Of a DNA stretch of 64,000 bases, positions 1 to 64,000 are shown piece after piece (within the stretch, counting starts at the first letter, position 1; the number at the start of each line of letters is the position of its first letter). Made by a program: the position numbers and the translations under genes. The DNA is from Elusimicrobiales bacterium. GTDB taxonomy: Bacteria > Elusimicrobiota > Elusimicrobia > Elusimicrobiales > UBA9959. The stretch lies in NCBI GenBank assembly GCA_041665305.1, contig JBAYJD010000008.1, forward strand, positions 9,209 to 73,208, read 5' to 3'. The notes under the pieces are model-generated. The model was given only the letters and a program-made list of their open reading frames with translations. It had not been told where the DNA came from and searched no databases.

Positions 1-1
1 T

Positions 2-475
2 TACGAGGCGTTCGCGGCGAAAGCCGAAGCCGAAGGATATCTGGGCGCGGCGAGTCTGTTCAAAGCGGCGGCTTTGTCCGAAAGCATCCACGCGGCCAAG
101 CACGCCAAAGCGCTGGAAGCCATGGGCGCGACGCCCAAAGCCGAGCTTAAGACGCCGGTAGTGAAAGCAACCCGCGAGAACCTTAAAGAGGCTCTTAAAG
201 GCGAGAACCATGAAAGCAAAAAAATGTATCCGGCTTTCCTGAAAAAAGCCGAAGCCGACAAGAACCAGCAGGCCATATACAGTTTCAAGGGCGCGATGGC
301 CGCGGAAAAGATGCATGCCCGGTTCTTTGCCAAGGCCTTGGCCGACCTTAAGGACTGGAAGGCGAAAAAGAAATTCATCGTCTGCCAAACCTGCGGCTAT
401 ACTACCATGGACCTGTCGTTGAAAACCTGCCCGGTGTGCTCCCAGCCCCGCGAGCAGTTCAAAGAAGTGGAATAG
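2..475 (+). CDS. rubrerythrin family protein (5' end cut by window edge)
   Basis: Frame open from position 2. Ferritin-like helices with E/H pairs (ESIHAAKH, ENHESKKMYP, AEKMHARF). C-terminal rubredoxin-like CQTC...CPVC. Confidence 0.85.
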   Translation, partial: YEAFAAKAEAEGYLGAASLFKAAALSESIHAAKHAKALEAMGATPKAELKTPVVKATRENLKEALKGENHESKKMYPAFLKKAEADKNQQAIYSFKGAMAAEKMHARFFAKALADLKDWKAKKKFIVCQTCGYTTMDLSLKTCPVCSQPREQFKEVE

Positions 476-543
476 CGCAGCATGAGGGCACGAAGTCATG
501 AAGGCGATATTTAAAACTTTGCGGCTTCGCGGTTTATGAATAT

Positions 544-714
544 CTAGGAGCCTGTCCGACATAAGGAATTTTGGCTGCAATTGCCGTTTTTTGCCTGCGC
601 CTTTGCGTCGCTCAGCTTACAGTCTCATAGGAGACTGCTCGTTTCGAGTCGCTTCGGCTCGGCTTCAAAACCGTCAATTTCGCCTTAAAAACCTTATCCC
701 GGACAGGCTCCTAG
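544..714. repeat. 171-bp MITE-like imperfect palindromic element
   Basis: Terminal inverted repeats CTAGGAGCCTGTCCG (544-558, and reverse complement at 700-714). The arms pair imperfectly along their whole length. Central perfect hairpin cagtctc/gagactg. The left arm recurs at 32698-32744. Confidence 0.7.
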
Positions 715-768
715 GACCGGCTTTGTGAGCCTGGCCGCCCATGACTTTGTGCCCTTTGTTTTTTGTAT

Positions 769-2100
769 ATGAAAAAGCTACTGCTTGCCACCTTTCCCGT
801 CGGCGCGGCCGCAGCGCTGTACTTTTGGTTTTGCGATAACAGCTCAACCCCCGCCGGAAACCTTTTTGCCGACAGGGCGGGCCTGGTCCTGGCCTTCGGC
901 CGGCTGGCTGGGATCATAGCGGCGCTGGGTATTATGAAGCAGCTGCTGCTGATCTCCCGGGCCAAATGGCTTGAGCCGCTTTTCGGCCTGGACCGCCTCA
1001 CGCGCTTTCATCACCTGGCGGGGCTTCTTATCCCCATAGCCCTGTTGGCTCACCCCGTGCTGATCGTCCGGTACCATGCCATGCAGACGGGCAATAGCTT
1101 TATCGCCCAGTATCTTACGGTGCTTGGCTGGGAAGATGTCCTGGCCGCCGCCTGCGGGGCGCTGCTTATTATCTCCGCCGTGATCCTTTCGTTGCCTTTC
1201 GCGCGGCGGCGGCTGAGCTATGAGGCCTGGCACAACGCCCATCTGGCCTCTTATCTCGGTCTGGCGTTAGCCGTCGGCCACCAGTTCGCGCTGGGCGGGG
1301 ACCTTTCCGCGCCGCTTCCGTATTTCGCCAGGACCTGGTACGCGCTTTATGCTTTCGCCCTGGGCAACCTGGCCTGGGGCCGGGTTTTTAAACCCCTCTG
1401 GCTGTACCGCAAGCATAGGTTTGTGGTGGAAAAAATAGTGCCTGAAACCACGGAGGCGGAGTCTGTCTGGATAACCGGGTGCGACATGGCGTCGCTGCCC
1501 GCCGAAGCCGGCCAGTTCGCCCTGCTGCGCTTCTGGGCTCCCGGTTTCAGGTCCCAGGCCCACCCTTTTTCCATTTCAAAGCCGCCGGACGGCAATTATC
1601 TGCGGTTCACTATAAAAAAATCCGGTGATTTTACCGCTTCGGTGCATAATTCGCTGAAGCCCGGCACCCCGGTCCTTATAGACGGTCCCCACGGCGTTTT
1701 CACGGAAAAAAAATGCCTGGGCGACAAAGCCCTGTTCATCGCCGGGGGCATCGGCATCACGCCCCTGCGCTCGCTTGGCGAGCGGCTCCGGGCGTCCGGC
1801 AAGGACTGCGTCCTGCTTTACGCCAACCGCGCGCAGAAAGATATAGTTTTCAGACGGGAGCTGGAGGAACTTGAGGACCTGGGCGGTTTTACGGTGGACC
1901 ACATCCTCAGCGCCGATCCCGAATGGCCGGGCGAAAAAGGGCATATCGACGCCGGCCGGATAAAGCGCCTGGTCCCGGATTTCGCGGAGCGCGACGCCTT
2001 CCTGTGCGGTCCTCCGCCCATGATGACGGCGGTAACGAACGCGCTTATAAGCCTCGGCGTTTCCAGAACCCGCATACATTCCGAGCTCTTCTCGCTGTGA
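769..2100 (+). CDS. ferric-reductase-like transmembrane protein fused to an FAD/NAD(P)-binding oxidoreductase domain
   Basis: N-terminal multi-TM region with conserved His residues. HPFSIS flavin-binding motif. GGIGITP nucleotide-binding motif. C-terminal CGPPPM typical of the FNR-like family. ATG at 769 preferred over the TTG at 763. Confidence 0.8.
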   Translation: MKKLLLATFPVGAAAALYFWFCDNSSTPAGNLFADRAGLVLAFGRLAGIIAALGIMKQLLLISRAKWLEPLFGLDRLTRFHHLAGLLIPIALLAHPVLIVRYHAMQTGNSFIAQYLTVLGWEDVLAAACGALLIISAVILSLPFARRRLSYEAWHNAHLASYLGLALAVGHQFALGGDLSAPLPYFARTWYALYAFALGNLAWGRVFKPLWLYRKHRFVVEKIVPETTEAESVWITGCDMASLPAEAGQFALLRFWAPGFRSQAHPFSISKPPDGNYLRFTIKKSGDFTASVHNSLKPGTPVLIDGPHGVFTEKKCLGDKALFIAGGIGITPLRSLGERLRASGKDCVLLYANRAQKDIVFRRELEELEDLGGFTVDHILSADPEWPGEKGHIDAGRIKRLVPDFAERDAFLCGPPPMMTAVTNALISLGVSRTRIHSELFSL

Positions 2101-2138
2101 CCACAGGATGGCCATGGACATTCATGGCAGGCATTCCT

Positions 2139-3155
2139 TTATCTCTCCAGAATAAGTACGGCGTTGGGGGGGAGAACCGCCGGGAGGTCCCGCAGTTCCT
2201 CGAAGAGCGGCCGCCAGCCTTTCAGCGCCGGCGGGGGGAGCGGAGTTTCCTTTGCCGAGGGGTTAAGCAGTACAAGATAGCTGCGCCCGTTTTCTTTGTA
2301 AGCCGCAGCGCTCAGCGCCGGGCTAAGTCCCGCCGGAGGGGCGGTTTGCCGGCCTTTCAGGAACACCGGGGCCATGCGGTCCAGTTCCGCCGCCATCCGT
2401 TCGTAACTGCTCCAGCGCTCAGGCCGGTCGGCCAACGTCGTCCCGTCCTTGGAATGGTATGAGAAATAAAAAATACCCTTCGCGCCTCGTACAAGCGCCA
2501 GGTAGGTCATAAAGCGCACCTGTTCGAATGTGGGAAAACCTCCCACCTTCTTAACCCTGCGCTGCGGGTATTCCATCCAGTCGAAGGCCTGCAATACCGC
2601 CCACACGGGTTTGTCCGGATTTTTCGCGTCCAGCGCCTTCGCTCCTTCCCGCACAAGCGTCACCTGCTGGCCCACAGAGCCCAGCTCCAGGTGCGGCACC
2701 GGGTACCAGTCCACCATAAGTATGTCGGCGGCGCCGCCGTAGGTGAAGGCGGCGCCGCCTTCACCCATCACAAAAGCCGTTCTTTGCCCGGGGGACCACT
2801 CTTTTGCCCTCCGGTCCATCTTTGCAAGTTCCGCGAGAGGCACTTTGTGCACTTCCGGTTCGTCATAAAGATACCAGGCCAGCATAGGCCAGCTTTTGGC
2901 CGCCTTATCGTAGGCCGAGCCTATGATCATGTCGGGGGCGGCTAACATCTTAAGGCCCAGTTTCCCGGCCTCCTCCGCCAGCGCGGCCAGCAGTTCCGGA
3001 GACTGCCCATAGGTCTGGAAACAGTTGAAACCGGCGCGTTTTATGATCCGCAGTTCCTGCGGTTTGTTTATGCCGTACATGCACACCGGCATGTCGCCCG
3101 CGGCCCGGACGGGATCCGCGGCTGGTAAAAGGAAAAGCAAGAACAGAGTTTTCAT
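2139..3155 (-). CDS. secreted TIM-barrel glycoside-hydrolase-like protein (tentative)
   Basis: Signal peptide MKTLFLLFLLPAA. WYLYDEPE acid/base-like motif and alternating beta/alpha pattern. Function is not firmly recognised. Confidence 0.4.
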   Translation of the reverse strand: MKTLFLLFLLPAADPVRAAGDMPVCMYGINKPQELRIIKRAGFNCFQTYGQSPELLAALAEEAGKLGLKMLAAPDMIIGSAYDKAAKSWPMLAWYLYDEPEVHKVPLAELAKMDRRAKEWSPGQRTAFVMGEGGAAFTYGGAADILMVDWYPVPHLELGSVGQQVTLVREGAKALDAKNPDKPVWAVLQAFDWMEYPQRRVKKVGGFPTFEQVRFMTYLALVRGAKGIFYFSYHSKDGTTLADRPERWSSYERMAAELDRMAPVFLKGRQTAPPAGLSPALSAAAYKENGRSYLVLLNPSAKETPLPPPALKGWRPLFEELRDLPAVLPPNAVLILER

Positions 3156-3244
3156 TTGTAAAATCCCCATTTTATATGCTTGGACAAAGCACGCCTGTTT
3201 ATGGTATCATATCAGTATACCTAATTAGTCATGGAGACAGCAAA

Positions 3245-3889
3245 ATGAAGCTATTCTGGATAGCGTTGGCCGCGGCTTTGATAGGCATTTTAGGATTTTT
3301 TTCCATCAGGACCACGCCCGGTCCGTCGGACAGTTTAAAGATCGCCAGGATCACCGGCGTGGTTAATGTCGTAAAGGACGGCGCGGTGATAATGGCCCTT
3401 AAACCCGGCGACGCCTTCCCCGAGATCAAGGACGGCTCCATGACCTTTGTCGTGGCGTCCGGTTCCATGGAAATGCAATATGACGGCGGGACCATCACCG
3501 CGGGCCCCGGTTCCAGTTTTACCGTGACCTCCAGCAAGGGCCGTCTTGCCATCGCCCTGGGCCCCAGCGCTCCTGTCGCTATAAAAACCAAATTCAACCA
3601 GAATCTCTTGCTTACCCCCAGGAGCGAGGTTACCATGGTGACCTCCAACGACGAAGTGGAGGTGGGGGTGGGCAGAGGCGATGTTGTCGCAAGCAATTCT
3701 TCAGGCGGAGAGGTCCGCAACATTAAAGCCGGCGAAACCGCCTCCCTGCACGCCCCCGCGGGTTTTAGGGACGCCCCGGGCCTTTTGCCTAATACCCCGG
3801 AACCCCCGTCCTCGCCGCCGCCATCCACGACCGTCATTCCCACTCAGACCCTGGAGGAAGGAACAGAGGTAAGCGGCTCCAATCCGTAA
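3245..3889 (+). CDS. N-terminally anchored beta-rich protein, FecR-like region, paralog A
   Basis: Signal/anchor MKLFWIALAAALIGILGF. Roughly half the residues are identical to the 7465-8115 product. Pro/Ser-rich linker and shared C-terminal TLEEGxEVSGSNP. Confidence 0.6.
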   Translation: MKLFWIALAAALIGILGFFSIRTTPGPSDSLKIARITGVVNVVKDGAVIMALKPGDAFPEIKDGSMTFVVASGSMEMQYDGGTITAGPGSSFTVTSSKGRLAIALGPSAPVAIKTKFNQNLLLTPRSEVTMVTSNDEVEVGVGRGDVVASNSSGGEVRNIKAGETASLHAPAGFRDAPGLLPNTPEPPSSPPPSTTVIPTQTLEEGTEVSGSNP

Positions 3890-3916
3890 GGAGCCGGCGC
3901 TATCGATCGGAAAAAC

Positions 3917-5119
3917 ATGAAAAAAATTTTAACAACGGTTTTAATGCTGGCCTCGGTTAAGATGTGCGTCGCGCAGAACGCCCAGTTGGTCCAATTCGGC
4001 GACCTTGAAGTAAACCCGCTGATCCCGGTCCAACGCGGAATAAGTCCTCTGGTCGCGGTCCAGCAGGGGTACGACAGCAATATTTATCTCGACAAAAACG
4101 CTCCCAAAGCCGCCTGGATCAACCGCTCCGGCGTGGGCGTCGGTTTTGTAAGCAAAGGCGGTTCACGCCTTGATCTGAACGGCTCATACATGCTGGAGTT
4201 CTTGTCCTATTCCCGTTCCCCCAAGATCAACAATGCCACGCATCACCTGGCCACGCTGTCCGCCAAGGTCCTGCTGCCGCGGAATACCTCCGTCACCCTT
4301 GACGAAGATTATAAGCAGACCACGGACCAGGCCACCTCCGAACTCACCGCGCGCGCTTTGCGCGTGGAGAACACCGCCGGTGTCGCCGTGGAAGCCCCGC
4401 TTCGCGGTAAACTGGGTTTCAATCTGGCGGCGCAGCACACTTATAATAACTATCTGGCAGGCATCTACAATGTCCTGGACCGCCAGGAAGTCCTGGCCGG
4501 CGGCGACATCACTTATAAAGTGCAGCCCAAGACCAACTTGGTCCTCGGCTACCGTTACGGCACTATGAATTACCGTCTGGCCTCCGCCGAATCCGGCGAT
4601 TCTTCCTACAATAACCTATCTCTCGGCCTGACCGGAAATATAGCACCCAAGCTTGCGGGCCTTGTAATGGCCGGCGTCCAGTTCCGGAACTATGAGCAGC
4701 ACCTTAACCAAGCCAAAGATAAAGCGACCATCGGCGGCTATAGCGCCAGGCTGGCCTGGAAACCCGAGGAACTGACCGATGTTATCTTCTATGCCAAGCG
4801 GGCCGGTGTTGAAACCACATATCTCAACAGCCGCTATTACATCTCCAGCATGGGGGATGTAGAACTTTCGCGCCAGGTGCGCAAAATCAAGGCCTCCCTG
4901 GGCTTAGGATACGAAAGCGTTGTTTTTCCGGAAAAAACCGCAGCCACCGGCAAAAAACGCCGGGATAACAATACAGGCGTGCGCCTTACCGCCGAATACA
5001 ATATACAGACGTGGCTCAAAGCCGGCGCCGCCTACGCCTATAAGAACCGCGCCTCCAACGAAAGCGCCTTCGCGTACAGCGACAACCTGGTCAGCATAGA
5101 TCTTAAAGGAATGTTTTAA
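3917..5119 (+). CDS. outer-membrane beta-barrel protein associated with the polysaccharide locus
   Basis: Signal peptide ending VAQ. Alternating amphipathic beta-strand pattern rich in Y/G/N. C-terminal ...DLKGMF with terminal Phe typical of OMPs. Confidence 0.65.
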   Translation: MKKILTTVLMLASVKMCVAQNAQLVQFGDLEVNPLIPVQRGISPLVAVQQGYDSNIYLDKNAPKAAWINRSGVGVGFVSKGGSRLDLNGSYMLEFLSYSRSPKINNATHHLATLSAKVLLPRNTSVTLDEDYKQTTDQATSELTARALRVENTAGVAVEAPLRGKLGFNLAAQHTYNNYLAGIYNVLDRQEVLAGGDITYKVQPKTNLVLGYRYGTMNYRLASAESGDSSYNNLSLGLTGNIAPKLAGLVMAGVQFRNYEQHLNQAKDKATIGGYSARLAWKPEELTDVIFYAKRAGVETTYLNSRYYISSMGDVELSRQVRKIKASLGLGYESVVFPEKTAATGKKRRDNNTGVRLTAEYNIQTWLKAGAAYAYKNRASNESAFAYSDNLVSIDLKGMF

Positions 5120-5559
5120 CGGCCTTTGGGCGGCTTAAGTTTCTCCGCAACGAGCACCTTTACAGCCTCTTCTATCTGTTTCATCACCGCTTCGTAAACC
5201 GCGGCGCTTTTCCCCATCGGGTCCCGCAGTTCCCCGCCGGCCAGCAGGCGCGTCTTGCCTATGCTCCTGGGAAATTTATCCGCCAGTATTTCTGAATGCC
5301 CTTTCTCCATCACCAGGATCAGTTCGGCCCATTCTATATCCTCTTCCGTCACCAGGGCCGGTTTATGCGCGATGTCCGTTACCCCGGCCTGTTTTAAAAA
5401 AAATTCAATCTGCGCGGGCATCCGGCAGTAAGGCTGAGCGGCCGTGCCGCGCGAGCGGGCCATAAAACCGGCCTTGGCGCCGTAAAGCGTTAGTAGTTTT
5501 TCCGCCGCCGGGCTGCGGCACATATTACCCGTGCACACGAAAAGTATCTTCATCTCCAA
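5116..5559 (-). CDS. low-molecular-weight protein tyrosine phosphatase (Wzb-like)
   Basis: P-loop CTGNMCRS at the N-terminus and a downstream RDPMG with the general-acid Asp. 147 aa. Sits in a locus with a Wzc-like kinase. Confidence 0.9.
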   Translation of the reverse strand: MEMKILFVCTGNMCRSPAAEKLLTLYGAKAGFMARSRGTAAQPYCRMPAQIEFFLKQAGVTDIAHKPALVTEEDIEWAELILVMEKGHSEILADKFPRSIGKTRLLAGGELRDPMGKSAAVYEAVMKQIEEAVKVLVAEKLKPPKGR

Positions 5560-5639
5560 ATTTTACCTTAATTCCGGGGCATGTATATCTTGAATCTCCG
5601 TTAAATATACTGCCCCGGAATTGAAATAAGGTAAAATTT
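5558..5639. promoter_or_regulatory. long inverted repeat filling the divergent intergenic region
   Basis: Left arm aaattttaccttaattccggggca (5558-5581). Right arm tgccccggaattGAAATaaggtaaaattt (5611-5639), the reverse complement with a 5-nt insertion. Each arm abuts a start codon. Confidence 0.6.
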
Positions 5640-5647
5640 AGGCATTG

Positions 5648-7333
5648 ATGGAGATCTTGCTGCTGGGATCTGTTGTTTTTGCTCCGCTGGCTTTCGCTTC
5701 CGTGGAGCCTTGGGCTTTCGGCCTGTTGTATGCCGTCTTCTTCGGTATGGCGGCTTATATCTTTGTGACCGGCCGCGGGCGGGCCGCTAATCCGCTATAT
5801 AAAAATCTGCTGCCCGCCGTGCTGTGCGTGGCGGCTATAGGCCTGCTACAGGCCCTGACGGAAAATCCTGTCAGCGCGCATCCATCCCCGCTTTTTACCG
5901 CCTGGCGGCCCGCCACTCTTAACGCCGTGGTAACCTGGCTGTTCTATGCCTCCGTCCTTTATTGCGTGCCGCAGATAATCACTACCCCGCGCCGCCTTAA
6001 ACGGCTGCTGTGGGTGATATTCGCGACGGGGGTGTTTATAGCGCTTTTGGGCATGCTGCAAAAGACCGGGGATAATACTCTGGTCTACGGCCTGCGCCGG
6101 GTTCAGGGCGAGGAGCCGTTCGGCCCTTTCGTCAACCGCGATCACGCCGCCACTTTCCTTCTTATGTCTGTCATGTCCGGGCTGGGGTTGTTTGTTTCCG
6201 GGTTCGGGGCGTTGAGGCGGGGCCAGGGCCGCGCGCCATTTTTTGACGTGTTGGCCGCGCAGCTCCTTAAGTTGGTAATGATCTGCGCCGCGGTCTGCGG
6301 CCTCATCCGTACGGATTCGCGCGGGGGGCTGCATTCTTTCGCCCTGGTCTCGGCTGCCGCCGGGTTTATTTGCGCCGGTTCGCTTAAAGCGCGAAAATTA
6401 AGGATGGGAGTTTACGCCGGACTTATACTGCTTGCGGCGGTCTACGGCGTTTTTGTTTCACAGAATAAAAAACTGCTGGGCTTAAAGAACGGCTATTTCG
6501 ACACTTCGGTCGTCATGCGGTTTTCAATGTACAAAAGCGGGTTTGACATGTTCGGGGATTTCCCCGTGTTCGGCGTCGGCCTCGGCGCCGTGGAATACGC
6601 TTTCCCTTATTACAGGCTTCCGGGCATTCCCGAGGACCGCCTGGTGCGTCATGTGCATAGCGACTGGTTGGAACTTTTCCTCCAGACAGGTCTTGCCGGC
6701 GGGCTTCTTTACCTAGCCGGTTTCCTTGCCGCGCTGTATTTCTTTTTTAAAACCTGGTCCCGCGCGCGGTCGTTTACGCTCAAGGCTCTTTGCGGCGGCG
6801 CTTTGGGCGCGATAGCCGCGGTTTCGGCGCATAATCTGACGGAGTTCGGCACACAGATGCCGGCCAATGCGCTGGTTTTTTATATCCTGCTGGGCGCTCT
6901 CGCCTCGAAACCCGCCGTGGAAGGCAGGCCCCGCCACGATCCAGCGTGCGAAGAGCCGCCGCAACGCAGCCCCGCGCCTCTGCCCTATGCCGTTACGGCC
7001 GCCGTTTTGGCCGTGCTGCTTTCCGCCTGGACCCTGCCGCAGTTCATAGCCTGGCGTTATGACCGGCTGGCAAAGGACGCGCCTTTTGACCGGAAAATAA
7101 AATTCCGCGCCGCTTCGCTTAAATGGGCTCCCGGGCCGCAAGCCGCCTTCCGTCTTGGCGCGGATTACTACAACCAGGGCCTTATAGATAAAACAGCCCC
7201 CTGCGCCCTGTTCAGGGATTCACGGCAGGTCATAGAGCCGTATCTGCGCCGCGCCGCTGTAAATTACGATCTTAACCGACTGAAGGGGTTCCTTCTTCTG
7301 CAACTGGAGAATTGTTCCGCCAGTGCCGGGTAA
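5648..7333 (+). CDS. O-antigen ligase/polymerase family membrane protein (Wzy_C-type) with soluble C-terminal extension
   Basis: About 10 TM segments. Hallmark loop RFSMYKSG...FGVGLG...HVHSDWLELFLQTGLAGG. Confidence 0.8.
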   Translation: MEILLLGSVVFAPLAFASVEPWAFGLLYAVFFGMAAYIFVTGRGRAANPLYKNLLPAVLCVAAIGLLQALTENPVSAHPSPLFTAWRPATLNAVVTWLFYASVLYCVPQIITTPRRLKRLLWVIFATGVFIALLGMLQKTGDNTLVYGLRRVQGEEPFGPFVNRDHAATFLLMSVMSGLGLFVSGFGALRRGQGRAPFFDVLAAQLLKLVMICAAVCGLIRTDSRGGLHSFALVSAAAGFICAGSLKARKLRMGVYAGLILLAAVYGVFVSQNKKLLGLKNGYFDTSVVMRFSMYKSGFDMFGDFPVFGVGLGAVEYAFPYYRLPGIPEDRLVRHVHSDWLELFLQTGLAGGLLYLAGFLAALYFFFKTWSRARSFTLKALCGGALGAIAAVSAHNLTEFGTQMPANALVFYILLGALASKPAVEGRPRHDPACEEPPQRSPAPLPYAVTAAVLAVLLSAWTLPQFIAWRYDRLAKDAPFDRKIKFRAASLKWAPGPQAAFRLGADYYNQGLIDKTAPCALFRDSRQVIEPYLRRAAVNYDLNRLKGFLLLQLENCSASAG

Positions 7334-7464
7334 ATACCGATACACCGCCCGAGCCGGTCAGGATCGGTAGCCCATATGGCAGACGGGGGAACCTGAAATC
7401 GACAGCCACCCCGAAAATAAGCTATAATCATAGATTATCCACACATCACCACGGAGACAGAAGA

Positions 7465-8115
7465 ATGAAACTATTTCAAATAGCGATATTGACGGTTGCG
7501 GTATCCTTCGGCGCCGGCGCTTTTGCCAAGCCGCCGTCACGGCCGGCGGGGGACCTAAAGATCACCGGGGTCACCGGTACCGTTAATATCGTAAAGAACG
7601 GCGCTGTGGTAATGACCATTAAGGCGGGCGACGCCCTCCCCGCAGTTAAAGACGGCTCCATGTCGTTTGTCGTGGTGGACGGCTCACTCGAACTGCAATA
7701 TGGCGGCGGAACCATTACCGCCGGCCTCGGCGCCAGCTTCACCATAACAGACAACAAAGGCCGTGTTTCCATAACACTGGGCTCCAGCGCTCCGGTATCC
7801 ATAAAAACCAAATTCGGCCAGAATGTGCTGCTTACCGCAAACAGCCAGGCCGCTATAATTACGAAGAACAACAAAGTGGAAGTGAAGGTGGTTAAGGGGC
7901 ATGTCGTTACAAGCAACGCCTCCGGAGGCGACACGCGCGATCTCAAAGCCGGCGAAACCGTTTTTCTGCGCGCGCCCGTGACGCACAGGGACGCGCCCGG
8001 TCTTTCCGACAAGCATGATCATGACGAGCCGACCCCGTCGGACCCGTCGCAGACGACGGTACACCCGACCCGCACCCTGGAAGAAGGTGAAGAGGTCAGC
8101 GGTTCCAATCCTTAA
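7465..8115 (+). CDS. N-terminally anchored beta-rich protein, FecR-like region, paralog B
   Basis: Signal peptide MKLFQIAILTVAVSFGAGAFA. Colinear with the 3245-3889 product. Same C-terminal TLEEGEEVSGSNP. Confidence 0.6.
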   Translation: MKLFQIAILTVAVSFGAGAFAKPPSRPAGDLKITGVTGTVNIVKNGAVVMTIKAGDALPAVKDGSMSFVVVDGSLELQYGGGTITAGLGASFTITDNKGRVSITLGSSAPVSIKTKFGQNVLLTANSQAAIITKNNKVEVKVVKGHVVTSNASGGDTRDLKAGETVFLRAPVTHRDAPGLSDKHDHDEPTPSDPSQTTVHPTRTLEEGEEVSGSNP

Positions 8116-8158
8116 ATTACGGCTTCAATCGCGCTCTTTGTGATATAATCATATCCAT

Positions 8159-8812
8159 ATGAAGACAGGCGCTATATTAGTTCTAACCATGTTCGTTTCC
8201 GCTTGCGCCGGGCCGCGTCCCGCGCATCCCCCGGTTAACGCGCCTGACCAGCAGTCCGCCATGGAACAGCGCCTGCTTAAAGCTGCCGCCGACCTCAAGA
8301 GCCAGAGCCAGGCAAACTACAAAATACAACCCGGCGACCTGCTGGAAATAACCGTCTTCAAAGAAGCCGACATGTCCCGCACCGCGCGCGTAAGCGGCAA
8401 CGGCACCGTAACTTTCCCGCTGGCCGGCAATCTTAAGCTTGCGGACCTTTCCGTGCCCGACGCCGAAAGGTTCCTGGCCGAAAAACTTTCCGAATTTCTG
8501 GTCAAACCGCAGATCTCCGTGCTCATAAAGGAATACGGCAACAAGCAGATCTATGTGCTGGGCGAGGTTAAAAAGCCCGGCGCCATACAACTGCCGCCGG
8601 AGGGCCGGCTTACCGTGCTTGAGGCTATAACCCTGGCCGGCGGCTTCACGGATCTCGCCGCCCCGGACCGTACCAAGGTGCTGCGCAACGCCAACGGCCA
8701 GAACCAGAACATCCCGGTGGATATCGGCCGCATCACCAAACAGGGAGACAAAAGCGCCGACATTTTCCTCGAACCTAACGACACCGTTTATGTCCCCCAA
8801 AGTTTTTTTTGA
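8159..8812 (+). CDS. polysaccharide export protein (Wza-like, Poly_export + SLBB)
   Basis: Lipoprotein-like MFVSAC. YKIQPGDLLEITVF...VSGNGTVTFPLAGNLKLADLS and a second SLBB-like IYVLGEVKKPG. Confidence 0.9.
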   Translation: MKTGAILVLTMFVSACAGPRPAHPPVNAPDQQSAMEQRLLKAAADLKSQSQANYKIQPGDLLEITVFKEADMSRTARVSGNGTVTFPLAGNLKLADLSVPDAERFLAEKLSEFLVKPQISVLIKEYGNKQIYVLGEVKKPGAIQLPPEGRLTVLEAITLAGGFTDLAAPDRTKVLRNANGQNQNIPVDIGRITKQGDKSADIFLEPNDTVYVPQSFF

Positions 8813-8888
8813 GCGTCCAGCCGTCTGACCGTCCGGCGGTTTTCGTGGCCGGGCGGTCTTATTCTTATGACTAATCAGGAAAAAATTT

Positions 8889-10640
8889 ATGAACGATAAC
8901 AACCCCGACAACGACCAGGAAATGGATTTCGCCTACTATCTCGATCTGATAATGCGCCGGCGCTGGGTGGTCGTCTCCGTGTTCGTTTCCACGCTGATAA
9001 TAGCCGCTCTTGTGACTTTTAATACCCGCCCGGTCTTTCAGGCCCAGTCCCTGCTGATCATAGAAAAAGAGCGCGGCAATAACGGCGTCTCCCAGGGCGG
9101 CCCCATGGTCGAACGCGGCGACGAGGACTATTATCAGACCCAGTATAAGCTGCTTAAAAGCGAGGCCCTGCTTAAAACGGTTTACACCCGCCTGAATCTT
9201 GAGACTCTCCCGGAATTTTCCGGCGTGTACGGCTATCTTAAGCTGATGAAACCTGTCGTCGTGTCTCCGGTCCCGCGCAGCCGCCTGGTCTATGTAAAAG
9301 CGGACTCCTTCGACCCGCAGCTGGCCGCCAGGATAGCCAATACTGTGGCTGAAGTTTTTATAGAGCAGAATCTCTCGAACCAGCTTTTTATTTCAAAAGA
9401 CGTCCTTAAGGCCTTGCAGGGCGAAAAATCCGGCGAGCAATCCCGCGAGGTTTATGAGTCCCTCCCCGCCGTGGTGAACAACGTGCTTATACAACAATTG
9501 AAAAAAGACGCCGCCCAGCTGGAGGCGCAGATGTCGGAGGCCTCCGGTCATTACACCGCCAGGCATCCCCAGATCATGTCCATGAGGGCCAATCTTCAGA
9601 CATTGCAGAACCAGATCCAGTCCGAAACCGACAAAGTGGTGCAGAGCCTTAAAATAGACCTTTCCGGCCAGTTGATGGGCAACAATATCCGTCTTATAGA
9701 CGCGGCCGTGCCGCCCTTAAAGCCTGTAAAACCCAATAAACTGCTTAACATGCTGCTTGGCCTGATAGGCGGCCTGGCGCTGGGCATGTTCGCGGCCGTG
9801 CTGGTGGAATTTATAGACCAGACCGTGCGCACGCAGGATGATGTGGAAAATAAGCTTGGCCTGCCTTTCCTGGGCGTGATCCCGCTTACCGCATATTCGG
9901 AAAAGCAGGCGCCTTACAGCCACCTGCTGCTGCGGGAGCCTTCGCTTATAGGCGAAGCCGTCCGTAATCTGCGGACCATGGTTGACTTCGCGGAAGTGGC
10001 CCAGAAAAGCAAATCCTTTATGGTGACCAGTTCCGTCCCTTACGAGGGCAAAAGCTTTGTGTCGGCCAACCTGGCCGCGGCCATAGCCCAGGCGGGTGAA
10101 AAAGTGCTTATAGTGGACGGGGACCTGCGCCGCTCCAGCCTGCACAAAACTTTCCGCGTTTCAAATTCCAAAGGCCTCAGCGATTTCCTGGCCGGCGGCC
10201 GCAGCGCGCATGATCTTAAACCGCTTATCCAGGAAACGGATGTGCCCAACCTTTTTGTTTTACCGTGCGGCCCCAGGCCGCCGAACCCTGCGGAGCTGCT
10301 TAATCTGCCGCGGCTTTCCGCCTTCCTTGCCTGGGCCGGCGAGGATTACAATCGCGTAATTATAGACTGTCCGCCCATGTTCCCCATAAGCGACGCCCTG
10401 CTCTGGGGCAAATGCATCGCCAACTGCATTTTTGTGGTCAAATTCGGCAAAACCCGCGTGCCGCTTATAAAAACGGCCGCAAAACGCCTTGCCGCCTCCG
10501 GTATAAAGCTGCTAGGCGCCGTGGTCAACATGTCCAAATTCGGCGGGCTTTCCTATTCCTCCTACGGCTATGACCAGTACAAATCCAAATACAGTTACCA
10601 CTACGCCCCGGACGCCCCCGAGCCGCCGGAACAGCCCTGA
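8889..10640 (+). CDS. polysaccharide co-polymerase / tyrosine autokinase (Wzc/GumC-like)
   Basis: Wzz-type N-terminal TM and coiled periplasmic region, then a second TM. Walker A PYEGKS, A' LIVDGDLRR, Walker B VIIDCPP. C-terminal Tyr cluster YSSYGYDQYKSKYSYHY. Confidence 0.9.
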   Translation: MNDNNPDNDQEMDFAYYLDLIMRRRWVVVSVFVSTLIIAALVTFNTRPVFQAQSLLIIEKERGNNGVSQGGPMVERGDEDYYQTQYKLLKSEALLKTVYTRLNLETLPEFSGVYGYLKLMKPVVVSPVPRSRLVYVKADSFDPQLAARIANTVAEVFIEQNLSNQLFISKDVLKALQGEKSGEQSREVYESLPAVVNNVLIQQLKKDAAQLEAQMSEASGHYTARHPQIMSMRANLQTLQNQIQSETDKVVQSLKIDLSGQLMGNNIRLIDAAVPPLKPVKPNKLLNMLLGLIGGLALGMFAAVLVEFIDQTVRTQDDVENKLGLPFLGVIPLTAYSEKQAPYSHLLLREPSLIGEAVRNLRTMVDFAEVAQKSKSFMVTSSVPYEGKSFVSANLAAAIAQAGEKVLIVDGDLRRSSLHKTFRVSNSKGLSDFLAGGRSAHDLKPLIQETDVPNLFVLPCGPRPPNPAELLNLPRLSAFLAWAGEDYNRVIIDCPPMFPISDALLWGKCIANCIFVVKFGKTRVPLIKTAAKRLAASGIKLLGAVVNMSKFGGLSYSSYGYDQYKSKYSYHYAPDAPEPPEQP

Positions 10641-11023
10641 AAGTGTTTTATTAAAAATTTTTGCGGCAAAAATTGTTACCATCGCCCGCCTTTTAGCGCG
10701 GTGCTGTCTTCTTGAAAGCCTTGTTTTCACCGCGTTTTGCAGGGACCGCTGTGAAATATTGCCGGCGCACTCCGGAGGTCTGCCGATCGGCATCCCGGCA
10801 ATACAGCCTCTTACCGCTCCCCAAAGTCCCATCCCCGTATGGGACCTTATGCTCAGGCGCATATTATAACTGCGCGTTATACTATTATTAACAGAATAGG
10901 AAGCGTTTAATTTTTTAGCCTTAGCCGGGGTCCAGGAATCATGCATCCTGTTCCCCTGAGTACTAAGATCCTCATTCCTGCGGGTTATTGGCGGGAATCC
11001 ATATATAACGGACCTTGCGACGA

Positions 11024-12544
11024 ATGCATACGAAAACCAAAAGCTTCCGCAAACAATTTCCAGCTAATATGGCCACTAATGTGGCCTCTTTTATAATCAA
11101 TATAGTGGTGGGCCTTTTCATGGTCCCGTACTATATCCGGCATCTCGGGGTCGCCTCTTATGGGCTTATTCCACTGGCTACCTCTCTTACCGCATATCTA
11201 AGTCTCATTGCTATGGCTCTGAACGGGGCTGTTTCAAGGTATCTGGTCATCGACATCCACAAGAATGATATCGCGTCGGCAAACCGTGTTTTCAATACGG
11301 CTTTTTTCGCTATTACAACCCTGGCGCTTGCTCTTATTCCGGTAGGCGCTGTTTTGTCATGGTATGCACCGCATATTTTCAGCATCCCGGCGAATGTTGA
11401 GGGCGGCGCTAAGTGGCTTTTCTTTTTATCTATGCTGAGTTTTTTGGTTGGAATTATAACCGGAAATTTCTCCGTTTCCACTTATGCCTTTAATCGGCTG
11501 GATCTTCAAAACCTTATTAATATTTCAGCCGTTGTCGGCCGCACCCTGCCTGTGATCATTTTCTTTACCCTGTTTGGCGCAGGAGTTCAATGGGTCGGGT
11601 GGGCTTTCATGGCTGGGGCTTTGATAGCATTGTCTTTGAGCGTTCTGGCTTGGAGAAAACTTACGCCGTTTCTTGCCATAAACACCAGAGATTTTGATTT
11701 GAAAAAACTAGGCCAGTTAACCAATATGGGCTGGTGGCTCACAATAAATCAAGTGGGGACCTTGTTGTTCCTGAACACGGATATAATAATTGTCAATCTG
11801 CTTTTTGGCCCGGAAATTACAGGCAAATATGGCGCGGTTATGCAGTGGCCTATGCTTTTGCGGACTATGGCCGGAGTTTTTGCGGGTGTCTTTTCCCCTA
11901 TGGTGCTTATTTTGTTCGCGCGCGGTGATCATGAGAAGATGCTGTTGTTGTGTAAAAAGTCCCTCAAATTTCTCAGTTTGGGCATGGCGTTGCCTATAGG
12001 TCTTATTTGCGGCTTTGGCGGCATAGTTTTAAAACTTTGGCTAGGGCCTGAATTTACCAGATACTCAGTTCTATTGGTCATAATGTGCGCTCATTTGAGT
12101 GTAAACCTTGCTGTGTTGCCGTTGTTTTCGATACAAACGGCAGCCAACAAGGTCAGGGTTCCCGGCTGGGTTACGCTTGCAAGCGGTGTCATGATGCTTA
12201 TTCTGGCCTTGATCTTGGGTAAATTCACTCCCTTGGGTGTATACGGCGTGGCGCTGGCCGGCGCCGTTATGCTTACTCTTAAAAATGTGGTGTTTACACC
12301 AATATACGCAGCTATGATCCTCGGCATAAATAAAACCGCTTTTTTAAACCCGCTTCTTGGCGGCGTAACCGGAACGATCCTGGTATGGGCGGCGTGTGTT
12401 GTAAGTAGTAAAATTGTTATGCCGGGATCATGGATAACGCTTATTGTTCCCTCAATCCTTATAAGCCTGGTTTATTGCGCCGGAGTTTATTTTAAAGCGA
12501 TAAACCGTGAGGAAAAGGAAATTGTATTGTCGGTTATAGGATGA
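11024..12544 (+). CDS. polysaccharide flippase (Wzx, MOP superfamily)
   Basis: About 12-14 TM helices over the whole length. Position within the glycan assembly cassette. ATG at 11024 preferred over the TTG at 11015. Confidence 0.75.
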   Translation: MHTKTKSFRKQFPANMATNVASFIINIVVGLFMVPYYIRHLGVASYGLIPLATSLTAYLSLIAMALNGAVSRYLVIDIHKNDIASANRVFNTAFFAITTLALALIPVGAVLSWYAPHIFSIPANVEGGAKWLFFLSMLSFLVGIITGNFSVSTYAFNRLDLQNLINISAVVGRTLPVIIFFTLFGAGVQWVGWAFMAGALIALSLSVLAWRKLTPFLAINTRDFDLKKLGQLTNMGWWLTINQVGTLLFLNTDIIIVNLLFGPEITGKYGAVMQWPMLLRTMAGVFAGVFSPMVLILFARGDHEKMLLLCKKSLKFLSLGMALPIGLICGFGGIVLKLWLGPEFTRYSVLLVIMCAHLSVNLAVLPLFSIQTAANKVRVPGWVTLASGVMMLILALILGKFTPLGVYGVALAGAVMLTLKNVVFTPIYAAMILGINKTAFLNPLLGGVTGTILVWAACVVSSKIVMPGSWITLIVPSILISLVYCAGVYFKAINREEKEIVLSVIG

Positions 12545-12545
12545 A

Positions 12546-13880
12546 ATGGCCAATGTAAGTCAAATTATTAAGAATGAATTATGCTCCGGCTGCGGGGTTT
12601 GCGCCGGGGTATGCCCTATTGCCGCTATTGAAATGAACTTTAATGCTGCGGGAGAATATAACCCCGATGTCAACGATGCCTGCACAAATTGTGGATTGTG
12701 TTTAAAAGTTTGCCCCTTTTTCGACCCTAATCCGAACGAGGATGAAATTTCCGACAGGCAATTTAAAAATATTCCCGATATCAACTATAACAAACAAACC
12801 GGGTATTATTTGGATTGTTTCGCAGGTTTTGCGCCTGAGTACCGCGAGATATCCGCCTCCGGCGGGCTGCTCAGTTTTACCTTGCAGAGATTATTTGGAA
12901 CCGGCGCAATAACTAAAGCGGTTTGTGTTATCCCTAACGCGGATCCACAAAAATTATTTAAATTCACAGTGATAAATTCCGCGAGTGAACTAGCCGCTGC
13001 GGCGGGTTCGGTTTATTATCCCGTAGAGATGTCGGAAATTGTCAGGGAGATAACAAAAACACCGGGCAATTATGCCGTTGTTGGCCTCCCGTGTTTTATT
13101 AAAGCAATCCGGAACGCGACCATTATTAACTCTACTATAAAAGACAGAGTTAAGTTTTGTCTTGGGTTAACATGTGGGCAACTAAAAAGCAAGTATTATA
13201 CGCGATATTTGGCTTGTAAAGCTGGCCTGAACGAAGAACTGAAATCCGTAAAATTCAGAGGGAAGGATTTAGATCGTCCGGTATGTATTATCCATGAATT
13301 TGTTCCTAATTCTGGCCGGACAGTTCGTGTTTATTGGTCAGATATAATTGCTAAGGTTTTTACTGGTCGTATGTTTGCGTTACGCGCTTGTTCATTTTGT
13401 GATGATATCTTTGCGGAATGCGCTGATGCCGTTTTTATGGATGCATGGCATCCGAAGTATTCTGAAAACCCCGAAGGCACAAGCTTTGTTATTAATCGAA
13501 GTCTTCTTCTCAATGAAATATTATCGAGTTCTATAACGGTGCAATCAGTAGATATTGAGAATGTTATTTTAAGTCAATCTGGTGTGATTAATATAAAGCG
13601 ATCACATTTGGCCTATAGATTGTATCTTGCTAGAAAAGCTGGACAACCAGTTCCGAATACAAGGATCCTTCCCCTAAGAAAGCTTAATTTTTTTAACCGT
13701 AAGGAGGTAGAAATCAAAGAAGCGCTTAGGGCGGCAAGCAAAGGATTAGCGGAGACGATGTCTCAAAATGGCTCCATAGATATCAGTAAAATTGATTCAG
13801 ACCTTAAGCCGCTTTTTGTGCGTCAGATGTTTTGGGCTACAATTTACAAAGTATTGGCAATATTGCTTGGAAGGCGGTGA
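12546..13880 (+). CDS. 4Fe-4S ferredoxin / coenzyme F420 hydrogenase-dehydrogenase beta-subunit-like protein
   Basis: Two ferredoxin motifs, CSGCGVCAGVCP and CTNCGLCLKVCP. Long FrhB-like C-terminal domain. Classical neighbour of polysaccharide pyruvyl transferases. Confidence 0.75.
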   Translation: MANVSQIIKNELCSGCGVCAGVCPIAAIEMNFNAAGEYNPDVNDACTNCGLCLKVCPFFDPNPNEDEISDRQFKNIPDINYNKQTGYYLDCFAGFAPEYREISASGGLLSFTLQRLFGTGAITKAVCVIPNADPQKLFKFTVINSASELAAAAGSVYYPVEMSEIVREITKTPGNYAVVGLPCFIKAIRNATIINSTIKDRVKFCLGLTCGQLKSKYYTRYLACKAGLNEELKSVKFRGKDLDRPVCIIHEFVPNSGRTVRVYWSDIIAKVFTGRMFALRACSFCDDIFAECADAVFMDAWHPKYSENPEGTSFVINRSLLLNEILSSSITVQSVDIENVILSQSGVINIKRSHLAYRLYLARKAGQPVPNTRILPLRKLNFFNRKEVEIKEALRAASKGLAETMSQNGSIDISKIDSDLKPLFVRQMFWATIYKVLAILLGRR

Positions 13881-13882
13881 CT

Positions 13883-14635
13883 ATGGAAAATGAAAATAAT
13901 TTCAGGTTGGTCGGGCCCCGACCTAAAAAAAATAGTGGAGGGCTGGTCTATGGAATAGGAACCTTCTGCAAAGTTAAAGCATTTATACATAAACTTTATG
14001 ATTTCTATTGTTTGACAGGATGTTCTCCTTTAGTGTGGTGGCAAATCATTTATATTAATCTGCTACGTAAAAATACTATATCAAAAAGGCACATAGGCCT
14101 TTTATTAGCACGACACTGTGCTATTCTTGTAGATAAAAGCGCTCAAATTGAAGTGAAGGCACATTTTGTTTTGGGTTGGAAGCAATTTAGAAGTTCCAGG
14201 GTGGAAACCCGGTTGCTTATTGGTGAAAAAGCATCGCTTGTTATTAATGGGAGCTTTACTGCGTATTCTGGTTCAGATATCCGCATTTTACCCCATGGCA
14301 GATTGACTCTCAATGGCGGTTTTTGCAATGACGGAGTGCAGATTACATGTGGAAAGAAAATTACTATTGGAACAAATTGCGCAATTGCGCGAGAAGTGAT
14401 AATACGTGATTATGATGCGCACCAACTGCAAGACCCCACACACGAAGTTTCAAAAGAAATTTATATCGGAGATAACGTATGGATTGGAACTCGTGCCATT
14501 ATCCTGAAAGGGGTTGCGATTGGCAATGGGGCGGTTATTGCCGCTGGTGCTGTGGTTACAAAAGATGTTCCCGGAAATTGTTTAGCGGCTGGAATTCCTG
14601 CTAGGGTGATTCGAGAAAATGTGACATGGCAATAA
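13883..14635 (+). CDS. hexapeptide-repeat O-acetyltransferase (LbH fold)
   Basis: C-terminal hexapeptide repeats IGDNVWIGTRAIILKGVAIGNGAVIAAGAVVTKDVP. ATG at 13883 follows the upstream stop at 13880. Confidence 0.8.
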   Translation: MENENNFRLVGPRPKKNSGGLVYGIGTFCKVKAFIHKLYDFYCLTGCSPLVWWQIIYINLLRKNTISKRHIGLLLARHCAILVDKSAQIEVKAHFVLGWKQFRSSRVETRLLIGEKASLVINGSFTAYSGSDIRILPHGRLTLNGGFCNDGVQITCGKKITIGTNCAIAREVIIRDYDAHQLQDPTHEVSKEIYIGDNVWIGTRAIILKGVAIGNGAVIAAGAVVTKDVPGNCLAAGIPARVIRENVTWQ

Positions 14636-14700
14636 TGTAAAGCTGTGTTTGCAAATAGAAGTAATTTGTGACATCAATAAAATTTTAAGGCGCTGATTTT

Positions 14701-15912
14701 ATGAAAAATAATAATAATTTCATTTTAGCGGGAAATGGCTCATATCTAAATAGAGGTTGTGAGGCTATTGTTCGCGGTACTACAGTTGTGTTCAGGCAAA
14801 ATTTTCATGAACCATCCTTTGATTTGGTATCAATATTCCCGAACGAAGCATCATTTGACCGGCAAAGAGCCGAGGAGCGGGATCCGGCTATCAGTCATTT
14901 TTCTTTTGCCCGGCAGGTAAAAAGATTTGAGTCTCTTTGGTGGAAAAGAAACCTTTTAAAAATATTTGCTCCTGAGAAAGCCTCGCAGGAATATTATCGT
15001 CCCATGCTGCAACTTTTTAACGGCGCCGCGGCGGTGCTTTCAGTCGGCGGCGATAATTATTCCTTGGAATATGGCTTGCCGGGAATTTTCACCGGGTTGG
15101 ACGATGTGACGCTTGCCGAAAAAAAACCGTTGATTATTTGGGGCGCGTCTATCGGGCCTTTCAACAAAAGACCTGAGTATGAAAAATATATGGCAGCTCA
15201 TTTACGCAAAGTTACGGCCATCTTTGCTAGGGAAACTGCGACCCTGGGATATCTCGATTCGATTGGAGTGAAAGACAACATCTATTACGCAGCGGACCCG
15301 GCTTTTTTAATGGAACCGCAAAAACCGGTTGACGGTTTTAGTCCTCTGGCAGGGGCGGTAGGCATTAACTTAAGTCCCCTGATGGCGCGTTTTGTTTCCG
15401 GCGGCAATCTCGCCGCTTGGGTAAAACTTGCGGCAGAAATGGTCCAGACAACTGCCGGGCTGATAAATCGTAAAATTTATCTTATTCCACATGTTACGGT
15501 CCCTCATGATGATGATCATTCTTTTTTGTCTGCTGTTAAAAAGTTACTGCCATCTCCGGAGATAGAACTGCTGGACGCCGGTTATAACGCCGCTGAATTG
15601 AAGTATATAGTTTCAAAACTGGCGGCAGTGGCCGGTTCCCGCACACATTTTACAATCGCCGCGTTTTCAACAGCCACTCCAGTGCTCAGTTTGGCGTATA
15701 GTATGAAGGCGCGCGGGCTGAACAAAGACATTTTCGGCCATTCGGACTTTTGCCTGGAGCCAGATAAATTGAGCCCCGGTCTTTTTGCCGATAAGATTAA
15801 AATATTGCTTGAGCAGGGGCCGGTTATACGCATGGTACTGGCTGAAAAAGCTCCGGCCTTATCCTGTTCAGCGGCCTCGGCTGGAAGCAGGCTTCGGGAA
15901 CTGCTTAAATGA
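14701..15912 (+). CDS. polysaccharide pyruvyl transferase family protein
   Basis: GNGSYLNRGCEAI N-terminus, GGDNYS, and SRTHFTIAA near the C-terminus (R-x-H region of the family). Adjacent to the FrhB-like FeS protein. Confidence 0.7.
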   Translation: MKNNNNFILAGNGSYLNRGCEAIVRGTTVVFRQNFHEPSFDLVSIFPNEASFDRQRAEERDPAISHFSFARQVKRFESLWWKRNLLKIFAPEKASQEYYRPMLQLFNGAAAVLSVGGDNYSLEYGLPGIFTGLDDVTLAEKKPLIIWGASIGPFNKRPEYEKYMAAHLRKVTAIFARETATLGYLDSIGVKDNIYYAADPAFLMEPQKPVDGFSPLAGAVGINLSPLMARFVSGGNLAAWVKLAAEMVQTTAGLINRKIYLIPHVTVPHDDDHSFLSAVKKLLPSPEIELLDAGYNAAELKYIVSKLAAVAGSRTHFTIAAFSTATPVLSLAYSMKARGLNKDIFGHSDFCLEPDKLSPGLFADKIKILLEQGPVIRMVLAEKAPALSCSAASAGSRLRELLK

Positions 15913-16862
15913 CTCCGCCGATCACGGTGGTTATCCCGCTTTATAACAAGGCCGCATTTATTGCGCGAGCCGTTAAATCAGTGGTTAACCAGACCGTACA
16001 GGACTTTGAATTGATGGTGGTCGATGACGGTTCTACAGACAACGGCGGAGATATCGTTGAAGAGGTCCGGGACCGGCGTGTCAGGCTTGTGCGGCAGAAT
16101 AATGCCGGGGTTGCTGCGGCAAGAAACTATGGTGTGGCGCTAGCCAGGTCCGAGATTGTCAGCTTTCTAGACGCCGACGATGAATACCGCCCTGAATTTT
16201 TGGCGACTATTTTGCGACTGCATGAAAAATATCCGTCGGCAGGATTGTGCGCGACAGCCTATTCCGTAAAGCTTCCCAGCGGCAGGGAACTTAAACAGAG
16301 ATACCTGGCTATGCCGTCTTTTCCCTGGGAAGGGATAATTCCGGATTATTTTGAAAGCGCGTTGGGGGCTCAGCCGGTAAGCGCCAGTTCTTCCGCGGTT
16401 ATGAAAGCGGTCCTGCTCGAGGCGGGAGGTTTTCCGGCCGGTGAAAAGTTGGGAGAGGATCTGGATACCTGGTTTCGGATAGCTTTAAAATATCCAGTAG
16501 CTTTTTCCAGCTATAAAGGGGCTGTATACAACATAGATACTGTCACGAGCGCCTGCGGCTCACTTGCGGAAATCCCGGAGTTCAGGCTGGTTGAAACGGC
16601 CAGGCGGGCGCTTAAAGATGGAACTGTCAAGACAACCAGTGTGAACGCGGTAAAAGGATTGATAGACATGCGACTGATCATTTCGGCGTCATATGCCCTG
16701 AAATGCGGGGAAAAGGCAAAAGCGAGGGTATATTTGTCGCAGGTGTCCACTTCAATCTTTAACCGTGATAAGGCTATTATGAAATTCGCCTCGCTTGTCC
16801 CTTTATGGTTGTTAAAAAAAATCCTTGGCGCAAAAGAGCGCTTTGGTTTATATTTGCCTTGA
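15909..16862 (+). CDS. glycosyltransferase family 2 (type a)
   Basis: VVIPLYNKAAFI...VVDDGSTDNG...FLDADDE (DxD). Clearly paralogous to 20285-21229. Confidence 0.9.
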   Translation: MTPPITVVIPLYNKAAFIARAVKSVVNQTVQDFELMVVDDGSTDNGGDIVEEVRDRRVRLVRQNNAGVAAARNYGVALARSEIVSFLDADDEYRPEFLATILRLHEKYPSAGLCATAYSVKLPSGRELKQRYLAMPSFPWEGIIPDYFESALGAQPVSASSSAVMKAVLLEAGGFPAGEKLGEDLDTWFRIALKYPVAFSSYKGAVYNIDTVTSACGSLAEIPEFRLVETARRALKDGTVKTTSVNAVKGLIDMRLIISASYALKCGEKAKARVYLSQVSTSIFNRDKAIMKFASLVPLWLLKKILGAKERFGLYLP

Positions 16863-16868
16863 TAATTT

Positions 16869-18140
16869 ATGGCACGCATAAGTGAACGCCAAGAAAGACT
16901 AAGTCTGCGGCTTGTCCTGCTGATGACGCTGGCTTTTTTATTAGGATCTAGGAACGCACGGGACCTCCTGGATCTCTTGCCTTTCGCAAGTTTGATTTCC
17001 CATGGGGTAATGTTTCTGATCTTTGGAATTATCGGTTTATTCTCTTTCGCTTTTCTTCGTTCCCTTTTAACGGGAGTTCCATCGGAAAGCGGCCTGAAGT
17101 CCTTTGTCCCTGTGATGATAGTTATCGCCCTGAAGTATTTACTGCTCTTTATTCTTGATCCCGGAGAGTTTATGACCGGTCTGGGAATGGCCGCGCCCGG
17201 CGGTTTTTTTGTGAGTAATCTTATGGATATGTTTCAATTCGGCATTATTTTTCTTCCAGCAATCATGTTTTTGCTGTATAGTCGGGATTTTTACGAGCTT
17301 TCCATGATCAATCTGTCTTTGGTTATTGGTTGCTCTGTCGCTCCGGCTGTCGGGTTTGTTTTTTTTCCAGAAATGATAGGCACCCGCGAAACTAATGTGG
17401 GTGGGATTAGTTTTAGCGGAAGTTTCTGGAACTCTTCTGTTATAGGCGTTGTGGCCACACTGTGGTCTTCGCTGAGTCTCTGGGAACATTATTCGCGGGG
17501 GAAAAAATGGTCGCTTATCGCGTTGCTTACTTTTATTGTTCTTGGCGCAATGGTCGGGCTTTCCCGCACCGCCTTTGTCTGCCTTGGCGGTTCGTTTATG
17601 GCATATCTGTCCGTATCAAAGGGCTTTTTTAAAAAAACCGGGGTAGCTGTTGTAATCCTTGCGGGATTATTCGTGTTTTTTAAAAGTTTTGACGCAGTTA
17701 CCGTTAATTTGGAAAAAAGAATGGCGCATGAAAGCGATCTTAAAGAAGATTCAAGGGTGCGTCTTTGGAAAGATTATTACGAGCATCTTCCGGAGTTTTT
17801 TGCCTTTGGAGTTTGGAAGGAAGGATATAGAAGTTATTCAACTGAAGGAAAAGGCCCGCACAGTATTTATTTGAACTGGCTGGCAAGATTCGGCATCTTC
17901 GGGCTTGCCGCATTTTTCTGGCTTTTGTTCGGTCTTGTTCGTTCAACGCTTAGAATGTGCAAGCTTTTTTCCAGGGATAAAATGGCAATGACGGCCGCCT
18001 GGATTATCTCTTATCTTGCTCTCGGCTCCTATAATGAATCCGGGTTTATGGAACCATGTTTTTATGCGGTAATGGCATTTATCTTTGTTCAGGTCAGGCT
18101 TGGCGTCGCGCAGAGCCGGACGGAAAATATCGCTTTATGA
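16869..18140 (+). CDS. O-antigen/EPS polymerase (Wzy-like membrane protein)
   Basis: About 10-11 TM segments with one larger loop (RMAHESDLKEDSRVRLWKDYYEH...PHSIYLNWLARFG) typical of Wzy/O-antigen ligase-like proteins. Confidence 0.7.
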   Translation: MARISERQERLSLRLVLLMTLAFLLGSRNARDLLDLLPFASLISHGVMFLIFGIIGLFSFAFLRSLLTGVPSESGLKSFVPVMIVIALKYLLLFILDPGEFMTGLGMAAPGGFFVSNLMDMFQFGIIFLPAIMFLLYSRDFYELSMINLSLVIGCSVAPAVGFVFFPEMIGTRETNVGGISFSGSFWNSSVIGVVATLWSSLSLWEHYSRGKKWSLIALLTFIVLGAMVGLSRTAFVCLGGSFMAYLSVSKGFFKKTGVAVVILAGLFVFFKSFDAVTVNLEKRMAHESDLKEDSRVRLWKDYYEHLPEFFAFGVWKEGYRSYSTEGKGPHSIYLNWLARFGIFGLAAFFWLLFGLVRSTLRMCKLFSRDKMAMTAAWIISYLALGSYNESGFMEPCFYAVMAFIFVQVRLGVAQSRTENIAL

Positions 18141-19261
18141 AAATTTTAATCTTAAATGAAACTTTAAATCTGGGGGGGGCTGAAACCCTGGCGGTTGAGC
18201 TGGTCAACGGGTTATCCGCGGCGGGGAGCAATGAGGTTTTGTTCGCTGCGGCAGACGGACCGCTCAGGGACCGGCTTTCCCCTGAAATTAAGTTTTATCC
18301 CATACCGTTGTATTCCCCTTACCGTGTTTTCGCGATAATCCGCAGCCTGGAGAAAATTATCGATGAAATAAAACCTGACATTATTCACTCACAGGGCGCC
18401 ACGGTGGGAGTACTGGCAGGTTTTGCTGCAAAGCGGGTGCATAGCCGGGCTAAGGTGATTTTGACGCATCATTCCAATAGCGCGGAAAGATTGCCGGATT
18501 TTCTGTCCACCCTGTTGTTTAAAAAGTATTGCGATTTTTTTGTGGCTATTTACAGAGAAAAATACGAAGCGCTGCTGCGATCGGGGATTCAGGAAACCAA
18601 ACTGGCCCTGGTCCCGAATTTTATTGATCTTAGCTCGGTCAAACAAATTGTGCGAGGGATCGACACTGCGCGGTTAAAAAATGAGTTGGGGATACAAGAA
18701 GGTTCATTTGTGCTGGTTACAGCGGGCAGGCTGATCCCTGATAAGCGGTTTGACGCTTTTATTAAAATCGTGGCGCTATGCGCCGAAAAAAGCGGCAAAC
18801 GATTTACGGGTATTATTCTTGGCGAAGGCGAAGCAAGGCCGGAACTTGAAGCTTCTGCCGCCAAAATGCCTTTGAACGCCGAGATAATGCTTCTCGGCTA
18901 TCAGAAGGAGGTGCTCAAGTTTTTATCTTTGGCTGATGTGTTCGTTTTCCCTTCGCGGGCGGAGATGCTGCCTATGTCGCTATTGGAAGCGTCCGCGGTA
19001 GGATTGCCTGTCGTGTGTTCCGATATCCCAGGTAATCGGGAAATCGTTAACCATGGTTTTAACGGATTTGTGGTAAAGGGCCCCGAGGCGGATTATTGCG
19101 ACGCGGTGTTGAGGGTAGTGAATGATGCGGAGCTGGCTGCGAAGATGCGTGTGAACGCTGAAAAGATTATAACCGAAAAATTTGAAAAAAGCGTCGTGCT
19201 GAAAAAATTCATGCAGTTATATTCCAGGTTGGCTGTTCCTGGGCCGGGAGATGAGCTGTGA
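18137..19261 (+). CDS. glycosyltransferase family 4 (GT-B)
   Basis: MKILILNETLNLGGAET N-terminus. C-terminal E-x7-E region FPSRAEMLPMSLLEASAVGLPVV. ATGA overlap with the upstream stop. Confidence 0.85.
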   Translation: MKILILNETLNLGGAETLAVELVNGLSAAGSNEVLFAAADGPLRDRLSPEIKFYPIPLYSPYRVFAIIRSLEKIIDEIKPDIIHSQGATVGVLAGFAAKRVHSRAKVILTHHSNSAERLPDFLSTLLFKKYCDFFVAIYREKYEALLRSGIQETKLALVPNFIDLSSVKQIVRGIDTARLKNELGIQEGSFVLVTAGRLIPDKRFDAFIKIVALCAEKSGKRFTGIILGEGEARPELEASAAKMPLNAEIMLLGYQKEVLKFLSLADVFVFPSRAEMLPMSLLEASAVGLPVVCSDIPGNREIVNHGFNGFVVKGPEADYCDAVLRVVNDAELAAKMRVNAEKIITEKFEKSVVLKKFMQLYSRLAVPGPGDEL

Positions 19262-20277
19262 CAGACTCTCCGTTTATTTCAATAATTATCCCATGCCGGG
19301 ATGAGGAGCCGTTCATTGCAAAGTGCCTTGATTCGATCCTCGCTCAGGACTACCCATCAGCCCGGATGGAGGTTCTGATTGCCGAGGGAATGAGTTCGGA
19401 TCGGACTCGTGTTATTCTGGAAGATTATTCCAGCCTGCATCCCAATATCCACTGGTTTGAGAATCCGGCAAAAATTACCGTTGCGGGGCTGAATCTTCTC
19501 ATCGGCCGTGCAAAAGGCGAGATCATCCTTCGCATGGACGCGCATAGTCTTTTCCCCAGAGAGTATGTGTCCAAATGTGTCCGATATTTAAACGAATACA
19601 AGGTCGATAATGTAGGCGGGGTTTTGGAAACCTTGCCGGGAGCGGACACAGCTGTTGCGCGGGCAATTGCGCTGGCTCTTACGAGCCGGTTCGGCGTGGG
19701 GGGGGCCGCGTTTAGAATAGGCGTGAGCGAACCCGCAATCGTTGATACAGTTCCTTTCGGATGTTATCGCAGCGGGATCTTTGCCAGGATCGGATTATTT
19801 AACGAGAATCTTATTCGCAGCGAAGATAATGAGTTTAATGCGCGGTTGGCGAAGACTGGCGGTAAAATTCTTCTGCATCCGGAAATTAAATGCGGTTATT
19901 TCGCGCGGCCTGACATTCCCTCCATCATTAATCAATATTTTAGGAACGGCTTTGGTTGTGTTTATAGCGCCAAATTCGCCGAAAGCCCGTTTTTTTTGCG
20001 GCATCTGGCGCCGGTAGGGTGTCTGATCTTTTTTGCCGCATGTATGCTTCTGGGCATCTGGTTTAAATACTTATTGTGGCTGGGCTGCGGCTCATTACTG
20101 TTATACATCATCGGGGCGCTTGCCGCCTCGGCTATCCTTGCAGTGAAATATGGGTGGAGGCATTTTTTGTATCTTTTGATCGTTTTTCCTGTATTGCATA
20201 TTTCATACGGGATCGGTTCCTTATGGGGAATTTGCCGGTTGTTGTTGGAGGGGGGGCGTTTTAGGAATAGCCGATAG
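19258..20277 (+). CDS. glycosyltransferase family 2 with C-terminal TM segments (type b)
   Basis: ISIIIPCRDEE...RMDAHS...SEDNEFNARL, then 3-4 TM helices. Paralog of 22410-23534. Confidence 0.85.
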   Translation: MTDSPFISIIIPCRDEEPFIAKCLDSILAQDYPSARMEVLIAEGMSSDRTRVILEDYSSLHPNIHWFENPAKITVAGLNLLIGRAKGEIILRMDAHSLFPREYVSKCVRYLNEYKVDNVGGVLETLPGADTAVARAIALALTSRFGVGGAAFRIGVSEPAIVDTVPFGCYRSGIFARIGLFNENLIRSEDNEFNARLAKTGGKILLHPEIKCGYFARPDIPSIINQYFRNGFGCVYSAKFAESPFFLRHLAPVGCLIFFAACMLLGIWFKYLLWLGCGSLLLYIIGALAASAILAVKYGWRHFLYLLIVFPVLHISYGIGSLWGICRLLLEGGRFRNSR

Positions 20278-20284
20278 TATTTTT

Positions 20285-21229
20285 ATGCCTAAAATATCCG
20301 TGGTAATACCGCTTTACAATAAGGCGGCGCATATTATACGCGCTTTGGATTCCGTGACGGCGCAGACGGAACGTGATTTTGAAATTGTAGTGGTTGATGA
20401 CGGGTCAACTGACGGCGGCGGAATGATAGTGAGAACTTATCCCGATCCGCGGGTTAAATATCTCCATCAGGAAAACTCCGGGGTGTCCAGCGCACGTAAT
20501 AATGGGGTCGCCCACGCGCAATCGGATTTTATAAGTTTTTTGGACGCGGATGACGAATATGCTCCAAAATTCATCGCGACACTTCTGGCTTTGAGGCAAA
20601 AATATCCCCAAGCCGGGATATATTCAACGGCATACTATTTTGTCGGAGTTAACGGCAGGAAGATAAAGCCGAAATATCGGGCTATTCCTCAATTCCCATG
20701 GGAAGGTATACTGCCAAATTATTTCGAATCTGCACTGGGCGAACCTCCGGTATGCGCGTCGGCCTCTGCAGTCGCTAAAGCGGTTTTAAGCTGTGTGGGC
20801 AACTTCCCTTTAGGGGAAGCGTTCGGAGAAGATTTGGATATGTGGTTCCGCATCGCCATGAAATATCCGGTCGCGTTTTCAAGTTACGAGGGGGCAGTTT
20901 ACCATTGTGAGGCGCAGAACCGGATTTCCAGCAGATATCTGGCAATAAAAGGGTTTAAGCTTGTGGAAACAGCTAAAAATGCCTTAAATAGCGGGTCTGT
21001 GGCGAGGGAGAGCGTCTCCTTTGTAAAAGGTATCATTGATAAGCATTTGCTGATATCCGCCACTCATTGTATTTATGACGGTGATAATTTGCTCGCAAAA
21101 AAATACCTTGCCCAAATGCAAACTAATTTTTTTCTTAATAAAAAACGGTTTCGCGAGGTGTGTCTGCATATTCCGTATCCAATCCTGAAACTGATAATAT
21201 TTGTAAGGAATAAATTCAGGGAGATGTGA
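20285..21229 (+). CDS. glycosyltransferase family 2 (type a, second copy)
   Basis: VVIPLYNKAAHI...VVDDGSTDGG...FLDADDE. Colinear with the 15909-16862 product, including PWEGI.PNYFESALG and GEDLDMWFRIAMKYPVAFSSY. Confidence 0.9.
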   Translation: MPKISVVIPLYNKAAHIIRALDSVTAQTERDFEIVVVDDGSTDGGGMIVRTYPDPRVKYLHQENSGVSSARNNGVAHAQSDFISFLDADDEYAPKFIATLLALRQKYPQAGIYSTAYYFVGVNGRKIKPKYRAIPQFPWEGILPNYFESALGEPPVCASASAVAKAVLSCVGNFPLGEAFGEDLDMWFRIAMKYPVAFSSYEGAVYHCEAQNRISSRYLAIKGFKLVETAKNALNSGSVARESVSFVKGIIDKHLLISATHCIYDGDNLLAKKYLAQMQTNFFLNKKRFREVCLHIPYPILKLIIFVRNKFREM

Positions 21230-22368
21230 TCATGGATCATACTTCTCAGCCCTTCAGGGTATTGCATGTAATGTCCAGCGTAAATAGCGGCAGCGGCATT
21301 ATGAATGTGGTCATGAATTTGTATCGTAATATCGACCGCGCAAAAATCCAGTTCGACTTTTTATACTTGGAGGAAACCCCCAGTACCTGTAAATCTGAAA
21401 TTGCCGAATTAGGGGGGCGAATATTTTATATTGAAAAGCCAGGGTTGTTAAGTGCAAAACACTTTATATCCAGGATGGACGCTTTTTTTAGGGAACATGC
21501 CCGGGATTATGCGGTCATACACTTGCATGAGTTATTGATAAATGCGGTTTGTCTTGGGCTTGCCAAGAAACATGGGATCAATCATCGTATAGTTCATGCC
21601 CACGCTACAAAATATTCGGATAAAAAAATAAACGCTTTAAGAAATTATTTTTTATGCTTAACGCTGAAAAAATACGCGAATATCCTATTCGCTTGTTCCA
21701 GGAAAGCCGGAGAATTTCTATTCGGCAGAGCTGATGTTAAGAATGGAAAGGTCCATATTTTGAATAATGCGATCGATTGTGAAAAGTACGGCTATAATCC
21801 GGAAACGCGGCGTAAGGTTAGGAAGGAGTTGAGACTCGAGAACTGTTTTGTTATCGGACATGTCGGGCGATTGTGGAAACAGAAAAACCATGCGTTTTTG
21901 CTGGACATATTCTTTGAGTTATATAAAACGGAAAAAGATGCCGTGCTGCTTTTGGCCGGTAGCGGAGAGCTTGAACGGGAGATTAGGGATAAAGCGCATC
22001 GCCAGGGAATAAATAAGAGCGTCATATTCTTGGGGAACAGATCCGATGTCCGCGATTTGCTGCAGGCGATGGATGTGTTCGTTCTGCCGTCATTTTTTGA
22101 GGGCCTGCCGTTGACCTTGGTGGAGGCGCAAGCATCCGGGCTGCGATGTTTTACATCGACAAATGTCACGGAAGAGGCGAAGGTTACCGATTTGGTGCGG
22201 TATATTTCCCTTAGTAAATCAGCGGCGTTTTGGGCGGACACCATTTCGGCATGTCGAGGGTATGAACGGCAAGATGCTGCGATACTTGTCAAAAATAATG
22301 GATACGACATCAAAGATGTGGCCGGCAAATTGACCCAGTATTATTCAAAGCTGGCAGGACGGGCATAA
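21226..22368 (+). CDS. glycosyltransferase family 4 (GT-B, second copy)
   Basis: C-terminal VLPSFFEGLPLTLVEAQASGL (E-x7-E) and GRLWKQKN. Confidence 0.85.
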   Translation: MIMDHTSQPFRVLHVMSSVNSGSGIMNVVMNLYRNIDRAKIQFDFLYLEETPSTCKSEIAELGGRIFYIEKPGLLSAKHFISRMDAFFREHARDYAVIHLHELLINAVCLGLAKKHGINHRIVHAHATKYSDKKINALRNYFLCLTLKKYANILFACSRKAGEFLFGRADVKNGKVHILNNAIDCEKYGYNPETRRKVRKELRLENCFVIGHVGRLWKQKNHAFLLDIFFELYKTEKDAVLLLAGSGELEREIRDKAHRQGINKSVIFLGNRSDVRDLLQAMDVFVLPSFFEGLPLTLVEAQASGLRCFTSTNVTEEAKVTDLVRYISLSKSAAFWADTISACRGYERQDAAILVKNNGYDIKDVAGKLTQYYSKLAGRA

Positions 22369-22409
22369 GATACCGCGATAATCAGGCAAGGTATAATTTA
22401 TATTCAACC

Positions 22410-23534
22410 ATGGAAAGCAAACATCCGATATTGAGTTTTATAGTGGTCGCGCGAAATTCCGGTAAATATTTGCCTGATATTTTTACCGATATAGCAGCCC
22501 AGGATTTCCCAAAATCAGATGTTGAGTTTTTGTTGGTAGACGGCATGAGCGCGGATAATACAAAACAACTTGTCCGTGAATTTTCAGCCGCTAACACGGA
22601 TGTGCAATTCCGGTTCCTTGAAAACCCCGGAAAAATACTATCATCCGGCTGGAATGCGGCGCTTAAAGAGGCGAAAGGTGATATTATTATGCGTATTGAT
22701 GCGCATTCCAGAATACCGGTAAATTTTATTAGTAAAAATGTCGAAGCGATCAAGTCCGGTCACGCTATAGTCGGAGGCCCCAGAATTACCAGGTTGCCGG
22801 AAAATGGTGTGCCCCGCTTTCTGGCCCTTGCTGAGGTTTCCCGTTTCGGCGCCGGGTGCGCCAGCTACAGGCATGTCGGCAAGGCCGGATATACGGACAC
22901 GCTTGCCCATGCCGCCTATCGCAGGGATGTTTTCGGAAAAGTGGGCGGATATAACGAGGAACTGGTCCGGAATCAGGACAACGAAATCCATCGCCGGATG
23001 AAAAATGCCGGATACCGGTTTTGGTTCACCCCGGAAATATGGTCGGAACATTTCGCGCGCACAGATCTCTCAACGCTGCTAAAACAGAAATTCGGCAATG
23101 GATACTGGATCGCTATTGTTTCCGGCTTTTGCCCCAAATGCTTTGGGCTCAGGCATTTTGTGCCGTTTATGTTTCTTATGGCATTGTTCATAACAATAAT
23201 TGCCGCAATATTTGTCACGCCGGAGCCGCTGTACCTGCTCCTTTCAGTTTATTGCGGATCCGCGGCGTTTTTTACCGCAGAAGCTGTAAAGAGTGAAAGT
23301 ATAGAAATTAAATTATTGAGTTTGTGCATGCCGATTCTTTTTTTGTTTATGCATTTTTCTTATGGGTTAGGCACCTTGTGCGGATTTCTAATATTACCGT
23401 TTAAATGGAAGCGATTACGCTCATATAAACCGCCATTCCCAATAACCGAGTCTGGTTGCCTTGACGCCGTGTCGTTGCGCAGCGGGCCGGCTAAGAGCTT
23501 TGAGGAATTAGGTGAAGGAAAAGCGATAGGTTAA
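22410..23534 (+). CDS. glycosyltransferase family 2 with C-terminal TM segments (type b, second copy)
   Basis: LSFIVVARNSGKYL...RIDAHS...NQDNEIHRRM, then TM helices. Same architecture as 19258-20277. Confidence 0.85.
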   Translation: MESKHPILSFIVVARNSGKYLPDIFTDIAAQDFPKSDVEFLLVDGMSADNTKQLVREFSAANTDVQFRFLENPGKILSSGWNAALKEAKGDIIMRIDAHSRIPVNFISKNVEAIKSGHAIVGGPRITRLPENGVPRFLALAEVSRFGAGCASYRHVGKAGYTDTLAHAAYRRDVFGKVGGYNEELVRNQDNEIHRRMKNAGYRFWFTPEIWSEHFARTDLSTLLKQKFGNGYWIAIVSGFCPKCFGLRHFVPFMFLMALFITIIAAIFVTPEPLYLLLSVYCGSAAFFTAEAVKSESIEIKLLSLCMPILFLFMHFSYGLGTLCGFLILPFKWKRLRSYKPPFPITESGCLDAVSLRSGPAKSFEELGEGKAIG

Positions 23535-23536
23535 TT

Positions 23537-24505
23537 ATGAAAAAAATACTAGTTACCGGGGCGGCGGGGTTTATCGGGGCGCGGGTGGCGGCTAAGCTGC
23601 TTGAGCGCGGCGTTGAGGTTGCGGCCATTGACAACCTTAACGATTACTATGATGTCCGCGTTAAACAGTACCGGCTGAAGACTCTGAAGGCTTATAAAAA
23701 TTTCACTTTTTATAAATGCGACATAGAGAACCGCGCGGCAATGAACCGGATCTTTAAAAGCGGAAGGTTCGATGCGGTGATAAATCTTGCCGCCAGGGCC
23801 GGCGTCAGGTACAGCATGGAAAATCCGTTCGTTTACATGACCACCAACGCAGACGGGACCCTGAATCTGCTTGACGCAGCCCGTGAGTACGGCGTTAAAA
23901 AGTTCGTGCTGGCGTCAACTTCCTCGCTGTATGCGGGGCAAAAAATGCCGTTCGCCGAAACCCTGCCGGTCAACACGCCGATCTCGCCTTACGCCGCCAC
24001 CAAGAAGGCCGCGGAGGTTATGGCATATACCTATCATTACCTGTATGGCCTTGATGTGACCGTGCTGCGTTATTTTACGGTTTACGGTCCGGCCGGCCGT
24101 CCCGATATGAGCGTGTTCCGCTTTATTAAGTGGATCGACGAGGGCAAGCCGTTGCAGCTTTTCGGCGACGGCTCCCAGAGCAGGGATTTTACTTTTGTGG
24201 ACGATATCGCCGAAGGCACGATCAAGGCCTTGAAGAAAGTCGGGTGCGAAACGGTGAATCTTGGAGGCAATTCTCCTCACGAGATCAACGAGATGATCGC
24301 CCTGATAGAGGAATTTCTGGGTAAAAAGGCTGAAATTAAGCGGCAGGCTTTTCATAAAACCGACATGAAAGCTACCTGGGCCGATATTCATAAGGCTAAG
24401 GGCCTATTGAACTGGCGGCCCAAACTTGACCTGCGCCGGGGTCTTAAGCTTACGGTAGACTGGTACCAGGCTAATAAAAAATGGCTTGCAGGAATAAAGG
24501 TGTAA
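23537..24505 (+). CDS. NAD-dependent nucleotide-sugar epimerase (UDP-glucuronate 4-epimerase-like SDR)
   Basis: GAAGFIGARV Rossmann motif and YAATKKAAE (YxxxK). Extended-SDR length. Confidence 0.8.
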   Translation: MKKILVTGAAGFIGARVAAKLLERGVEVAAIDNLNDYYDVRVKQYRLKTLKAYKNFTFYKCDIENRAAMNRIFKSGRFDAVINLAARAGVRYSMENPFVYMTTNADGTLNLLDAAREYGVKKFVLASTSSLYAGQKMPFAETLPVNTPISPYAATKKAAEVMAYTYHYLYGLDVTVLRYFTVYGPAGRPDMSVFRFIKWIDEGKPLQLFGDGSQSRDFTFVDDIAEGTIKALKKVGCETVNLGGNSPHEINEMIALIEEFLGKKAEIKRQAFHKTDMKATWADIHKAKGLLNWRPKLDLRRGLKLTVDWYQANKKWLAGIKV

Positions 24506-24641
24506 AGTCGACCGGCTTACCAGGGAATTCGTAGCCCTGGAGTAGTGTCCGTATATTTACCCCTAACTACCAAACGGAGGCGTTAAAATTGTATTACGGT
24601 ATAAAATGGGGGATTCAACAGGAACTTGAGGAGGCTTGTTT

Positions 24642-25784
24642 ATGGAAATATCTTTTCACCGCGCGCATATAACCGAGGATGAAATTAACGGTGTGGTGGC
24701 GGCTGTTAAATCGGGCTGGCTTACCATGGGGCCTAAAACCGTTGAATTTGAGGAGAAGTTCAAGGATTATGTTTTTGCCGGTTCGGCCGTGCCGGCTGAA
24801 AACCGGTTTGCGGTGTCTTTTAATTCCGCCACGGCGGCGCTGCACCTGGCGCTTAAGGCTATCGGTTTAAAAAAAGGCGACGAGGTTATCATCCCCACGA
24901 ATACCTTTATCGCCACCGCCGAGGTCGTGACCTATTTCGGCGCCGTCCCGGTGCTTTGCGATGTCGAGTATGATACACATAATATGGATGTTTCCAAACT
25001 TAAGGCGCTTATAACATCCAGAACCAGGGCTGTTATCCCCGTGCATTACAGCGGCCAGATGTGCGATATGGACGAGCTCATGGCTCTGGCCAAAGAGCGC
25101 GATTTGAAAATTATCGAGGACGCCGCGCATTGTCTGCCCTCGTCTTATAAAGGCCGGCGCGCCGGGACCATAGGCGACATAACCTGTTTTAGTTTCTACG
25201 CCACCAAAACTCTGGCGTGCGGCGAGGGGGGGATGGCCGTTACCACGAACCCCGATTATGCCAAGACCATGAAGATCAACCGCCTGCACGGCATAAGCCG
25301 CGACGCCTGGGACCGCTATACGGCCAAAGGCAACTGGTTCTATGAGGTTGTGGATAACGGGAACAAATACAATACCACCGATATTCATTCCGCCCTGGGG
25401 CTGGCGCAGCTGGCCAAACTTGAAAAAATGTGCGCCATGCGCAAAAGAACGGCCGGTATTTATAATGCGGCTTTTGCCGGTTCTGCCGTAACCATGCCCG
25501 TGGTCCGCGCGGACAGGGATACCGCCTGGCATCTGTACGCTATAAAGGTGAATAACCGCGACGAATTGATGGCAAAGCTTAAAGAAAACGGCATTTCGAC
25601 TTCATTGCATTTTATTCCGGTTCACCGGCAGCCGTATTACACCGCAAAATACGGTTATAAAAAGGAGGATTATCCGGTGTCTGAAAAGATTTACGCCGGG
25701 TCCGTCTCCCTGCCTATTTACCCGGATCTGACGGAAGAGGAATCCCGTTTCGTGGCGGCCAGGGTCCTTGAATATGCGAAATAG
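24642..25784 (+). CDS. DegT/DnrJ/EryC1-family nucleotide-sugar aminotransferase (PglE-like)
   Basis: PLP-lysine context SFYATKTLACGEGG. Strong RBS gaggagg before the ATG at 24642. Confidence 0.85.
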   Translation: MEISFHRAHITEDEINGVVAAVKSGWLTMGPKTVEFEEKFKDYVFAGSAVPAENRFAVSFNSATAALHLALKAIGLKKGDEVIIPTNTFIATAEVVTYFGAVPVLCDVEYDTHNMDVSKLKALITSRTRAVIPVHYSGQMCDMDELMALAKERDLKIIEDAAHCLPSSYKGRRAGTIGDITCFSFYATKTLACGEGGMAVTTNPDYAKTMKINRLHGISRDAWDRYTAKGNWFYEVVDNGNKYNTTDIHSALGLAQLAKLEKMCAMRKRTAGIYNAAFAGSAVTMPVVRADRDTAWHLYAIKVNNRDELMAKLKENGISTSLHFIPVHRQPYYTAKYGYKKEDYPVSEKIYAGSVSLPIYPDLTEEESRFVAARVLEYAK

Positions 25785-26418
25785 TTTGTACGCGCTTTAC
25801 GGCAAGCGCGTCTTTGACATGCTGGCCGCAGCGTGCGGCCTTCTGGTGTTAAGTCCGGTCTTTATTTTAGCCGCGATAGCGGTTAAATTAAGCGGGCCCG
25901 GCCCGGTGCTGTTCGGCCACAGGCGCATAGGGCTTGATTTTAGGCCGTTCTATACGCATAAATTCCGCACTATGGTGGCCGGCGCGGACCGGAAAGGCTC
26001 CGCTATCACCACCGGCGGCGACGCCAGAATAACCGCCGTCGGGCGGTTGCTGCGCAAGACCAAAATCGACGAGCTGCCGCAATTGTTCAATGTGCTTGTG
26101 GGCGAGATGAGCCTGGTCGGCCCTAGGCCGGAAGTGGCGCAGTATGTCGAACTGTTCCGGGAAGACTATAAAACAGTGCTGAGCGTGCGCCCCGGCATAA
26201 CCGATTACGCGGCGATAGAGTACAGGGATGAAGAGGGTGTGCTGCGGGAGCTGGTCGGCGGGGAGGAATCCCCCAAACGATATCCTACCACTCATGACGC
26301 CTATGTGGCTGAAGTGCTTCCCGCCAAGATCGCTCTTTATAAGAAGTACATAGCGGAGCAATCCTTCCTGACGGACATAAAAATAATCATAAGAACATTC
26401 GGGAAAATAGTTGGCTAG
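25774..26418 (+). CDS. undecaprenyl-phosphate sugar phosphotransferase (small PglC-like initiating enzyme)
   Basis: Single N-terminal re-entrant helix. KFRTM, DELPQLFNVLVGEMSLVGPRP hallmark. The last ~20 codons are duplicated at 29591-29648. Confidence 0.9.
   Translation: MRNSLYALYGKRVFDMLAAACGLLVLSPVFILAAIAVKLSGPGPVLFGHRRIGLDFRPFYTHKFRTMVAGADRKGSAITTGGDARITAVGRLLRKTKIDELPQLFNVLVGEMSLVGPRPEVAQYVELFREDYKTVLSVRPGITDYAAIEYRDEEGVLRELVGGEESPKRYPTTHDAYVAEVLPAKIALYKKYIAEQSFLTDIKIIIRTFGKIVG
26349..26376 (+). repeat. left copy of 28-bp exact direct repeat bounding the islet
   Basis: catagcggagcaatccttcctgacggac is identical at 29591-29618. Similarity continues imperfectly for ~25 more nt in both copies. 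Confidence 0.9.
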
Positions 26419-26510
26419 ACGGCTGGACAGGTTGGAAAGTAGCTGTATGATCGGGGGCTAGCTTAATAGTGGTCGTTTTAAATAAGTGCATGAAATTTTA
26501 TATAAAATAC

Positions 26511-26539
26511 TTGCATTTATGAAAAAATTGCTGTATACT
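26511..26539 (+). promoter_or_regulatory. sigma-70-type promoter for the abiE operon
   Basis: TTGCAT (26511-26516), 17-nt spacer, TATACT (26534-26539). Lies 18 nt upstream of the ATG at 26557. Confidence 0.55.
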
Positions 26540-26556
26540 ATAAGCATCGGGGCATT

Positions 26557-27129
26557 ATGAAGAACGCGGAAAAATTAAAAAATTATATGCAGCCGGACCG
26601 GGTTTACAGACGCCAGGATCTGGAGGGGTGTTCAACTGCCGTGGACCGTGATTTGAAAACTCTTGTGGAGAGCGGCGAAGTGCGGAAACTTTCCGGCGGG
26701 CTTTACTATCGTGCCGGCAAAAATGCGTTTGGCTTTACATCGCCTGGTGACGAAGAACTTGTGCGGGCCTTCCTTAAGACCGATGATTTCCTGCTGACTT
26801 CATACAATTACTTCAATCAGCTAGGCCTGGGCCTTACTCAGGTCTATAGCGCCGGGTTGGTGTATAACCATAAACGAGCCGGGGAGTATTCTCTGGGCGG
26901 TAAAAGATTTAAGTTCCGTCTGGTGCCCGCATATCCACATGAGCTAAGCCGGGAATTCCTCCTGGTTGACTTGCTGAATAATCTTAAACGGCTGCCTGAT
27001 AATACCTATGGCGCCCTTGAGAATTTAAAGATCCGCTTAAAGGAATTCGACCGTACCGGTTTGACTGTCTGCGCGCAACGATATGGGAGTCCGGGGGCTA
27101 GAAAGATCCTACGGGGGATTTATGCCTGA
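26557..27129 (+). CDS. AbiEi-family type IV toxin-antitoxin antitoxin (transcriptional regulator-like)
   Basis: About 190 aa with a winged-helix-like N-terminus (DLKTLVESGEVRKLSGGLYY). 8-nt overlap with the AbiEii-type gene. Confidence 0.7.
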   Translation: MKNAEKLKNYMQPDRVYRRQDLEGCSTAVDRDLKTLVESGEVRKLSGGLYYRAGKNAFGFTSPGDEELVRAFLKTDDFLLTSYNYFNQLGLGLTQVYSAGLVYNHKRAGEYSLGGKRFKFRLVPAYPHELSREFLLVDLLNNLKRLPDNTYGALENLKIRLKEFDRTGLTVCAQRYGSPGARKILRGIYA

Positions 27130-28069
27130 CTTTTTCCATGTCAGGCCTGACGCTAAGGAGCTTTTTGAAACGCTTGCCTCACAAAAAGGCCTGCCCCCGG
27201 TCGTGGTGGAAAAAGATTACTGGGTAATGCACTGCCTATGGGGACTAAAGCGGCTGGGTTTGCATTTTGAGATGAAAGGCGGCACTTCTCTGTCTAAAGG
27301 GTGGCGTGTTATTGAGCGGTTTTCCGAAGACATTGATATCCGTTTTGAGCCCCCTCCGGGGTTAAGTGTGAAGGGAGACAAGCCGGCGCAGGTTGAAGCG
27401 CGCTTTGATTTTTATGACGCGTTGGCGGAGAAAATAAAAATACCGGGAATTATGGCGCAGAGGAATCGCGCCTATGATGATGAGAAAGCTCAAAATGGCG
27501 AAATAAGCCTGAAGTACGATTCTTTTTTTGCGTTAAATCCCGGCCTGGGGTTAAGGCCCGAGGTACTGTTGGAAGCCGGTTTTGCCAGAACCGCGCCGAA
27601 CGAACCCAGGGATTTCAGCAGTTGGGCTATGGACAAAGCCCTGGCCGCCGGACTTAAGATCGCTGACAACCGCGCCGGCGGCGTTCTGTGTTTTAATCCC
27701 GAATATACCTTCGTGGATAAGCTCCAGACAGTATGCAGGCGTTTTCGGCAATGGCGGGACCGCAACGATCCGCAAAAAGACAGACCGCGGCAGTTCAGCC
27801 GGCATTATTATGATCTGTACATGCTGCTGGTTGTTGACCGGGTTAAGAATTTTATAGGCACTGCGGGTTATAATAACTATAAAAGCGAAAAAATAAAAGG
27901 ACTTGACGCAAAGGAGTTTTCGTCGCGCAGCGCTTTCGTCTTTAGTGATGCCGGGACTTACGACCTGTTTGAAAAAGAATTTAAAGAATTAAACGGTCTG
28001 TTATTGTCTACTGGTCCGTCATTCAAGGAAGTTGTTGCAAGATTACGGGAGTGGTCTCCCGGATTATAA
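27122..28069 (+). CDS. AbiEii/AbiGii-family nucleotidyltransferase toxin (DUF1814)
   Basis: Hallmark VVEKDYW...GGTSLSKGWRVIERFSEDIDI. Confidence 0.85.
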   Translation: MPDFFHVRPDAKELFETLASQKGLPPVVVEKDYWVMHCLWGLKRLGLHFEMKGGTSLSKGWRVIERFSEDIDIRFEPPPGLSVKGDKPAQVEARFDFYDALAEKIKIPGIMAQRNRAYDDEKAQNGEISLKYDSFFALNPGLGLRPEVLLEAGFARTAPNEPRDFSSWAMDKALAAGLKIADNRAGGVLCFNPEYTFVDKLQTVCRRFRQWRDRNDPQKDRPRQFSRHYYDLYMLLVVDRVKNFIGTAGYNNYKSEKIKGLDAKEFSSRSAFVFSDAGTYDLFEKEFKELNGLLLSTGPSFKEVVARLREWSPGL

Positions 28070-28206
28070 CCAGGGACCAGGTCGGACAGGATCACCAAAA
28101 GGTATTCTACTCTTCATGATGCTTACAAGGAGCCTGGTAAGCAAATCAATTTGTTAATATTACACGCATATTGTAAAAACAACGAGTTGTTTGTGTAATC
28201 AACTCC

Positions 28207-29595
28207 ATGAAAAGAACCGTAGAGGTGCGGCTTGATGCCTGGCTGGCAAGTCCGGACCGGCGCCCGCTTGTTCTGCGTGGGCCCCGGCAGGTTGGGAAAA
28301 CCTGGCTGGTGCGGGAGTTGGCTGCCCGTTCCGGCCGCCGCCTGGTAGAGATTAATTTTGAACGGGATCCTTCCCTGAAGCGAATTTTCAAATTCAAGGA
28401 TCCCCGCCGGGTTTTGGGAGAGCTTTACCTTGCTCTATCTGTTGATATCGATCCGGATAACAGTTTGCTTTTTTTAGACGAGATCCAGGGTGCGGGAGAG
28501 GTGCTTGCCGGTTTACGCTGGTTTTATGAGGAACTGCCCCGGTTGCCGGTGGCGGCGGCGGGTTCGTTGCTGGATTTTGCGCTCGCCGACCATGCTTTCA
28601 GCATGCCGGTAGGACGCATAGCTTTCCAGCATATTGAACCGATGGGGTTTCCCGAATATCTTATAGCCCACGGGCAGGAACGCCTGCTGTCTCCGATCTC
28701 CGCCTGGCGTCCCGGCGAAGAGCTTTCCGTAACGGCGCATGCGCAGGCTTTGAGCTGGTTTTACCGGTTTGCGATGGTCGGCGGTATGCCGGCGGTGGTG
28801 GCGGCGGATGTGGGCGGGCGTGAGCCGCGTCATGTGCGGGAACTGCAAAAAGATCTGGTGGCCGCTTATCGTGCGGACTTTGCAAAGTATTCCGGCCGGA
28901 TGGACAGGGATATCCTTGACGCTGTGTTGAAAACTGTGGTCGCGTCGCTGGGCAGGAAGTTCGTCCACGCTCATGTGCGTGAAGGCGTAAAACAACATCA
29001 AGCAAAACGCGCGTTGGATATGTTGAGCATGGCGCAACTTGTGCATCAGGTCCGTTACACCGCGGCCAACGGGTTGCCTTTGGGCGCAGAAGTGAAAAAT
29101 TCTTTCCGTAAGGTGGTGGCGGCGGATGTGGCGGTTGTTCACGCGATACTGAACACTCCCGCCGCTCAGTCCTACCCGGAGTGGGACTCTTTGGCCCCGG
29201 CGCTGCGGGGTCAGTTGACAGATCAACTGGCGGCTGCTCAGTTACGGTTGACAGATTCCGGGGCTGGTGACGGTCCGGAGCTCTACTACTGGCAGCGAGA
29301 AGGGGGGCGTCCCGGAGAGATCGATTATCTGGTGCAAATGCTGGGCCGCATTATTCCTGTAGAACTCAAGCCAGGAGCGTCAGGCGCTATGAAAAGCCTT
29401 CACCAGTTTATGTTTGAGCGACGCCTGCCGCTCGCCGTGCGGGGTGACTCAAACCCTCCCTCCGTGATAAATGTGGATGTGAAAACTACACAGGGCAATG
29501 CCGTGCGTTACAAGCTTGTAAGCGTACCCGTCTACATGCTCTGGAATCTGCCGGCTATACTGGCGAAAGAACTTGGAACGGTGGGCGCCACATAG
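28207..29595 (+). CDS. AAA-family ATPase with DUF4143-type C-terminal domain
   Basis: Walker A GPRQVGKTW, Walker B LLFLDEIQ. C-terminal EIDYLV...PVELK restriction-endonuclease-like motif typical of this family. Much higher GC than the flanking TA genes. Confidence 0.8.
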   Translation: MKRTVEVRLDAWLASPDRRPLVLRGPRQVGKTWLVRELAARSGRRLVEINFERDPSLKRIFKFKDPRRVLGELYLALSVDIDPDNSLLFLDEIQGAGEVLAGLRWFYEELPRLPVAAAGSLLDFALADHAFSMPVGRIAFQHIEPMGFPEYLIAHGQERLLSPISAWRPGEELSVTAHAQALSWFYRFAMVGGMPAVVAADVGGREPRHVRELQKDLVAAYRADFAKYSGRMDRDILDAVLKTVVASLGRKFVHAHVREGVKQHQAKRALDMLSMAQLVHQVRYTAANGLPLGAEVKNSFRKVVAADVAVVHAILNTPAAQSYPEWDSLAPALRGQLTDQLAAAQLRLTDSGAGDGPELYYWQREGGRPGEIDYLVQMLGRIIPVELKPGASGAMKSLHQFMFERRLPLAVRGDSNPPSVINVDVKTTQGNAVRYKLVSVPVYMLWNLPAILAKELGTVGAT

Positions 29596-29648
29596 CGGAG
29601 CAATCCTTCCTGACGGACCTGAAGATAATCACAAAGATAGTCTGTTAA
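29591..29648 (+). repeat. right copy of the direct repeat, a remnant alternative 3' end of the sugar-transferase gene
   Basis: Read in the transferase frame it gives IAEQSFLTDLKIITKIVC-stop, against IAEQSFLTDIKIIIRTFGKIVG-stop at the intact gene end. Confidence 0.85.
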
Positions 29649-29801
29649 TTCATAATTTATGCCGGACAGACTTCGCCGGGCGGATGGGTCTTTCGGTCCT
29701 TTCCGGGTTCCCCTTTGGCCTCATGCGGCCATTCACGGCATTAGCTATACTATTACCATGCTTCAGGCGGTTACTCACATGAAAATAGAGGGGGAACTTC
29801 T

Positions 29802-31712
29802 ATGAAACTTCTTGCTTTTGCTAAAAAACGGATACGCTATCTTTCGTGCCTACTGGACGCGGGGATCGTGATCTTCTCCTACGGCGCCGCTTTTTTGCTG
29901 CGGTTCGGGCCTCACGCGCCTGGACTCCAGGTGGATCTGTTCTTTAAAACTTTCTTAATGATCATCGCCGTCAATCTGCTGTCGTTCGGATATTTCGGCC
30001 TGTATCGCAGCATCTGGCGCTATACGGGGATGAACGACCTGTTCGCCGTTATCAAGGCCGTGGTCACGGGCAATCTGCTGGCGTCGGCGTTCGTGCTGTT
30101 TTTCTGGCGCGAGGGCTTTTCCCGCTCCATCCTTATCATAGCGCCGCTGCTGACGCTGCTCCTGGTCGGCGGCAAAAAATTCCTTGTAAGGGAATTCCTG
30201 AACAGGCGCGTCAAACAGCCGGCGCCCGGCCGGTCGAAAGTTTTTATTTTCGGCGCGGGCGACCTCGGCGAAAGCGTGCTGCGGGAGCTGCATAGGGCCT
30301 GGCCGCATAAATACAAGGTCGCGGGATTTCTTGACGATTCGTCCGACAAATGGGGCCGCGCGATCCACGGCATACCGATTCTCGGCGGCAGAGAGGAAAT
30401 GGTCAGGCTTATAGAGAAGCACGGCGTGGACGAGATCGTCATCGCCATAAGCCATTCGCGGGGGAGGATCCTCGGCGATCTGATGGAGATCTGCGACGCA
30501 GGAAAACTTAGAAAGAAAGTCCAGTTTAAAACCGTCCCCACGGTTTATGAGGCTTTGACCGGTTCCGGGCAGAGCAGGCACTCTTTGCGGAAAATAGAGC
30601 TGAGCGATCTGCTTCACCGCAGGCCCGTGCAGACCGACATGATGAAGGTGGCCGGGCTTATACAGGGCAGGACGGTCCTTGTTACGGGCGCGGGCGGCAC
30701 TATCGGCTCGGAATTGTCCAGGCAGATCATGAAGTTCAAGCCCAAAACCCTGCTTTTGCTGGAAAACCACAATACGGCGCTGTTTTATATCGAAAAAGAG
30801 CTTGCCGCCGCCACTGATTCCACCAAAGTGGTCCCGATAGCGGGAGATGTCAAGGACCGGAGTCTGCTGGAAAATGTGTTTTCCGCGTATAAGCCGGACC
30901 TTGTTTTTCACGCCGCCGCGCACAAGCATGTGCCGCTGATGGAGTCAAACCCGCAGGAAGCGGTCAAGAACAATACGCTCGCCACCCGCGGCCTGGTTGA
31001 GACGGCCATGGCCCACGGCACGGATAGGATGCTTTTTATCTCGACCGACAAGGCCGTCAGGCCGTCGAGCGTTATGGGGGTTTCCAAGCGCCTGAGCGAG
31101 ATGGTGATCTCTTCTCTGTCCGGCAAGTCCAAGACCAAGCTTATGTCGGTGCGGTTCGGCAATGTTCTGGGCAGTTCAGGCAGCGTGGTTAATATTTTTA
31201 GGGAACAGATAGCCAACGGCGGGCCGGTGACCATCACCCACCCCGACGCCACCCGGTACTTCATGACCACCCAGGAAGCCGTGCAGCTGGTGCTGCAGGC
31301 TTGCGCCCTGAGCGCGGGAGGCGAGGTGTTCGTTTTAAATATGGGAGAACCTGTCAAGGTCATGGATCTGGCCAAAAATGTCATAAGGCTGGCCGGTTTC
31401 GAGCCGGGCAGGGATATCGAGATCCGCTCCATCGGGCTGCGGCCGGGAGAAAAGCTGCATGAGGAATTGTTCCGCCCCACCGACATAAGGGGCGAAACGG
31501 GGCATCCGGATATTTTTATGGCCGTGCCGGAAGGCAGGCTGGTGTCGGACGCCGATATCGTGGAACTGAGAGCGCTTTGCCAGCTGCCGGACCCGGCGCC
31601 GCTGCTTGCCAAAGCCAAAGAGATGGTGCGTTCTTTTAACAGGCTTTTTAACAACGGCGCGGAATTGGAAGCTGATGAAGCCGAAACGGAAAGTTCCGAC
31701 GGGGGGAAATGA
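29802..31712 (+). CDS. membrane-anchored UDP-HexNAc 4,6-dehydratase (CapD/PglF/WbpM family)
   Basis: Four N-terminal TM helices. VTGAGGTIGSEL and FHAAAHKHVPLME hallmark. Confidence 0.9.
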   Translation: MKLLAFAKKRIRYLSCLLDAGIVIFSYGAAFLLRFGPHAPGLQVDLFFKTFLMIIAVNLLSFGYFGLYRSIWRYTGMNDLFAVIKAVVTGNLLASAFVLFFWREGFSRSILIIAPLLTLLLVGGKKFLVREFLNRRVKQPAPGRSKVFIFGAGDLGESVLRELHRAWPHKYKVAGFLDDSSDKWGRAIHGIPILGGREEMVRLIEKHGVDEIVIAISHSRGRILGDLMEICDAGKLRKKVQFKTVPTVYEALTGSGQSRHSLRKIELSDLLHRRPVQTDMMKVAGLIQGRTVLVTGAGGTIGSELSRQIMKFKPKTLLLLENHNTALFYIEKELAAATDSTKVVPIAGDVKDRSLLENVFSAYKPDLVFHAAAHKHVPLMESNPQEAVKNNTLATRGLVETAMAHGTDRMLFISTDKAVRPSSVMGVSKRLSEMVISSLSGKSKTKLMSVRFGNVLGSSGSVVNIFREQIANGGPVTITHPDATRYFMTTQEAVQLVLQACALSAGGEVFVLNMGEPVKVMDLAKNVIRLAGFEPGRDIEIRSIGLRPGEKLHEELFRPTDIRGETGHPDIFMAVPEGRLVSDADIVELRALCQLPDPAPLLAKAKEMVRSFNRLFNNGAELEADEAETESSDGGK

Positions 31713-32689
31713 TGAAAACGGGCGGAATTTTAATTGTGGGCGGCGCCGGGTATATCGGTTCCCATGTGAACAAGCTATTGAGCGAACAGGGCTTCCGTAC
31801 GGTGGTGTTCGATAATTTGTCCACTGGCTATAAGAAGCTTGTGAAATGGGGGGAATTCTATTTGGGCGACCTGGCCGATTTAAAGCGTATAAAGGCCTGT
31901 TTTAAAAAATACCGGCCCTCGGCGGTGATGCATTTCGGCGCGTGTATCTCGGTAGGCGAATCCGTGGAGGCCCCGGCGCTTTATTACCGCAACAATCTGG
32001 TCAACACTGTAAACCTTCTGGACGCCGCGCTGGAATACGGGGCGCCGCCTTTTGTTTTTTCCTCCACAGCCGCCGTTTACGGATATCCGAAGACCCCGAA
32101 GGTGACCGAGACCACGGCCCTTAACCCGATAAATCCATATGGCCGGACGAAGAAAATGGTGGAGGAGATCCTTGCCGATTACGACCGGGCTTACGGCCTG
32201 CGCAGCGTGCGGCTGCGCTATTTTAACGCCGCCGGCGCGGACCCGGACAGTGAGACCGGGTCTTTGCATCCTAAGGAAACCAATCTGATCCCGGTGGCCC
32301 TGGCCGCGGCGTCGGGCGAGAAAGCGGTGCGCGTATTCGGCGGGGACTATCCGACTCCGGACGGCACCTGCCTCAGGGATTATATCCATGTGTCGGATCT
32401 GGCCTCCGCGCATGTCCTGGCGCTTAAATATTTGCGCGGGGGCGGCAAAAGCGAGGTGTTTAATTTAGGCAACGGGAACGGTTTCAGCGTCAAGCAGGTG
32501 CTGGCGGCGGCTGAGAAGGTTATCGGAAAGTCCATTAAAGCCGTGCCGGCCCCCCGCAGGCCCGGAGATCCCGCCATTCTGGTGGCGGACGCCTCCAAAG
32601 CGTGCAAAGCGCTCGGCTGGCGCCCGGAACATCCGAAACTGGAAGATATAATAGAGACCGCCTGGCGCTGGCACAAAAAGAACCTTTAA
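31709..32689 (+). CDS. galE: UDP-glucose 4-epimerase
   Basis: GGAGYIGSH, PYGRTKKMVE (YxxxK), DGTCLRDYIHVSDLA. ATGA overlap with the upstream gene. Confidence 0.9.
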   Translation: MMKTGGILIVGGAGYIGSHVNKLLSEQGFRTVVFDNLSTGYKKLVKWGEFYLGDLADLKRIKACFKKYRPSAVMHFGACISVGESVEAPALYYRNNLVNTVNLLDAALEYGAPPFVFSSTAAVYGYPKTPKVTETTALNPINPYGRTKKMVEEILADYDRAYGLRSVRLRYFNAAGADPDSETGSLHPKETNLIPVALAAASGEKAVRVFGGDYPTPDGTCLRDYIHVSDLASAHVLALKYLRGGGKSEVFNLGNGNGFSVKQVLAAAEKVIGKSIKAVPAPRRPGDPAILVADASKACKALGWRPEHPKLEDIIETAWRWHKKNL

Positions 32690-32697
32690 AAAGGTCC

Positions 32698-32744
32698 AGG
32701 AGCCTGTCCGGCATAAGGAATTTTGGCTGCAATTGCCGTTTTTT
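32698..32744. repeat. half copy of the MITE-like element
   Basis: aggagcctgtccgGcataaggaattttggctgcaattgccgtttttt matches 546-592 with one visible mismatch. Lies between convergent galE and the dehydrogenase gene and overlaps the latter's stop codon. Confidence 0.8.
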
Positions 32745-34032
32745 ACAGCCGCCAGGTTTTTATGCCGGCTTTTTTCAGCGCCTGAACATCGTACATTCCC
32801 TTTACATCCACAAGCACGGGGTTTTTCCTGACCAACAGGCGGCGCAGCGCCCGCGCATCCATGGTCCTGTACTGGTCATGGGAGACGGCGGCTATCAGCG
32901 CGGCGGCCGGTTTCAGCTTGTTCAGGTCCACCAGCTTTACGCCGTACTCATGGGCAGCCTCGGCTTTGTCGGCCAGGGGATCGTGCACCTGCACGGTGAT
33001 CCCGTAGTCCTTAAGCTCGCGGATGATGTCATACACCTTGGAGTTGCGCAGATCGTTGCAATTCTCTTTAAAGGTGAGGCCCAGCACGGTAACCACGCTG
33101 TCCAGCACATTATGGCCGGACCGTACCATTTCTTTTACGGTCCGTTGCGCTATGAATTTGCCCATGCCGTCGTTGATCCTTCTGCCCGCGAGTATGACCT
33201 GGGGAATGTAGCCCAGCGATTCGGCTTTATGGGTGAGATAATACGGGTCCACGCCTATGCAATGTCCCCCGACAAGGCCGGGCTTGAATTTTAAAAAATT
33301 CCATTTGGTGCCCGCCGCCGCCAGCACTTCGCCGGTATCTATCCCCATATGGTCGAAAATTATGGCCAGTTCGTTCATAAAGGCTATGTTGATATCGCGC
33401 TGGGAGTTCTCTATGACCTTGGCCGCCTCGGCCACCTTGATGGAGGACGCTCTGTGCACGCCGGCGGTCACCACTTCGCCGTAGACCTCGGCGACCACCG
33501 CAAGCGACTCCGCGTCCATGCCGGACACGATCTTAAGTATTTTGGTGAAAGCGTGTTCCCTGTCGCCGGGGTTTATGCGCTCCGGGCTGTAGCCCACTTT
33601 AAAATCCCTGCCGCATTTCAGGCCGGATTCGCGCTCAAGGATCGGGACGCACACATCTTCGGTCACTCCGGGATAGACGGTGGATTCGTAGACCACAATG
33701 GCGCCTTTTCTCAGCGCTTTACCGGCCGTTTCGCTGGCCCGTATGACCGGGGTCAGGTCCGGGATGTTGGCTTTGTCCACCGGAGTGGGCACGGCGACGA
33801 TATGAAAATCAGCCCGGCTCAGTTCTTTGATGTCGCCGGTGTAATGGATGTCGGCCGCTTTCAGGTCCGCGGGCAAAACTTCTTCGGTGCGGTCAAAACC
33901 TTTTTTAAGTTCAGCGATCCTGTCGGGTTTTATGTCGAAGCCTATAGTTTTGCGCAGTTTGCCGAAAGCGACGGCCACGGGCAGCCCCACATAACCAAGG
34001 CCTATAACCGAAACGAACCGTTTGGTATTCAT
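32743..34032 (-). CDS. UDP-N-acetyl-hexosamine 6-dehydrogenase family (TviB/WbpO/Cap5O-like nucleotide-sugar dehydrogenase)
   Basis: GLGYVGLP Rossmann motif and catalytic-Cys context LVGGHCIGVDPYY. 429 aa. Confidence 0.85.
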   Translation of the reverse strand: MNTKRFVSVIGLGYVGLPVAVAFGKLRKTIGFDIKPDRIAELKKGFDRTEEVLPADLKAADIHYTGDIKELSRADFHIVAVPTPVDKANIPDLTPVIRASETAGKALRKGAIVVYESTVYPGVTEDVCVPILERESGLKCGRDFKVGYSPERINPGDREHAFTKILKIVSGMDAESLAVVAEVYGEVVTAGVHRASSIKVAEAAKVIENSQRDINIAFMNELAIIFDHMGIDTGEVLAAAGTKWNFLKFKPGLVGGHCIGVDPYYLTHKAESLGYIPQVILAGRRINDGMGKFIAQRTVKEMVRSGHNVLDSVVTVLGLTFKENCNDLRNSKVYDIIRELKDYGITVQVHDPLADKAEAAHEYGVKLVDLNKLKPAAALIAAVSHDQYRTMDARALRRLLVRKNPVLVDVKGMYDVQALKKAGIKTWRL

Positions 34033-34054
34033 AATGTTGTGTGCGATCCTTCGG

Positions 34055-34510
34055 TCATTTTTTGTGAGCCAATTCGAATTTTCTGTCGGCGGCCAGGTTC
34101 TTGATCTCCTGCGCGAAGGAGGGGTTCTCCGCCAGCACCTGGTCGAAATGGTCTCCCATCAGGACGAAGATCTTTGAGCTTTCTTCGCATGTCACCGTGG
34201 CGCTGCGGGGGGCGCGGTCCAAAAGCGCCATCTCGCCGAAGCAGTCCCCCGGCCCGAAATGCGCCAGGGTCCTTGAAAGAAAAAAGGCCTCCCGCACGCT
34301 TACTTTAAGCCTGCCTTCGCAGACCACAAAAAAAGTGTCGCCGGGCTCTCCCTGCCTGCACACCCTCTCCCCGCTGTCGTACTGGTAGAAGTTTATGCGG
34401 TTCAGGATCTTTTCCAGCAGTCCTATGTTCATGGCGGCGAAAAAATTTATTTTCTTCACCATTTTGGTGAACTGTATGGCGTCGGCGTCCGTAAGCGGCA
34501 GTTTTTTCAT
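34055..34510 (-). CDS. stand-alone cyclic-nucleotide-binding domain protein
   Basis: cNMP-binding beta-barrel motifs GEPGDTFFVVCEGRL and FGEMALLDRAPRSATV. No HTH follows. ATG at 34510 preferred over the longer ORF. Confidence 0.75.
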   Translation of the reverse strand: MKKLPLTDADAIQFTKMVKKINFFAAMNIGLLEKILNRINFYQYDSGERVCRQGEPGDTFFVVCEGRLKVSVREAFFLSRTLAHFGPGDCFGEMALLDRAPRSATVTCEESSKIFVLMGDHFDQVLAENPSFAQEIKNLAADRKFELAHKK

Positions 34511-34592
34511 TTTGCAGGCACCCCTTCTGAGCTTAATTATATCAAACTTTGAAATGCCTTCGTAAAAATGAGAATATATACGCTTACCGCCT

Positions 34593-37316
34593 ATGACAGA
34601 CCCCGCCATAAAACCGACTCTTGCCGTCAATCCTCACGGCCATCTTTACTGGGACGCTGCCGGAGGCGAGGAGGCCTGGCCGGACCCTTCGGCCGCGGCG
34701 CGCCTGGCGGAGGCTTTCGCTTCGGGAGCGCCGCAGGGGCTGCTGCATCTGGGTTCTCGGGAGCCGGAGACCCCGCTGCCTGCGGCCGCCGCATTCTGGA
34801 GGGAAATAAGCCGCCGCTGCCTTTCCGGTTTTTGCCGGACCGTTGTGGACGGCGCGGGCGGCCTGCCGCCTTGCGCGCCGGCGCCGCTGGAAGAGTTGCG
34901 CTCCTGGCTGGAACGGCTGCCCCCCGTCAAAGGCGGAGAGTATCTTACCGTGGAGGCGCTGGCGGGGATCTGGACCTCGCTCGACGCTCACGCGCGCGCC
35001 GGGGCCGCCGCGCATCCCGGCGGCCCCGCGGAATTTTTAAAAACCCTGGGTCCGGTCTGGCATACCGTGGGCCGGGTGGTCTTCCATCTAGCCGAGAACC
35101 GTAAAAATGAAAATTATCCGTTCGCTTTTCTTGCGACTTACGCCTCGGGGGTGTCGGGGCACGGCCGGGTGAGGTATCAGCCGCTGGCGGAGGCGCTGAA
35201 GGAATACGCCGGCGGGGGCAATAAAGCGGCGCTGCTGCGCCTGCTGGCTCCCGTGCACGCGGCGGCGGAAAAAAGCGCGGTCGCGCGCGAACTGCTGGAA
35301 ACCGGCGCGTTGTTCAAGCCTCTGGCCTGGAGCCCGTCCCAGGCTTACCGGTTTTTAAAAGACGCCTCCGTGATCTCCGAAGGCGGGGTGGTAGTGCGGC
35401 TGCCGGACTGGTGGCGCGGCGGCCGCGCGCCCCGGGCGCGGGTGGGCGTGCGCCTGGGCGACGCCGCGGGCGCGGGGCTGGGGCTGGGCGCGCTGCTGGA
35501 TTTTAAGCTTGAAAAAAGCCTGGACGGAGAGCCCCTGAGGGAGGCCGACTGGAAAACGCTGATGAGCTCGTCCGGCGGGCTGGTCCTGATCCGGGGCCGC
35601 TGGATCGAAGCCGACCCGGAAAAACTGAAAACGGCGCTTGAACACTGGGAGCGCGTAGGGAAGTCCGCGGACGGCGTGAGCCTGGCCGAAGCTATGCGTC
35701 TTCTTTCGGGCGCGGATCTCAACGGCGGCCCTGCGGACGGAGTTGAGGCCGCCGCGGTAAGGGAGTGGAGCGGGGTTAAAGCCGGCGGCTGGCTTGCGGC
35801 CGCGCTGGCCGGTCTCCGCGATCCCGGCAAGGCGGGGAAGCTTCCCGCGATGCCGGGGCTTGCGGCCGAATTGCGGCCTTACCAGAAAACCGGCGTCGCC
35901 TGGCTGCGTTTTATGACCGGGCTTGGCCTGGGCGCCTGCCTGGCCGACGATATGGGCCTGGGAAAAACGGTCCAGGTGCTGGCCCTCCTGCTGGCCCGCA
36001 AAGCGGAACAGCGCGCGGCCCCGCCCAGCCTGATCGTCGCGCCGGCCTCCCTGCTCGCGAATTGGCGTGCGGAAATTATGCGCTTCGCCCCTTCATTGAA
36101 GCACCGGATCCTGCATCCGTCGGAAATGGAGACGGACGAGTGGAAGGCTCTTCAAAAAGACGCCGGCGGGGCCGTGGCCGGTTACGATCTGGTCCTGACC
36201 ACCTACGGGCTGGTCGCAAGGCTTGAGAGCCTGCGCCGGGCGCGATGGGATGTTGTGGCGCTGGACGAAGCCCAGGCCGTCAAGAATTCCGCCGCGCGCC
36301 AGACCCGCGCCGTTAAGGAGCTTGCCTGCGCCCAGCGTCTTGTCCTGACAGGCACGCCGGTGGAGAACCGTCTGGGCGACCTGTGGTCCATTTTCGACTT
36401 TCTTAACCCCGGCCTGCTAGGGTCCGCCGCGCAATTCGGCCGGTTCATAAAGGCGGGGCCGCGGGACGGGAGCGGCCTGGGGGCGCTGCGCGCGCTGGCC
36501 AAGCCGTATATCCTGCGCCGGATGAAGACGGATAAAAGCGTGATAACGGACCTCCCGGAGAAGACGGAGGTGAAGGCTTATTGCGGGCTGGCGCCCAGGC
36601 AGGCCGCGCTTTATGAAGCCGCCGTGCGCGAGCTGGGGTCGCAGGTGAAAAATGCCGGAGGGGGGATACGGCGCCGCGGCCTGGTGCTGTCATATCTGAT
36701 GCGGTTGAAACAGATCTGCAACCACCCGTCGCATTGGCTGCGGGACGGGGGCTACGCGGAAGCCGAAAGCGGCAAATTCCAGCGGCTGCGGCTTATCGCC
36801 GAGGAGATCGCTTCCCGCCAGGAAAAGGCGCTGGTCTTCACGCAGTTCCGGGAACTGACCGGCCCGCTGCTGGAATTCCTTACCGGCCTGTTCGGGCGCC
36901 CGGGGCTGGCTCTGCACGGCGGAACGCCGGTAAGGGCCCGCAAAGGGCTGGTGGACGCCTTCCAGGCTGAGAACGGCCCGCCGTTCTTTGTGCTTACCTC
37001 CAAGGCCGGAGGTTCGGGGCTGAATCTGACGGAAGCGTCGCATGTGATCCACTTCGACCGCTGGTGGAACCCGGCGGTGGAGAACCAGGCCACGGACCGC
37101 GCCTTCCGGATCGGGCAGAAACGCAATGTGCTGGTGCATAAATTCGTCTGCCGGGGCACGCTTGAAGAGCGCATCGACGAGCTGATAGAAAGCAAGGCGC
37201 GGCTGGCGGACAGCGTGATAGGCGGGGGCGGGGAAACGATGCTGACCGAAATGAGCGACGCCGACCTGCTGAAATTCGTTTCGCTCGATCTCAACCGGGC
37301 CGCCGAGTCGCAATAA
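34593..37316 (+). CDS. SNF2-family helicase/ATPase with long N-terminal SNF2-associated region
   Basis: LRPYQ..GVAWL, LADDMGLGKT (motif I), LDEAQAVKN (II), LTGTPVENRL (III), helicase-C GGSGLNLTEASHVIHFDRWWNPAVENQATDRAFRIGQ. Confidence 0.9.
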   Translation: MTDPAIKPTLAVNPHGHLYWDAAGGEEAWPDPSAAARLAEAFASGAPQGLLHLGSREPETPLPAAAAFWREISRRCLSGFCRTVVDGAGGLPPCAPAPLEELRSWLERLPPVKGGEYLTVEALAGIWTSLDAHARAGAAAHPGGPAEFLKTLGPVWHTVGRVVFHLAENRKNENYPFAFLATYASGVSGHGRVRYQPLAEALKEYAGGGNKAALLRLLAPVHAAAEKSAVARELLETGALFKPLAWSPSQAYRFLKDASVISEGGVVVRLPDWWRGGRAPRARVGVRLGDAAGAGLGLGALLDFKLEKSLDGEPLREADWKTLMSSSGGLVLIRGRWIEADPEKLKTALEHWERVGKSADGVSLAEAMRLLSGADLNGGPADGVEAAAVREWSGVKAGGWLAAALAGLRDPGKAGKLPAMPGLAAELRPYQKTGVAWLRFMTGLGLGACLADDMGLGKTVQVLALLLARKAEQRAAPPSLIVAPASLLANWRAEIMRFAPSLKHRILHPSEMETDEWKALQKDAGGAVAGYDLVLTTYGLVARLESLRRARWDVVALDEAQAVKNSAARQTRAVKELACAQRLVLTGTPVENRLGDLWSIFDFLNPGLLGSAAQFGRFIKAGPRDGSGLGALRALAKPYILRRMKTDKSVITDLPEKTEVKAYCGLAPRQAALYEAAVRELGSQVKNAGGGIRRRGLVLSYLMRLKQICNHPSHWLRDGGYAEAESGKFQRLRLIAEEIASRQEKALVFTQFRELTGPLLEFLTGLFGRPGLALHGGTPVRARKGLVDAFQAENGPPFFVLTSKAGGSGLNLTEASHVIHFDRWWNPAVENQATDRAFRIGQKRNVLVHKFVCRGTLEERIDELIESKARLADSVIGGGGETMLTEMSDADLLKFVSLDLNRAAESQ

Positions 37317-37336
37317 CATCATACAGGAGAATTATC

Positions 37337-38206
37337 ATGGGCTGGGGTTATTCTAATTTTTACAAACCGTATGTGAGCGCGCAGGAGTGCCGCCGCCGCG
37401 CGGAAAAAGCGGCGGCTAAAATGATGAAGGGCGGGCGCGCTCTCTCCCCCGTAGGGCTGGAGGGGCAGGCCATCGCCCGGTCCTTCTGGGGAAAAGCGTG
37501 GTGCGCCAATCTGGAATCTTACGGCGATTATTCCAACAGAATGCCGCGCGGCCGCTCCTATGTGCGCAACGGCTCCGTCATCCACCTCGACATCCGGCGG
37601 GGGGAAGTGGAGGCTTTGGTCAGCGGCGCGTTTTTATACAAGGTAAAAGTGAAGATCGCGCCGGTAGAGCCGGGGCGGTGGCGGGCTTTGTGCCGGGAAT
37701 GCGCGGGCGGCATAAGTTCGCTGATGGACCTGCTGCGCGGGAAGCTGTCGGAGCGGGTGATGGGGATCATGACGCGCCGCGGCGTCGGCTTGTTCCCCTC
37801 GCCGAAAGAGATAAAACTTGCCTGCGATTGTCCGGACGGGGCGCGGATGTGCAAGCATGTGGCGGCGGCGCTTTACGGGGTGGGCGCGCGGCTCGATACG
37901 AAGCCGGAACTGTTGTTCCTGCTGCGCCATGTCAGCCATCAGGAACTGCTCGCTCATTCCGGCACCTTGTCGGATTTAACCGAAACGAAAACAGCTCCCG
38001 GGCACGCGACGCTGTCCGCGGCGGAAATAAACGAGGTTTTCGGCATCGAGATGGAAACCGGCGAAGCGACGGCTGGCGGCGCGCCGGAGGTCCCGCCGGC
38101 CGCCAGGCGGGCCCGCAAGACGGACGCAAAACCCGCGCGACGGAGACCGCCGGTTAAAAAAAGTTTAAAGCGGAAAAATAAGCCTGTCTCCAAACGGCGC
38201 CGGTGA
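37337..38206 (+). CDS. SWIM zinc-finger protein with basic C-terminal tail
   Basis: CDCPDGARMCKHVAAALYGV (CxC...CxH SWIM signature). Lys/Arg-rich tail. Immediately downstream of the SNF2 gene, a recurrent pairing. Confidence 0.85.
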   Translation: MGWGYSNFYKPYVSAQECRRRAEKAAAKMMKGGRALSPVGLEGQAIARSFWGKAWCANLESYGDYSNRMPRGRSYVRNGSVIHLDIRRGEVEALVSGAFLYKVKVKIAPVEPGRWRALCRECAGGISSLMDLLRGKLSERVMGIMTRRGVGLFPSPKEIKLACDCPDGARMCKHVAAALYGVGARLDTKPELLFLLRHVSHQELLAHSGTLSDLTETKTAPGHATLSAAEINEVFGIEMETGEATAGGAPEVPPAARRARKTDAKPARRRPPVKKSLKRKNKPVSKRRR

Positions 38207-38226
38207 GACGCCCCGCTTGCGGGCCT

Positions 38227-40494
38227 TCAAAGGTCAAGCTGTTTAAGCCGTACGGGCAGTTTTACGCTGATAACGGTTCCTTTGCCGGGTTCGCTCTCTG
38301 CGGTTATCTCGCCGCCGTGAAGGCGGACTATCTGCCGGCAGACATAAAGACCCAGTCCGGTGCCTTTCGCCTTGGTCGTGAAGAACGGTTCGAAGATCTT
38401 GTCTAGATTCTCCGTTTCTATCCCCGGTCCGGTGTCTTCGATACGGACATTGAGCTCCCCGGCGCTTTCAGCGCCGCGGATCCGTATTTTCCCTCCGGGT
38501 CCGGAGGCAAGGGCGTCGCAGGCGTTATCCAGAATATTGGAAAAAACCTCTTTTATCTGCAGCGGATCGGCGTCGATCCTCGTGTGTTTAAGCGGATCGA
38601 TATCCTTGGTTAGCGGGATCCGTCTTTTAGATTTGTTTTTGGCCAGTTCGATCGATTCTTCGAGGATGCCTGAAATATCCGTTTTTTCATATTGCGGAGG
38701 TTTCAGGCGCGAATAGAACAGCAGATTGCTTATGATCTGGTTGCTTTCGGCCACTTTGTTACTGATGTTGTTAAGATGGGTCTCCAGCAGCGGATTGCCG
38801 GCTTTTCTTCTGATGTTGGCGGCCGCCATGCTTATGGCCGCCAGGGGATTTCGCAGTTCATGCGCGACGGTGGCCGATAAGACGCCGATATCCGAAAGGC
38901 GTTTGCCTCTTTCCAGTTCTATTTGCGTTTTGATCAGTTCCCGCGTCCGTTCTTTGACAAGGCGCTCGGTGGCTTCTTTATCGCGCTTCAGGATCTCCTC
39001 GGCCTTTTTGCGTTCGGCGCGCAGGCGCAGCGCCTGTATCCCGTAGGCCAGGTCGTCGGCCAGTTCCGAGAGCATCTGGATCTCATTCGTATGGAAGGAA
39101 TTCGGTTTTTTAGAGTAGATCGTTATGGCGCCCAGGGTTTCTCCCGCCGTGATCAGCGGGAAAACTATCGAAGACGCGTAGCCGCGTTTTAACGCCTCCT
39201 TGCGCCAGGGCCTGAAATCGGGATCCGTCAGCATGTTCGCGCACATGCAGGGCTTTCCGGTGCGGATGGCCGTGCCTGTCGGCCCCCGGCCTCGTTCGGT
39301 ATCCGCCCAGGTGATATTCAGGGTCTTCAGGTAGCCGTCCTCGAACCCCGCCTGCGCCGCCGGACGCACTGTTTTCGCCTCGTCGTGTAAGGCGAATCCG
39401 ATCCAGACCATGAAATAACCGCAATCCCTGACTATAATACCGCAGACCTCTTCCAGATATTCCTGCTCGGAGTCCGCGTGCAGCATCGCCTTGCTGGAAT
39501 CGCTGTGCGCCGTGAGCGTTTTGTTCAGCTTTATAAGCTCTTTTTCGTTTTTGCGCGAAACGGCCTCGGTGCGCTTTCGCGCCGTGATATTGCTGAAGGA
39601 GAGCAGGACGCATCTCTTCCCGTTGACGACGAGAGGGTCCGCGCCGACATCCAGCCAGATAGCGGTGCGCCGTCCGTTAAGCAGCAGAACGGCTTGAGCT
39701 TCCACGCCGTGGACCGGTTTCCCGGAGCGCAAGACCGTTTCAAATGTTTTGCGGATGGGGCAGGAAGAGCACTGCGGCGTGTGTCCGCAACCCGCAGGGT
39801 CGTTTAAGGCGTAGACGCATCCGACCAGATCTCCGGGCTGAAGGCTGCCGCTGAGCGCGGCGTCCCTGCCGATCCAGTTCGCCGCCGCGTTATTTATCCG
39901 TTTTACGGCGCCGCGCTCATCGAGCAGGAACATGCCGACATTTACCGCGTCGAAGATCTTTTTAAGATTGGCCCTCTCTTCGTTTAATAGTTTTTCCATG
40001 CGTTTTCTTCCGGTGATATCCCTGAAGTTCACGGCAAAATAGCCCTTGCGGGGGCTGAAAGCGGAAACGGAGTGCCATTTTTTAAGCCGTTCCGAATAAC
40101 TTTCGAATTGCGCGGGCTTCCCCGTCAGAGCGACCTTTCCGTATTTGTCCAGCCAGTCCGCGGGGTTCCGCTTTATGCCCGGAAGGACCTGCGTAATTTT
40201 TTTGCCGGCGATATTTGTCCGTTTGAGGCCGGTAAGTCTTTCGAACGCCCGGTTGACCTCAAGGAAGATAGAGTCGCACGGCTTTCCAGCGTCGTCCAGC
40301 ACCAGTTTGTGGTAGGCGAAGCCTTCCGACATGTTGTTGAACAGGGTCCGGAATATTCCCTCGCTTTTTACCGCGGCATCCTTGGCCGTCGGCGTTGCGG
40401 AACTCAGGATGCCGGCTGCCGCCGGGGCGCCGGTTTTTAAGCTTTTGCGACGAACAGTTCGTATATTCTTCATAGAAGCCTTATAACGCGGCAT
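38227..40494 (-). CDS. PAS/GAF multi-sensor histidine kinase
   Basis: Several PAS-like modules and a GAF-like region. H-box SATVAHELRNPLAAI. ATPase boxes NILDNACDAL, DTGPGI, GTGLGLYVC. Confidence 0.85.
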   Translation of the reverse strand: MPRYKASMKNIRTVRRKSLKTGAPAAAGILSSATPTAKDAAVKSEGIFRTLFNNMSEGFAYHKLVLDDAGKPCDSIFLEVNRAFERLTGLKRTNIAGKKITQVLPGIKRNPADWLDKYGKVALTGKPAQFESYSERLKKWHSVSAFSPRKGYFAVNFRDITGRKRMEKLLNEERANLKKIFDAVNVGMFLLDERGAVKRINNAAANWIGRDAALSGSLQPGDLVGCVYALNDPAGCGHTPQCSSCPIRKTFETVLRSGKPVHGVEAQAVLLLNGRRTAIWLDVGADPLVVNGKRCVLLSFSNITARKRTEAVSRKNEKELIKLNKTLTAHSDSSKAMLHADSEQEYLEEVCGIIVRDCGYFMVWIGFALHDEAKTVRPAAQAGFEDGYLKTLNITWADTERGRGPTGTAIRTGKPCMCANMLTDPDFRPWRKEALKRGYASSIVFPLITAGETLGAITIYSKKPNSFHTNEIQMLSELADDLAYGIQALRLRAERKKAEEILKRDKEATERLVKERTRELIKTQIELERGKRLSDIGVLSATVAHELRNPLAAISMAAANIRRKAGNPLLETHLNNISNKVAESNQIISNLLFYSRLKPPQYEKTDISGILEESIELAKNKSKRRIPLTKDIDPLKHTRIDADPLQIKEVFSNILDNACDALASGPGGKIRIRGAESAGELNVRIEDTGPGIETENLDKIFEPFFTTKAKGTGLGLYVCRQIVRLHGGEITAESEPGKGTVISVKLPVRLKQLDL

Positions 40495-40647
40495 ATGCCG
40501 TCCCCCCGGCCCCGCCCGCGGTCCCTTTAGAATTCTATAAAATTAAAACAGGGAGAGCGACGAATGGCGCCGCCCCTATTTTTCAGAAGTGCTATAATCA
40601 AGTCCTTGCCTGGTTTCTTTGCGCGAGGCGGAAGGTCGCGGGAAAAT

Positions 40648-43191
40648 ATGCCGGTAGAAAAAACGGGTTATGACAAGCTTATCCTTGACGCGCTTAGCGA
40701 AGGCGTCTACGGCATGGATATGAACGGGAATGTCGTGTTCGTCAACAAAGCCGCGGAGCGGATCCTTGGTTACGACGCGGCCGGGCTTATAGGAAAGCAT
40801 TCCCATGAATGTTTTCATTACGCTAGGCCGGACGGTTCGAAATACGATCCCAAAGACTGCAATATCTACGCCACTTCCCATGACGGGAAAGTGCGCCGTA
40901 TAGACACGGAGGCGTTCTGGAAGAAGGACGGGACAGCCGTGCCGGTGGAATATGTCGCCACGCCCGTGACCGAAAACGGGACTATAACGGGCGTCGTAGT
41001 GTCGTTTAACGACCTGACCGCCAGGCTGCTTGCGGAAGAAAAGACCAGGGAATATCTCCAGACGAGCGCGATCACCAATCACATCCTGAAACTTTCGCTG
41101 GAGAATAAACCGCTGTCGGAGATCCTGCAGAACACGCTCGATGAAATACTCTCGGTCAAATGGCTGTCAATAGAGACCAAAGGGGCGATCTTTCTCGCCG
41201 ACGAAAAGACGCGCTGTCTAAAGATGGCGGCCAAGGCCGGCCTGGGCGAGTTTATTTTAAAGACCTGCGCCGAAGTGCCCGCTGGCCGCTGCCTTTGCGG
41301 CAAGGCTTTGTTAAGCGGCAAGCCCGTGTTTAAGGCCCATCTTGACGGCGAGCATGAAAACTCTTATCCTGGGATCCCCGATCACGGGCACTATATAATC
41401 CCGATCACGGCCGGCGGCAGGGTGTACGGCGTTCTTAACGTTTATACCGGGCACGGCCATGCCCGCTCCGCTTACGATATTAATTTCCTCTCCGGCATAG
41501 CCGACATCCTGGCCGGCGTGATCTACAGGAGAAAACTGAACGAGAGGCTCGCGCTGTTGAGGGACCTGCGGCTCAAGGCCCTTGAAGCGCGGGATATAAG
41601 CGCGGCGCTTAAACTGCTGACTGACAACATTTGTGAAATAACCGGCTGGGCGGCAGGCGAGGTGTGGCTGCCTGGCCTGGATAAGCTCCATCTGTCCCGG
41701 TCCTATTATTACGGTAAAAACGAGCGCAGGCTGGAAACCTTCGCCAGCCGGTCGAAAAATTTTACTTTTAAAAAGGGGGAAGGCCTTCCCGGCGCCGTCT
41801 GGCAGAAGCTTGAGCCGGTCTGGTTCAGGGAGATGCCCAAAAGCGGGAATTTGCCCAGGAAAAAGATGGCGATGACGGCCGGGCTCAGGTCCGGCGTCGG
41901 AATCCCCATAATCGCGAACGGGGAGTTCATCGCCGCTATAACCTTTTTATCCACCGAAGTGAAGATCGGGGACGAGGAGCTGGTGAATTTTCTCGGCGAG
42001 GCGGCGGGCCAGTTGGGCATGATCTTCCACCAGAACCTGCTGGCGGAACAGCTGGTGCAGACGCAGAAAATGGACACGGTGGGGAAACTTGCCGGCGGCA
42101 TCGCGCACGATTTTAATAATATCCTCGGCGCGATCCTCGGCTACACAGGATTTCTGATCAGGGACCTTAAGAACATGCCCAGCCAGCTTTCCGACGCGCT
42201 GGAAGTAAAAAAAGCCGCGGAAAGGGCCGCCGCGCTGACGAAACAGCTGCTTGCCTTCAGCCGCAAGAAGCCGGCCGTTCAGCGGATCATAGATCTGAAC
42301 GGCACGATCAAGGGCCTGGCCTTGATGCTGGGAAAGATCATAGGGGAGAACATTAAACTTGAGATCGTTCCGGAAGCAGGCGTGCCGCTTGTAAAGATCG
42401 ATCCGACCCACCTTGAGCAGATCGTGATCAACCTTGTGGTGAACGCCAGGGATGCCATTGCGGGCAGCGGAGTTATAACGATAAAAACCGGCCAAAAGCG
42501 GTTCGCGGAGGGTGCGGCTCCGGCCGGCCTGAAAGCGGGAACATACGCCATGCTCACCGTCTCCGACACCGGCTCCGGCATGAGCGAAGAAATTAAAAAA
42601 AAGATATTCGAACCGTTCTTCACCACCAAGCCGCCTGGAAAAGGGACCGGAATGGGGCTTGCGATCGTCTATGGGGTTATAAAGCAGAATAATGCGCAGA
42701 TAACCGTCGACAGCGTGCCGGACGAGGGCTCCACCTTCACGGTATATATCCCGGCGTCCTCCTGCGACGGCCAGGCGGACGCAGAGGCCGGACACCGGGC
42801 GGAAGACGCCCGCCTGCGCGGTTCCGAAACCATACTTATAGCGGAGGATGACGAAGCGTTCAGGCCCGTGCTTGTGCGGGTCCTGAAAGAGCACGGTTAC
42901 AATGCTCTTGCCGCCGCCGGCGCCGCCGGGGCGCTGGAGCTTGCGGAACAACACGCCGGAGAGATCCATCTGCTGCTGACGGACATACGGATGCCGGGCA
43001 AAAGCGGAGCCGAGTTAGCCGGCGAGATGCTGAAATTGCGCCCCGGCATCAAGCTTCTTTATATGACCGGCCACATCGACATTGATGTCGAGATCCAGGA
43101 AAAGCATCACATAACAGACGATGCGCTGTTTTACAAACCGATAGAATACCCGCGCCTGCTTGCCAGGATCCGTGAAGTGCTAAATAAATAG
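40648..43191 (+). CDS. hybrid PAS/GAF histidine kinase with C-terminal receiver domain
   Basis: H-box [39 protein letters not shown]. Receiver ILIAEDDE...[10 protein letters not shown]. Start uncertain (40564 or 40648). Confidence 0.85.
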
Positions 43192-43226
43192 GGACAGCGA
43201 CCGGTTATTAAATGGTCGCTGTCCCT
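43190..43226. terminator. bidirectional hairpin between convergent genes
   Basis: Perfect 13-bp stem agggacagcgacc / ggtcgctgtccct with an 11-nt loop. A/T-rich flanks on both sides. Confidence 0.7.
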
Positions 43227-43231
43227 ATTTA

Positions 43232-43978
43232 TCAATATTCGCGGAGTTCGATCTCTTCGGGGTCCGCGTCGGCGGCGGTTCGTTTCTTGTAGTCCCTGCA
43301 ATACTCCGCGCTTGTAGAACCCGCGGGATTATCCTTTAAGAATGTGTCGATCTCCTCGACAGCGATGAACCCGCCTTCTACCCTTTTGTATTTTTGGTCT
43401 TTTTCCGGAGCCCGTTGGGGGTCGATGTCGAAGGAGGCCATTCCGGTCCTGGCCGCGGCCGCCAGATGACTTTGCCTTTTTTTGTCCGGGTTCATCAGGT
43501 CTTCGCCCTGGTAAACGGCGCGGCAGCCGGCCGCGGCCGCCGCTTCCATCGCTTTGCAGAACATGTATCGGTTCGGCTTGCGCCTGAAATTCCAGCCGGG
43601 GATCAAAACCCCGCCGGAATTTTCAAAAACAGACCAATCAAATACCGCGCCGTCATGGAGGTGGCTTCTTTTGAAATCCAGCTCCACCTCGGCCTTTAAG
43701 TCTGCCATGGACATGGTTTCTGGAATATTGATGATCATTCCGACCGGAAACCCTTTGTCCCGGAGGGCCTTCAGATAATTCAAGACGCCGGGGCGATAAA
43801 ATTCCTCCAGAAAATTACCGTATTGGTCGCGGTGGGAGGTGTCGGTGATAGTATTGCCCATATCAAAAAATATCCATGGCCGGAGACATGCGCCCTCAGC
43901 CCCGGCCCGCGTTCCGGAAACGGCCGCGCAAGCGCAGAATAAAAGCAATACCCTGGTCGTTTTGAAATTCTTCTTCAC
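43232..43978 (-). CDS. secreted hypothetical protein (possible degenerate HAD-like fold)
   Basis: Signal peptide LLLFCACAAVSGTRAGA. FFDMGNT resembles HAD motif I but lacks the second Asp. Function not supported. Confidence 0.4.
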   Translation of the reverse strand: MKKNFKTTRVLLLFCACAAVSGTRAGAEGACLRPWIFFDMGNTITDTSHRDQYGNFLEEFYRPGVLNYLKALRDKGFPVGMIINIPETMSMADLKAEVELDFKRSHLHDGAVFDWSVFENSGGVLIPGWNFRRKPNRYMFCKAMEAAAAAGCRAVYQGEDLMNPDKKRQSHLAAAARTGMASFDIDPQRAPEKDQKYKRVEGGFIAVEEIDTFLKDNPAGSTSAEYCRDYKKRTAADADPEEIELREY

Positions 43979-44281
43979 GTCATTTCCTCCATCGAACCGC
44001 AGTCAGTCGTTTTACCGCGCAAATATTATATACCCACCAGAGTCCTGCGGCCAGGACTTTAGGCCTATTCTATGCAAGGAATTAGACCTAACAAAACGAT
44101 CCTGCGGCTGAAGAAGAAACTGAAAGCGGAGCGCTGCTTTTATCCCTTTATCGAGCCGCTTCCGGTCTTCACCGAGGTTTCGCCGGCGTTTGGTATCCTT
44201 GAAACGAAGATGTCGCCGTCCAAAATCTATCAGGCATTGCGGTAGCGCTTAAGACTTACTAGAATTCATAGCCTCCTAACT

Positions 44282-44300
44282 CTGCCATAAAAATTGCTCC
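44282..44300 (+). promoter_or_regulatory. variant -24/-12 element, copy 1 (upstream of the sigma-54-like gene)
   Basis: CTGCCATAAAAATTGCTCC, i.e. TGCCAT-N5-TTGCT with the same spacing as TGGCAC-N5-TTGCW. Lies 39 nt before the ATG at 44339. Confidence 0.6.
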
Positions 44301-44338
44301 ATTTTCGCATAACGGCTATAATATGCGAGGGTGAGGCT

Positions 44339-45397
44339 ATGAGCAAATTCCATAAATTCGGTTTCAACCATTCCGCAAGAACTAAAGCGGCGGCTATGGG
44401 CGCTATGAAGCTGGCGCAGATGTCCGAAATGTCGGAAGGCGAATTTGAAAGCTTTCTGAAGAAGATCGAAGATAACCGTTTTTTTAAATTGCTTAAAGCA
44501 TCCGGCGCCGTCAGCCTGGCGGAATTCCCGAATGCGCGTTATGCCGCAAAAAAATACGCCGGCTACGGGCTTAAACTGTCCTCCGGAGGTCTGCCGGAAC
44601 TAGCCGACGGCAAAGGCGATCTGGTCGGCCTGATACAGGGTATAGGCCAGGAAAAATTTGAAACCTGCTTCCTGAAAGACGCGGCCATGAGTGACGTAGA
44701 GCGGGCAGAGGAATGCGACATAACCGTCAAAGACGCCGCCCGCCTGCGTGATTTCGTCAACCGCGCGTTTATACAGGCTGAATTTGAAAGCGCGCCCGAA
44801 GCTCCTGTGTCGGAAGTGTTCAGTGTCGTGGCCGGCATAGAGCTTGAAAACGGCAAGCCTCTCCTGGCGTTCTTTCACCGGGAAATCTGGAAAGGCTGTT
44901 ATAAAGTGGACGGGGAAAAACTTTCAGAAGCGTTGAAAGGCCTCCCCGCCTCTGAACAAACCGCCGTGGAAAAGCTTGTAAGGCGTATGGAACTGGCGGA
45001 CAAGCGAAAATCCACGCTTTACCGCGCGCTGGAAATAGTTATGGAGCGGCAAACCGAGTACCTGATAACCGGAGAGCCTGTGCGCAGGGCGCCGTTGCCG
45101 CAGAAAGTTCTGGCAGCGGAACTTGAAGTCCATCCCAGCGTTCTTAACCGGCTTATCTCAAATAAATCCATACAGATGCCTTGGGGCACCGAAGCGCCTA
45201 TGTCGGTGCTGCTGCCCAGCTCTAAAGCCATAAATTTAGAGCGGCTATACGCCATAGCCGTTGAAAATCCTGGTATGAACGACACTGAGTTGCGCGCCGA
45301 GCTTAAAATCCGCCACGGCGTAGAATTATCCCGCCAGTCCATAGTGCAATACCGCAAAGATTTATCATTGTCCAGGAATACTTCCAGCACGCTGTAA
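44339..45397 (+). CDS. short divergent sigma-54 (RpoN)-like factor
   Basis: The C-terminal half aligns by eye with RpoN. Pre-HTH region KRKSTLYRALEIVMERQTEYL. HTH LPQKVLAAELEVHPSVLNRLISNKSIQMPWG (compare MHESTISRVT..KY..TP.G). RpoN-box-like SRQSIVQYRKDL (compare ARRTVAKYR). N-terminus MKLAQMSEMSEGEFESFLKKIEDN resembles region I. About 352 aa against the usual ~450-500. Confidence 0.65.
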   Translation: MSKFHKFGFNHSARTKAAAMGAMKLAQMSEMSEGEFESFLKKIEDNRFFKLLKASGAVSLAEFPNARYAAKKYAGYGLKLSSGGLPELADGKGDLVGLIQGIGQEKFETCFLKDAAMSDVERAEECDITVKDAARLRDFVNRAFIQAEFESAPEAPVSEVFSVVAGIELENGKPLLAFFHREIWKGCYKVDGEKLSEALKGLPASEQTAVEKLVRRMELADKRKSTLYRALEIVMERQTEYLITGEPVRRAPLPQKVLAAELEVHPSVLNRLISNKSIQMPWGTEAPMSVLLPSSKAINLERLYAIAVENPGMNDTELRAELKIRHGVELSRQSIVQYRKDLSLSRNTSSTL

Positions 45398-45412
45398 AAC
45401 CCACTGTTGGGT

Positions 45413-45445
45413 TTCAAAATGAAAGCATTTATCTCAAAATGAGAT
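45413..45445. promoter_or_regulatory. enhancer-like repeat pair upstream of the lanthipeptide operon
   Basis: TCAAAATGA at 45414 and 45434 (20-bp phasing), ~100 bp upstream of the -24/-12 element at 45532. Confidence 0.5.
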
Positions 45446-45531
45446 GATGTTTGCTTCTTTTCTACTCCCCTGCCTCCGCAGATTTCCTGATTTCCCCAAT
45501 AGAAACGCATAAAATCGTCCAGTACATCCAT

Positions 45532-45550
45532 CTGCCATGAAAATTGCTCC
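45532..45550 (+). promoter_or_regulatory. variant -24/-12 element, copy 2
   Basis: CTGCCATGAAAATTGCTCC. Lies 46 nt before the lanA1 ATG. Confidence 0.6.
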
Positions 45551-45595
45551 ATAGAAGGTGTAGGCGGTCAAAACAAGCTAAGGAGAACGAACCAA

Positions 45596-45688
45596 ATGAC
45601 TAAAGTACTTGAACTGCAGAAACTGGAAACCGGATCAGAGGGCGAGACCCGCTTGGGCAGTTGGATCAGCAACAGCTGCGGGCAATAG
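45596..45688 (+). CDS. class III lanthipeptide precursor (30 aa), absent from the ORF track
   Basis: MTKVLELQKLETGSEGETRLGSWISNSCGQ. RBS aaggag. Leader VLELQ motif. Core S-x-x-S-x-x-C. Confidence 0.8.
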   Translation: MTKVLELQKLETGSEGETRLGSWISNSCGQ

Positions 45689-45724
45689 TGAGTGTGCCGA
45701 TATTAAACAATAGGAGAAAATAAA

Positions 45725-45826
45725 ATGAACACGATACTTGAGTTGCAGAAACTGGAAGTAAAGTCGGAAAACGAGACTCGCGGGGGAAGCTGGATCAGCA
45801 ACTGCTGCGGCGGGCAGAACGAATGA
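45725..45826 (+). CDS. class III lanthipeptide precursor (33 aa), absent from the ORF track
   Basis: MNTILELQKLEVKSENETRGGSWISNCCGGQNE. RBS aggag. Leader ILELQ motif. Core SWISNCC. Confidence 0.8.
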   Translation: MNTILELQKLEVKSENETRGGSWISNCCGGQNE

Positions 45827-45838
45827 GCGGTAGGATAA

Positions 45839-45872
45839 CTCCGGAGGTGGGGAGATTCGGCCACCTCCGGAG
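45839..45872 (+). terminator. strong hairpin between precursor genes and lanKC (attenuator or mRNA stabiliser)
   Basis: Perfect 12-bp stem ctccggaggtgg / ccacctccggag with a 10-nt loop. No clear U-tract. Confidence 0.5.
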
Positions 45873-45889
45873 CGGATTGTTAAGTTCGG

Positions 45890-48556
45890 GTGGGTAATGA
45901 TATGAATAGCGCAAACAACTTGAATTACTACCTGTTCGCAGACAAACGGTTCTATGAGCCCATGGATTATTGCGTGGTAAATGAGGGCGATTATTTTGAT
46001 TTCGTCCGAAGCCAGGCTGATGCGGAATGGAAGTTTGTCAGAAGCGGTATCTGGATAAACTGTATATACCTTAAACATACGATGCCTCTTCAGGGCTGGA
46101 AAATACATTTGTCGGCGACTCATTCGGATTCTGAAGGCATTTTCAGCGCGGCGGCAGAGTTTCTTATGGCGAACAAGGTGACTTTTAAGTTCCTGTTAGA
46201 CAAAAAAACATTGGCGATAACCAATTCAAAAGGCTGGTCTCGCGGCGCTTCCGGGAAATTTATGACGGTGTATCCGACGGATCCGGAGCACTGCAAGTGG
46301 CTGCTGGAAAAACTGCATTCACTGACGGCGGATTTTTGCGGCCCGTATATCCTCTCTGATATGCGTTATAAAGACAGCAAAGTCCTGTACTACAGATATG
46401 GCGGATTCAGGCCGAATTTACGGCTTGATGTGAATGGGAAACGTATCCCGGTGCTGGTTTCCCCTGATGGAAAAGAGGAGGCCGATGTGCGGCCGCCGTA
46501 TTACCGTCTCCCCGGATGGGTGGATGAGATATTCCCGAAGAAGAATACAAATGAGTCTGGTGGCGGATTGAATAACGGGAGATATGCAGTTGAGAGATCT
46601 CTGCATTTCTCCAATACAGGCGGGATATATATCGCCTATGACAATATCGGGAAAAAAAGAGTTGTGCTGAAAGAGGCGCGTGCGCATGTCAACGCGTTCG
46701 CGGAAAATGTGGACGCCGCCAGAATGCTTAAGAGGGAGTATGATATCCTGAAAAAAGTCGGGAACTGCGGCATCGCGCCGGAGCCGGTTGAATTATTCAG
46801 GGAATGGGAGCACCTTTTCCTGGCGGAAGAATATCTGGAGGGTTATATCACGCTTCACGCTTTCGCCGCGCAGAACAGTATTCTGCTGGAGGCGCGCCCT
46901 ACCGAAGAGAAGGTTAAATCCTACCTGGAAAAATATATCGCAATTTTCAGAAAACTCGCGGGAATTATTGAGGCCCTTCATTCCCGGAATATCATATTCG
47001 GGGATTTTTCGGTCAATAATGTCCTGGTCAATCCCGCCACGCTGGATATAAAAATTATCGACCTGGAAGGGGCGCTTGTGGAGGGCGAGGAGGAAGCTTA
47101 TAAACTTTTTACACGCGGGTTTGCCGCCGTCGAGCAGGTCAAGGGGGCGGCGCCTACGCGGGAAAGCGATTATTACGCATTCGGCGCGATAATGCTGTAT
47201 ATGCTGACGCATATAAACGGGATTCTGGATTTAAAGCCTGATGCCGGAACTGAAGCATTGCAGATGGTGGGCCGGGATTTTGGCATACCTGTAAAGTTGA
47301 GAAGGATTATAAATACCCTCATGCACTCCGATCCCGCGAAGCGGCGGGGCCCGGGTGTTTTGCGCGATCAGAAGCAGGAAACTGCTTTAAGGAAGACATG
47401 CGCGGTCAGATTGTCCGCAGCTGCTCCCCGGTTGTCCAGGAAGTACATTACTGATACCGTGCGGTCGGCATGCAGCTTTATTGAATCGAGCGCGGACTAC
47501 GCCAGGAAAGACAGGCTCTTTCCCGCAGACCCGGAAATTTTTGAAACGAATCCGCTCAGTCTTGCGCATGGGGCCGTAGGGGTTCTTTATACATTATCAA
47601 AACTCGGACGCAAGCCTGCTCCCGAAATGCTGCAATGGGTGCGCCAGCATGAAATTTCCGGCAAAAATTGTCCGCCCGGCTTATATCCGGGAATGTCCGG
47701 CATAGCCTGGGGACTGCTTGAGCTTGGCGATAAGGCTGGCGCCGAGGCTGTGTTCGGTAAAACATTCAATTCCCCGCTTTTAGCTGTTTCTTCATCGCTG
47801 TATACCGGCCTGGCCGGTTGGGGGATGACCAATCTTAAGTTCTGGCTGGCCACCCGCAAGGAAATTTACCTGGACAATGCCAAAAAGGCGGGGGAAACAT
47901 TGCTTGATTCCGCGCGCAACGATTCTCACGGTGCGCACTGGCCTGATCAGGCCGGCAAAGTGCCTATCGGGCTGGCGCACGGAGCGGGAGGAATAGGTCT
48001 TTTCCTGCTGTATCTTTACGCGGCCACCGGCAATCAAAAATACCGGCAAAAAGCCGTGGAGGCATTGGATCACGACATCGCTTATGCCGATGCGTTCGGA
48101 AACGGTAATATGGCCTGGGCGAAGACAGCCGGAGAGAACGGGGCGCTTTACCCTTACTGGGAATACGGCAGCGCCGGTATCGGAATTGCCTGCCTGCGCT
48201 ATTTCAGCGTGTTAAAGGAACCTAAGTACATGAAACTTGTGGAAAAGATATATGAAAGCTGCGCGACAAAATATGCGATTTTCCCAGGAAGAAATATGGG
48301 CATGGCAGGTCTGGGCGAGTTTCTGCTTGACGCTTATGCCGTGACAAAAGACGTAAAATACCTCAATAGCGCGCACAGTGTCGCAAGCGGATTCAAACGT
48401 TTTGCGATACGAAGCCCAAAAGGCGTCGCGTTCCCCGGCGACGGTCTGGCACGGATAAGTTGTGATTACGCCGCCGGGATGAGCGGGATCATACTGTTCC
48501 TCGACCGGCTGGTGTCAGGCCGGCCTGCGGATTTTATGCTTGATGAATTGCTTTAA
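45890..48556 (+). CDS. class III lanthipeptide synthetase (LanKC: lyase-kinase-cyclase)
   Basis: Central kinase-like VVLKEARAH, FGDFSVNNVLVN, IIDLEGA. C-terminal LanC-like GxxG repeats (SLAHGAVG, GMSGIAWG, GLAGWG, GLAHGAGG). The Zn-ligand positions read WEYGSAG and GRNMGMAG rather than WCxG and CHG, as expected for class III. Start is GTG 45890 or ATG 45902. Confidence 0.85.
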   Translation: MGNDMNSANNLNYYLFADKRFYEPMDYCVVNEGDYFDFVRSQADAEWKFVRSGIWINCIYLKHTMPLQGWKIHLSATHSDSEGIFSAAAEFLMANKVTFKFLLDKKTLAITNSKGWSRGASGKFMTVYPTDPEHCKWLLEKLHSLTADFCGPYILSDMRYKDSKVLYYRYGGFRPNLRLDVNGKRIPVLVSPDGKEEADVRPPYYRLPGWVDEIFPKKNTNESGGGLNNGRYAVERSLHFSNTGGIYIAYDNIGKKRVVLKEARAHVNAFAENVDAARMLKREYDILKKVGNCGIAPEPVELFREWEHLFLAEEYLEGYITLHAFAAQNSILLEARPTEEKVKSYLEKYIAIFRKLAGIIEALHSRNIIFGDFSVNNVLVNPATLDIKIIDLEGALVEGEEEAYKLFTRGFAAVEQVKGAAPTRESDYYAFGAIMLYMLTHINGILDLKPDAGTEALQMVGRDFGIPVKLRRIINTLMHSDPAKRRGPGVLRDQKQETALRKTCAVRLSAAAPRLSRKYITDTVRSACSFIESSADYARKDRLFPADPEIFETNPLSLAHGAVGVLYTLSKLGRKPAPEMLQWVRQHEISGKNCPPGLYPGMSGIAWGLLELGDKAGAEAVFGKTFNSPLLAVSSSLYTGLAGWGMTNLKFWLATRKEIYLDNAKKAGETLLDSARNDSHGAHWPDQAGKVPIGLAHGAGGIGLFLLYLYAATGNQKYRQKAVEALDHDIAYADAFGNGNMAWAKTAGENGALYPYWEYGSAGIGIACLRYFSVLKEPKYMKLVEKIYESCATKYAIFPGRNMGMAGLGEFLLDAYAVTKDVKYLNSAHSVASGFKRFAIRSPKGVAFPGDGLARISCDYAAGMSGIILFLDRLVSGRPADFMLDELL

Positions 48557-48566
48557 GGAGAATCCA

Positions 48567-50117
48567 ATGTTTAAGAATATGCGGCTTATTGTTCGGCCTT
48601 ATACAACCTCGTTTACCCTCGCATTGGCGGGCGTGGTCGCTATGGATGCGGTCATGAGCCTGCTCAATCCGCTTTTATTGAAATACATATTTGATGAGGG
48701 AGTGATAAAAAAGGATTTCAGGCTGTTTATTGTGGTTACTGTCGGGTTTATGATCCTTGCGACCTTATTCCGGTTGTTCTCTTTATGGAACAACCTTTAC
48801 GTGCAGGATCTGAAAAACAGAATACTTAAACGGCTTATAGGAAGCATGCTGGAAAGCTACTATAAAATGCCGTATATACAGGTCATGAAGAATAAAACCG
48901 GCTATTATACCTCAAGGATTTATGACGAGCCGCTGAGCGCCTCATCCACGGCGATAGATCTCGCTTTCGCGGTATGCCCGGCCGCTGTTTCGTTTCTTGT
49001 GGCGTTTGGGGTTGTTGTTTTCTTGTCGATCAAAGCCACGTTTGCGCTGGTGCTTACGGTGCCGTTCCTTATAATGCTCGCAAATAAATACCATTCCGAG
49101 ATCAAGCAGCATTCCCGCGACGAAAAAGAGGGGGAGGGCGAGTTGCGCGGCGTTATAACCGGTTCTGCGGAATCATATCGTACCGTCAACCTGTTCGGCC
49201 TGCATTCCGCGGTGCTGTCAAAAATTAACGAGAAGTTCGAAAAGTACACGACAAGTCTTAATGCCCGTGTCAGAAACAGCGCAAAACATAACACTTATGG
49301 CGCTATTTTCATGTCCTACGGCGAAATGCTGGTTATAATCGTCTGCGGATACGCGATTTTGAAAGGGGAGATGAGTTTCGGGGGATTCATGGCTTTTATG
49401 AACGCATTCTGGCTTGCCGTCGGCAATATGAGAACGCTTGTGCAGAAAATACCTGAATTCTCACGGAACTCAATGGCGTTGCATCGGTTGGCGGAGTTCG
49501 GCATGCCAGCTTCAGAAGCGGCTGGTACCGGCGGTGGAACCGGGATCGGCGCAATTACACTTGAAAACGTGGGGTTCAGCTATGGTGATAAGCAAGTATT
49601 TTCAAACCTGAGTTTCAGCGCGGGCAAAGGCGAAAAATTGCTGCTAAGCGGCAAGAACGGCTCCGGAAAATCCACGGTGGCGAATATGCTCTCCGGATTC
49701 CTCGCGCCGGATAATGGGACCGCGCGGATTCTGGGCGTTGAAAAGACCAGCGCCTGCGTCTCCCCGCATCACTTCGCGCCTGGCACATTACGCGACAACC
49801 TGAAATTCGATAGCCATACGGACGAACAGCGCCGATACCTGAATGGCGTGCTGGCGGACTTCAAGCTGACGGAAAGTCTTGATAAGAGCCCTGATGCGCT
49901 GTCCGCCGGGCAGAAGAAAAAGGCCGAGATCGCTATGGGGTTGATGAAAGACGCTGAATTGTTTCTGTTCGACGAACCTCTCGCCAACGTGGACGTGGAG
50001 AGCAAGCCGATAATAATGGAGCATATCTTTAACCGGACCAAAGATAAAATCCTGGTAGTTGTAATGCATGGGGATGATGAATTCCGTGGGCAGTTTACCA
50101 GGATGGTGAGTTTATGA
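48567..50117 (+). CDS. ABC transporter, fused permease/ATPase (peptide exporter)
   Basis: Six N-terminal TM helices. Walker A GKNGSGKST, signature LSAGQKKK, Walker B LFLFDEP. RBS aaggag. Confidence 0.85.
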   Translation: MFKNMRLIVRPYTTSFTLALAGVVAMDAVMSLLNPLLLKYIFDEGVIKKDFRLFIVVTVGFMILATLFRLFSLWNNLYVQDLKNRILKRLIGSMLESYYKMPYIQVMKNKTGYYTSRIYDEPLSASSTAIDLAFAVCPAAVSFLVAFGVVVFLSIKATFALVLTVPFLIMLANKYHSEIKQHSRDEKEGEGELRGVITGSAESYRTVNLFGLHSAVLSKINEKFEKYTTSLNARVRNSAKHNTYGAIFMSYGEMLVIIVCGYAILKGEMSFGGFMAFMNAFWLAVGNMRTLVQKIPEFSRNSMALHRLAEFGMPASEAAGTGGGTGIGAITLENVGFSYGDKQVFSNLSFSAGKGEKLLLSGKNGSGKSTVANMLSGFLAPDNGTARILGVEKTSACVSPHHFAPGTLRDNLKFDSHTDEQRRYLNGVLADFKLTESLDKSPDALSAGQKKKAEIAMGLMKDAELFLFDEPLANVDVESKPIIMEHIFNRTKDKILVVVMHGDDEFRGQFTRMVSL

Positions 50118-50126
50118 TGCGGTTTT

Positions 50127-50205
50127 CTCATTTTGAGAAAAGAGATCCCATAAGTTTTCATTGATGGGGTTTGTCAAAATGAGAGTAAGTATCTTAAAAT
50201 GAAAC
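50127..50205. promoter_or_regulatory. enhancer-like repeat array upstream of the second precursor operon
   Basis: Palindrome TCTCATTTTGAGA (50127-50139), TTTCATTGA (50157), TCAAAATGA (50174), TTAAAATGA (50194). The last two are 20 bp apart. The array ends ~87 bp before the promoter. Confidence 0.55.
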
Positions 50206-50280
50206 ATTGTTGTCTGGCTTTTAAATCCTTTGCATCCCGGACTGTTGAATTTTCCCAATGAAGGCAATTAAATTTGATAA

Positions 50281-50299
50281 CTGCCATAAAAATTGCTCC
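50281..50299 (+). promoter_or_regulatory. variant -24/-12 element, copy 3
   Basis: CTGCCATAAAAATTGCTCC. Lies 43 nt before the ATG at 50342. Confidence 0.6.
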
Positions 50300-50341
50300 G
50301 TAGTGGGTGTAAGTGCAGAAAACCACTAAAGGAGAACTTAA

Positions 50342-50509
50342 ATGAACGCAATGCAGATGAACCTTAACAATACGGACGAAAATAACTTCACTTCCGGGTT
50401 CAACCGTGCGCCTGAGTTGGAGGATGTGTTTATGTCTGGTTTCAACCGCGCGCCAGAGCTGGAAGAGAGTTTTACTTCCGGTTTCAATCGCGCTCCCGAA
50501 CTGGCCTAA
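50342..50509 (+). CDS. repeat-containing RiPP precursor (55 aa), absent from the ORF track
   Basis: MNAMQMNLNNTDENNF-TSGFNRAPELEDVF-MSGFNRAPELEESF-TSGFNRAPELA. RBS aaaggag. Three 14-codon units with SGFNRAPEL invariant while 8 of its 9 codons differ synonymously between units. Confidence 0.8.
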   Translation: MNAMQMNLNNTDENNFTSGFNRAPELEDVFMSGFNRAPELEESFTSGFNRAPELA

Positions 50510-50521
50510 TCTGGTTATGAT

Positions 50522-50553
50522 CCGGGCCGGGGACAGTAAAGGTCCCGGCCCGG
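50522..50553 (+). terminator. GC-rich hairpin between precursor and radical SAM gene
   Basis: ccgggccgg(g)gac / gtcccggcccgg, a 12-bp stem with one bulge. No U-tract. Confidence 0.5.
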
Positions 50554-50566
50554 TTCCGGAGCTTAT

Positions 50567-51703
50567 ATGACAAAACCATTTTTCTCTTATTCCACTCCAC
50601 GAATAAACAGCCTTGTATTCAAGCTGGTGGACTATTGCAATCAAGGTTGCACTTATTGCTACCGTGAAAACGACAAAGAGCGTCCAGTGCGCATAATGTC
50701 AGATGAACTGATAGAAACTACTATCGTGAAATATATAGATTTTCTTAAGTCCAAAGGAAACGCCCGCAGCGTAGTATATCTGATCTGGCATGGCGGGGAG
50801 CCATTGCTGGCAGGAATCAGTAAGTTCAGGACGATAATGGAAATACAGGCGCAGCTTGCGGCCAGGTATGAGGTCGGTTTTGTGAATTCCGTGCAAACCA
50901 ATGGGGTCTATATTGATGAGGAATGGGCAAAGTTCTTCAACGAAAACAGGTTCCTGGTCGGGGTGAGCCTGGACGGCCCTAAGCAGATTCATGATATCTA
51001 CAGAAAAAACAAAGGCGGAGTTTCCACCTTCGCGGAGACGATGCGCGGGATCAAATTGCTGCAAGCGCACAAAATAAAAACTAATCTTATCGGTGTTGTA
51101 ACCAATGAGAGCGCTCCGCACGCCGATATGATGTATGAGTTTTTCAGGGATTTTGGCGTGCAGGACATAGACCTCATCCCTTGTTTTGATTATAACGATC
51201 CGCTTACCTTGTCGCCGGAGCTGTACCGCGCTTTTATGGTTACGATTTTTAAGCGGTGGCGTTCGGACGGATTTGCGCCGCTGAGAATAAGGTTCCTTTC
51301 CGATGTTTTGAAAAAGATCTCGGTGCTGCGTTCCGGCGGTTGCGCTACTATAGGCTGCGAGCTTATGGGCGGCTGCGGGCAGAACTGGTCCATAGGCGTG
51401 GAAGGGGAAGTATATCCGTGCGAGTGCCTCACCCCGATAAAGCGCATGGAGCTGGGAAATATTATGGAATCTTCTTTTGAAGGGCTCATGTCCTGCGGCG
51501 CTTTCACTAACGTGAAATCGGAGAACAATGATATCGCGCAAGATTGCCGCGACTGCGACGTGCTGGCGGTATGCCGGGCAGGCTGCCTCAACAGGCGTCT
51601 TAAGGATTATAAACTTGACGGGAAAAGGGACCCTTACTGCCTTGCCCGCCGTGACGTGATCAAACTTGCCCTGGAGGATGCGTATGCAATCCCGGCTAAA
51701 TAA
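50567..51703 (+). CDS. radical SAM/SPASM-domain peptide maturase
   Basis: CNQGCTYC (CxxxCxxC), WHGGEPLL. C-terminal Cys clusters GGCATIGCELMGGCGQ...YPCEC and CRDCDVLAVCRAGC typical of SPASM auxiliary clusters. Confidence 0.85.
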   Translation: MTKPFFSYSTPRINSLVFKLVDYCNQGCTYCYRENDKERPVRIMSDELIETTIVKYIDFLKSKGNARSVVYLIWHGGEPLLAGISKFRTIMEIQAQLAARYEVGFVNSVQTNGVYIDEEWAKFFNENRFLVGVSLDGPKQIHDIYRKNKGGVSTFAETMRGIKLLQAHKIKTNLIGVVTNESAPHADMMYEFFRDFGVQDIDLIPCFDYNDPLTLSPELYRAFMVTIFKRWRSDGFAPLRIRFLSDVLKKISVLRSGGCATIGCELMGGCGQNWSIGVEGEVYPCECLTPIKRMELGNIMESSFEGLMSCGAFTNVKSENNDIAQDCRDCDVLAVCRAGCLNRRLKDYKLDGKRDPYCLARRDVIKLALEDAYAIPAK

Positions 51704-52877
51704 AAACGCCTGGTTATTGTTGTCAGCCGTAGCCATTTCATCCGTAGGGGATTGGCTCAATATCCTTGCCCTGATTACTGTGTTTAGCAAGGCGTATGGG
51801 GCGGCAAGCGTGGCATTCCTGATGGCGATGCGGGCTGTTCCCGGCGTCCTGCTGGGGCCGTGGGTTGCCAATCACATAGATCGCTTTCAGAAAACACGCG
51901 TACTCATTTTTTTAAGCGTCGCTCAGGCAGCCCTGGCGTTAACATTGGGCGTTCTCTCTGACCGTTGGGCGCTTCTCGGCGCGGCGGCGGCGCTTTCCAC
52001 GCTTAATTTGTTCTCCGCCCCTTTGATCAAGGCTCTCCTCCCCACGGTATGCAACTCCGCATCGCTTAGCCGCGTGAATTCGTATTTCGCATCTATACAG
52101 TCAAGTTCCTATGTTCTGATACCGCTTCTTAGCGGGGTGCTGATATCAATCTTTGGCCCGGCGGCATGTTTTAATATAGATGCGGCGACATTTGTCGTCT
52201 TTGGCGTAATGATCGCAGCTGTGCATGTTTCTGATGCGGGGCGTGTCGGCGTTCAGGGGGGGGCGGTAGAGTCCGGGAGTCTCTTCAGGGATCTGCTAAA
52301 TACGCCTGATCTAAAGCGGACATTGTTTGCTTTTGCAGTGGCGGGATTTTCACTGGGGACGATCTACTCGGTGGAGATTTCTTTTTTCGCCAAATACCTG
52401 AATGTAGATCCTCGCGGTTACGGAAGCTTTGTGGCGATCGCCGGCGCGGGTGTGTTGATGGGATCCCTGCTCTGCGGGCGGTTTACGGCTTCGGCAACGC
52501 TTGAGCGGGTGTTTGTAGCGGGGCTTGCCTTATTCGGGACAATGACGGTGCTCTTTTCTTTTAACCGCAGTTTGGTTGTGGCGATCGGGTTGATTATGCT
52601 GTCAGGATTCGGAGAGGGCCTGTTTTCCGTTTCAGGCACCATCCTCGTCCAATTACAATCGCGCGCGGACCGGTTGGCCGGAAATTTTACACTGCTTGGC
52701 GTTTTGTCCAAGAGCTTCAGTCTTTTTGCGATGCTTGTAGCCGCAATGTTTATGGATTACATGCAGCCGGCAGGATTGTTGCTTGTGGCGGGGCTGGTTG
52801 CATTGGGTGTAGCTGCGGTATGGGGCGTAACAAAAGCTCAGGTCAGCAATGTTGCTGCGCCAAAATGCGCCGAATGA
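51684..52877 (+). CDS. MFS transporter (putative peptide exporter)
   Basis: 12 predicted TM helices. N-terminus LLLSAVAISSVGDWLNILAL typical of the MFS_3/EntS-like group. Overlaps the rSAM 3' end. RBS ggagg. Confidence 0.75.
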   Translation: MQSRLNKNAWLLLSAVAISSVGDWLNILALITVFSKAYGAASVAFLMAMRAVPGVLLGPWVANHIDRFQKTRVLIFLSVAQAALALTLGVLSDRWALLGAAAALSTLNLFSAPLIKALLPTVCNSASLSRVNSYFASIQSSSYVLIPLLSGVLISIFGPAACFNIDAATFVVFGVMIAAVHVSDAGRVGVQGGAVESGSLFRDLLNTPDLKRTLFAFAVAGFSLGTIYSVEISFFAKYLNVDPRGYGSFVAIAGAGVLMGSLLCGRFTASATLERVFVAGLALFGTMTVLFSFNRSLVVAIGLIMLSGFGEGLFSVSGTILVQLQSRADRLAGNFTLLGVLSKSFSLFAMLVAAMFMDYMQPAGLLLVAGLVALGVAAVWGVTKAQVSNVAAPKCAE

Positions 52878-52904
52878 ATGCGTTTTGGTGAAAAAGGGCT
52901 ATCG

Positions 52905-52983
52905 GCTCATTTTGAGATAGTAGTTTTGTCTAATCTTCATTGAAAGGATTTTCAAAATGAAAATGTTTATATCAGAATGATAG
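52905..52983. promoter_or_regulatory. enhancer-like repeat array upstream of the third precursor operon
   Basis: GCTCATTTTGAGA (52905), CTTCATTGA (52935), TCAAAATGA (52952), TCAGAATGA (52972). Same order and near-identical spacing as the array at 50127-50205. Confidence 0.55.
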
Positions 52984-53069
52984 GTTTTGTTTGTTCTTAA
53001 ATCCCTGAAAATATCGTCAGGCAGTCATTTCTCCAATGGGGGCGTATGAAATAGGTTGGTTGTCCGCCC

Positions 53070-53088
53070 CTGCCATAAAAATTGCTCC
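53070..53088 (+). promoter_or_regulatory. variant -24/-12 element, copy 4
   Basis: CTGCCATAAAAATTGCTCC. Lies 40 nt before the ATG at 53128. Confidence 0.6.
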
Positions 53089-53127
53089 GTAGGAGGCGTA
53101 AGCAGACATAATATACGGAGGATACAA

Positions 53128-53304
53128 ATGAAACGGATAACGATCAAAATAGCAATAGCGGGGATATCGGCTTTGTTTATAATGGCAGTTTTACTGAAGC
53201 CGCAGCACTTGACTGGCGGCGAGGCCAGCAAAAAGCAGACCGTAGTTCACTATACCAGCGTTGGAGTGTTTCCCAATTCGCCGCTGTTCTATGCGGAGAA
53301 CTAA
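53128..53304 (+). CDS. small peptide (58 aa) with hydrophobic N-terminus, candidate precursor or secreted peptide
   Basis: MKRITIKIAIAGISALFIMAVLLKPQHLTGGEASKKQTVVHYTSVGVFPNSPLFYAEN. RBS acggagg. The longer track ORF from 53056 would begin inside the promoter element. Confidence 0.6.
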   Translation: MKRITIKIAIAGISALFIMAVLLKPQHLTGGEASKKQTVVHYTSVGVFPNSPLFYAEN

Positions 53305-53442
53305 GCAAAGACCCACGGTGGATATAGGTCCAAAGGCCCTTACAAACTTATGAGTCACAGACTACACTATTGTATGATTCTTGACAGCTCGGGGGATTGG
53401 CCTCGGAATATCTGCGACCGGACCTTGATCATGTGTATCCAG

Positions 53443-53487
53443 GGAAAGCAGAATCGAATTTGCTTTTCCTCTTTTAATTGAAAAGCA
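53443..53487 (+). promoter_or_regulatory. two mutually exclusive hairpins (terminator/antiterminator-like)
   Basis: Hairpin 1 is ggaaagca / tgcttttcc (53443-53469), followed by tctttt. Hairpin 2 is tgctttt / aaaagca (53461-53487). Both use the same tgctttt segment. Confidence 0.4.
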
Positions 53488-53529
53488 GTTTCTGAAATGG
53501 CAGAATACAGCAGATAAGGAGAATGCGAT

Positions 53530-53730
53530 ATGACGAACAAAGATAAAGTGATTGTATCGTTCCTGGTGTCCATCGGGATATTTTCTTCCGCCCAAGCGGT
53601 TCGCTATGTTAAGACTCTTGAAATTAGTGAGAAGAACTCCATGATATCCGTGGCCAAACTATCTAATTCCGGCATAGTTCTTTGTGAAGATTCTACCAGT
53701 CGTTCCGGTTTAGATAATCATAAAGGATAA
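53530..53730 (+). CDS. small protein (66 aa) with signal-peptide-like N-terminus, translationally coupled to the radical SAM gene
   Basis: MTNKDKVIVSFLVSIGIFSSAQA... RBS aaggag. Its TAA overlaps the ATG of the next gene (TAATG). Confidence 0.55.
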   Translation: MTNKDKVIVSFLVSIGIFSSAQAVRYVKTLEISEKNSMISVAKLSNSGIVLCEDSTSRSGLDNHKG

Positions 53731-54629
53731 TGGATGGGCACGCTTTGGGGCAGACCGTCGATATTCGTAAGCTAGGAATAGTTGTCGGTACCGCATGCAA
53801 TTTTAATTGCAGCCATTGCTTGATCAAGAAGGAAGACAGGCGTGAACGACTGTCTCTGAAAGAGGTTCGGCTATTGTGCGATACGGTGGCCAGATATCGT
53901 CCGAAGTCGATTTTGTTCACCGGAGGGGAACCGACCTTTTGGATCAAGGAAATAAACGAAATTATTTCCTCCCACCCTTGCCCTGAAAACCTTAAAATCA
54001 CTTTGACCACTAATGGCCATTTCGCAGGGTCGGTCTCTTTGGCGAAGAAGGTGCTCTCCTCGTTTACCAGACTTGATTATGTGCAATTGTCGTATGATGT
54101 TTTCCATAAAATCTTCCTGTCGTTTTCAAAAGCTAAAAATCTTCATTCAGCGTGTACGGAGTTGCGGGTCGGTTTCAGCGCGATTCTAACGATGTCGTCT
54201 CCGTTGGACCTGCTTCTCGTTAAACAGTTGCGAAGTTTCGGGCGGTTCAAGATAGGGGTGCAAAAGGTCGCTAGTATTGGAGAGGCGAAGAGAAACGGCA
54301 TTCGGTTCATCTTCCCATGCTTTGACGAGAAAGTACTCTCTAAATATTGTCCCAACAGGAACAGTCTCGGGTATATTTGCGGACGCGGATTCTCGATCTG
54401 TTGTGCGGAACTGGCCTTTAATAATTCTATGCCCGGGGTGTTTCACTCAACGCTGGGTGAACATTTGGCCAGTCCTTTATACGGATTGATGCGGAAACAC
54501 AATTTTGCGGAACTGATGAAAATATTGCGGGTACCTAAAAAGTCCCTGCTGCCGGATCATTCCTCGGAGTGTGTGCTGTGCGACCATATTTTTAAAAATG
54601 CCAGGAGGAAAGTGCGGTTGACGCCGTAA
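53730..54629 (+). CDS. radical SAM protein with C-terminal Cys-rich (twitch/SPASM-like) region
   Basis: CNFNCSHC (CxxxCxxC), FTGGEPTF. C-terminal CPNRNSLGYICGRGFSICC and CVLC. Confidence 0.8.
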   Translation: MDGHALGQTVDIRKLGIVVGTACNFNCSHCLIKKEDRRERLSLKEVRLLCDTVARYRPKSILFTGGEPTFWIKEINEIISSHPCPENLKITLTTNGHFAGSVSLAKKVLSSFTRLDYVQLSYDVFHKIFLSFSKAKNLHSACTELRVGFSAILTMSSPLDLLLVKQLRSFGRFKIGVQKVASIGEAKRNGIRFIFPCFDEKVLSKYCPNRNSLGYICGRGFSICCAELAFNNSMPGVFHSTLGEHLASPLYGLMRKHNFAELMKILRVPKKSLLPDHSSECVLCDHIFKNARRKVRLTP

Positions 54630-54636
54630 ATCGTGT

Positions 54637-55332
54637 ATGAAATCAAACCCCCGTCTTGTTCAGAAGGAAAAAGGAAAAATAACCTATCAAATGCCGGATT
54701 TTACCCGGCTTAATACTTCGGCGATAGATAAGCTTGCCTGGCCGAAGGAAATCCCGGTCTTGTGGCTGAAATACTACGAAAACCTCGACGGCTGCTACGA
54801 GGCGTTGGATAAAAGGATATCCCGCAAATATATCGTGCGGGTAATATACTCCGCCGATAAGAAAGATATTCATTTGAAGGGGAGAAAGGAATCTGCCTGC
54901 GCGATAAAAGCCAGGGAATCGCTTACAACGGCGGAATTATTGGCACTATATCTTGAAACACATGCTAAATCCTTTATCGCGCCGTGGGCCGGACAACTTG
55001 ATAGTAAATATATAGACGAGGTTTCCTCGTTCATTAAAGAAGATCTGCCGATCTCAAAGTCGTTGAGCTTCTTTAAGGATAAATCCCCAGTGGGATTGGT
55101 GCTCCTGACGGAGTTAGGCAGCGGAGCTGGGCTTATTTCATGGATATGGTTCGCGCCGTCTTTAAGCATTGCTGAAAGACGGAAAGCGCACAATCTCTTT
55201 GCCGCCTGGCTGAGGAACGGGAAATATCCGCAAATTAAAAGTGTCGTTCATTCTTTCAACCTGCGCTCTAACAGATTCTTTATAAAAATGGGATTCCATA
55301 CTCAATGCATTGCTATCACCAGACGAAGCTGA
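54637..55332 (+). CDS. GNAT-family acetyltransferase-like protein (tentative)
   Basis: C-terminal pattern GLVLLTEL...ISWIWFAP...RRKAHNLFAAWL...NLRSNRFFIKMGF resembles GNAT motifs A/B. The N-terminal half is unassigned. Confidence 0.5.
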   Translation: MKSNPRLVQKEKGKITYQMPDFTRLNTSAIDKLAWPKEIPVLWLKYYENLDGCYEALDKRISRKYIVRVIYSADKKDIHLKGRKESACAIKARESLTTAELLALYLETHAKSFIAPWAGQLDSKYIDEVSSFIKEDLPISKSLSFFKDKSPVGLVLLTELGSGAGLISWIWFAPSLSIAERRKAHNLFAAWLRNGKYPQIKSVVHSFNLRSNRFFIKMGFHTQCIAITRRS

Positions 55333-56711
55333 TCTTTCTGCTTCTGGCCGCTTGCGGCGTTCTCTGCGGTTGCCGGAAGGCGGAACAGCGGACGGATACA
55401 TGGACAGTGTTGCTCAGTGACCTTCCCGTACGCCTGTTTGTCGCTGACGCCGGGCTTAATGGGACTTTTTACCTTTTAAAACAGACGCATGAGCCGCTTT
55501 TTAGGCAGGATGACGGGGAAATTTTTTCTTCTCGGCTTTTGGAGAAGTGGAGCAGGGATATCCGGTCTTCTGAATATCTTTTCTGTCCCGACACCTCTTT
55601 GCGTTTTGACGCAGATAACACTTTTTCAATGGCATTCTTTTATAAATATATACGGAAAACCGCTAAGGCGTTCGACCAGGGGGCGGAGGTTGAAAAACAT
55701 GGTGAATGCGTTAGGATAAAATTGGGAAGTCACTCGAATTTCCTGGCTTACCTGTCTCTTTTCGAAAACGCTCCTACTTTGAAAAGGACGGAAAAGATAG
55801 AGGTCGGACTCGGCGCTTTTTCCGTTGAAACATTGTCCGCCGAAAAGGTCGTGCTTAAAAGAAAGCAGAGAGTTTCCAATGGCTATAACGCGATAGTGTT
55901 CCACCAGTATAAGGGCGGCGGTGACCCAAATTTACAGAATAGGCAGATAAGTGATTTCAATAATATCCCATCATTCGAGATACCGGAATGGGTAAAGAAA
56001 GATTATCGGCATTTTGATAGTCCTATACTCCGGTCGATAAGCCTTATAATAAATTACCCCGATAAGGCGGTCCGGAAAGCGGTCTATAACTGTCTTAACT
56101 ATGATTCCCTTCGGCGCGCCTATGTGCCGCGGCGAAAAAACTTTTATGATATATGCAATATACTTCCCGTTGGGGTTCCCGGTGCCGAAGCCGGGCCTCC
56201 GAGGCAGGAATGCTATGGTATAGCGAGAATAAACCGTCATTTTGAATTGACATTCCTGAACCTTGCCTATAATAATGATAAAACGCTGAAGGAAGTGTTA
56301 TCGGCTTTTCATAAAAGAACGGGGATAAAGATCGTCGTCAGGACATATCCTGATAACCAGATCGATGCGGCGCTTCTTCAATCCCCACGCCGGTATAATC
56401 TGGCGATAGTGGTTATGGATGCTGTTCGTCCTAATCATGAAGCGTTCTTTGATTATTTAATCAAGAAAAACGGATACTTTGATACCGATAATCCCGCACT
56501 AACACACTTGTATGAAAAAATGTTGAAAGAACCGGATGAGGAAAAGAAAAATAGTTTAGCGAAAGTCATAGCAGAAAAGCTGGATTCCGAAGCGCTGGTT
56601 TTGCCTCTGTATCAGAATGTGGCGACTTTCTATTATCCGAGAAACATAAAAAGTATTATTCTCGGCAGAGGTTTTATCGAATATCCAGAGGTTGCGGAGT
56701 TCAGATGGTAA
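55305..56711 (+). CDS. lipoprotein, solute-binding protein family 5-like (peptide/oligomer binding)
   Basis: Lipobox-like LLAACGVLCGC. Size and LLKQTHEPLF / periplasmic-binding fold pattern. Overlaps the kinase gene start by 7 nt. Confidence 0.5.
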   Translation: MHCYHQTKLIFLLLAACGVLCGCRKAEQRTDTWTVLLSDLPVRLFVADAGLNGTFYLLKQTHEPLFRQDDGEIFSSRLLEKWSRDIRSSEYLFCPDTSLRFDADNTFSMAFFYKYIRKTAKAFDQGAEVEKHGECVRIKLGSHSNFLAYLSLFENAPTLKRTEKIEVGLGAFSVETLSAEKVVLKRKQRVSNGYNAIVFHQYKGGGDPNLQNRQISDFNNIPSFEIPEWVKKDYRHFDSPILRSISLIINYPDKAVRKAVYNCLNYDSLRRAYVPRRKNFYDICNILPVGVPGAEAGPPRQECYGIARINRHFELTFLNLAYNNDKTLKEVLSAFHKRTGIKIVVRTYPDNQIDAALLQSPRRYNLAIVVMDAVRPNHEAFFDYLIKKNGYFDTDNPALTHLYEKMLKEPDEEKKNSLAKVIAEKLDSEALVLPLYQNVATFYYPRNIKSIILGRGFIEYPEVAEFRW

Positions 56712-58864
56712 AAATTATAGGCCGGGCTTTTTCTTATAACTGGAAATACTACAGCGCGGCGGTGGCCGTGTTTGTGGTTTTCTGGCAGATGTTTTCCGTG
56801 TTCTCTGCCGTGCGCGTAGCTGATGATAATCTGCTAACCGCCATGCGGCAGAATGCGGCCTATTTTGAAAAAGCATTTCTTAAAGGTGATGTGTTTGAGA
56901 CTCAGCGCATAATGTGGCGCATAAAGAACGACAATATAAAGCACATAACATTCCACCCCACTGAGTTTAACGGCAGTAAGTGGATATTTAAAGAGGCCAT
57001 AATCGGGAATATTTACGACAGACCTCGCGCGCAGCTAACGTGCAATGTGCCTTTTATATCAAATGGCGCAGTGCTTGGCCAGCTGGAATATGTTATAGAT
57101 CTGGTGGATGTCAACGCTGTCGTCTTCGGTGAGAACTATATTTTATTTATAACCATAGTGGCTTTTTTTATGGGCCTTTTGTTTCTGTCCAATGTCGGGG
57201 CTATTAAAACTATTTTCAGCATAGAGCGCTGTGTTACAGAAACAAACGCTCTGGTCGATGCCGGTAAACACGCCGACATTCAGGATTCTATACAACGCAG
57301 CATCCAGTTGCTGCCGCAAAGTTTGCGCGATACACCATTCGCCGTGTTGATAAGCGGGTTGGCGGAAGTGCTGAAAAAAGCCTCCCGTCTTGAAAGTGAC
57401 CTTGCTGTTTCAAAAGCCACATCTGATATGGCGGTGCAAGTGGCGCATGACATTCGGTCGCCGCTGGCGGCGTTGGATACAGCGCTGAATAAAACTGATC
57501 AGCTCCCGGAACAACAGCGCATTATGGTGCGCCATGCGGTGAACCGGATACGCGATATCGCCAACAATCTCCTTGAAAAGAACCGGCAGCAGGCCAAAAC
57601 CTCTTCAGTGGCCATATCCCAGCCCACTGATGCCCGCGAAGCTCAGGAAACGCGCCTGCTTTCAAGCGCTATAGACCCGGTTATAACCGAGAAACGCCTG
57701 CAATTTGAATCAAAGCCGGGAATAAACATTGATTTTGAGCTGACAAAGGAATCTTACGGCTTGTTCGCTAAAATACAGCCGGTGGAATTCAGGCGCATAA
57801 TTTCAAATCTTGTGAATAATGCCGTTGAAGTGTTGGGCGATCAAGGCAAGGTCTCCGTAGGCTTGGGCCAGGATGCCGGGAATATTGTTTTAACTGTCGC
57901 CGATAACGGCAAAGGCATTCCGGCTGAAATACTGGCGAAACTCGGCCAGAGGGGAGAAACGCACGGGAAGGCTGGCGGATCGGGTCTGGGGCTTTTCCAT
58001 GCAAGAACAACAGTGGAAAGTTTGGGTGGCAGTCTTGCGATAGCTTCCGAAGTAGGCAAAGGCACGACGATTACAATAAAATTGCCCAGGGCGGAGGCTC
58101 CAAATAATTTTGTGCCTGTGCTTGAACTTGTTCCCGGCCGGCCCGTGGTAGTCTTGGATGATGACGCTACAATACACCAGATCTGGGATGGCCGGTTTGA
58201 GTCCGCCAGGGTTCAGGAGCGCAATATCGAAGTAATTCATTTCAGCGAGCCGGATAAACTGCGCGAATGGGTTAAAACCAACACGGCAAAGGCCGAAAAA
58301 GCGGTTTATCTGTTTGACTATGAGTTGATCGGTTATAAAGAAACGGGACTTAGCCTTGCCGAAGAGCTGGGGATATGCGGCACGACAATATCTGTGACCA
58401 GCCGTTACGACGAGAAACGCATAATTGATGAGTGCAAGCGTCTTAAAGTGCGGATGATCCCCAAGGGGCTGGCAAGCCTTGTGCCGATAGCCATCCAAAA
58501 GCCTGATGCAAAACCGGAAGCAGTGCCTCCCTCCGGCCAGGTAGACGCCGTTTTAGTTGATGATGATAAATTGGCCCGCATGAGTTGGGAAATGGTCGCC
58601 AAGGCAAAAGGCGTAAACCTGGTTGTCTTCGACAATCCGGGCGATTTCCTCGCCCGTATAGAGGAATTCCCCAAAGAGACGCCTGTTTATCTTGATTCCG
58701 AGCTGGACGACGACCAGGAAAACGGCGTTAAAGGCCAGAATATAGCCGTGGATCTGCACAACAAAGGCTATGCCGATATCACGCTTGAGACCGGCCACAT
58801 GCCGGAAGATTTCGCCCACTTGCCCTGGCTTAAAGTGATAGACAAAACTCCGCCCTGGAGTTAA
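56705..58864 (+). CDS. membrane sensor histidine kinase with two C-terminal receiver-like domains
   Basis: TM, ~130-aa periplasmic loop, TM. H-box VAHDIRSPLAAL. NLVNNAVEV, DNGKGIP, GGSGLGLFHA. Then VVVLDDD...LFDYEL and AVLVDDD...YLDSEL modules. Confidence 0.85.
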   Translation: MVKIIGRAFSYNWKYYSAAVAVFVVFWQMFSVFSAVRVADDNLLTAMRQNAAYFEKAFLKGDVFETQRIMWRIKNDNIKHITFHPTEFNGSKWIFKEAIIGNIYDRPRAQLTCNVPFISNGAVLGQLEYVIDLVDVNAVVFGENYILFITIVAFFMGLLFLSNVGAIKTIFSIERCVTETNALVDAGKHADIQDSIQRSIQLLPQSLRDTPFAVLISGLAEVLKKASRLESDLAVSKATSDMAVQVAHDIRSPLAALDTALNKTDQLPEQQRIMVRHAVNRIRDIANNLLEKNRQQAKTSSVAISQPTDAREAQETRLLSSAIDPVITEKRLQFESKPGINIDFELTKESYGLFAKIQPVEFRRIISNLVNNAVEVLGDQGKVSVGLGQDAGNIVLTVADNGKGIPAEILAKLGQRGETHGKAGGSGLGLFHARTTVESLGGSLAIASEVGKGTTITIKLPRAEAPNNFVPVLELVPGRPVVVLDDDATIHQIWDGRFESARVQERNIEVIHFSEPDKLREWVKTNTAKAEKAVYLFDYELIGYKETGLSLAEELGICGTTISVTSRYDEKRIIDECKRLKVRMIPKGLASLVPIAIQKPDAKPEAVPPSGQVDAVLVDDDKLARMSWEMVAKAKGVNLVVFDNPGDFLARIEEFPKETPVYLDSELDDDQENGVKGQNIAVDLHNKGYADITLETGHMPEDFAHLPWLKVIDKTPPWS

Positions 58865-59034
58865 CCCTTTAAATCCTTCTCAAGCCGGGACAGGCAATCC
58901 ATGATATCCTGCCCCGCTTCTTTCATAAGGGCAAGCAATTCCAGCTTTTTCTCAAGCGTGCAGGTCTTGAACATTTCCGCGATTGTTTTAAGGCTCGTGC
59001 ATTGCGAGCGTATCTTGTGAAGCGGCTTTTCCAT
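58861..59034 (-). CDS. small helical protein, possible Hpt-like phosphorelay component (speculative)
   Basis: MEKPLHKIRSQCTSLKTIAEMF... has a His in an HxxxxS-like context resembling Hpt helices. Sits between the kinase and the regulator. Start ambiguous (59034-59079). Confidence 0.3.
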   Translation of the reverse strand: MEKPLHKIRSQCTSLKTIAEMFKTCTLEKKLELLALMKEAGQDIMDCLSRLEKDLKG

Positions 59035-59038
59035 TTTG

Positions 59039-60400
59039 TTATTTTCTTCCATCCGGTTCATCGCCCTTGTTCGGTCCAAATTTCTTTAACCTGGCATAAA
59101 GCAGGTTGGTGGAGATCTTAAGATTGGCCATTACCTTGCTTTTGTTGCCGTTGTTCTCCTGCATATTGCGGCGGATTATCTCGTAGGTGAACAGTTCGGA
59201 CGCGGCGTCCAGGCCGTTTTTTACGGCGTATTTATACTGCGCGTTCGTAAGGAACCCGCCTGGCGGCAGGGGGTTAAGTTCCTGCGAAAGGTGCTTACGG
59301 ATAGTTTCAAGCGTGACGCGGTTTCCCGTGCCTGAAACAAGCAGGTCCACCAGCTTCTTCAATTCCCGGATATTGCCCGGCCATTCGTATTGGAGCATGA
59401 AAGTTCTGGCGTCCGGCGCAAATGATAATTGCCGTGCCCCGCTCGTGAATTGCCGTATGAGGGGGAAAATATCGCAGGAGCGTTCGCACAACGGCTTAAG
59501 GTTGACGGTCAGGCCGTGTATGCGCTGAAAGAAGTCCAGCCGCAGTTTCCCTTGCGTTATAAGCGCCTTAAGGTCTTCTAGCGTGGCGCTGATTATCCTG
59601 AAATCGGAACGCTCCGGTTTGTCGGAGCCCAGCGGGTAAAACGATTTCTCCTCAATGGCTTTAAGCAGCTTGGTCTGCATATTAAGGCTCATAGAACCTA
59701 TTTCATCCAAAAACAATGTGCCGTTGTTGGCCTGCAAGAGTCGGCCCTTTCTGTTTTCATTTGCCCCGGTGAATGCGCCTTTCCTGTAGCCGAACAATTC
59801 GGCTTCCATCAATTCCTCGGTATAGGCCGAGCAATTCATGGCGACGAATTCGCCGGAACGTCCGGAATATTTGTGAATTATCCGGGCCAGGCAGGTTTTT
59901 CCTGTGCCGGTTGGCCCAAGGATAAGGATAGGGGAGCCGGAGGCCGCGTATTTAAGCGCTTCGGTGACATTGGCGCGCGTTGCCGGGTCTTCGGTTATAA
60001 ATTCCTCGGAGAAGACTTTATTGAGGTTCCCGCTTTTGCCGCGCTGCAGGTATTTGGCGATAACCGCGCTGATATTGGCTTTCTCGTTGCCTTTGATATA
60101 GAAATCGTCGCAGCCGAGTTCATAGGCCTTATTTATGATATCGTCGGAATCCGAGCTTGTCATGACCACGGAGTAAAACCCTTTTGATCTGGCGTCCGCG
60201 ATAAGTTTTAAACCCGAATAATCATCATCAAGCCCCAGCATCAGGTCCAGGAAGCATAGGTCATAAGAACCGCCGGCCAGTTTTTTCCTGGCGGTCTTTG
60301 TATCTTTTGCGAAGTCCACGGCATGGCCTGTCAACTGGGCCGCCATGACCGCCTGCGCCGGATTTTCGTCTTCAACCACCAGAATCTTCAGTTTGTCCAT
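59039..60400 (-). CDS. sigma-54-dependent response regulator (NtrC-type enhancer-binding protein)
   Basis: Receiver ILVVEDE...CFLDLML. AAA+ Walker A GPTGTGKT, intact GAFTGA loop, Walker B LFLDEIG, EWPGNIREL. C-terminal Fis-type HTH KSKVMANLKISTNLLYARLKKFG. Confidence 0.9.
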   Translation of the reverse strand: MDKLKILVVEDENPAQAVMAAQLTGHAVDFAKDTKTARKKLAGGSYDLCFLDLMLGLDDDYSGLKLIADARSKGFYSVVMTSSDSDDIINKAYELGCDDFYIKGNEKANISAVIAKYLQRGKSGNLNKVFSEEFITEDPATRANVTEALKYAASGSPILILGPTGTGKTCLARIIHKYSGRSGEFVAMNCSAYTEELMEAELFGYRKGAFTGANENRKGRLLQANNGTLFLDEIGSMSLNMQTKLLKAIEEKSFYPLGSDKPERSDFRIISATLEDLKALITQGKLRLDFFQRIHGLTVNLKPLCERSCDIFPLIRQFTSGARQLSFAPDARTFMLQYEWPGNIRELKKLVDLLVSGTGNRVTLETIRKHLSQELNPLPPGGFLTNAQYKYAVKNGLDAASELFTYEIIRRNMQENNGNKSKVMANLKISTNLLYARLKKFGPNKGDEPDGRK

Positions 60401-60615
60401 TAAACCCCTCCAAAATGAGAGAAACCACTTTCAAAATGCAATATTTAACCCCAAAAATATTATACAGAACTTTGCCGTAAGGATACATCGTTATATTGTT
60501 ATTTATGTGCGCGGTCTGCGGGATCTTCCGGGAGTTAATGCGGGAGTTGAAAATGAGCTCGGGAGCAATTTCAAAACTGGTGGCTAAAGACAGGCTTCAA
60601 GCCCAAGCCCTGTTA

Positions 60616-60637
60616 GGAAGATAGGAAGCAGCGTCCC
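60616..60637. repeat. left arm of the perfect 22-bp inverted repeat flanking the protease gene
   Basis: ggaagataggaagcagcgtccc. The exact reverse complement is at 62030-62051. Confidence 0.9.
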
Positions 60638-60729
60638 CTGCCCCCCTTTTTTTTACAAAAGCCTTGACACAGATTAACAAAAGTTTTACGATTCCCTTCT
60701 AAGGTCATAGTTCCGGTCCGGAGGAGAAA

Positions 60730-61941
60730 ATGAAACGAGTATTCGTACTGGCGTCGGGGCTCATCACCGCCGCCGCCGTCTGCGCGCAGGCGTCCCAGAA
60801 GATAATAAGCTTTGAGACCGCCTACCGTGGCGCTATAGACAAGAATATAGAAGAAGTAGGTGGGAAGGTAACGCGCAAATTCACCCTGATAGACTCCGTG
60901 GTTGCGATATTCCCCGACAATGCGAAGACCGACGCGATTATGTCCATTAAGGGCGTGACCGCCGTTTACGAGGATAAATACAGGAAATGGCTGAACGAAG
61001 CGCCAGTTTCATTGAGTGCGGTCCAGTTCCCTTCGGTAAAGGAAATTATCGCCAAGGCCCGCTCCGGCGAAGGCTGGAACAGGCCCGCACCGTTCGCGAC
61101 CAGACCGTCCGAAACCGAGATACCTTGGGGCGTTAAGCGCGTTAACGCTTCCGCTGCCTGGGGAACATTGACCGGCAAAGGCGTCAAAGTCTGTATCATA
61201 GACACCGGCGTGGACGGCAATCATCCCGACTTGGCGCCTAATTATAAGGGCGGTTACAATGCCGTGGTCTCTACCGAGCCTCCGACCGACGAACACGGCC
61301 ACGGCACACACGTCGCCGGCACCATAGCCGCCGCGTTGAACGATAAGGGCGTGGTCGGAGTGGCCCCCAACGCCGAAATATACGGGGTCAAGGTCCTTGG
61401 CAAGGACGGCTACGGTCAGGATTCCTGGGTGGCCGCAGGAGTGGAATGGGCCATCATGAATCACATGAACGTGACCAACATGAGCCTCGGTGACAAGGAA
61501 GAGTCCGTCCCGCTGAAGCAAATGATGGAAAAAGCCGACCAGGCCGGGATAACCCAGGTTGTGGCGGCCGGAAACTTGATGACATTCTGGGGCACCTGCC
61601 CGGTCATGTATCCCGCCAAGTACGACGTGGCCATCGCGATCTCCGCCTCAGATTCATCCGACAAGATAGCGTCTTTCTCCTGCCGTGGACCCGAAGTGGA
61701 CCTGATAGCGCCCGGCGCCAGGATTAACTCCACTAAACCCGGCGGCGGCTACCAAACGATGGACGGGACCTCGATGGCCTGTCCTCATGTGGCGGGCCTG
61801 GCTGCGCTGGCGGTGAACGCCGGTGCCAAAACCCCGGCCGAAGTGCGCGCGGCCTTGGTCAAGGCGGCCTCTCCTCTCGCCGGCCTGAGGCCCGAGGAAG
61901 AGGGCGCGGGCCTGGTGAATGCGGCCAAACTGCTGAAGTAA
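60730..61941 (+). CDS. secreted subtilisin-like serine protease (peptidase S8)
   Basis: Signal peptide. Propeptide-like N-terminus. Catalytic triad contexts IDTGVD, HGTHVAG, GTSMACPHVAG. Confidence 0.9.
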   Translation: MKRVFVLASGLITAAAVCAQASQKIISFETAYRGAIDKNIEEVGGKVTRKFTLIDSVVAIFPDNAKTDAIMSIKGVTAVYEDKYRKWLNEAPVSLSAVQFPSVKEIIAKARSGEGWNRPAPFATRPSETEIPWGVKRVNASAAWGTLTGKGVKVCIIDTGVDGNHPDLAPNYKGGYNAVVSTEPPTDEHGHGTHVAGTIAAALNDKGVVGVAPNAEIYGVKVLGKDGYGQDSWVAAGVEWAIMNHMNVTNMSLGDKEESVPLKQMMEKADQAGITQVVAAGNLMTFWGTCPVMYPAKYDVAIAISASDSSDKIASFSCRGPEVDLIAPGARINSTKPGGGYQTMDGTSMACPHVAGLAALAVNAGAKTPAEVRAALVKAASPLAGLRPEEEGAGLVNAAKLLK

Positions 61942-61960
61942 GTTTAAAGTCTCACGAACG

Positions 61961-61998
61961 AAAAAGCCTCTGTGACGAAAGTCCAGAGGCTTTTTTAT
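61961..61998 (+). terminator. rho-independent terminator
   Basis: agcctctg / cagaggct stem followed by tttttt, 20 nt after the protease stop. Confidence 0.8.
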
Positions 61999-62029
61999 TC
62001 GGGAAAAATCGGGACAGACAGAAATTTAC

Positions 62030-62051
62030 GGGACGCTGCTTCCTATCTTCC
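62030..62051. repeat. right arm of the perfect 22-bp inverted repeat
   Basis: gggacgctgcttcctatcttcc is the reverse complement of 60616-60637. Confidence 0.9.
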
Positions 62052-62437
62052 AAACTATTCACCACCGAGCCCGCGTTACCGGCAGGATTGCTTTTGGCCA
62101 GCATTGAAGTCCGGGGGCTACGACGCCGCCGAATTACTGCCGACGCAAAATCAGCCCCTCCTGGAAACCCAAAAAAAGTATATATTTTCCCGGCTTTTTC
62201 TCTGTCCTGGCCACTTTTCTGGCACCGCATCAATAACGGCGAAAGAGTTGTCAGGGAAATGTTATATTGACGGGACCAAAAAACCTACCGGCCGCCGGCC
62301 CCAAAGTTCCAATACCGTCGTAGCCCTCCAAGAACGATGGGACTTACCACTGCCGCTCTGCATAATATACTAAGTCACTTAGTCTTTCATGTTGTGATTG
62401 GGGAAGTTTTATCGGCAATTTATCGGCAATTTTTGGG

Positions 62438-62500
62438 GAAAATAGCCATTTTCATCGCGACAGGACGTTGTCGGGATTGTCTGCTATACTTTTTTTATGA
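62438..62500 (+). promoter_or_regulatory. promoter/operator module, copy 1
   Basis: cattttcatcgcgacaggacgttgtcgggattgtcTGcTATACTttttttATG. Extended -10, internal cgaca/tgtcg palindrome, and the ATG 6 nt after the -10. Confidence 0.55.
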
Positions 62501-63021
62501 AATCTCAAAAAGTGTCGAACATTGTTGTTCCGGAAGCGCTAGAAAAACAGATAATTCTGATCCGCGGCCACCGGGTGATGCTGGACCGTGACCTGGCCAG
62601 GACATACGGAGTGACAACTGCGCGTCTCAACGAGCAGATTAAGAGGAATCGCAAACGGTTTCCTGATGATTTTGTGTTTCAACTCACTAAACAGGAGATG
62701 ACCGATTGGATATCGCAAACTGCGACATCCAATTCCGCGATAAAGATGGGTTTGCGTAAGCCTCCGTTCGCCTTCACGGAACACGGCGCGGTTGCCGCAG
62801 CCTTCGTCCTCAACAGTCCCATCGCCGTGGCCGCCAGCGTTCAAATCGTGCGGGCTTTCGTACGGCTTCGAGAGATGGTTGGTACCCATGCGGCCCTGGC
62901 GCGCAAACTTCAGGAACTGGAAAAGAGGTATGACACCCAATTCAAGGTTGTATTCGATGCGATCAGGGAACTGATGAGCCCGCCGGAAACGCCGAGGCGG
63001 GCCATTGGCTTTCGGCCATAA
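62497..63021 (+). CDS. ORF6N-domain DNA-binding protein
   Basis: IRGHRVMLDRDLARTYGVTTARLNEQIKRNRKRFPDDFVFQLTKQE is the canonical ORF6N/KilA-N-related motif. Confidence 0.85.
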   Translation: MKSQKVSNIVVPEALEKQIILIRGHRVMLDRDLARTYGVTTARLNEQIKRNRKRFPDDFVFQLTKQEMTDWISQTATSNSAIKMGLRKPPFAFTEHGAVAAAFVLNSPIAVAASVQIVRAFVRLREMVGTHAALARKLQELEKRYDTQFKVVFDAIRELMSPPETPRRAIGFRP

Positions 63022-63030
63022 GGTTTTCTT

Positions 63031-63345
63031 ATGAACACATTGATGGAGTATTTGTATCGAGATGCGTCGAATTACAAACAGTACGGCAGCATCGTGTTGC
63101 AGGGGTCTATAGCTCTAACCAGCATCCGCCATTTATTGTTCGATAAAACATATTTTATCCCGTCCCAGGTCGGTCTTCCCGATTTACACCATAAATTTGC
63201 AGAGCAGGGCTTTGAGTATCCGACCGAGGATGACCACGAGTGGCATGAAATCATATCAATGCGGCCGACTTCACGGGAACCGACAACTCCGCTGCAGCGA
63301 AACGAGTTTTTGTCCCGGTTGAGGAAATCTAAGGGCGAAAAATAA
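63031..63345 (+). CDS. hypothetical protein (104 aa)
   Basis: Open frame starting 9 nt after the ORF6N gene stop, so apparently co-transcribed with it. No motif recognised. Confidence 0.45.
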   Translation: MNTLMEYLYRDASNYKQYGSIVLQGSIALTSIRHLLFDKTYFIPSQVGLPDLHHKFAEQGFEYPTEDDHEWHEIISMRPTSREPTTPLQRNEFLSRLRKSKGEK

Positions 63346-63400
63346 TCATTTTCATCGCGACAGGACGCTGTCGGGGTCGTCTGCTATACTTTTAATATGA
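63338..63400 (+). promoter_or_regulatory. promoter/operator module, copy 2
   Basis: Same ~63-bp module, exactly 900 bp downstream of copy 1, with ~7 substitutions. Followed by the ATG at 63397 of a 44-codon ORF of uncertain reality. Confidence 0.5.
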
Positions 63401-63593
63401 GATTCTATTTTAAACCTAGCGGAAATCATCATCGGAAATCTGCAAAAGATATTGAGGGCGAAGCAAAAAAGTCATTGACGTTTTTGGGCTCAAGTGTTAT
63501 ACTATACTTGCGTCTGGGAGGAGTCGCCTAGCGTCTCCTAAGAAAGGCTGTCAAGCCTTATCCCCAGTCGCTTTTTTTTGGGGGGTACAAATC

Positions 63594-64000
63594 ATGTACT
63601 TTTGTTATATTGACGAATCTGGGACACCGGACATCCCAGGTAATTCGAATCATTATATCTTAGCAGGTGTTTCTATCCCGGTTTTTGAATGGAAAGATCT
63701 GGATGCACAAGTAACAGCCTTCAAAAATAGATGGGCGCTTGCTGACGCAGAAATCCATGTCGCATGGCTGCTGCGTTCATTATACGAGCAAAACAAGATT
63801 CCCAATTTTGAATCGCTATCGTATTCTGATAGAAGAACTCAGGTTATTTACTTCCGCAACACGGAAATATTACGTTTGCAGAAAAGCAATCCCAAGTCTT
63901 TGCCACAAGTCAGAAAGACCCATAGAAACACAGAGGCATATATCCATTTGACAATATCGGAGCGTCGCCAAATTGCGCTTCAGTTTGCGGAATTAATAGG
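63594..64000 (+). CDS. DUF3800-family protein (3' end cut by window edge)
   Basis: MYFCYIDESGTPD N-terminus is the DUF3800 signature. The frame is open to the end of the window. Absent from the ORF track because no stop codon is reached. Confidence 0.65.
   Translation, partial: MYFCYIDESGTPDIPGNSNHYILAGVSIPVFEWKDLDAQVTAFKNRWALADAEIHVAWLLRSLYEQNKIPNFESLSYSDRRTQVIYFRNTEILRLQKSNPKSLPQVRKTHRNTEAYIHLTISERRQIALQFAELI

What the first reader, a model, noticed from the sequence alone, without database searches (positions are those of the whole stretch)
44339..45397. Short sigma-54-like protein with an altered RpoN box
The protein is about 100-150 residues shorter than typical RpoN. It keeps a region-I-like N-terminus (AMKLAQMSEMSEGEFESFLKKIEDN), which is the part contacted by GAFTGA loops. 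It also keeps the pre-HTH helix, the HTH (HPSVLNRLISNKSIQMPWG) and an RpoN-box-like segment. The RpoN box reads SRQSIVQYR instead of the near-invariant ARRTVAKYR. The RpoN box is the element that reads the -24 GG, and the associated promoters have GC at that position. This suggests co-variation of protein and DNA and an orthogonal specificity.
Basis: partly seen in the sequence, partly recalled or inferred. Interest (0 to 1): 0.8.

Follow-up and report, generated by a model that had tools for sequence, protein, structure and literature searches.

The report
Natural rewired mini sigma-54 factor
This gene encodes a stripped-down relative of the bacterial sigma-54 transcription factor in which one DNA-reading arginine has become glutamine, and all of its nearby promoters carry the matching base change (GG to GC), so it looks like a naturally evolved private promoter code for switching on peptide-antibiotic-type gene clusters.

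Summary

- **The gene.** ORF 44339-45397 (+) encodes a 352-aa protein. Its C-terminal 135-150 residues are a significant sigma-54 DNA-binding domain. Its N-terminal half gives no Pfam AID or CBD hit and is only weakly and collinearly sigma-54-like.
- **The family.** It belongs to an undescribed family of ~340-390 aa proteins in Elusimicrobiota and Aerophobetes. Members nearly always sit beside a REC-AAA+ enhancer-binding protein, a small H-box protein and a histidine kinase.
- **The promoters.** Four identical elements, CTGCCATRAAAATTGCTCC (GC-N10-GC), head the sigma gene and three RiPP operons in the window. Three of them have TCA-N3-TGA enhancer-like sites about 95-165 bp upstream.
- **The co-variation.** Family members with the box SRRSxAQYR have only TGGCAT-N5-TTGCT promoters (71 sites). 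The window's clade has SRQS, with Q at the E. coli R456 position, and only TGCCAT (9 sites). A 38%-identical member from a separate clade that also has RQ carries TGCCATAAAAATTGC as well.
- **Published support.** Engineered R456 substitutions change exactly this base, and that paper states no natural non-Arg is known at this site.

Best reading: a dedicated, activator-dependent mini sigma-54 with naturally reprogrammed -24 specificity. Core-RNAP binding and true orthogonality remain untested.

The parts
44339..45397 (+). Short sigma-54-like gene (352 aa). Predicted layout: region-I-like helices ~12-55, reduced helical core-binding-like region ~64-149, beta hairpin 163-190, long helix 204-237, HTH 255-273, RpoN domain 295-342 with box SRQSIVQYR (Q333 = E. 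coli R456 position).
44283..44298 (+). P1: TGCCATAAAAATTGCT, a -24/-12-type element 41 nt upstream of the sigma gene's ATG (autoregulation). It has no TCA-N3-TGA sites upstream. A TATAAT lies ~25 nt downstream.
45412..45442 (+). Enhancer-like sites for P2: two TCAAAATGA palindromes (TCA-N3-TGA) at -119 and -99 relative to the -24 element.
45533..45548 (+). P2: TGCCATGAAAATTGCT, heading the class III lanthipeptide operon.
45596..45826 (+). Two class III lanthipeptide precursor genes (45596-45688 and 45725-45826; ILELQ-type leaders, SxxSxxC cores).
   Evidence: The leader and core motifs are read directly from the sequence; their assignment to class III rests on general knowledge.
45902..50117 (+). 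LanKC-type synthetase (RamC_N + Pkinase + LANC_like; 45902-48556) and ABC exporter (48540-50117).
50126..50202 (.). Enhancer-like sites for P3: TCAAAATGA at 50128-50136 (-) and 50174-50182 (+), plus a degenerate copy near 50194.
50282..50297 (+). P3: TGCCATAAAAATTGCT, heading a second RiPP operon.
50342..52877 (+). 55-aa precursor with three SGFNRAPELE repeats (50342-50509), radical SAM/SPASM enzyme (50567-51703) and MFS transporter (51666-52877).
52905..52980 (.). Enhancer-like sites for P4: TCAAAATGA at 52907-52915 (-) and 52952-52960 (+), plus TCAGAATGA near 52972.
53071..53086 (+). P4: TGCCATAAAAATTGCT, heading the operon that ends with the sensor genes.
53129..58864 (+). P4 operon: small ORFs (53129-53304 and 53530-53730), radical SAM enzyme (53730-54629), unknown protein (54637-55332), solute-binding-like protein (55305-56711; its position matches SBP_bac_5 genes of related loci) and a 719-aa histidine kinase (56705-58864).
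58861..59079 (-). 72-aa protein with an H-box-like motif. It is homologous by position and sequence to the ~60-65 aa ORF that follows the enhancer-binding protein gene in related loci. Candidate phosphotransfer protein (inferred).
59039..60400 (-). Enhancer-binding protein: REC + Sigma54_activat AAA+ with an intact GAFTGA + lid + C-terminal HTH. It is the only GAFTGA protein in the window.

Best explanation
The gene encodes a minimal member of the sigma-54 family that most likely acts as a cluster-dedicated, activator-dependent sigma factor.

Shown:
- It has a sigma-54 DNA-binding domain.
- In that domain the residue equivalent to E. coli R456 is Gln. R456 is the RpoN-box arginine that sets the second G of the -24 GG.
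- All four -24/-12-type elements in the cluster read TGCCAT-N5-TTGCT instead of TGGCAT-N5-TTGCT.
- The -12 half and the residues aligned with its readers are unchanged: R223 aligns with E. coli R336, and HPSVLNR aligns with HESTISR.

Inferred:
- The protein binds core RNA polymerase through a reduced core-binding region, forming closed complexes at P1-P4.
- The neighbouring REC-AAA+ enhancer-binding protein has GAFTGA intact. It is probably phosphorylated through the solute-binding-protein/histidine-kinase/small H-box-protein chain.
- That activator binds the TCA-N3-TGA palindromes about 95-165 bp upstream of P2-P4 and uses ATP to open the promoters.
- This switches on a class III lanthipeptide operon, a radical-SAM RiPP operon and the sensor operon itself (positive feedback). 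P1 gives sigma autoregulation.
- The R-to-Q/GG-to-GC switch, together with a changed enhancer half-site spacing, insulates this module from paralogous RR-type modules that can coexist in the same genome.
For: **Domain identity**
- Pfam Sigma54_DBD matches with E=6.8e-11.
- A family profile hits A. aeolicus and E. coli sigma-54 chains at 2e-12 to 1e-6.
- The top 25 Foldseek hits of the AF2 model are all sigma-54 chains, with 259-420 aligned columns.
- hhalign against 11 canonical RpoN sequences is collinear over the whole length (Prob 98.7). Weak local matches fall in region I and in one core-binding-domain repeat.

**Promoters in the window**
- There are 4 copies of the 19-nt element against 0 in shuffles. 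All are co-oriented and lie 41-48 nt from a start codon.
- TCAAAATGA occurs 7 times against 0.56 expected, and 6 of these flank P2-P4.
- No convincing sigma-70 promoter lies in these leaders.

**Co-variation across relatives**
- In 86 loci, SRR-box loci have 71 TGGCA sites and 1 TGCCA site, the latter being a palindromic overlap. SRQ-box loci have 9 TGCCA and 0 TGGCA.
- Orthologous intergenic regions of the nearest RR relatives (77-78% identical) differ at that G.
- One MAG carries both types, each promoter type next to its own sigma: L006 with RQ/GC and L010 with RR/GG.
- Enhancer type co-varies too. TTCA-N2-TGAA occurs at 33/82 GG promoters and 0/10 GC promoters. TCA-N3-TGA occurs at 8/10 GC and 4/82 GG.

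**Independent repeat**
- P0136 (SRQTIWQYR, 38% identical, in a different clade) has TGCCATAAAAATTGC in the divergent region next to its activator gene, with two palindromes 75-115 nt upstream.
- P0137 (RQ), in the same clade as P0136, has TGCCAT at the equivalent place.
- P0113 acquired SRQSIVQYR inside an RR clade.

**Activator link**
- An orthologous REC-AAA+ protein is adjacent to the sigma gene in about 60 of 79 genome loci and in all variant loci examined that carried flanking DNA.

**Experiment in the literature**
- E. coli sigma-54 R456Y/M/W/F prefer GC, R456H prefers GA and R456L prefers GT at this position. The variants are mutually orthogonal (PMC12096077).
Against: - **Weak N-terminal homology.** No Pfam AID or CBD hit at E<=10. 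The N-terminal profile finds nothing in the PDB at E<=10. N-terminal hhalign hits have probabilities of only 4-11%. The AF2 model is of moderate confidence (pLDDT 72) and the N-terminal-only model is poor (57).
- **Core binding untested.** Core-RNAP binding and activator dependence are untested.
- **Limited independent repeats.** The well-sampled RQ/GC set is a single clade. The independent repeats rest on one site each, and L139's -12 half is non-canonical (ATGA).
- **R456Q may still read GG.** R456Q is not among the seven E. coli mutants listed as having lost recognition of the GG promoter. An RQ sigma may therefore still read GG, and insulation could be one-sided or partial.
- **One mismatch with the engineered code.** The natural RH variant pairs with a GT candidate, whereas engineered R456H preferred GA.
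- **P1 differs.** P1 lacks the enhancer-like sites.
- **Unknown sigma complement.** Whether these genomes also encode a canonical RpoN could not be determined.
Confidence: 0.7

Rival explanations
1. The protein is not a sigma factor. It is a stand-alone DNA-binding regulator (repressor, anti-activator or recruiter) that has kept only the sigma-54 DNA-binding module. It sits on -24/-12-like operators, and transcription is carried out by another sigma.
For: Only the DNA-binding domain is detectable by Pfam, NCBIfam or PDB sequence searches. The core-binding region is about half the canonical size. Sigma-54-DBD-like segments do occur in non-sigma proteins, for example plasmid GIY-YIG nuclease family proteins.
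Against: - The N-terminal half is strongly conserved across the family: 33 invariant columns in 20 sequences.
- It is collinear with region I, one core-binding repeat and the beta hairpin of sigma-54.
- The arginine aligned with E. coli R336, known for keeping the closed complex silent, is invariant (the role of R336 is from general knowledge).
- The sites have exact -24/-12 geometry, a fixed orientation and a fixed distance to start codons, with no convincing sigma-70 promoter in the leaders.
- A GAFTGA-bearing AAA+ activator, whose only known target is sigma-54, is the conserved neighbour.
- The only cultured Elusimicrobium analysed lacks canonical sigma-54 (PMC3162934).
Confidence: 0.12
2. 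It is a working sigma factor, but the R-to-Q/GG-to-GC change is neutral co-drift in a lineage where it is the only sigma-54-type factor. There is then no insulation or orthogonality function.
For: The RQ clade with many promoters is one clade. No RR-type paralogue or GG promoter lies in this 64-kb window. R456Q was not listed among the E. coli mutants that lost GG recognition.
Against: - RQ and RR paralogues occur in the same MAG, each with its own promoter type (CAZYFL01: L006 and L010). UBA9634 carries two RQ copies plus a third paralogue with an RR-type box (SRRSINQYR).
- All 9 promoters of the clade switched, while GG is invariant in 81 other sites.
- The enhancer spacing changed as well.
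- RQ arose again in other clades, once with identical SRQSIVQYR.
- The two arginine positions changed at least 16 times in the family.
Confidence: 0.15
3. The ORF is a decaying remnant of rpoN, and the repeated 19-mer is a mobile or repeat element rather than a promoter.
For: The protein is short and scores far below the rpoN equivalog cut-off.
Against: There are 238 close homologues of the same length at 52-91% identity, and 248 family representatives at E<1e-30. The gene neighbourhood is conserved. The motif is always intergenic, co-oriented and followed by an RBS and ATG.
Confidence: 0.02

Closest known systems
Canonical sigma-54 (RpoN/SigL; Pfam AID PF00309 + CBD PF04963 + DBD PF04552)
   Same: The C-terminal long helix, HTH and RpoN domain are shared. 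The promoter is of -24/-12 type with N10 spacing and TTGC at -12. A GAFTGA AAA+ enhancer-binding protein is associated, with palindromic upstream sites about 100 bp away.
   Different: - It is 352 aa against 431-525 aa.
- It has no acidic region II.
- Only one of the two core-binding-domain repeats is recognisable.
- Region I is only partly similar.
- The RpoN box is SRQSIVQYR, not ARRTV[AT]KYR.
- The -24 element reads GC, not GG.
- The sigma is paired about 1:1 with an adjacent activator, instead of one sigma serving many activators.
- Several paralogues can occur per genome.
Engineered orthogonal E. coli sigma-54 R456H/Y/L (Liu et al., NAR 2025, PMC12096077)
   Same: The same residue position is changed and the same promoter base (the second G of GG) changes in response. 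The R456Y/M/W/F variants prefer GC, as here.
   Different: Those are laboratory mutants of a full-length sigma-54. That paper states the arginine is '100% conserved' and that no other residue has been found in nature. Here the substitution (Gln) is natural, recurrent and embedded in a different, shorter scaffold. R456Q itself was not reported there as orthogonal.
Specialised RpoN paralogues of Rhodobacter sphaeroides and Bradyrhizobium (cited in PMC3162934 and PMC12316311)
   Same: Several sigma-54-type paralogues in one genome have distinct promoter sets and dedicated activators.
   Different: The reported promoter differences are at -11/-12, not at the -24 GG. Those proteins are full-length, with an intact ARRTVAKYR box.
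Cluster-situated ECF sigma factors of secondary-metabolite clusters (by analogy only)
   Same: A small dedicated sigma is encoded in or next to the gene cluster it controls. It is autoregulated and has a private promoter motif.
   Different: It belongs to a different protein family (sigma-70 group IV). Control is by anti-sigma factors, not by ATP-driven enhancer-binding proteins.

Membership tests
Sigma-54 (RpoN) family | C-terminal DNA-binding domain (long helix, HTH and RpoN domain; PF04552) | tested here: met
   Pfam E=6.8e-11 over residues 218-345. PDB profile hits to 5ui5 and 5nwt chains. hhalign against E. coli RpoN 333-474.
Sigma-54 (RpoN) family | Near-invariant RpoN box ARRTV[AT]KYR with both arginines | tested here: not met
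   The box is SRQSIVQYR, with Gln at the R456 position. All 11 canonical sequences fetched here have ARRTV[AT]KYR.
Sigma-54 (RpoN) family | N-terminal region I / activator-interacting domain (PF00309) | tested here: inconclusive
   No Pfam hit at E<=10. A local hhalign match aligns residues 27-52 with E. coli 24-50 at E=0.009, probability 4%. The Gln/Leu-rich first half is not recognisable.
Sigma-54 (RpoN) family | Core-binding domain (PF04963) | tested here: inconclusive
   No Pfam hit and no PDB hit for the N-terminal profile. hhalign aligns residues 117-144 with both E. coli 230-257 and 155-186 (E=0.003 and 0.006), which suggests one of two repeats is kept. Foldseek alignments of 259-420 columns hit sigma-54 chains only.
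Sigma-54 (RpoN) family | NCBIfam equivalog TIGR02395 at trusted cut-off | tested here: not met
   42.2 bits against a cut-off of 277.
Sigma-54 (RpoN) family | Cognate promoters of the form TGGCAC-N5-TTGCW (GG-N10-GC) | tested here: not met
   The spacing and the -12 TTGC are kept, but -24 reads GC in all four sites. RR-box relatives do have TGGCAT-N5-TTGCT.
Sigma-54 (RpoN) family | Works with a GAFTGA-bearing AAA+ enhancer-binding protein | tested here: inconclusive
   The genomic association is strong: a bEBP in the cluster and an ortholog adjacent in about 60 of 79 loci. Functional dependence cannot be tested here.
Sigma-54 (RpoN) family | Binds core RNA polymerase and forms a closed complex that needs ATP-dependent remodelling | not testable with these tools
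   This needs biochemistry or complex modelling. The arginine aligned with E. coli R336 (R223) is invariant in the family.
Short sigma-54-like family of Elusimicrobiota/Aerophobetes (undescribed; defined here) | Length of ~340-390 aa, full-length similarity, PF04552 as the only Pfam domain, and an adjacent REC-AAA+ activator | tested here: met
   238 homologues. 248 representatives at E<1e-30 matching over the full length. Only the DBD is found in 10 distant members. Taxa are listed. In the window the activator is in the same cluster but 13.6 kb away rather than adjacent.

The most novel reading that the evidence does not exclude
A large, unrecognised family of minimal sigma-54 factors exists in which each sigma is wired to its own enhancer-binding protein and sensor kinase, as ECF sigmas are wired to anti-sigmas.

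In this family the -24 specificity has been reprogrammed repeatedly in nature by substitutions at the two RpoN-box arginines. This gives a readable code:
- RR with GG
- RQ with GC
- possibly QQ with AC, RW with TT and RH with GT

That would overturn the published view that R456/TGGCA is the only sigma-54 recognition solution evolution has ever used. It would also supply ready-made, mutually orthogonal, activator-gated sigma/promoter/enhancer sets.
Probability: 0.45. Interest if true: 0.9.

Novelty: new variant of a known kind. Interest (0 to 1): 0.82.

Why it matters
Sigma-54 is regarded as the most uniform of the sigma factors: one protein per genome, an invariant RpoN box and a universal GG/GC promoter. 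A 2025 paper that engineered R456 variants states that no other residue exists in nature at that site.

This locus and its relatives are natural counter-examples, with the matching promoter change. They occur in a protein about 25% smaller than E. coli RpoN, and they are organised as self-contained sigma/activator/kinase modules controlling RiPP clusters.

If confirmed, three things follow:
1. It defines the minimal parts of a sigma-54.
2. It shows how a sigma/promoter pair diverges after duplication.
3. It offers natural orthogonal, signal-gated expression parts.

It also gives a direct handle (a promoter motif plus an activator) for switching on silent RiPP clusters from uncultured Elusimicrobiota.

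Tried and rejected
1. **Promoters of distant high-GC relatives.** I looked for promoters of relatives whose first arginine varies (SCRS, SLRS, SSRS, SARS, SRPS boxes). Relaxed -24/-12 patterns and gapped-dyad enumeration found only coding-sequence conservation (the GAFTGA-coding region) or GC-rich noise.
2. **A longer contig for P0113.** P0113 is the independent SRQSIVQYR member, known from a 1.9-kb contig. The one metagenome scan returned only RR-type relatives, plus a frameshifted SRQSITQYR contig (L121) with no usable promoter.
3. **An apparent GG site in L139.** A TGGCAC downstream of an RQ-type sigma in L139 lies in the loop of an 11-bp terminator-like hairpin that follows a purine-riboswitch-like element. 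It was therefore not counted as a promoter.
5. **Canonical rpoN in the same genomes.** tblastn with E. coli RpoN over all fetched loci found only the short proteins' DNA-binding domain. That sample is far too small to conclude absence.
6. **Rfam scan of the cluster.** No known RNA families were found.
7. **Sigma-70 promoter and terminator scans.** Promoter-like sites were within about 1.3 sd of chance (27 vs 20.7 +/- 4.9); terminator-like sites were somewhat above it (34 vs 22.0 +/- 4.2), but none was informative for P1-P4.
Full report
**1. The observation**

The ORF at 44339-45397 (+) is real. It starts at an ATG preceded by GGTGAGG, and the upstream TTG alternative lies inside the promoter element.

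Pfam finds one domain, Sigma54_DBD, at residues 218-345 (E=6.8e-11, 42.6 bits against a 22.8 cut-off). It finds no Sigma54_AID or Sigma54_CBD even at E<=10. The rpoN equivalog TIGR02395 scores 42 bits against a cut-off of 277.

E. coli RpoN is 477 aa, and eleven canonical RpoN sequences I fetched are 431-525 aa. So 'about 100-150 residues shorter' is correct.

**2. The promoters**

The 19-mer CTGCCATRAAAATTGCTCC occurs four times in the window, all on the + strand, at 44282, 45532, 50281 and 53070. No copy appears in 100 shuffles. Its core, TGCCAT-N5-TTGCT, has the GG-N10-GC geometry of sigma-54 promoters but reads GC at -24. Each copy lies 41-48 nt upstream of an RBS and start codon.

The four promoters head these units:
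- **P1:** the sigma-like gene itself.
- **P2:** two class III lanthipeptide precursors, a LanKC synthetase (RamC_N, Pkinase, LANC_like) and an ABC exporter.
- **P3:** a 55-aa precursor with three SGFNRAPELE repeats, a radical SAM/SPASM enzyme and an MFS transporter.
- **P4:** small ORFs, a second radical SAM enzyme, a solute-binding-like protein and a 719-aa histidine kinase.

On the opposite strand lie a 72-aa H-box-like protein and a REC + AAA+ + HTH enhancer-binding protein with an intact GAFTGA. That protein is the only one of its kind in the window.

P2-P4, but not P1, carry two or three TCAAAATGA (TCA-N3-TGA) palindromes at about -95 to -165. There are seven exact copies in the window against 0.56 expected, and six of them are at these promoters. 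No canonical TGGCAC-N5-TTGCW site lies in any intergenic region.

**3. The family**

The protein has 238 close homologues of 340-360 aa, all carrying PF04552 only. All named ones come from Elusimicrobiota, and most are annotated 'hypothetical'.

An exhaustive profile search finds 248 cluster representatives at E<1e-30 that match over the full length. They are 340-390 aa long and include Endomicrobia and Candidatus Aerophobetes. Ten distant members again show only the DNA-binding domain. I found no paper describing this family.

In 79 genome loci, an ortholog of the window's enhancer-binding protein (52-65% identical over its full length) is adjacent to the sigma-like gene in about 60. It is usually divergently transcribed. 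In more distant members the arrangement is an operon of activator, ~65-aa H-box protein and sigma. A histidine kinase and an SBP_bac_5 protein are often nearby, and LanKC or radical SAM genes are frequent neighbours. The same pairing holds in every variant locus examined later that carried flanking DNA. This is a dedicated sigma/activator/sensor module.

**4. Is the N-terminal half sigma-54-like?**

By sequence the similarity is very weak. The N-terminal profile finds nothing in the PDB at E<=10.

Profile-profile comparison with 11 canonical RpoN sequences gives a collinear full-length alignment (Prob 98.7), but that score is carried by the C-terminus. With the N-terminal halves alone there are only short local matches in the right order:
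- Residues 27-52 align with E. coli 24-50, the LLQLS...E.NPLLE part of region I (E=0.009).
- Residues 117-144 align with both E. coli 230-257 and 155-186, the two helix-turn-helix-like repeats of the core-binding domain (E=0.003 and 0.006).

My reading is that region II is absent and only one of the two core-binding repeats is kept.

The AF2 model (pLDDT 72) predicts these elements:
- helices 12-55
- a helical block at 64-149
- a three-stranded sheet at 163-190, which resembles E. coli YVIPDVLVRKHNGHWTVELN
- a long helix at 204-237
- an HTH at 255-273
- a three-helix RpoN domain at 295-342

Its 25 best Foldseek matches in the PDB are all sigma-54 chains, with 259-420 aligned columns. The arginine aligned with E. 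coli R336 (R223) and the HTH motif HPSVLNR (E. coli HESTISR) are conserved, which fits the unchanged -12 TTGC. Core binding therefore remains an inference.

**5. The co-variation**

The family consensus RpoN box is SRRS[VI]AQYR. The window protein and its closest relatives (86-92% identical) have SRQS[IV][VGA]QYR instead.

In all fetched loci, SRR-box loci carry TGGCAT-N5-TTGCT and SRQ-box loci carry TGCCAT-N5-TTGCT. A scan that leaves the two -24 bases free gives these counts:

| RpoN box of the locus | TGGCA sites | TGCCA sites |
|---|---|---|
| SRR | 71 | 1 (a palindromic overlap) |
| SRQ | 0 | 9 |

Further observations support the link:
- Aligned orthologous intergenic regions of the nearest RR relatives (L009 and L010, 77-78% identical proteins) differ from the RQ set at exactly the second G.
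- Position-frequency tables show two lesser differences: the base before TG, and TTGCTC[T/C].
- One MAG (CAZYFL01) has an RQ copy with a GC promoter (L006) and an RR copy with a GG promoter (L010).
- MAG UBA9634 has two RQ copies, each heading a radical-SAM RiPP operon with a GC promoter, plus a third paralogue.

The enhancer co-varies as well:

| Promoter type | TTCA-N2-TGAA at -80 to -120 | TCA-N3-TGA |
|---|---|---|
| GG | 33/82 | 4/82 |
| GC | 0/10 | 8/10 |

The window's activator has ISTNLLYARLKK where RR-locus activators have ISTRLLYATLKK. This is a single observation.

**6. Independence and generality**

P0113 carries the identical SRQSIVQYR box. Its nearest relatives (71%, 67% identical) are SRR-type, and it is only 50-62% identical to the window protein in every region. 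It is therefore convergent, but its contig is too short to show a promoter.

Among 137 family representatives, the two arginine positions read as follows:

| Residues at R455/R456 positions | Representatives |
|---|---|
| RR | 117 |
| LR | 5 |
| RQ | 4 |
| PR, RH, VR | 2 each |
| QQ, RW, PH, CR, RS | 1 each |

All eleven canonical RpoN sequences have ARRTV[AT]KYR. A neighbour-joining tree built without the box columns needs at least 16 changes. It places the window's RQ clade inside the Elusimicrobiales RR clade, and it places P0136 (RQ), P0137 (RQ), P0132 (RW) and P0128 (QQ) in a separate clade.

Candidate promoters in the variant loci:

| Protein (locus) | RpoN box | Candidate -24/-12 element | Context |
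|---|---|---|---|
| P0136 (L135), 38% identical to the window | SRQTIWQYR | TGCCATAAAAATTGC | Divergent region between its activator operon and a TrbC-like gene; two TTTGC-N4-GCAAA palindromes 75-115 nt upstream |
| P0137 (L139) | SRQSIWNYR | TGCCAT-CTTTT-ATGA | Equivalent place |
| P0132 (L138) | SRWSAMQYR | TGTTGC-CGAAA-TTGA | Equivalent place |
| P0128 (L141/L143) | SQQSISVYR | TACCAG-GAAAG-TTGCTCC | Equivalent place |
| P0180 (L136/L137) | SRHLVQIYR | TGTCAC-CAAAA-TTGCC | 60 nt upstream of the gene after its sigma-activator operon |

Apart from P0136, which is an exact 15-nt match with upstream palindromes, these are single sites aligned by eye, so they are suggestive only. All of them depart from GG, and they do so where the arginines depart.

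**7. Experimental anchor**

Liu et al. (NAR 2025, PMC12096077) randomised R455/R456 of E. coli sigma-54 together with the -24 hexamer. They found these preferences, and the variants were mutually orthogonal:
- wild type prefers GG
- R456Y/M/W/F prefer GC
- R456H prefers GA
- R456L prefers GT

[quoted passage not shown] Q333 of the window protein aligns with R456 in both the HMMER and hhalign alignments. The natural change is thus at the residue, and at the base, that the experiment links.

One caveat applies. R456Q is not among the seven mutants listed as having lost the GG promoter, so an RQ protein might retain some GG activity.

**8. Interpretation**

The most economical model is a cluster-dedicated, activator-dependent mini sigma-54. 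Its -24 reading head has been naturally rewired from GG to GC, and all its promoters and its enhancer have followed. This insulates the module from paralogous RR modules.

The signalling chain is inferred from gene content and conserved order only. It runs from the solute-binding protein and kinase, through the H-box protein and the REC-AAA+ activator, to P2-P4. P4 feeds back on the sensor genes and P1 on the sigma gene.

The main rival is a non-sigma DNA-binding regulator. It is disfavoured by the conserved N-terminal half that is collinear with sigma-54, by the strict promoter geometry, and by the constant GAFTGA-activator partner. It cannot be excluded without biochemistry.

A second rival is neutral co-drift without an insulation role. 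It is disfavoured by the coexistence of both types in one MAG, by the enhancer change, and by recurrence.

Whether these organisms also have a canonical RpoN is unknown. Elusimicrobium minutum was reported to lack sigma-54 and its activators (PMC3162934).

**9. Verdict**

This is a new variant of a known kind (the sigma-54 family). It is unusually interesting for three reasons. It contradicts a stated invariance. It defines a much smaller sigma-54 architecture. And it comes as a self-contained, signal-gated module on RiPP clusters.

Noticed in passing
window 50342-51703: A 55-aa precursor carries three tandem repeats of F(T/M)SGFNRAPELE (42-nt DNA repeats at 50378-50504). A radical SAM/SPASM enzyme and an MFS transporter follow. 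It looks like a multi-core RiPP, and the aromatic-x-x repeats are reminiscent of cyclophane-forming systems, but this was not tested.
   Followed up: partly
window 45838-45871: A perfect 12-bp GC-rich hairpin (CTCCGGAGGTGG...CCACCTCCGGAG) lies between the second lanthipeptide precursor gene and the LanKC gene. It is a likely attenuator that sets the precursor-to-enzyme ratio.
   Followed up: no
window 44299-44325, 45549-45570, 50298-50320, 53087-53110 and related loci: The sequence just downstream of the -12 element is conserved in both GG-type and GC-type promoters (TTGCTC[CT]GTAGnGGGyGTArGC). A TTyCCCAATrG block lies roughly 45-55 bp upstream of the -24 element. Their function is unknown; they could be an initial transcribed region, a leader, or an IHF-like or second regulator site.
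   Followed up: partly
window 44318-44326 and the equivalent place in L003, L007, L010, L012, L023: A conserved ggcTATAATat lies about 25 nt downstream of the sigma gene's own -24/-12 element. In loci without that element only the TATAAT part remains. This suggests basal sigma-70 transcription plus autoregulation.
   Followed up: partly
window 58861-59079 (-); L003 8294-8473; L135 1940-2128; L141 9807-10004: A conserved 59-72 aa protein with an H-box-like motif (LVHDI..KC..LK) always accompanies the REC-AAA+ activator gene. It is a possible histidine phosphotransfer step between the long kinase and the activator.
   Followed up: partly
L141 11191-11261 (also L139 ~7150-7290): A 2'-dG-II-type purine riboswitch aptamer (RF03165, 80 bits against a gathering score of 60), followed by an 11-bp terminator-like hairpin, lies between a variant sigma-54-like gene and the next operon. 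In L139 that operon is a 65-aa peptide plus a radical SAM enzyme. Compensatory changes are visible between the two loci.
   Followed up: partly
L135 34-357; L141 4688-8262; L143: In the clade with RQ, RW and QQ boxes, the sigma/activator module faces a TrbC/TraC-type (type IV secretion or conjugation-like) operon rather than a RiPP cluster. A SET-domain gene sits between the sigma and kinase genes in L135 and L138.
   Followed up: no
plasmids NZ_CP065407.1 68809-69366 and NZ_AP018720.1 97052-97594: Plasmid genes annotated 'GIY-YIG nuclease family protein' contain a segment 27-30% identical to residues 176-344 of the window protein, which is a sigma-54 DNA-binding-domain-like region. So this DNA-binding module also occurs outside sigma factors.
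   Followed up: no
P0121 (914 aa), P0122 (839 aa): Two family members have the sigma-54-like part at the N-terminus of a much longer protein. These may be a fusion with the downstream solute-binding gene or a gene-calling artefact.
   Followed up: no
window 59039-60400 (-), C-terminal HTH: The activator's putative recognition helix reads ISTNLLYARLKK, where activators of GG-type loci read ISTRLLYATLKK. This may go with the change of enhancer half-site spacing from N2 to N3. It is a single example.
   Followed up: partly
window 12000-24000: A long run of co-oriented genes has a lower G+C content (0.42-0.49, against 0.55-0.63 in the flanks). It was not examined.
   Followed up: no

What the first reader, a model, noticed from the sequence alone, without database searches (positions are those of the whole stretch)
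45413..52983. Phased TCAAAATGA repeat arrays: candidate enhancer sites for the NtrC-type regulator
Upstream of the second and third precursor operons the same four-part array occurs in the same order and nearly the same spacing.
- A palindrome (T/G)CTCATTTTGAGA at 50127 / 52905.
- (T/C)TTCATTGA at 50157 / 52935.
- TCAAAATGA at 50174 / 52952.
- T(T/C)A(A/G)AATGA at 50194 / 52972, exactly 20 bp after the previous site (two helical turns).

The lanthipeptide operon has the last two sites (45414 and 45434, again 20 bp apart). The arrays end 87-98 bp before the -24/-12 elements, which is the classical bEBP looping distance. Related copies (caaaatgagag at 60411, tcaaaatgcaa at 60431, gaaaatgagct at 60548) lie upstream of the regulator gene itself. 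None is obvious upstream of the sigma-like gene.
Basis: seen in the sequence. Interest (0 to 1): 0.7.

Follow-up and report, generated by a model that had tools for sequence, protein, structure and literature searches.

The report
Enhancer sites for a peptide-cluster regulator
The repeated TCAAAATGA motifs are real and are most likely the docking sites where an NtrC-type activator sits to switch on three peptide-antibiotic-like operons in an uncultured Elusimicrobia bacterium. They belong to a dedicated sigma-54-like control module whose DNA recognition rules have shifted from those of its relatives.

Summary
Exact TCAAAATGA occurs 7 times in 64 kb (0.56 expected), and six copies lie in three arrays upstream of three near-identical -24/-12 promoters (TGCCATrAAAATTGCTCC).

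The motif is the core of a 13-bp inverted repeat, TYTC-N5-GARA. Paired sites are 20 bp apart, starting 119/99 bp (P1, P3) or 108/88 bp (P2) before the promoter.

Related Elusimicrobia loci support the enhancer reading:
- In 17 loci, a bEBP 57-62% identical to the window's lies divergent from a short sigma-54-like gene. Two such repeats, 20 bp apart, lie in the bEBP leader.
- There, 28 of 34 TCAWWTGA sites fall 60-130 bp upstream of TGGCAT-N5-TTGCT promoters (0.25 expected).
- Most of those promoters drive small precursor peptides.

The window's lineage differs in three linked ways:
- Site spacer is N5, not N4.
- The bEBP recognition helix reads STN, not STR.
- The -24 element is GC, not GG, with an Arg-to-Gln change in the sigma RpoN box.

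Verdict: these are very probably upstream activating sequences of the 59039-60400 bEBP. The sites are a known kind of element, inside an undescribed and possibly naturally orthogonal sigma-54/bEBP module for RiPP clusters. No binding was tested.

The parts
45412..45424 (.). P1 distal site TTTCAAAATGAAA (TYTC-N5-GARA). Core starts 119 bp before the TGCCAT promoter.
45432..45444 (.). P1 proximal site TCTCAAAATGAGA, 20 bp after the first. Core starts 99 bp before the promoter.
45533..45550 (+). P1 -24/-12 promoter TGCCATGAAAATTGCTCC. It drives two lanthipeptide precursors, LanKC and an ABC transporter.
50126..50138 (.). P2 site A, perfect palindrome TCTCATTTTGAGA. Core starts 154 bp before the promoter.
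50156..50164 (.). P2 site B' TTTCATTGA, with a shorter spacer. It may be a weak or auxiliary site. It is conserved in P3, L002, L033 and L057.
50172..50184 (.). P2 site C TGTCAAAATGAGA. Core starts 108 bp before the promoter.
50192..50204 (.). P2 site D TCTTAAAATGAAA, 20 bp after C. Core starts 88 bp before the promoter.
50282..50299 (+). P2 -24/-12 promoter TGCCATAAAAATTGCTCC. It drives the FNRAPELE-repeat precursor, a radical SAM/SPASM maturase and an MFS transporter.
52905..52917 (.). P3 site A GCTCATTTTGAGA. Core starts 164 bp before the promoter.
52935..52943 (.). P3 site B' CTTCATTGA.
52950..52962 (.). P3 site C TTTCAAAATGAAA. Core starts 119 bp before the promoter.
52970..52982 (.). P3 site D TATCAGAATGATA, 20 bp after C. 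Core starts 99 bp before the promoter.
53071..53088 (+). P3 -24/-12 promoter TGCCATAAAAATTGCTCC. It drives a 58-aa secreted-peptide gene and, through a riboswitch-like leader, probably the rSAM-SBP-kinase operon.
44283..44300 (+). Fourth copy of the promoter, in front of the sigma-54-like gene, with no array upstream. It overlaps a sigma-70-like TTGCTC-17-TATAAT (44294-44322).
44339..45397 (+). Short (352 aa) sigma-54-like factor. Its RpoN box reads LSRQSIVQYRK, against LSRRSxAQYRK in relatives.
59039..60400 (-). NtrC-type bEBP with receiver, AAA+ (GAFTGA) and C-terminal Fis-type HTH domains. Its recognition helix reads KISTNLLYARLKK.
60408..60420 (.). bEBP-proximal site 1, CTCCAAAATGAGA, 8-20 bp upstream of the bEBP start codon.
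60429..60441 (.). bEBP-proximal site 2, TTTCAAAATGCAA, 21 bp from site 1.
60459..60469 (-). ATTATACAGAA, which reads TTCTGTATAAT on the bEBP strand. It is an extended -10 for the bEBP gene and is present in nearly all the aligned loci. It places the two sites in the bEBP leader.
56705..58864 (+). Histidine kinase, the likely partner of the bEBP. It is preceded by an SBP_bac_5-like gene (55305-56711).
45490..45500 (+). Conserved block ATTTCCCCAAT between array and promoter (also 50249-50259 and 53027-53037). Role unknown; it may be a bending-protein or auxiliary site.

Best explanation
The arrays are upstream activating sequences (enhancers).

Shown by analysis:
- Each site is a 13-bp inverted repeat, TYTC-N5-GARA, whose core is TCAAAATGA.
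- Sites are paired 20 bp apart.
- Arrays sit upstream of -24/-12 promoters.
- The same layout is conserved in relatives.
- Lineage-specific changes in sites, bEBP and sigma factor occur together.

Inferred mechanism:
- A dimer of the response-regulator bEBP encoded at 59039-60400 binds each repeat through its C-terminal Fis-type helix-turn-helix.
- After phosphorylation by the adjacent kinase (56705-58864), bEBP units on sites two helical turns apart assemble into the active AAA+ ring.
- The ring loops over about 90 bp of DNA and uses its GAFTGA loops to open the closed complex. That complex is formed by RNA polymerase carrying the short sigma-54-like factor (44339-45397) at TGCCAT-N5-TTGCTCC.
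- This switches on the lanthipeptide operon, the radical-SAM peptide operon and the third peptide operon together.
- Two further sites lie between the bEBP gene's own extended -10 promoter and its start codon. There the same protein probably represses its own synthesis.
For: 1. Non-random occurrence and placement.
- There are 7 exact matches against 0.56 expected, and six are in the arrays.
- All 11 target promoters of this type have sites at -119/-99 (+/-1) or -108/-88, an 11-bp (one helical turn) difference. These promoters are in the window and in L001-L003, L033 and L057.
- None of about 75 chance matches to the promoter string in unrelated metagenome contigs has a site.

2. Dyad symmetry with matched flanks: TTCA..TGAA or CTCA..TGAG.

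3. The regulator is a complete bEBP, with receiver Asp, GAFTGA and an HTH.

4. Conservation at distance.
- In 17 loci the orthologous bEBP (57-62% identity) lies divergent from the sigma-like gene.
- The intergenic alignment keeps only five blocks: two repeats 20 bp apart, the bEBP -10, the TGGCAT-N5-TTGCT promoter and a TATAAT.

5. In those 307 kb, 28 of 34 TCAWWTGA sites lie 60-130 bp upstream of such promoters, and 24 of 32 promoters have at least one. The expectation is 0.25 sites. Pairs are spaced 19-20 bp.

6. Co-variation.
- TYTC-W5-GARA occurs only in the window's lineage. There are 0 in 307 kb of relatives.
- TYTC-W4-GARA occurs 33 times in relatives and once, apparently by chance, in the window.
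- The bEBP recognition helix is STN..AR in the window and its three closest homologues (P0121-P0123, 78-92% identity), and mostly STR..ST in the rest.
- The sites next to the window's own bEBP gene, and next to its 92% orthologue in L024, are the N5 kind.

7. The sigma-like protein is a sigma-54 relative by sequence (C-terminal domain) and by fold. The top 27 PDB matches are all sigma-54 chains.
Against: - No binding or expression data exist.
- The HTH_8 match of the bEBP is below Pfam's threshold (18.7 against 22 bits).
- The near relatives (L001-L003, L033, L057) conserve the whole ~200-bp cassette, not only the motifs. They add little footprinting power.
- Distances from site to promoter in the distant relatives (66-117 bp) fall into at least two helical phases, so strict phasing with the promoter is not general.
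- The sigma-like gene's own promoter has no array in this lineage.
- The 82% homologue of the bEBP (L023) has neither sites nor such promoters in the 16 kb held.
- Other bEBP paralogues may exist elsewhere in the genome.
- The N-terminal 200 residues of the sigma-like protein have no sequence match to sigma-54 region I or the core-binding domain, and the model is of moderate confidence (pLDDT 66). Dependence on a bEBP is therefore inferred from the promoter type and gene linkage.
Confidence: 0.78

Rival explanations
1. The repeats are protein-binding sites, but for another regulator. This could be a second bEBP paralogue encoded outside the window, or an unrelated repressor. The 59039-60400 product would then act elsewhere.
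For: - Several relatives carry two bEBP paralogues in one locus (L008, L020).
- Several MAGs carry two or more sigma-like paralogues (L001+L004, L014+L016, two in L003).
- The bEBP gene lies 14 kb from the sigma-like gene here, not next to it.
Against: - The N5-type sites lie in the leader of this bEBP gene and of its 92% orthologue.
- Across 17 loci the only DNA-binding gene that always neighbours the sites is this bEBP family.
- The recognition-helix change tracks the spacer change.
- No other regulator gene lies within the 44-61 kb cluster.
Confidence: 0.12
2. The inverted repeats act in RNA, as terminator or attenuator hairpins that end the upstream operons (sigma-like gene, ABC transporter, MFS transporter).
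For: - Each array starts within 40 bp of the stop codon of the preceding gene.
- Folding of the P1 and P2 regions is better than shuffles (z -3.1 and -2.7).
- The P1 proximal site sits in a longer AU-rich hairpin followed by CTTCTTTTCT.
Against: - The stems are AU-rich and none was called terminator-like.
- The P3 array folds no better than shuffles (z -0.75).
- In relatives the site pairs follow separate GC-rich terminators.
- The same repeats occur upstream of the bEBP gene in the opposite transcriptional context.
- A fixed 20-bp spacing and a fixed distance to the promoter have no meaning for a terminator.
Confidence: 0.04
3. The similarity is only the trace of a recently duplicated ~200-bp promoter cassette, and the repeats have no function of their own.
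For: - P1, P2, P3 and the cassettes in L001-L003, L033 and L057 are alike over their whole length (70% mean column identity among P1-P3).
- The cassettes are found in front of unrelated precursor genes.
Against: - Among P1-P3 the invariant columns cluster in the repeats, one middle block and the promoter.
- Distant lineages with unalignable flanks keep the same architecture with an N4 version of the repeat.
Confidence: 0.04

Closest known systems
NtrC (NRI) enhancer at glnAp2 of enteric bacteria
   Same: - Two dyad-symmetric sites for a response-regulator bEBP lie on the same DNA face, centred roughly 110-140 bp upstream of a -24/-12 promoter.
- Extra weaker sites are present.
- bEBP sites overlap a sigma-70 promoter or leader, allowing negative control.
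(Established knowledge of the NtrC system; not tested here.)
   Different: - The site sequence is TYTC-N5-GARA, not TGCACC-N5-GGTGCA.
- Site spacing is 20 bp, not 32 bp.
- The target genes are peptide precursors, not nitrogen-assimilation genes.
- The partner sigma is a 352-aa divergent sigma-54.
- The -24 element reads GC.
Engineered orthogonal sigma-54 R456H/Y/L with rewired -24 elements (Nucleic Acids Res 2025, PMC12096077)
   Same: - The second arginine of the RpoN box (ARRTVAKYR in E. coli) is replaced, and the -24 element of the cognate promoters is changed with it.
- Here the box reads SRQS instead of SRRS, and the promoters read TGCCAT instead of TGGCAT.
   Different: - This case is natural, not engineered.
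- The substitution is Gln, and the base change is GG to GC.
- The bEBP and its sites have also diverged.
- Orthogonality is inferred from co-variation only.
Multiple RpoN paralogues with their own bEBPs in Cereibacter (Rhodobacter) sphaeroides
   Same: - Several sigma-54 paralogues occur in one genome, each working with particular activators and gene sets (cited in PMC12316311; PMC11999139 listed).
- Here one MAG (CAZYFL01) carries both an RQ/GC-type (L001) and an RR/GG-type (L004) sigma-like gene.
   Different: - As far as I know, the R. sphaeroides paralogues keep the GG at -24.
- Here the factor is short and is linked to RiPP clusters.
PEP-CTERM/exosortase regulator pair PrsK/PrsR
   Same: A dedicated histidine kinase plus bEBP controls many small secreted-protein genes. 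The window's proteins give sub-threshold matches to TIGR02915 and TIGR02916.
   Different: - Scores are far below the family cut-offs (212 against 503 bits; 70 against 300).
- There are no PEP-CTERM or exosortase genes here.
- The targets are RiPP precursors.

Membership tests
bEBP upstream activating sequence (enhancer) of a sigma-54-type promoter | Lies about 80-200 bp upstream of a -24/-12 promoter | tested here: met
   Site cores start 88-164 bp before TGCCAT-N5-TTGCT at P1-P3 and at 8 further promoters of the lineage. In relatives, 28 of 34 sites lie at 60-130 bp.
bEBP upstream activating sequence (enhancer) of a sigma-54-type promoter | Dyad symmetry suited to a dimeric helix-turn-helix protein, with two or more sites on one DNA face | tested here: met
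   The repeat is TYTC-N5-GARA. Neighbouring sites are exactly 20 bp apart in the window, and 19-20 bp apart in relatives.
bEBP upstream activating sequence (enhancer) of a sigma-54-type promoter | A bEBP with a DNA-binding domain is genetically linked to the sites | tested here: met
   The bEBP at 59039-60400 is in the cluster. Sites lie in its leader here and in 17 of 17 orthologous loci.
bEBP upstream activating sequence (enhancer) of a sigma-54-type promoter | Bound by the bEBP and required for activation; works through DNA looping | not testable with these tools
   Needs EMSA or footprinting and reporter assays.
Canonical sigma-54 promoter (TGGCAC-N5-TTGCW) | GG at -25/-24 and GC at -13/-12, separated by 10 bases | tested here: not met
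   The spacing and the -12 TTGCT are kept, but -25/-24 is GC in all four window promoters. Relatives have the canonical GG.
Sigma-54 (RpoN) family | C-terminal DNA-binding domain with RpoN box | tested here: met
   Pfam Sigma54_DBD gives E 7e-11 over residues 218-345. A profile search against PDB hits only sigma-54. The RpoN box LSRQSIVQYRK is present with an R-to-Q change.
Sigma-54 (RpoN) family | Region I (activator-interacting) and core-binding domain; full-length equivalog score | tested here: inconclusive
   There is no Pfam Sigma54_AID or Sigma54_CBD hit. NCBIfam rpoN scores 42 bits against a cut-off of 277. The AF2 model has pLDDT 66, and Foldseek alignments to sigma-54 chains span up to about 416 columns but with TM 0.3-0.4.
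NtrC-type response-regulator bEBP | Receiver domain + AAA+ domain with GAFTGA + C-terminal Fis-type HTH | tested here: met
   Response_reg covers residues 6-114 and Sigma54_activat covers 135-299 (E 7e-57). GAFTGA is seen in the translation. HTH_8 is weak (18.7 bits against a cut-off of 22), but the typical motif is visible.
NtrC itself (nitrogen regulator NR-I) and its binding site | Equivalog-level similarity; site TGCACC-N5-GGTGCA | tested here: not met
   TIGR01818 scores 226 bits against a cut-off of 559, and the site sequence is unrelated.

The most novel reading that the evidence does not exclude
The window carries a naturally evolved orthogonal sigma-54 circuit. After duplication of a short sigma-54/bEBP module that controls peptide-precursor genes across Elusimicrobia, all four recognition surfaces changed together:
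- The RpoN box changed from RR to RQ.
- The -24 element changed from GG to GC.
- The bEBP recognition helix changed from STR to STN.
- The enhancer half-site spacing changed from N4 to N5.

As a result, this module and the ancestral-type module can work side by side in one cell without cross-talk. The ~200-bp enhancer-plus-promoter cassette is then copied in front of newly acquired RiPP precursor genes.
Probability: 0.45. Interest if true: 0.8.

Novelty: new variant of a known kind. Interest (0 to 1): 0.62.

Why it matters
- **Orthogonal sigma-54.** Enhancer sites for a bEBP are an ordinary kind of element, but the system they belong to is not described in the papers I could search. It is a 350-aa sigma-54 relative with its own bEBP and kinase, devoted to RiPP precursor genes. 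It occurs in a phylum whose only examined cultured member was reported to lack sigma-54 (PMC3162934). The lineage-specific switch of the -24 dinucleotide with the second RpoN-box arginine mirrors what synthetic biologists engineered in 2025 to make orthogonal sigma-54 factors (PMC12096077). A natural example would show that such insulation evolves, and it would supply ready-made parts.
- **Genome mining.** The enhancer-promoter cassette marks precursor genes in Elusimicrobia metagenomes that are too short to be called otherwise.
- **Heterologous expression.** It gives a defined switch (kinase, bEBP, sigma, promoter) for expressing these silent clusters in another host.

Tried and rejected
- **Rfam.** A scan of the whole window at gathering thresholds found nothing. 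The arrays are not a known RNA element.
- **Terminator reading.** Pattern scanning found no terminator at the arrays. Folding gave only AU-rich hairpins. I rejected this as the main function.
- **IHF site.** By eye the repeats do not fit WATCAA-N4-TTR, so I dropped this idea.
- **Decayed cassette near the bEBP gene.** I tested whether 60440-60730 holds a decayed promoter cassette by local alignment against P0-P3 on both strands. The scores were no better than noise.
- **Array upstream of the sigma-like gene's promoter.** I looked for one at 44083-44282 and in L092, and found none.
- **82% bEBP homologue (L023).** Its contig holds no sites or promoters, so it was uninformative.
- **78% homologue (P0123).** It has no DNA on file.
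- **Metagenome scan with the promoter string.** Most matches were chance hits in unrelated organisms. They served as a negative control.
- **Literature.** Searches for sigma-54 combined with lanthipeptide, RiPP or Elusimicrobia found no prior description.
- **Strict helical phasing with the promoter across all relatives.** This did not hold: distances fall into two phases.

Full report
**1. What is in the sequence**

- Exact TCAAAATGA occurs seven times in the window, against 0.56 expected from shuffles.
- Six copies sit in three short arrays at 45412-45444, 50126-50204 and 52905-52982. The seventh (56237) is inside a gene and is what chance allows.
- The motif is the core of a 13-bp inverted repeat, TYTC-N5-GARA (TTTCAAAATGAAA, TCTCAAAATGAGA).
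- Each array ends 79-90 bp before a near-identical -24/-12 element, TGCCATrAAAATTGCTCC. This element occurs four times in the window against 0.2 expected.
- Three copies precede small precursor-peptide genes. The fourth (44283) precedes the sigma-like gene and has no array.
- The two proximal sites are exactly 20 bp apart.
- Their cores start 119/99 bp before the promoter at P1 and P3, and 108/88 bp at P2. That is one helical turn less.

**2. The genes**

| Coordinates | Product |
|---|---|
| 44339-45397 | 352-aa protein whose only sequence match is the sigma-54 DNA-binding domain |
| downstream of P1 | two ~30-aa precursors, a class III lanthionine synthetase (LanKC, 747 bits) and an ABC exporter |
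| downstream of P2 | a precursor with three SGFNRAPELE repeats, a radical SAM/SPASM maturase and an MFS transporter |
| downstream of P3 | a 58-aa peptide gene, then a 66-aa ORF, a second radical SAM enzyme, an unknown protein, an SBP_bac_5-like protein and a histidine kinase |
| 59039-60400, opposite strand | a response-regulator bEBP |

- The bEBP has an intact receiver and an AAA+ domain with GAFTGA. Its C-terminal Fis-type helix-turn-helix is visible but scores below the Pfam threshold.
- Homologues of both the sigma-like protein and the bEBP come almost only from Elusimicrobia metagenome bins.
- The sigma-like protein is a sigma-54 relative by profile search against solved structures, for the C-terminal domain only.
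- It is also one by fold: in a moderate-confidence model (pLDDT 66) the 27 best PDB matches are all sigma-54 chains.

**3. Related loci**

A genome scan with the sigma-like protein gave 22 Elusimicrobia loci.

*Close relatives.* Three loci (L001-L003, 88-92% identity) keep the unit 'sigma-like gene, two sites, TGCCAT promoter'. They place it in front of different precursor genes. A metagenome scan with the promoter string added L033 and L057.
- All 11 target promoters of this type have the sites at the same offsets.
- About 75 chance matches to the string in unrelated organisms have none.
- These relatives conserve the whole cassette, so they show that it is reused but say little about which bases matter.

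*Distant relatives.* The 17 loci L005-L022 (L021 not counted), at 65-72% identity, are more informative.
- In each, a bEBP 57-62% identical to the window's lies divergent from the sigma-like gene, 160-290 bp away.
- The intergenic alignment keeps only five blocks:
  - two inverted repeats 20 bp apart (TTCTCTTTTGAGAA and TTTTCAAATGAAAA);
  - ATTATACAGAA, which on the bEBP strand reads TGTATAAT, an extended -10;
  - TTGGCATAAAAATTGCTCT;
  - a TATAAT.
- The window's bEBP upstream region has the same layout: CTCCAAAATGAGA at 60408, TTTCAAAATGCAA at 60429 and ATTATACAGAA at 60459. The two sites therefore lie in the bEBP leader, which suggests autorepression.
- Elsewhere in these loci, TGGCAT-N5-TTGCT promoters precede lanthipeptide-like and Cys-rich precursors and a ~190-aa secreted protein.
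- They carry TCAWWTGA sites, often as pairs about 116/96 bp upstream.
- Of 34 such sites in 307 kb, 28 lie 60-130 bp upstream of one of 32 promoters. A uniform expectation is 0.25 sites. The loci are related, so that figure overstates independence, but the effect is very large.

**4. Co-variation**

| Feature | Window's lineage | Relatives |
|---|---|---|
| Half-site spacing | TYTC-W5-GARA: 4 strict sites in the window, more in L001-L003, L033, L057 | TYTC-W4-GARA, 33 sites; no W5 site in 307 kb |
| bEBP recognition helix | KISTNLLYARLKK (window and P0121-P0123) | mostly KISTRLLYSTLKK |
| -24 element | TGCCAT | TGGCAT |
| Sigma RpoN box | LSRQSIVQYRK (window and P0001-P0004) | LSRRSxAQYRK |

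- The first two rows link the sites to this bEBP family. L024, the 92% bEBP orthologue, also has an N5 site in its leader.
- The replaced arginine in the RpoN box is the one mutated to build engineered orthogonal sigma-54 factors with rewired -24 elements (PMC12096077).
- One MAG (CAZYFL01) carries both an RQ/GC unit (L001) and an RR/GG unit (L004). Modules of both kinds may therefore coexist in one cell. Binning errors cannot be excluded.

**5. Mechanism**

Shown:
- the anatomy of the sites;
- their conservation;
- their linkage to the bEBP gene;
- the co-variation.

Inferred:
- Dimers of the phosphorylated bEBP bind the repeats.
- They assemble into the active ring and loop to the closed complex that polymerase with the sigma-54-like factor forms at TGCCAT-N5-TTGCTCC.
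- The same protein represses its own gene from the leader sites.
- The SBP-like protein and kinase encoded just upstream may sense a peptide, which would make the circuit autoinducing. This last point is speculation.

**6. Rivals**

- *Another regulator binds the sites.* This cannot be excluded, because paralogues exist. But no other DNA-binding gene is linked to the sites.
- *Terminator hairpins.* This is unlikely:
  - the stems are AU-rich and none was called a terminator;
  - P3 folds no better than shuffles;
  - relatives have separate GC-rich terminators before the sites;
  - the repeats also occur in the bEBP leader.
- *Neutral duplication of a cassette.* This is countered by the distant lineages, which keep the architecture with unalignable flanks.

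**7. Comparison with known systems and novelty**

Functionally this matches the NtrC enhancer at glnAp2. That comparison rests on established knowledge and was not tested here. It is not NtrC (226 bits against a cut-off of 559), and the site sequence is unrelated.
- The promoter fails the canonical GG test.
- The sigma factor fails full-length RpoN thresholds (42 against 277 bits).
- So I file the system as a new variant of the sigma-54/bEBP kind. The enhancer sites themselves are a new member of a known kind.

I found no description of a sigma-54-type module dedicated to RiPP clusters, or of sigma-54 in Elusimicrobia beyond its reported absence from Elusimicrobium minutum.

**Scores.** Interest is 0.62 overall. 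The orthogonal-module reading has probability about 0.45 and would deserve 0.8 if true.

Noticed in passing
window 53376-53447 (+), followed by a hairpin and T-run at 53441-53480; L016 2209-2279: A purine-riboswitch-like aptamer lies between the 58-aa peptide gene and the 66-aa ORF/rSAM/SBP/kinase operon. In L016 the same element is a clear 2'-dG-II riboswitch (RF03165, 85 bits against a gathering score of 60). The window's copy is diverged (32 bits, several broken pairs). The element is also seen by eye in L013 and L015, right after the sigma-like gene.
   Followed up: partly
window 45352-45384 (RpoN box of the 44339-45397 product) and the four TGCCAT promoters: The second RpoN-box arginine is replaced by Gln (SRQS against SRRS) only in the lineage whose promoters read GC instead of GG at -24. 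This is the residue used to engineer orthogonal sigma-54 factors (PMC12096077).
   Followed up: yes
window 44294-44322: The sigma-like gene's -12 element TTGCTC doubles as a -35, followed after 17 bp by TATAAT. The TATAAT is conserved in most relatives. It is a likely sigma-70 promoter giving basal expression of the sigma-like gene.
   Followed up: partly
window 45490-45500, 50249-50259, 53027-53037; L005 about 2565: The block ATTTCYCCAAT(g) lies about 45 bp before the promoter. It is conserved between arrays and promoters, and also in one distant lanthipeptide promoter. Its role is unknown (bending protein or auxiliary site?).
   Followed up: no
L005 8144, L007 743, L008 5623, L009 7529, L011 5244, L012 7617, L014 7586, L022 8176: Many TGGCAT promoters in relatives are followed by a conserved ~60-nt leader with a GC hairpin (GCGGGCCG...CGGCCCGC). 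It usually precedes a ~190-aa secreted protein. It is not present in the window. It may be a leader or small RNA.
   Followed up: no
window 56237-56276: The seventh exact TCATTTTGA lies inside the SBP-like gene. It abuts the best sigma-70-like promoter match of the region (TTGACA-18-AATAAT, 11 of 12), about 430 bp upstream of the kinase gene. It may be an internal promoter, or it may be chance.
   Followed up: no
window 50342-50509: A 55-aa precursor with three tandem SGFNRAPELE repeats lies next to a radical SAM/SPASM maturase. The maturase's best matches (below cut-off) are anaerobic sulfatase maturase, DynA and cyclophane-forming maturases.
   Followed up: no
L003 606-1661 and 10001-11056; L004; L008; L020: Sigma-like genes and bEBP genes occur as several paralogues per contig or MAG. 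L003 has two tandem 'sigma gene-enhancer-promoter-precursor' units. L004 (same MAG as L001) has a GG-type promoter preceded by CCATTTTGA / CAAAATGG-type repeats, possibly a third specificity.
   Followed up: partly
window 12000-28000: A long run of same-strand ORFs has lower G+C (0.42-0.50, against 0.55-0.63 in the flanks) and positive GC skew. It may be an acquired gene cluster. I did not examine it.
   Followed up: no
window 38227-43191: Two large PAS/GAF histidine kinases (one a hybrid with a receiver domain) are encoded divergently just upstream of the cluster. Any relation to the cluster is unknown.
   Followed up: no

What the first reader, a model, noticed from the sequence alone, without database searches (positions are those of the whole stretch)
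45596..45826. Two unannotated class III lanthipeptide precursors with very short single-ring cores
Both small ORFs have strong RBSs and begin M(T/N)(K/T)(V/I)LELQKLE. This matches the (I/L/V)-L-(D/E)-L-Q leader motif required by class III LanKC enzymes, as in labyrinthopeptin-type leaders. The cores are only ~10-13 residues (LGSWISNSCGQ and GGSWISNCCGGQNE). They contain S-x-x-S-x-x-C, one residue shorter than the canonical labionin/lanthionine S-x-x-S-x-x-x-C spacing as I recall it. The second core has a CC pair. Leader and SWISN are conserved between the two genes while flanking codons differ, which is consistent with selection on the peptide.
Basis: partly seen in the sequence, partly recalled or inferred. 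Interest (0 to 1): 0.7.

Follow-up and report, generated by a model that had tools for sequence, protein, structure and literature searches.

The report
Two small class III lanthipeptide precursor genes
Two tiny genes in front of a LanKC enzyme in an uncultured Elusimicrobiales genome really do encode class III lanthipeptide precursors, but this is an ordinary, already annotated kind of peptide gene cluster; its unusual feature is the variant sigma-54-type promoter that appears to drive it.

Summary
ORFs 45596-45688 (30 aa) and 45725-45826 (33 aa) exist as described, each with a good RBS. They are the only two ORFs in 64 kb that combine a leader motif with an S-x-x-S-x-x-C core (0.005 expected by chance).

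Both score above the curated cut-off of NCBIfam NF038154, 'class III lanthipeptide'. The next gene is a LanKC (747 bits, cut-off 575) without zinc ligands, followed by an ABC exporter. The paralogues differ mainly at synonymous sites (pS 0.65, pN 0.18). The closest relative locus carries the same SNSC/SNCC pair.

- GenBank already annotates both peptides as 'class III lanthipeptide' (MFA6433636.1, MFA6433637.1).
- S-x2-S-x2-C is a recognised labionin motif, shown by NMR in andalusicin, not a shortened one.

So this is a new member of a known kind: a minimal, single-ring, Trp-containing class III peptide from Elusimicrobiota.

More surprising is the regulation. The operon sits behind a -24/-12 promoter reading TGCCAT-N5-TTGCT. 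That motif occurs four times in the window, before three peptide operons and before a compact sigma-54-like gene whose RpoN box carries R-to-Q. Relatives with the usual RR box or no sigma gene on the contig have GG promoters.

The parts
45412..45444 (+). Two adjacent palindromes, TTTCAAAATGAAA (45412-45424) and TCTCAAAATGAGA (45432-45444): candidate enhancer-binding-protein sites about 100-120 bp upstream of the promoter
   Evidence: Pattern TYTCAWNWTGARA gives 4 hits in the window against 0.08 expected. The other two (50126, 52950) lie 115-150 bp upstream of two more copies of the promoter. Similar TTTTCATnTGAAAAT repeats precede the promoter in relative L175. Function is inferred.
45532..45553 (+). 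Sigma-54-type -24/-12 promoter variant CTGCCATGAAAATTGCTCCATA (TGCCAT-N5-TTGCT), 43 nt before the lanA1 start codon
   Evidence: The 22-mer occurs 4 times in the window, all on the + strand, with 0 expected. Relatives carry the canonical TGGCAT-N5-TTGC at the same place before their precursors. No sigma-70-like promoter lies between 45397 and 45596.
45596..45688 (+). lanA1, 30-aa class III lanthipeptide precursor MTKVLELQKLETGSEGETRLGSWISNSCGQ: leader motif VLELQ at residues 4-8, ring motif S22-W-I-S25-N-S27-C28
   Evidence: NF038154 at 26.4 bits, cut-off 22. GenBank MFA6433636.1 'class III lanthipeptide'. Orthologue ...GSWLSNSCGQQN in L164.
45725..45826 (+). lanA2, 33-aa class III lanthipeptide precursor MNTILELQKLEVKSENETRGGSWISNCCGGQNE: leader motif ILELQ at residues 4-8, ring motif S22-W-I-S25-N-C27-C28
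   Evidence: NF038154 at 31.9 bits, cut-off 22, plus a weak RamS/SapB Pfam hit. GenBank MFA6433637.1. Relatives ...GSWLSNCCGGQN (L164)...GSWISNCCGVK and ...GSWISNCCGR.
45839..45872 (+). 12-bp G+C-rich hairpin between lanA2 and lanKC, with no U-tract: probable partial terminator or mRNA-stabilising stem that sets a high precursor-to-enzyme ratio
   Evidence: MFE -31 kcal/mol, z = -3.6, 0 of 200 shuffles fold as well. A strong hairpin of different sequence sits at the same position in L164 (-44), L084 (-32) and L175. The role is inferred.
45902..48556 (+). lanKC, class III lanthionine synthetase (lyase-kinase-cyclase), 884 aa; the mechanical ORF starts at GTG 45890
   Evidence: NF038151 at 747 bits (cut-off 575). 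LanL model at 555 bits, below its 650 cut-off. Pfam RamC_N, Pkinase and LANC_like. Best PDB sequence matches are LanKC structures 9wj0 (264 bits) and 8sao ThurKC (259 bits). The NisC Cys284/Cys330/His331 equivalents are Ser/Met/Ala.
48567..50117 (+). ABC exporter (transmembrane plus ATPase domains, no peptidase domain), 516 aa, directly after lanKC
   Evidence: Pfam ABC_membrane and ABC_tran. Gene call in L001. The same gene follows lanKC in L164, L084, L167, L168, L169 and L170.
44339..45397 (+). Compact sigma-54-family protein (352 aa) directly upstream, with its own copy of the TGCCAT promoter at 44282-44303; RpoN box LSRQSIVQYR instead of LSRRS(I/V)AQYR
   Evidence: Pfam Sigma54_DBD. AF2 model at pLDDT 72.9, whose top 26 PDB fold matches are all sigma-54/sigma-N chains. 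RpoN-box census: 111 RR against 5 RQ among 116 homologues.
59039..60400 (-). NtrC-type enhancer-binding response regulator (REC plus sigma-54 activation AAA+ domain): probable activator of the four promoters
   Evidence: Pfam Sigma54_activat at 192 bits plus Response_reg. Orthologues of 55-59% identity sit next to the lanthipeptide operon in L164, L084, L168, L169, L170 and L004.

Best explanation
These are two functional precursor genes (lanA1, lanA2) of a compact class III lanthipeptide operon, lanA1-lanA2-hairpin-lanKC-ABC exporter, in an uncultured Elusimicrobiales bacterium. Inferred mechanism, by analogy with LabKC, AncKC and ThurKC: the LanKC binds the N-terminal (V/I)LELQKL helix of each peptide. 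Its kinase domain phosphorylates Ser22 and Ser25 (and Ser27 in A1), and its lyase domain eliminates phosphate to give dehydroalanines. The zinc-free cyclase domain adds Cys28 to Dha25, and the resulting enolate most likely attacks Dha22 to give one labionin, or otherwise one lanthionine. This would leave Dha27 in A1 and a free or further reacted Cys27 in A2. The ABC transporter exports the product. The leader is removed somewhere after the conserved E-T-R (residues 17-19) by a protease that is not encoded in the operon, leaving peptides of about 9-14 residues. Transcription starts at an enhancer-dependent sigma-54-type promoter at 45533-45548. That promoter is probably served by the neighbouring compact sigma-54-like factor and the NtrC-type regulator at 59039-60400. 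The hairpin after lanA2 keeps precursor mRNA in excess over enzyme mRNA. Shown here: gene presence, family membership, purifying selection, conservation of the operon and of the A1/A2 pair, and the promoter motif with its repeats. Inferred: all the chemistry, the cleavage site, export and regulation.
For: Peptides: NF038154 at 26.4 and 31.9 bits, above the cut-off of 22. They are the only two such ORFs in the window, against 0.005 expected. pN/pS is about 0.28, p = 1.4e-4. The closest relative locus L164 (LanKC 74% identical) has the same pair...GSWLSNSCGQQN and ...GSWLSNCCGGQN. L084 (65%) has ...WSTLSTCCGQN...FSTLSASCSN and ...WSTISSNC..., all in the same S-x-x-S-x-(S/C)-C register. An exhaustive profile search of 1.84 billion representatives finds five more short peptides of this type, including ...SWISNCCGVK and ...SWISNCCGR. 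Enzyme: LanKC equivalog at 747 bits against 575; solved LanKCs are the best PDB matches; no zinc ligands. Literature: ILELQ is required by LabKC, and the rest of the leader acts as a spacer (PMC8341899). S(X)2S(X)2C is a labionin motif, with the labionin proven on Ser17/Ser20/Cys23 of andalusicin (PMC8169954). [quoted passage not shown] Operon: an ABC exporter follows lanKC in the relatives whose contigs reach that far. A hairpin is conserved in position in four loci. Promoter.
Against: There are no expression, mass-spectrometry or activity data for this or any closely related cluster. The organism is known only from metagenome bins. The presence of the motif does not decide labionin against lanthionine: CurKC makes lanthionines from Sx2Sx3C. 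The LanKC is only distantly related to the characterised ThurKC and TherKC (about 260 bits over 880 residues). It has Ala where ThurKC has the proposed cyclase base Asp771, so cyclase chemistry may differ. No M16B, M1 or prolyl-oligopeptidase leader protease was found among the window ORFs of 150 aa or more that were scanned with Pfam. The only peptidase seen is an S8 subtilase at 60730-61941, which is absent from the relatives' flanks. The -24 element has GC where sigma-54 promoters have an almost invariant GG.
Confidence: 0.85

Rival explanations
1. Same genes and enzyme, but the products carry lanthionine rather than labionin. In A2 the two cysteines could form two small overlapping lanthionine rings (for example Cys27 to Dha22 and Cys28 to Dha25) instead of one labionin plus a free thiol.
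For: Some LanKCs (CurKC, and partly EryKC and StaKC) give lanthionines despite a labionin motif (PMC8341899). AncKC can form either the large or the small lanthionine ring when one Ser is mutated (PMC8169954). A2 has exactly two Ser and two Cys in the ring region. The enzyme lacks the ThurKC Asp771 equivalent.
Against: The nearest characterised motif relative, andalusicin S-T-I-S-N-x-C, gives labionin as the major product. A1 has only one Cys, so the two-ring option cannot be the general solution for the pair.
Confidence: 0.3
2. A1 and A2 act together as a two-peptide system. The one position that separates the two types is Ser27 (which becomes electrophilic Dha) in A1 and Cys27 (a nucleophilic thiol) in A2. 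They could therefore be joined by an intermolecular thioether, or A2 could dimerise through a disulfide. That would mimic the two halves of labyrinthopeptin, which are linked by a Cys-Cys disulfide (the labyrinthopeptin structure is from my own knowledge).
For: The SNSC/SNCC pair is conserved between the window and L164 although the LanKCs are only 74% identical. L084 also has both ...SASC and ...STCC types. The andalusicin authors note that strongly differing precursors in one class III cluster may indicate two-component peptides.
Against: L175/L176 show only the CC-type gene in the roughly 170-220 bp of contig before it, directly behind the promoter and ahead of lanKC, so the SC partner may be dispensable. 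No intermolecular lanthionine is known to me. Multiple near-identical precursors are the norm in class III clusters.
Confidence: 0.1
3. Hybrid RiPP: the radical SAM/SPASM enzyme at 50567-51703 also acts on A1 and A2, for example forming a cyclophane on the Trp-Ile-Ser triad.
For: The rSAM/SPASM enzyme resembles cyclophane-forming maturases (GrrM/OscB, YhhB, AmcB and XyeB hits, all below their cut-offs). It lies 450 bp after the ABC gene and shares the same promoter motif. The core contains an aromatic-x-x triad.
Against: That enzyme has its own precursor directly upstream (50342-50509, with three SGFNRAPELE repeats) behind its own promoter copy. Neither the rSAM/SPASM nor the 299-aa rSAM has a tblastn match at E 1e-10 in the relatives' flanks. 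In L164 toxin-antitoxin genes follow the ABC gene.
Confidence: 0.04
4. The ORFs are chance or untranslated, or they belong to another lanthipeptide class (class IV, LanL).
For: They are very short and no expression data exist. The LanL model also scores 555 bits on the enzyme.
Against: Chance expectation is 0.005 per window. There is purifying selection, orthologues exist in several loci, and the curated HMM cut-offs are passed. The LanL score is below its 650 cut-off and all three zinc ligands are missing.
Confidence: 0.02

Closest known systems
Andalusicin system (AncA/ThurA precursors with AncKC/ThurKC, Bacillus thuringiensis; class III-a)
   Same: LxLQ leader. A single C-terminal S-x-x-S-N-x-C ring motif shown to become labionin. 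Several precursor genes per cluster. A zinc-free LanKC. No leader protease in the cluster (PMC8169954, PMC10604976).
   Different: Andalusicin has a 16-residue Thr-rich, heavily dehydrated N-terminal part and an N-terminal dimethylation enzyme. Here there is no Thr-rich stretch, no methyltransferase was seen among the genes examined, Trp replaces Thr in the ring, and 2-5 residues follow the last Cys. The LanKC is only a distant relative (259 bits) and lacks the Asp771 equivalent. The regulation and the phylum also differ.
Labyrinthopeptins (LabA1/A2 with LabKC, Actinomadura)
   Same: The I/V-L-E-L-Q motif is at residues 4-8. About the same distance separates the motif from the first modified Ser (13 residues here; 12 in the LabA2-like peptide of L081). 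There is a Trp inside the ring and a Cys-Cys pair at its end. Leader dependence is described in PMC8341899.
   Different: Labyrinthopeptins have two S-x-x-S-x-x-x-C-C units joined by a disulfide (own knowledge). Here there is one unit with the shorter x2 spacing.
Lipolanthines (microvionin)
   Same: A single labionin-type motif per peptide, the 'monomer labionin motif' (PMC8341899).
   Different: Lipolanthines need a decarboxylase (avionin) and a PKS or fatty-acid machinery. Nothing of that kind is in this cluster.
TherKC/TherA (class III-c, PDB 9wj0 presumed)
   Same: Best PDB sequence match to the enzyme (264 bits). Substrates carry an STxSNxC-like motif and a VLxLxxL leader (PMC13504147).
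   Different: The class III-c signature motifs quoted in that paper, such as GLIDGWSGVS, are not kept; here the sequence is GLAHGAGGIG. The subclass of the window enzyme is therefore unassigned. That 9wj0 is TherKC is my inference from its length, date and rank, not a tool result.
Engineered orthogonal sigma-54 R456H/Y/L with rewritten -24 elements (PMC12096077)
   Same: The second arginine of the RpoN box (E. coli R456) reads the -24 element. Changing it together with the -24 bases gives a working, orthogonal sigma/promoter pair. The window shows the natural counterpart of that design: RpoN box SRQS together with TGCCA.
   Different: Those pairs are laboratory constructs in a full-length E. 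coli-type sigma-54. Here the protein is a 352-aa Elusimicrobial sigma-54-like protein, the substitution is R to Q (with A to V or G three residues on), and nothing has been tested.

Membership tests
Class III lanthipeptide precursor (LanA of a LanKC system) | N-terminal leader with the hydrophobic (I/V/L)-L-(D/E/N)-L-Q recognition motif | tested here: met
   VLELQ and ILELQ at residues 4-8 of the two peptides. The motif requirement is described in PMC8341899.
Class III lanthipeptide precursor (LanA of a LanKC system) | Core with an S-x2-S-x2-5-C motif | tested here: met
   S22-W-I-S25-N-S/C27-C28, which is S-x2-S-x2-C. The motif range comes from PMC8341899 and PMC8169954.
Class III lanthipeptide precursor (LanA of a LanKC system) | Score above the curated cut-off of the NCBIfam class III lanthipeptide model | tested here: met
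   NF038154 at 26.4 and 31.9 bits against a cut-off of 22. NF038159 at 25.3 and 26.4 bits, below its cut-off of 30.
Class III lanthipeptide precursor (LanA of a LanKC system) | Encoded next to a LanKC: lyase, kinase and LanC-like cyclase in one protein, with the cyclase lacking the Cys/Cys/His zinc ligands | tested here: met
   RamC_N, Pkinase and LANC_like domains. NF038151 at 747 bits against 575. Ser, Met and Ala occupy the three ligand positions in the alignment to ThurKC.
Class III lanthipeptide precursor (LanA of a LanKC system) | Dehydration and thioether (lanthionine or labionin) formation by the LanKC | not testable with these tools
   Needs co-expression and MS/MS or NMR.
Andalusicin-like peptides (class III-a/III-c substrates) | Thr-rich (TITTT-like) N-terminal core followed by a single C-terminal STxSNxC motif | tested here: not met
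   The ring motif SWISNxC fits SxxSNxC. However, no Thr-rich stretch exists between the leader and the ring (GSEGETRLG and KSENETRGG). The feature is defined.
Andalusicin-like peptides (class III-a/III-c substrates) | LanKC of the AncKC/ThurKC or TherKC clade (within-subclass identity at least 47-74% according to PMC13504147) | tested here: inconclusive
   These are only distant matches: 259-264 bits over about 830 residues, and 64-87 bits for the cyclase domain. Percent identity to those chains could not be computed, and no tree was built.
Class IV lanthipeptide (LanL system) | LanL synthetase with zinc-binding cyclase domain | tested here: not met
   NF038150 at 555 bits, below its cut-off of 650. 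Zinc ligands are absent.
Sigma-54-dependent promoter | -24 GG and -12 GC elements, TGGCAC-N5-TTGCW | tested here: inconclusive
   14 of 16 consensus positions match and the spacing is exact, but the second G of the GG is C in all four window copies. Relatives have GG at the homologous site. An enhancer-binding protein and a sigma-54-like gene are both present.

The most novel reading that the evidence does not exclude
The lanthipeptide operon belongs to a small regulon of peptide operons, some of them RiPP clusters, read by a naturally re-specified sigma-54. The compact sigma-54-like protein encoded just upstream has Gln at the RpoN-box position equivalent to E. coli R456 (LSRQSIVQYR). Every promoter it would serve has TGCCAT instead of TGGCAT at -24: four in this window, two in L171 and two in L174. 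Homologues with the usual RR box sit beside GG promoters. If so, this is a natural orthogonal sigma-54/promoter pair, of the kind so far only built in the laboratory. It would dedicate enhancer-dependent transcription to peptide natural-product clusters.
Probability: 0.5. Interest if true: 0.7.

Novelty: new member of a known kind. Interest (0 to 1): 0.35.

Why it matters
For the peptides themselves the value is modest. No characterised class III lanthipeptide from Elusimicrobiota came up in my literature searches. The 2020 RefSeq survey found most LanKCs in Actinobacteria and Firmicutes and does not mention the phylum. These would also be among the smallest members of the class, essentially one ring plus a few residues. 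That makes them a convenient minimal substrate for studying how a zinc-free LanKC cyclase chooses labionin or lanthionine. The conserved Ser/Cys difference between the A1 and A2 types is a ready-made natural experiment. The regulatory context matters more. If the R-to-Q RpoN box really reads TGCC, it shows that sigma-54 promoter specificity has diversified in nature, contrary to the usual picture of an invariant GG. It would also supply a natural orthogonal, enhancer-gated expression part.

Tried and rejected
(1) Searching the 5.8-billion-protein collection with the peptides failed. That cost one of the three searches. The exhaustive profile search replaced it.

(2) Class IV (LanL) assignment was rejected on HMM cut-offs and the missing zinc ligands.

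(3) A hybrid lanthipeptide/radical-SAM product was considered because an rSAM/SPASM gene follows the exporter. It was rejected because that enzyme has its own repeat-containing precursor and promoter and is not conserved next to related lanKC genes.

(4) The S8 subtilase at 60730-61941 was considered as the leader protease. It has no copy of the promoter motif and no counterpart in the relatives' flanks, so it remains a weak candidate.

(5) No M16B, M1 or prolyl-oligopeptidase gene was found among the 47 ORFs scanned with Pfam, which included the large plus-strand ORFs of 0.8-37 kb. That region is mainly a polysaccharide-biosynthesis cluster.

(6) L173 was fetched to test the second RQ-box lineage (P0237). 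It is too short to contain a promoter.

(7) Both large collection scans returned mostly distant LanKC loci. Only L004, L005 and L084 belong to the close clade. The informative relatives came from exact-protein look-ups.

(8) No tRNA gene is in the window, so the tRNA-adjacent arrangement seen in L171 is not repeated here.
Full report
**What is there**

- 45596-45688 encodes MTKVLELQKLETGSEGETRLGSWISNSCGQ.
- 45725-45826 encodes MNTILELQKLEVKSENETRGGSWISNCCGGQNE.

Each follows a Shine-Dalgarno sequence, AAGGAG 10 nt before the first ATG and AGGAG 8 nt before the second. I scanned all six frames of the window for ATG-started ORFs of at most 70 aa with an [ILVM]L[DENQ]LQ motif near the N-terminus and [ST]xx[ST]x(1-4)C further on. 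The scan returns only these two. 200 Markov-simulated windows gave a mean of 0.005 such ORFs. The same DNA was assembled independently three times, in ENA, JGI and Logan data.

**Are they genes?**

Between the two paralogues there are 12 synonymous and 13 non-synonymous differences over 18.3 and 71.7 sites. That gives pS 0.65 and pN 0.18, Fisher p = 1.4e-4. Residues 5-11 of the leader, the E-T-R triplet and G-S-W-I-S-N are identical at protein level while their codons differ.

The closest related locus is L164 (GenBank assembly GCA_036170975.1), whose LanKC is 74% identical. It has two precursors in the same order, MTKILNLQKLEAKSEKQTRGSWLSNSCGQQN and MTKILNLQKLEAKVEKQTRGSWLSNCCGGQN. These are the same 'SC' and 'CC' types. 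L084 (LanKC 65% identical) has three...GWSTLSTCCGQN...GFSTLSASCSN and ...DWSTISSNCHNGGGCGN, all in the register S-x-x-S-x-(S/C)-C.

A profile of the two window peptides, run against 1.84 billion cluster representatives, found six proteins at E of 0.001 or better. Five are 29-33-aa peptides of this type, including ...GSWISNCCGVK...GSWISNCCGR and ...GWSTISNCCGTPN. Short ORFs are often not called in metagenomes, so this count is a lower bound.

**Family membership**

- Both peptides exceed the curated cut-off of NCBIfam NF038154, 'class III lanthipeptide' (26.4 and 31.9 bits, cut-off 22). They miss NF038159 (25.3 and 26.4 bits, cut-off 30). Only the second gives a weak Pfam RamS hit.
- The next gene (45902-48556, 884 aa) has RamC_N lyase, protein kinase and LanC-like domains. 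It scores 747 bits on the LanKC equivalog (cut-off 575) and 555 bits on LanL (cut-off 650).
- Its best matches among solved structures are LanKCs: 9wj0 at 264 bits, ThurKC 8sao at 259 bits, and several further LanKC-type chains at 171-192 bits, SalKC (9ugq) among them.
- I aligned the cyclase domain to ThurKC and used the published equivalences NisC C284/C330/H331 = ThurKC S726/F770/D771. The window enzyme has Ser, Met and Ala at these positions, so no zinc ligand remains.
- It keeps a GLAHG motif where ThurKC has GVIDG and 9wj0 has GLIDG. It lacks the Asp771 equivalent proposed as the cyclase base. I therefore leave its subclass (III-a to III-d of PMC13504147) unassigned.

An ABC exporter without a peptidase domain follows (48567-50117). 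It also follows lanKC in every relative whose contig reaches that far.

First, the genes are not unannotated in the public record. An exact-sequence look-up returns MFA6433636.1 and MFA6433637.1, both named 'MAG: class III lanthipeptide [Elusimicrobiales bacterium]'. The enzyme is named 'class III lanthionine synthetase LanKC'.

Second, S-x-x-S-x-x-C is not a shortened motif:
- The class III/IV review gives Sx2Sx2-5C as typical.
- The andalusicin paper lists S(X)2S(X)2C and S(X)2S(X)3C as the two labionin motifs. It assigns the labionin of andalusicin to Ser17, Ser20 and Cys23, with NMR support.

SWISN(S/C)C is the same motif with Trp in place of Thr.

One caveat concerns the andalusicin paper. 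It prints the C-terminal fragment as STISNCC but discusses only Cys23. By my own arithmetic the quoted 683 Da fits S-T-I-S-N-(N/L/I)-C better than a CC ending. I therefore rely only on S-T-I-S-N-x-C.

**What is somewhat unusual**

There is no Thr-rich or other long segment between the leader and the ring. The first modifiable Ser is residue 22, 13 residues after the LELQ glutamine. That spacing is about the same as in the labyrinthopeptin-like precursor picked up in L081, where it is 12 residues. Published work on LabKC shows that this spacer is needed for the core to reach the active sites.

If the leader is cut after the conserved E-T-R, the products are 11 and 14 residues long. Aminopeptidase trimming, which is common in this class, could shorten them to 9-12. 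Other members of the same Elusimicrobiota LanKC clade (L004, L005, L168-L170) have 37-40-aa precursors with two Cys-containing motifs. The single-ring form is therefore limited to a sub-clade.

**Mechanism**

Inferred by analogy with LabKC, AncKC and ThurKC:
1. The LanKC binds the leader.
2. Ser22, Ser25 (and Ser27 in A1) are phosphorylated, and phosphate is eliminated to give dehydroalanines.
3. Cys28 adds to Dha25.
4. The enolate is either captured by Dha22 to give labionin, or protonated to give lanthionine.

A1 would keep Dha27 and A2 would keep Cys27. The evidence does not decide between labionin and lanthionine, and I give the lanthionine variant 0.3.

The conserved A1/A2 difference at one position, an electrophile in one peptide and a nucleophile in the other, invites a two-peptide hypothesis. 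However, L175/L176 show only a CC-type gene in the short stretch of contig (about 170-220 bp) ahead of it, directly before lanKC. I rate the two-peptide idea at 0.1.

**Regulation**

No sigma-70-like promoter lies between the upstream gene and lanA1. Instead, 43 nt before the start codon lies CTGCCATGAAAATTGCTCCATA. This matches the sigma-54 consensus TGGCACG-N4-TTGCW in spacing and in 14 of 16 positions.

This 22-mer occurs four times in the window with at most two mismatches, always on the + strand and 36-43 nt before a start codon, against 0 expected. The four sites precede:
- the sigma-54-like gene (44282);
- lanA1 (45532);
- a 55-aa ORF with three SGFNRAPELE repeats, followed by an rSAM/SPASM maturase (50281);
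- a 58-aa ORF heading an operon that ends with a solute-binding-like protein and a histidine kinase (53070).

Palindromes TTTCAaaaTGAAA or TCTCAnnnTGAGA lie 100-150 bp upstream of three of the four sites, against 0.08 expected. An NtrC-type enhancer-binding response regulator is encoded at 59039-60400. Its orthologues (55-59% identity) sit next to the lanthipeptide operon in six relatives.

In relatives the homologous promoter is canonical at -24: TGGCATAGAAATTGCC in L164, TGGCATAAAAATTGCT in L084 and L175, and GGCAT variants in L005, L168, L169/L170 and L004.

**The sigma factor**

The 352-aa protein at 44339-45397 hits only the Sigma54_DBD Pfam model. Its AlphaFold model (pLDDT 72.9) nevertheless has sigma-54/sigma-N chains as its top 26 PDB matches. 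About 240 homologues of roughly 350 aa exist; every named one among the 120 listed is from Elusimicrobia.

Their RpoN box reads LSRRS(I/V)AQYR in 111 of 116 cases. In the window protein and in five homologues it reads LSRQS(I/V)(V/G)QYR. Four of those five are 86-91% identical to the window protein and one is 54% identical.

The second Arg corresponds to E. coli R456, which reads the -24 element. Engineered R456H/Y/L variants with rewritten -24 boxes are orthogonal to wild type (PMC12096077).

Two further contigs encode RQ-box proteins. L171 has two paralogues, each followed by a small ORF and radical SAM genes. L174 has one. Together they carry four more promoters, all TGCCAT. RR-box proteins in L004, L168 and L170 sit beside GG promoters.

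The covariation is therefore consistent. However, the RQ/TGCC loci are closely related, so this may be a single evolutionary event, and nothing has been tested. I give the specificity-switch reading 0.5.

**Verdict**

The finding is real and its central interpretation is correct, but the object is an ordinary class III lanthipeptide operon that standard models recognise and that GenBank already names. It is a new member of a known kind: a new phylum for the class, with a minimal Trp-containing single-ring core. The more surprising material is the shared variant -24/-12 promoter and the matching RpoN-box change in the adjacent sigma-54-like gene.

Noticed in passing
window 44282-44303, 45532-45553, 50281-50302, 53070-53091; sigma-54-like gene 44339-45397: Four copies of CTGCCAT(G/A)AAAATTGCTCC(A/G)T(A/T), a sigma-54-type promoter with GC instead of GG at -24. 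The adjacent compact sigma-54-like protein has R-to-Q at the RpoN-box position equivalent to E. coli R456. RQ-box homologues in L171 and L174 also sit with TGCCAT promoters, while RR-box homologues sit with GGCAT promoters. Possibly a natural orthogonal sigma-54/promoter pair.
   Followed up: partly
window 50342-50509 and 50567-52877: A 55-aa ORF, MNAMQMNLNNTDENNFTSGFNRAPELEDVFMSGFNRAPELEESFTSGFNRAPELA, carries three SGFNRAPELE repeats. It is followed by a radical SAM/SPASM enzyme resembling cyclophane-forming maturases (all hits below their cut-offs) and an MFS transporter. It looks like a separate multi-core triceptide-type RiPP cluster with an F-N-R motif, behind its own copy of the promoter.
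   Followed up: partly
window 53128-58864, 59039-60400 (-), 60730-61941: A third promoter copy heads an operon of a 58-aa ORF (signal or TM-like), a 66-aa ORF, a 299-aa radical SAM protein, a 231-aa unknown, an SBP_bac_5-like protein and a 719-aa histidine kinase. Then come a divergent NtrC-type activator and an S8 subtilase. L164 has a radical SAM, SBP, kinase and activator in the same order directly upstream of its lanthipeptide operon (the radical SAM and SBP proteins gave no tblastn match at E 1e-10, so only the kinase and activator are shown to be orthologous). This may be a peptide-sensing feedback circuit.
   Followed up: partly
L171 1-12832 (groundwater Elusimicrobia contig): There are two cassettes of sigma-54-like gene, TGCCAT promoter, small ORF (55 or 41 aa) and radical SAM enzymes. 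Each cassette is preceded by a near-identical tRNA-like fragment, which suggests duplicated or mobile RiPP cassettes. The intergenic region between the sigma gene and the small ORF is nearly identical to window 45398-45595.
   Followed up: no
loci L116, L124, L127, L129, L138, L142, L143, L145, L150, L157, L162 and others: Many soil-metagenome class III clusters carry 2-5 tandem precursors of 36-43 aa. These end in ...FFGNSCSSSxxxCCNGQ-type single-motif cores with a Cys-Cys pair, so short single-motif CC-ending class III cores are widespread outside Actinobacteria and Firmicutes. I found no characterised example.
   Followed up: no
window 47402-48553 (LanKC cyclase domain): The cyclase domain keeps a GLAHG motif (a His at what I take to be the NisC His212 position) where ThurKC has GVIDG and 9wj0 has GLIDG. 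It has Ala where ThurKC has the proposed base Asp771. An S-C-D triplet near the C-terminus is invariant in the 38-member clade.
   Followed up: partly
window 3900-33000; 26557-28069; 34593-37316: The first half of the window is a polysaccharide or O-antigen biosynthesis and export cluster (Wzy-like, Wzz/tyrosine-kinase-like, Poly_export, many glycosyltransferases and sugar epimerases). It is interrupted by an AbiEii-type toxin gene and followed by an SNF2/DUF3670 helicase.
   Followed up: no
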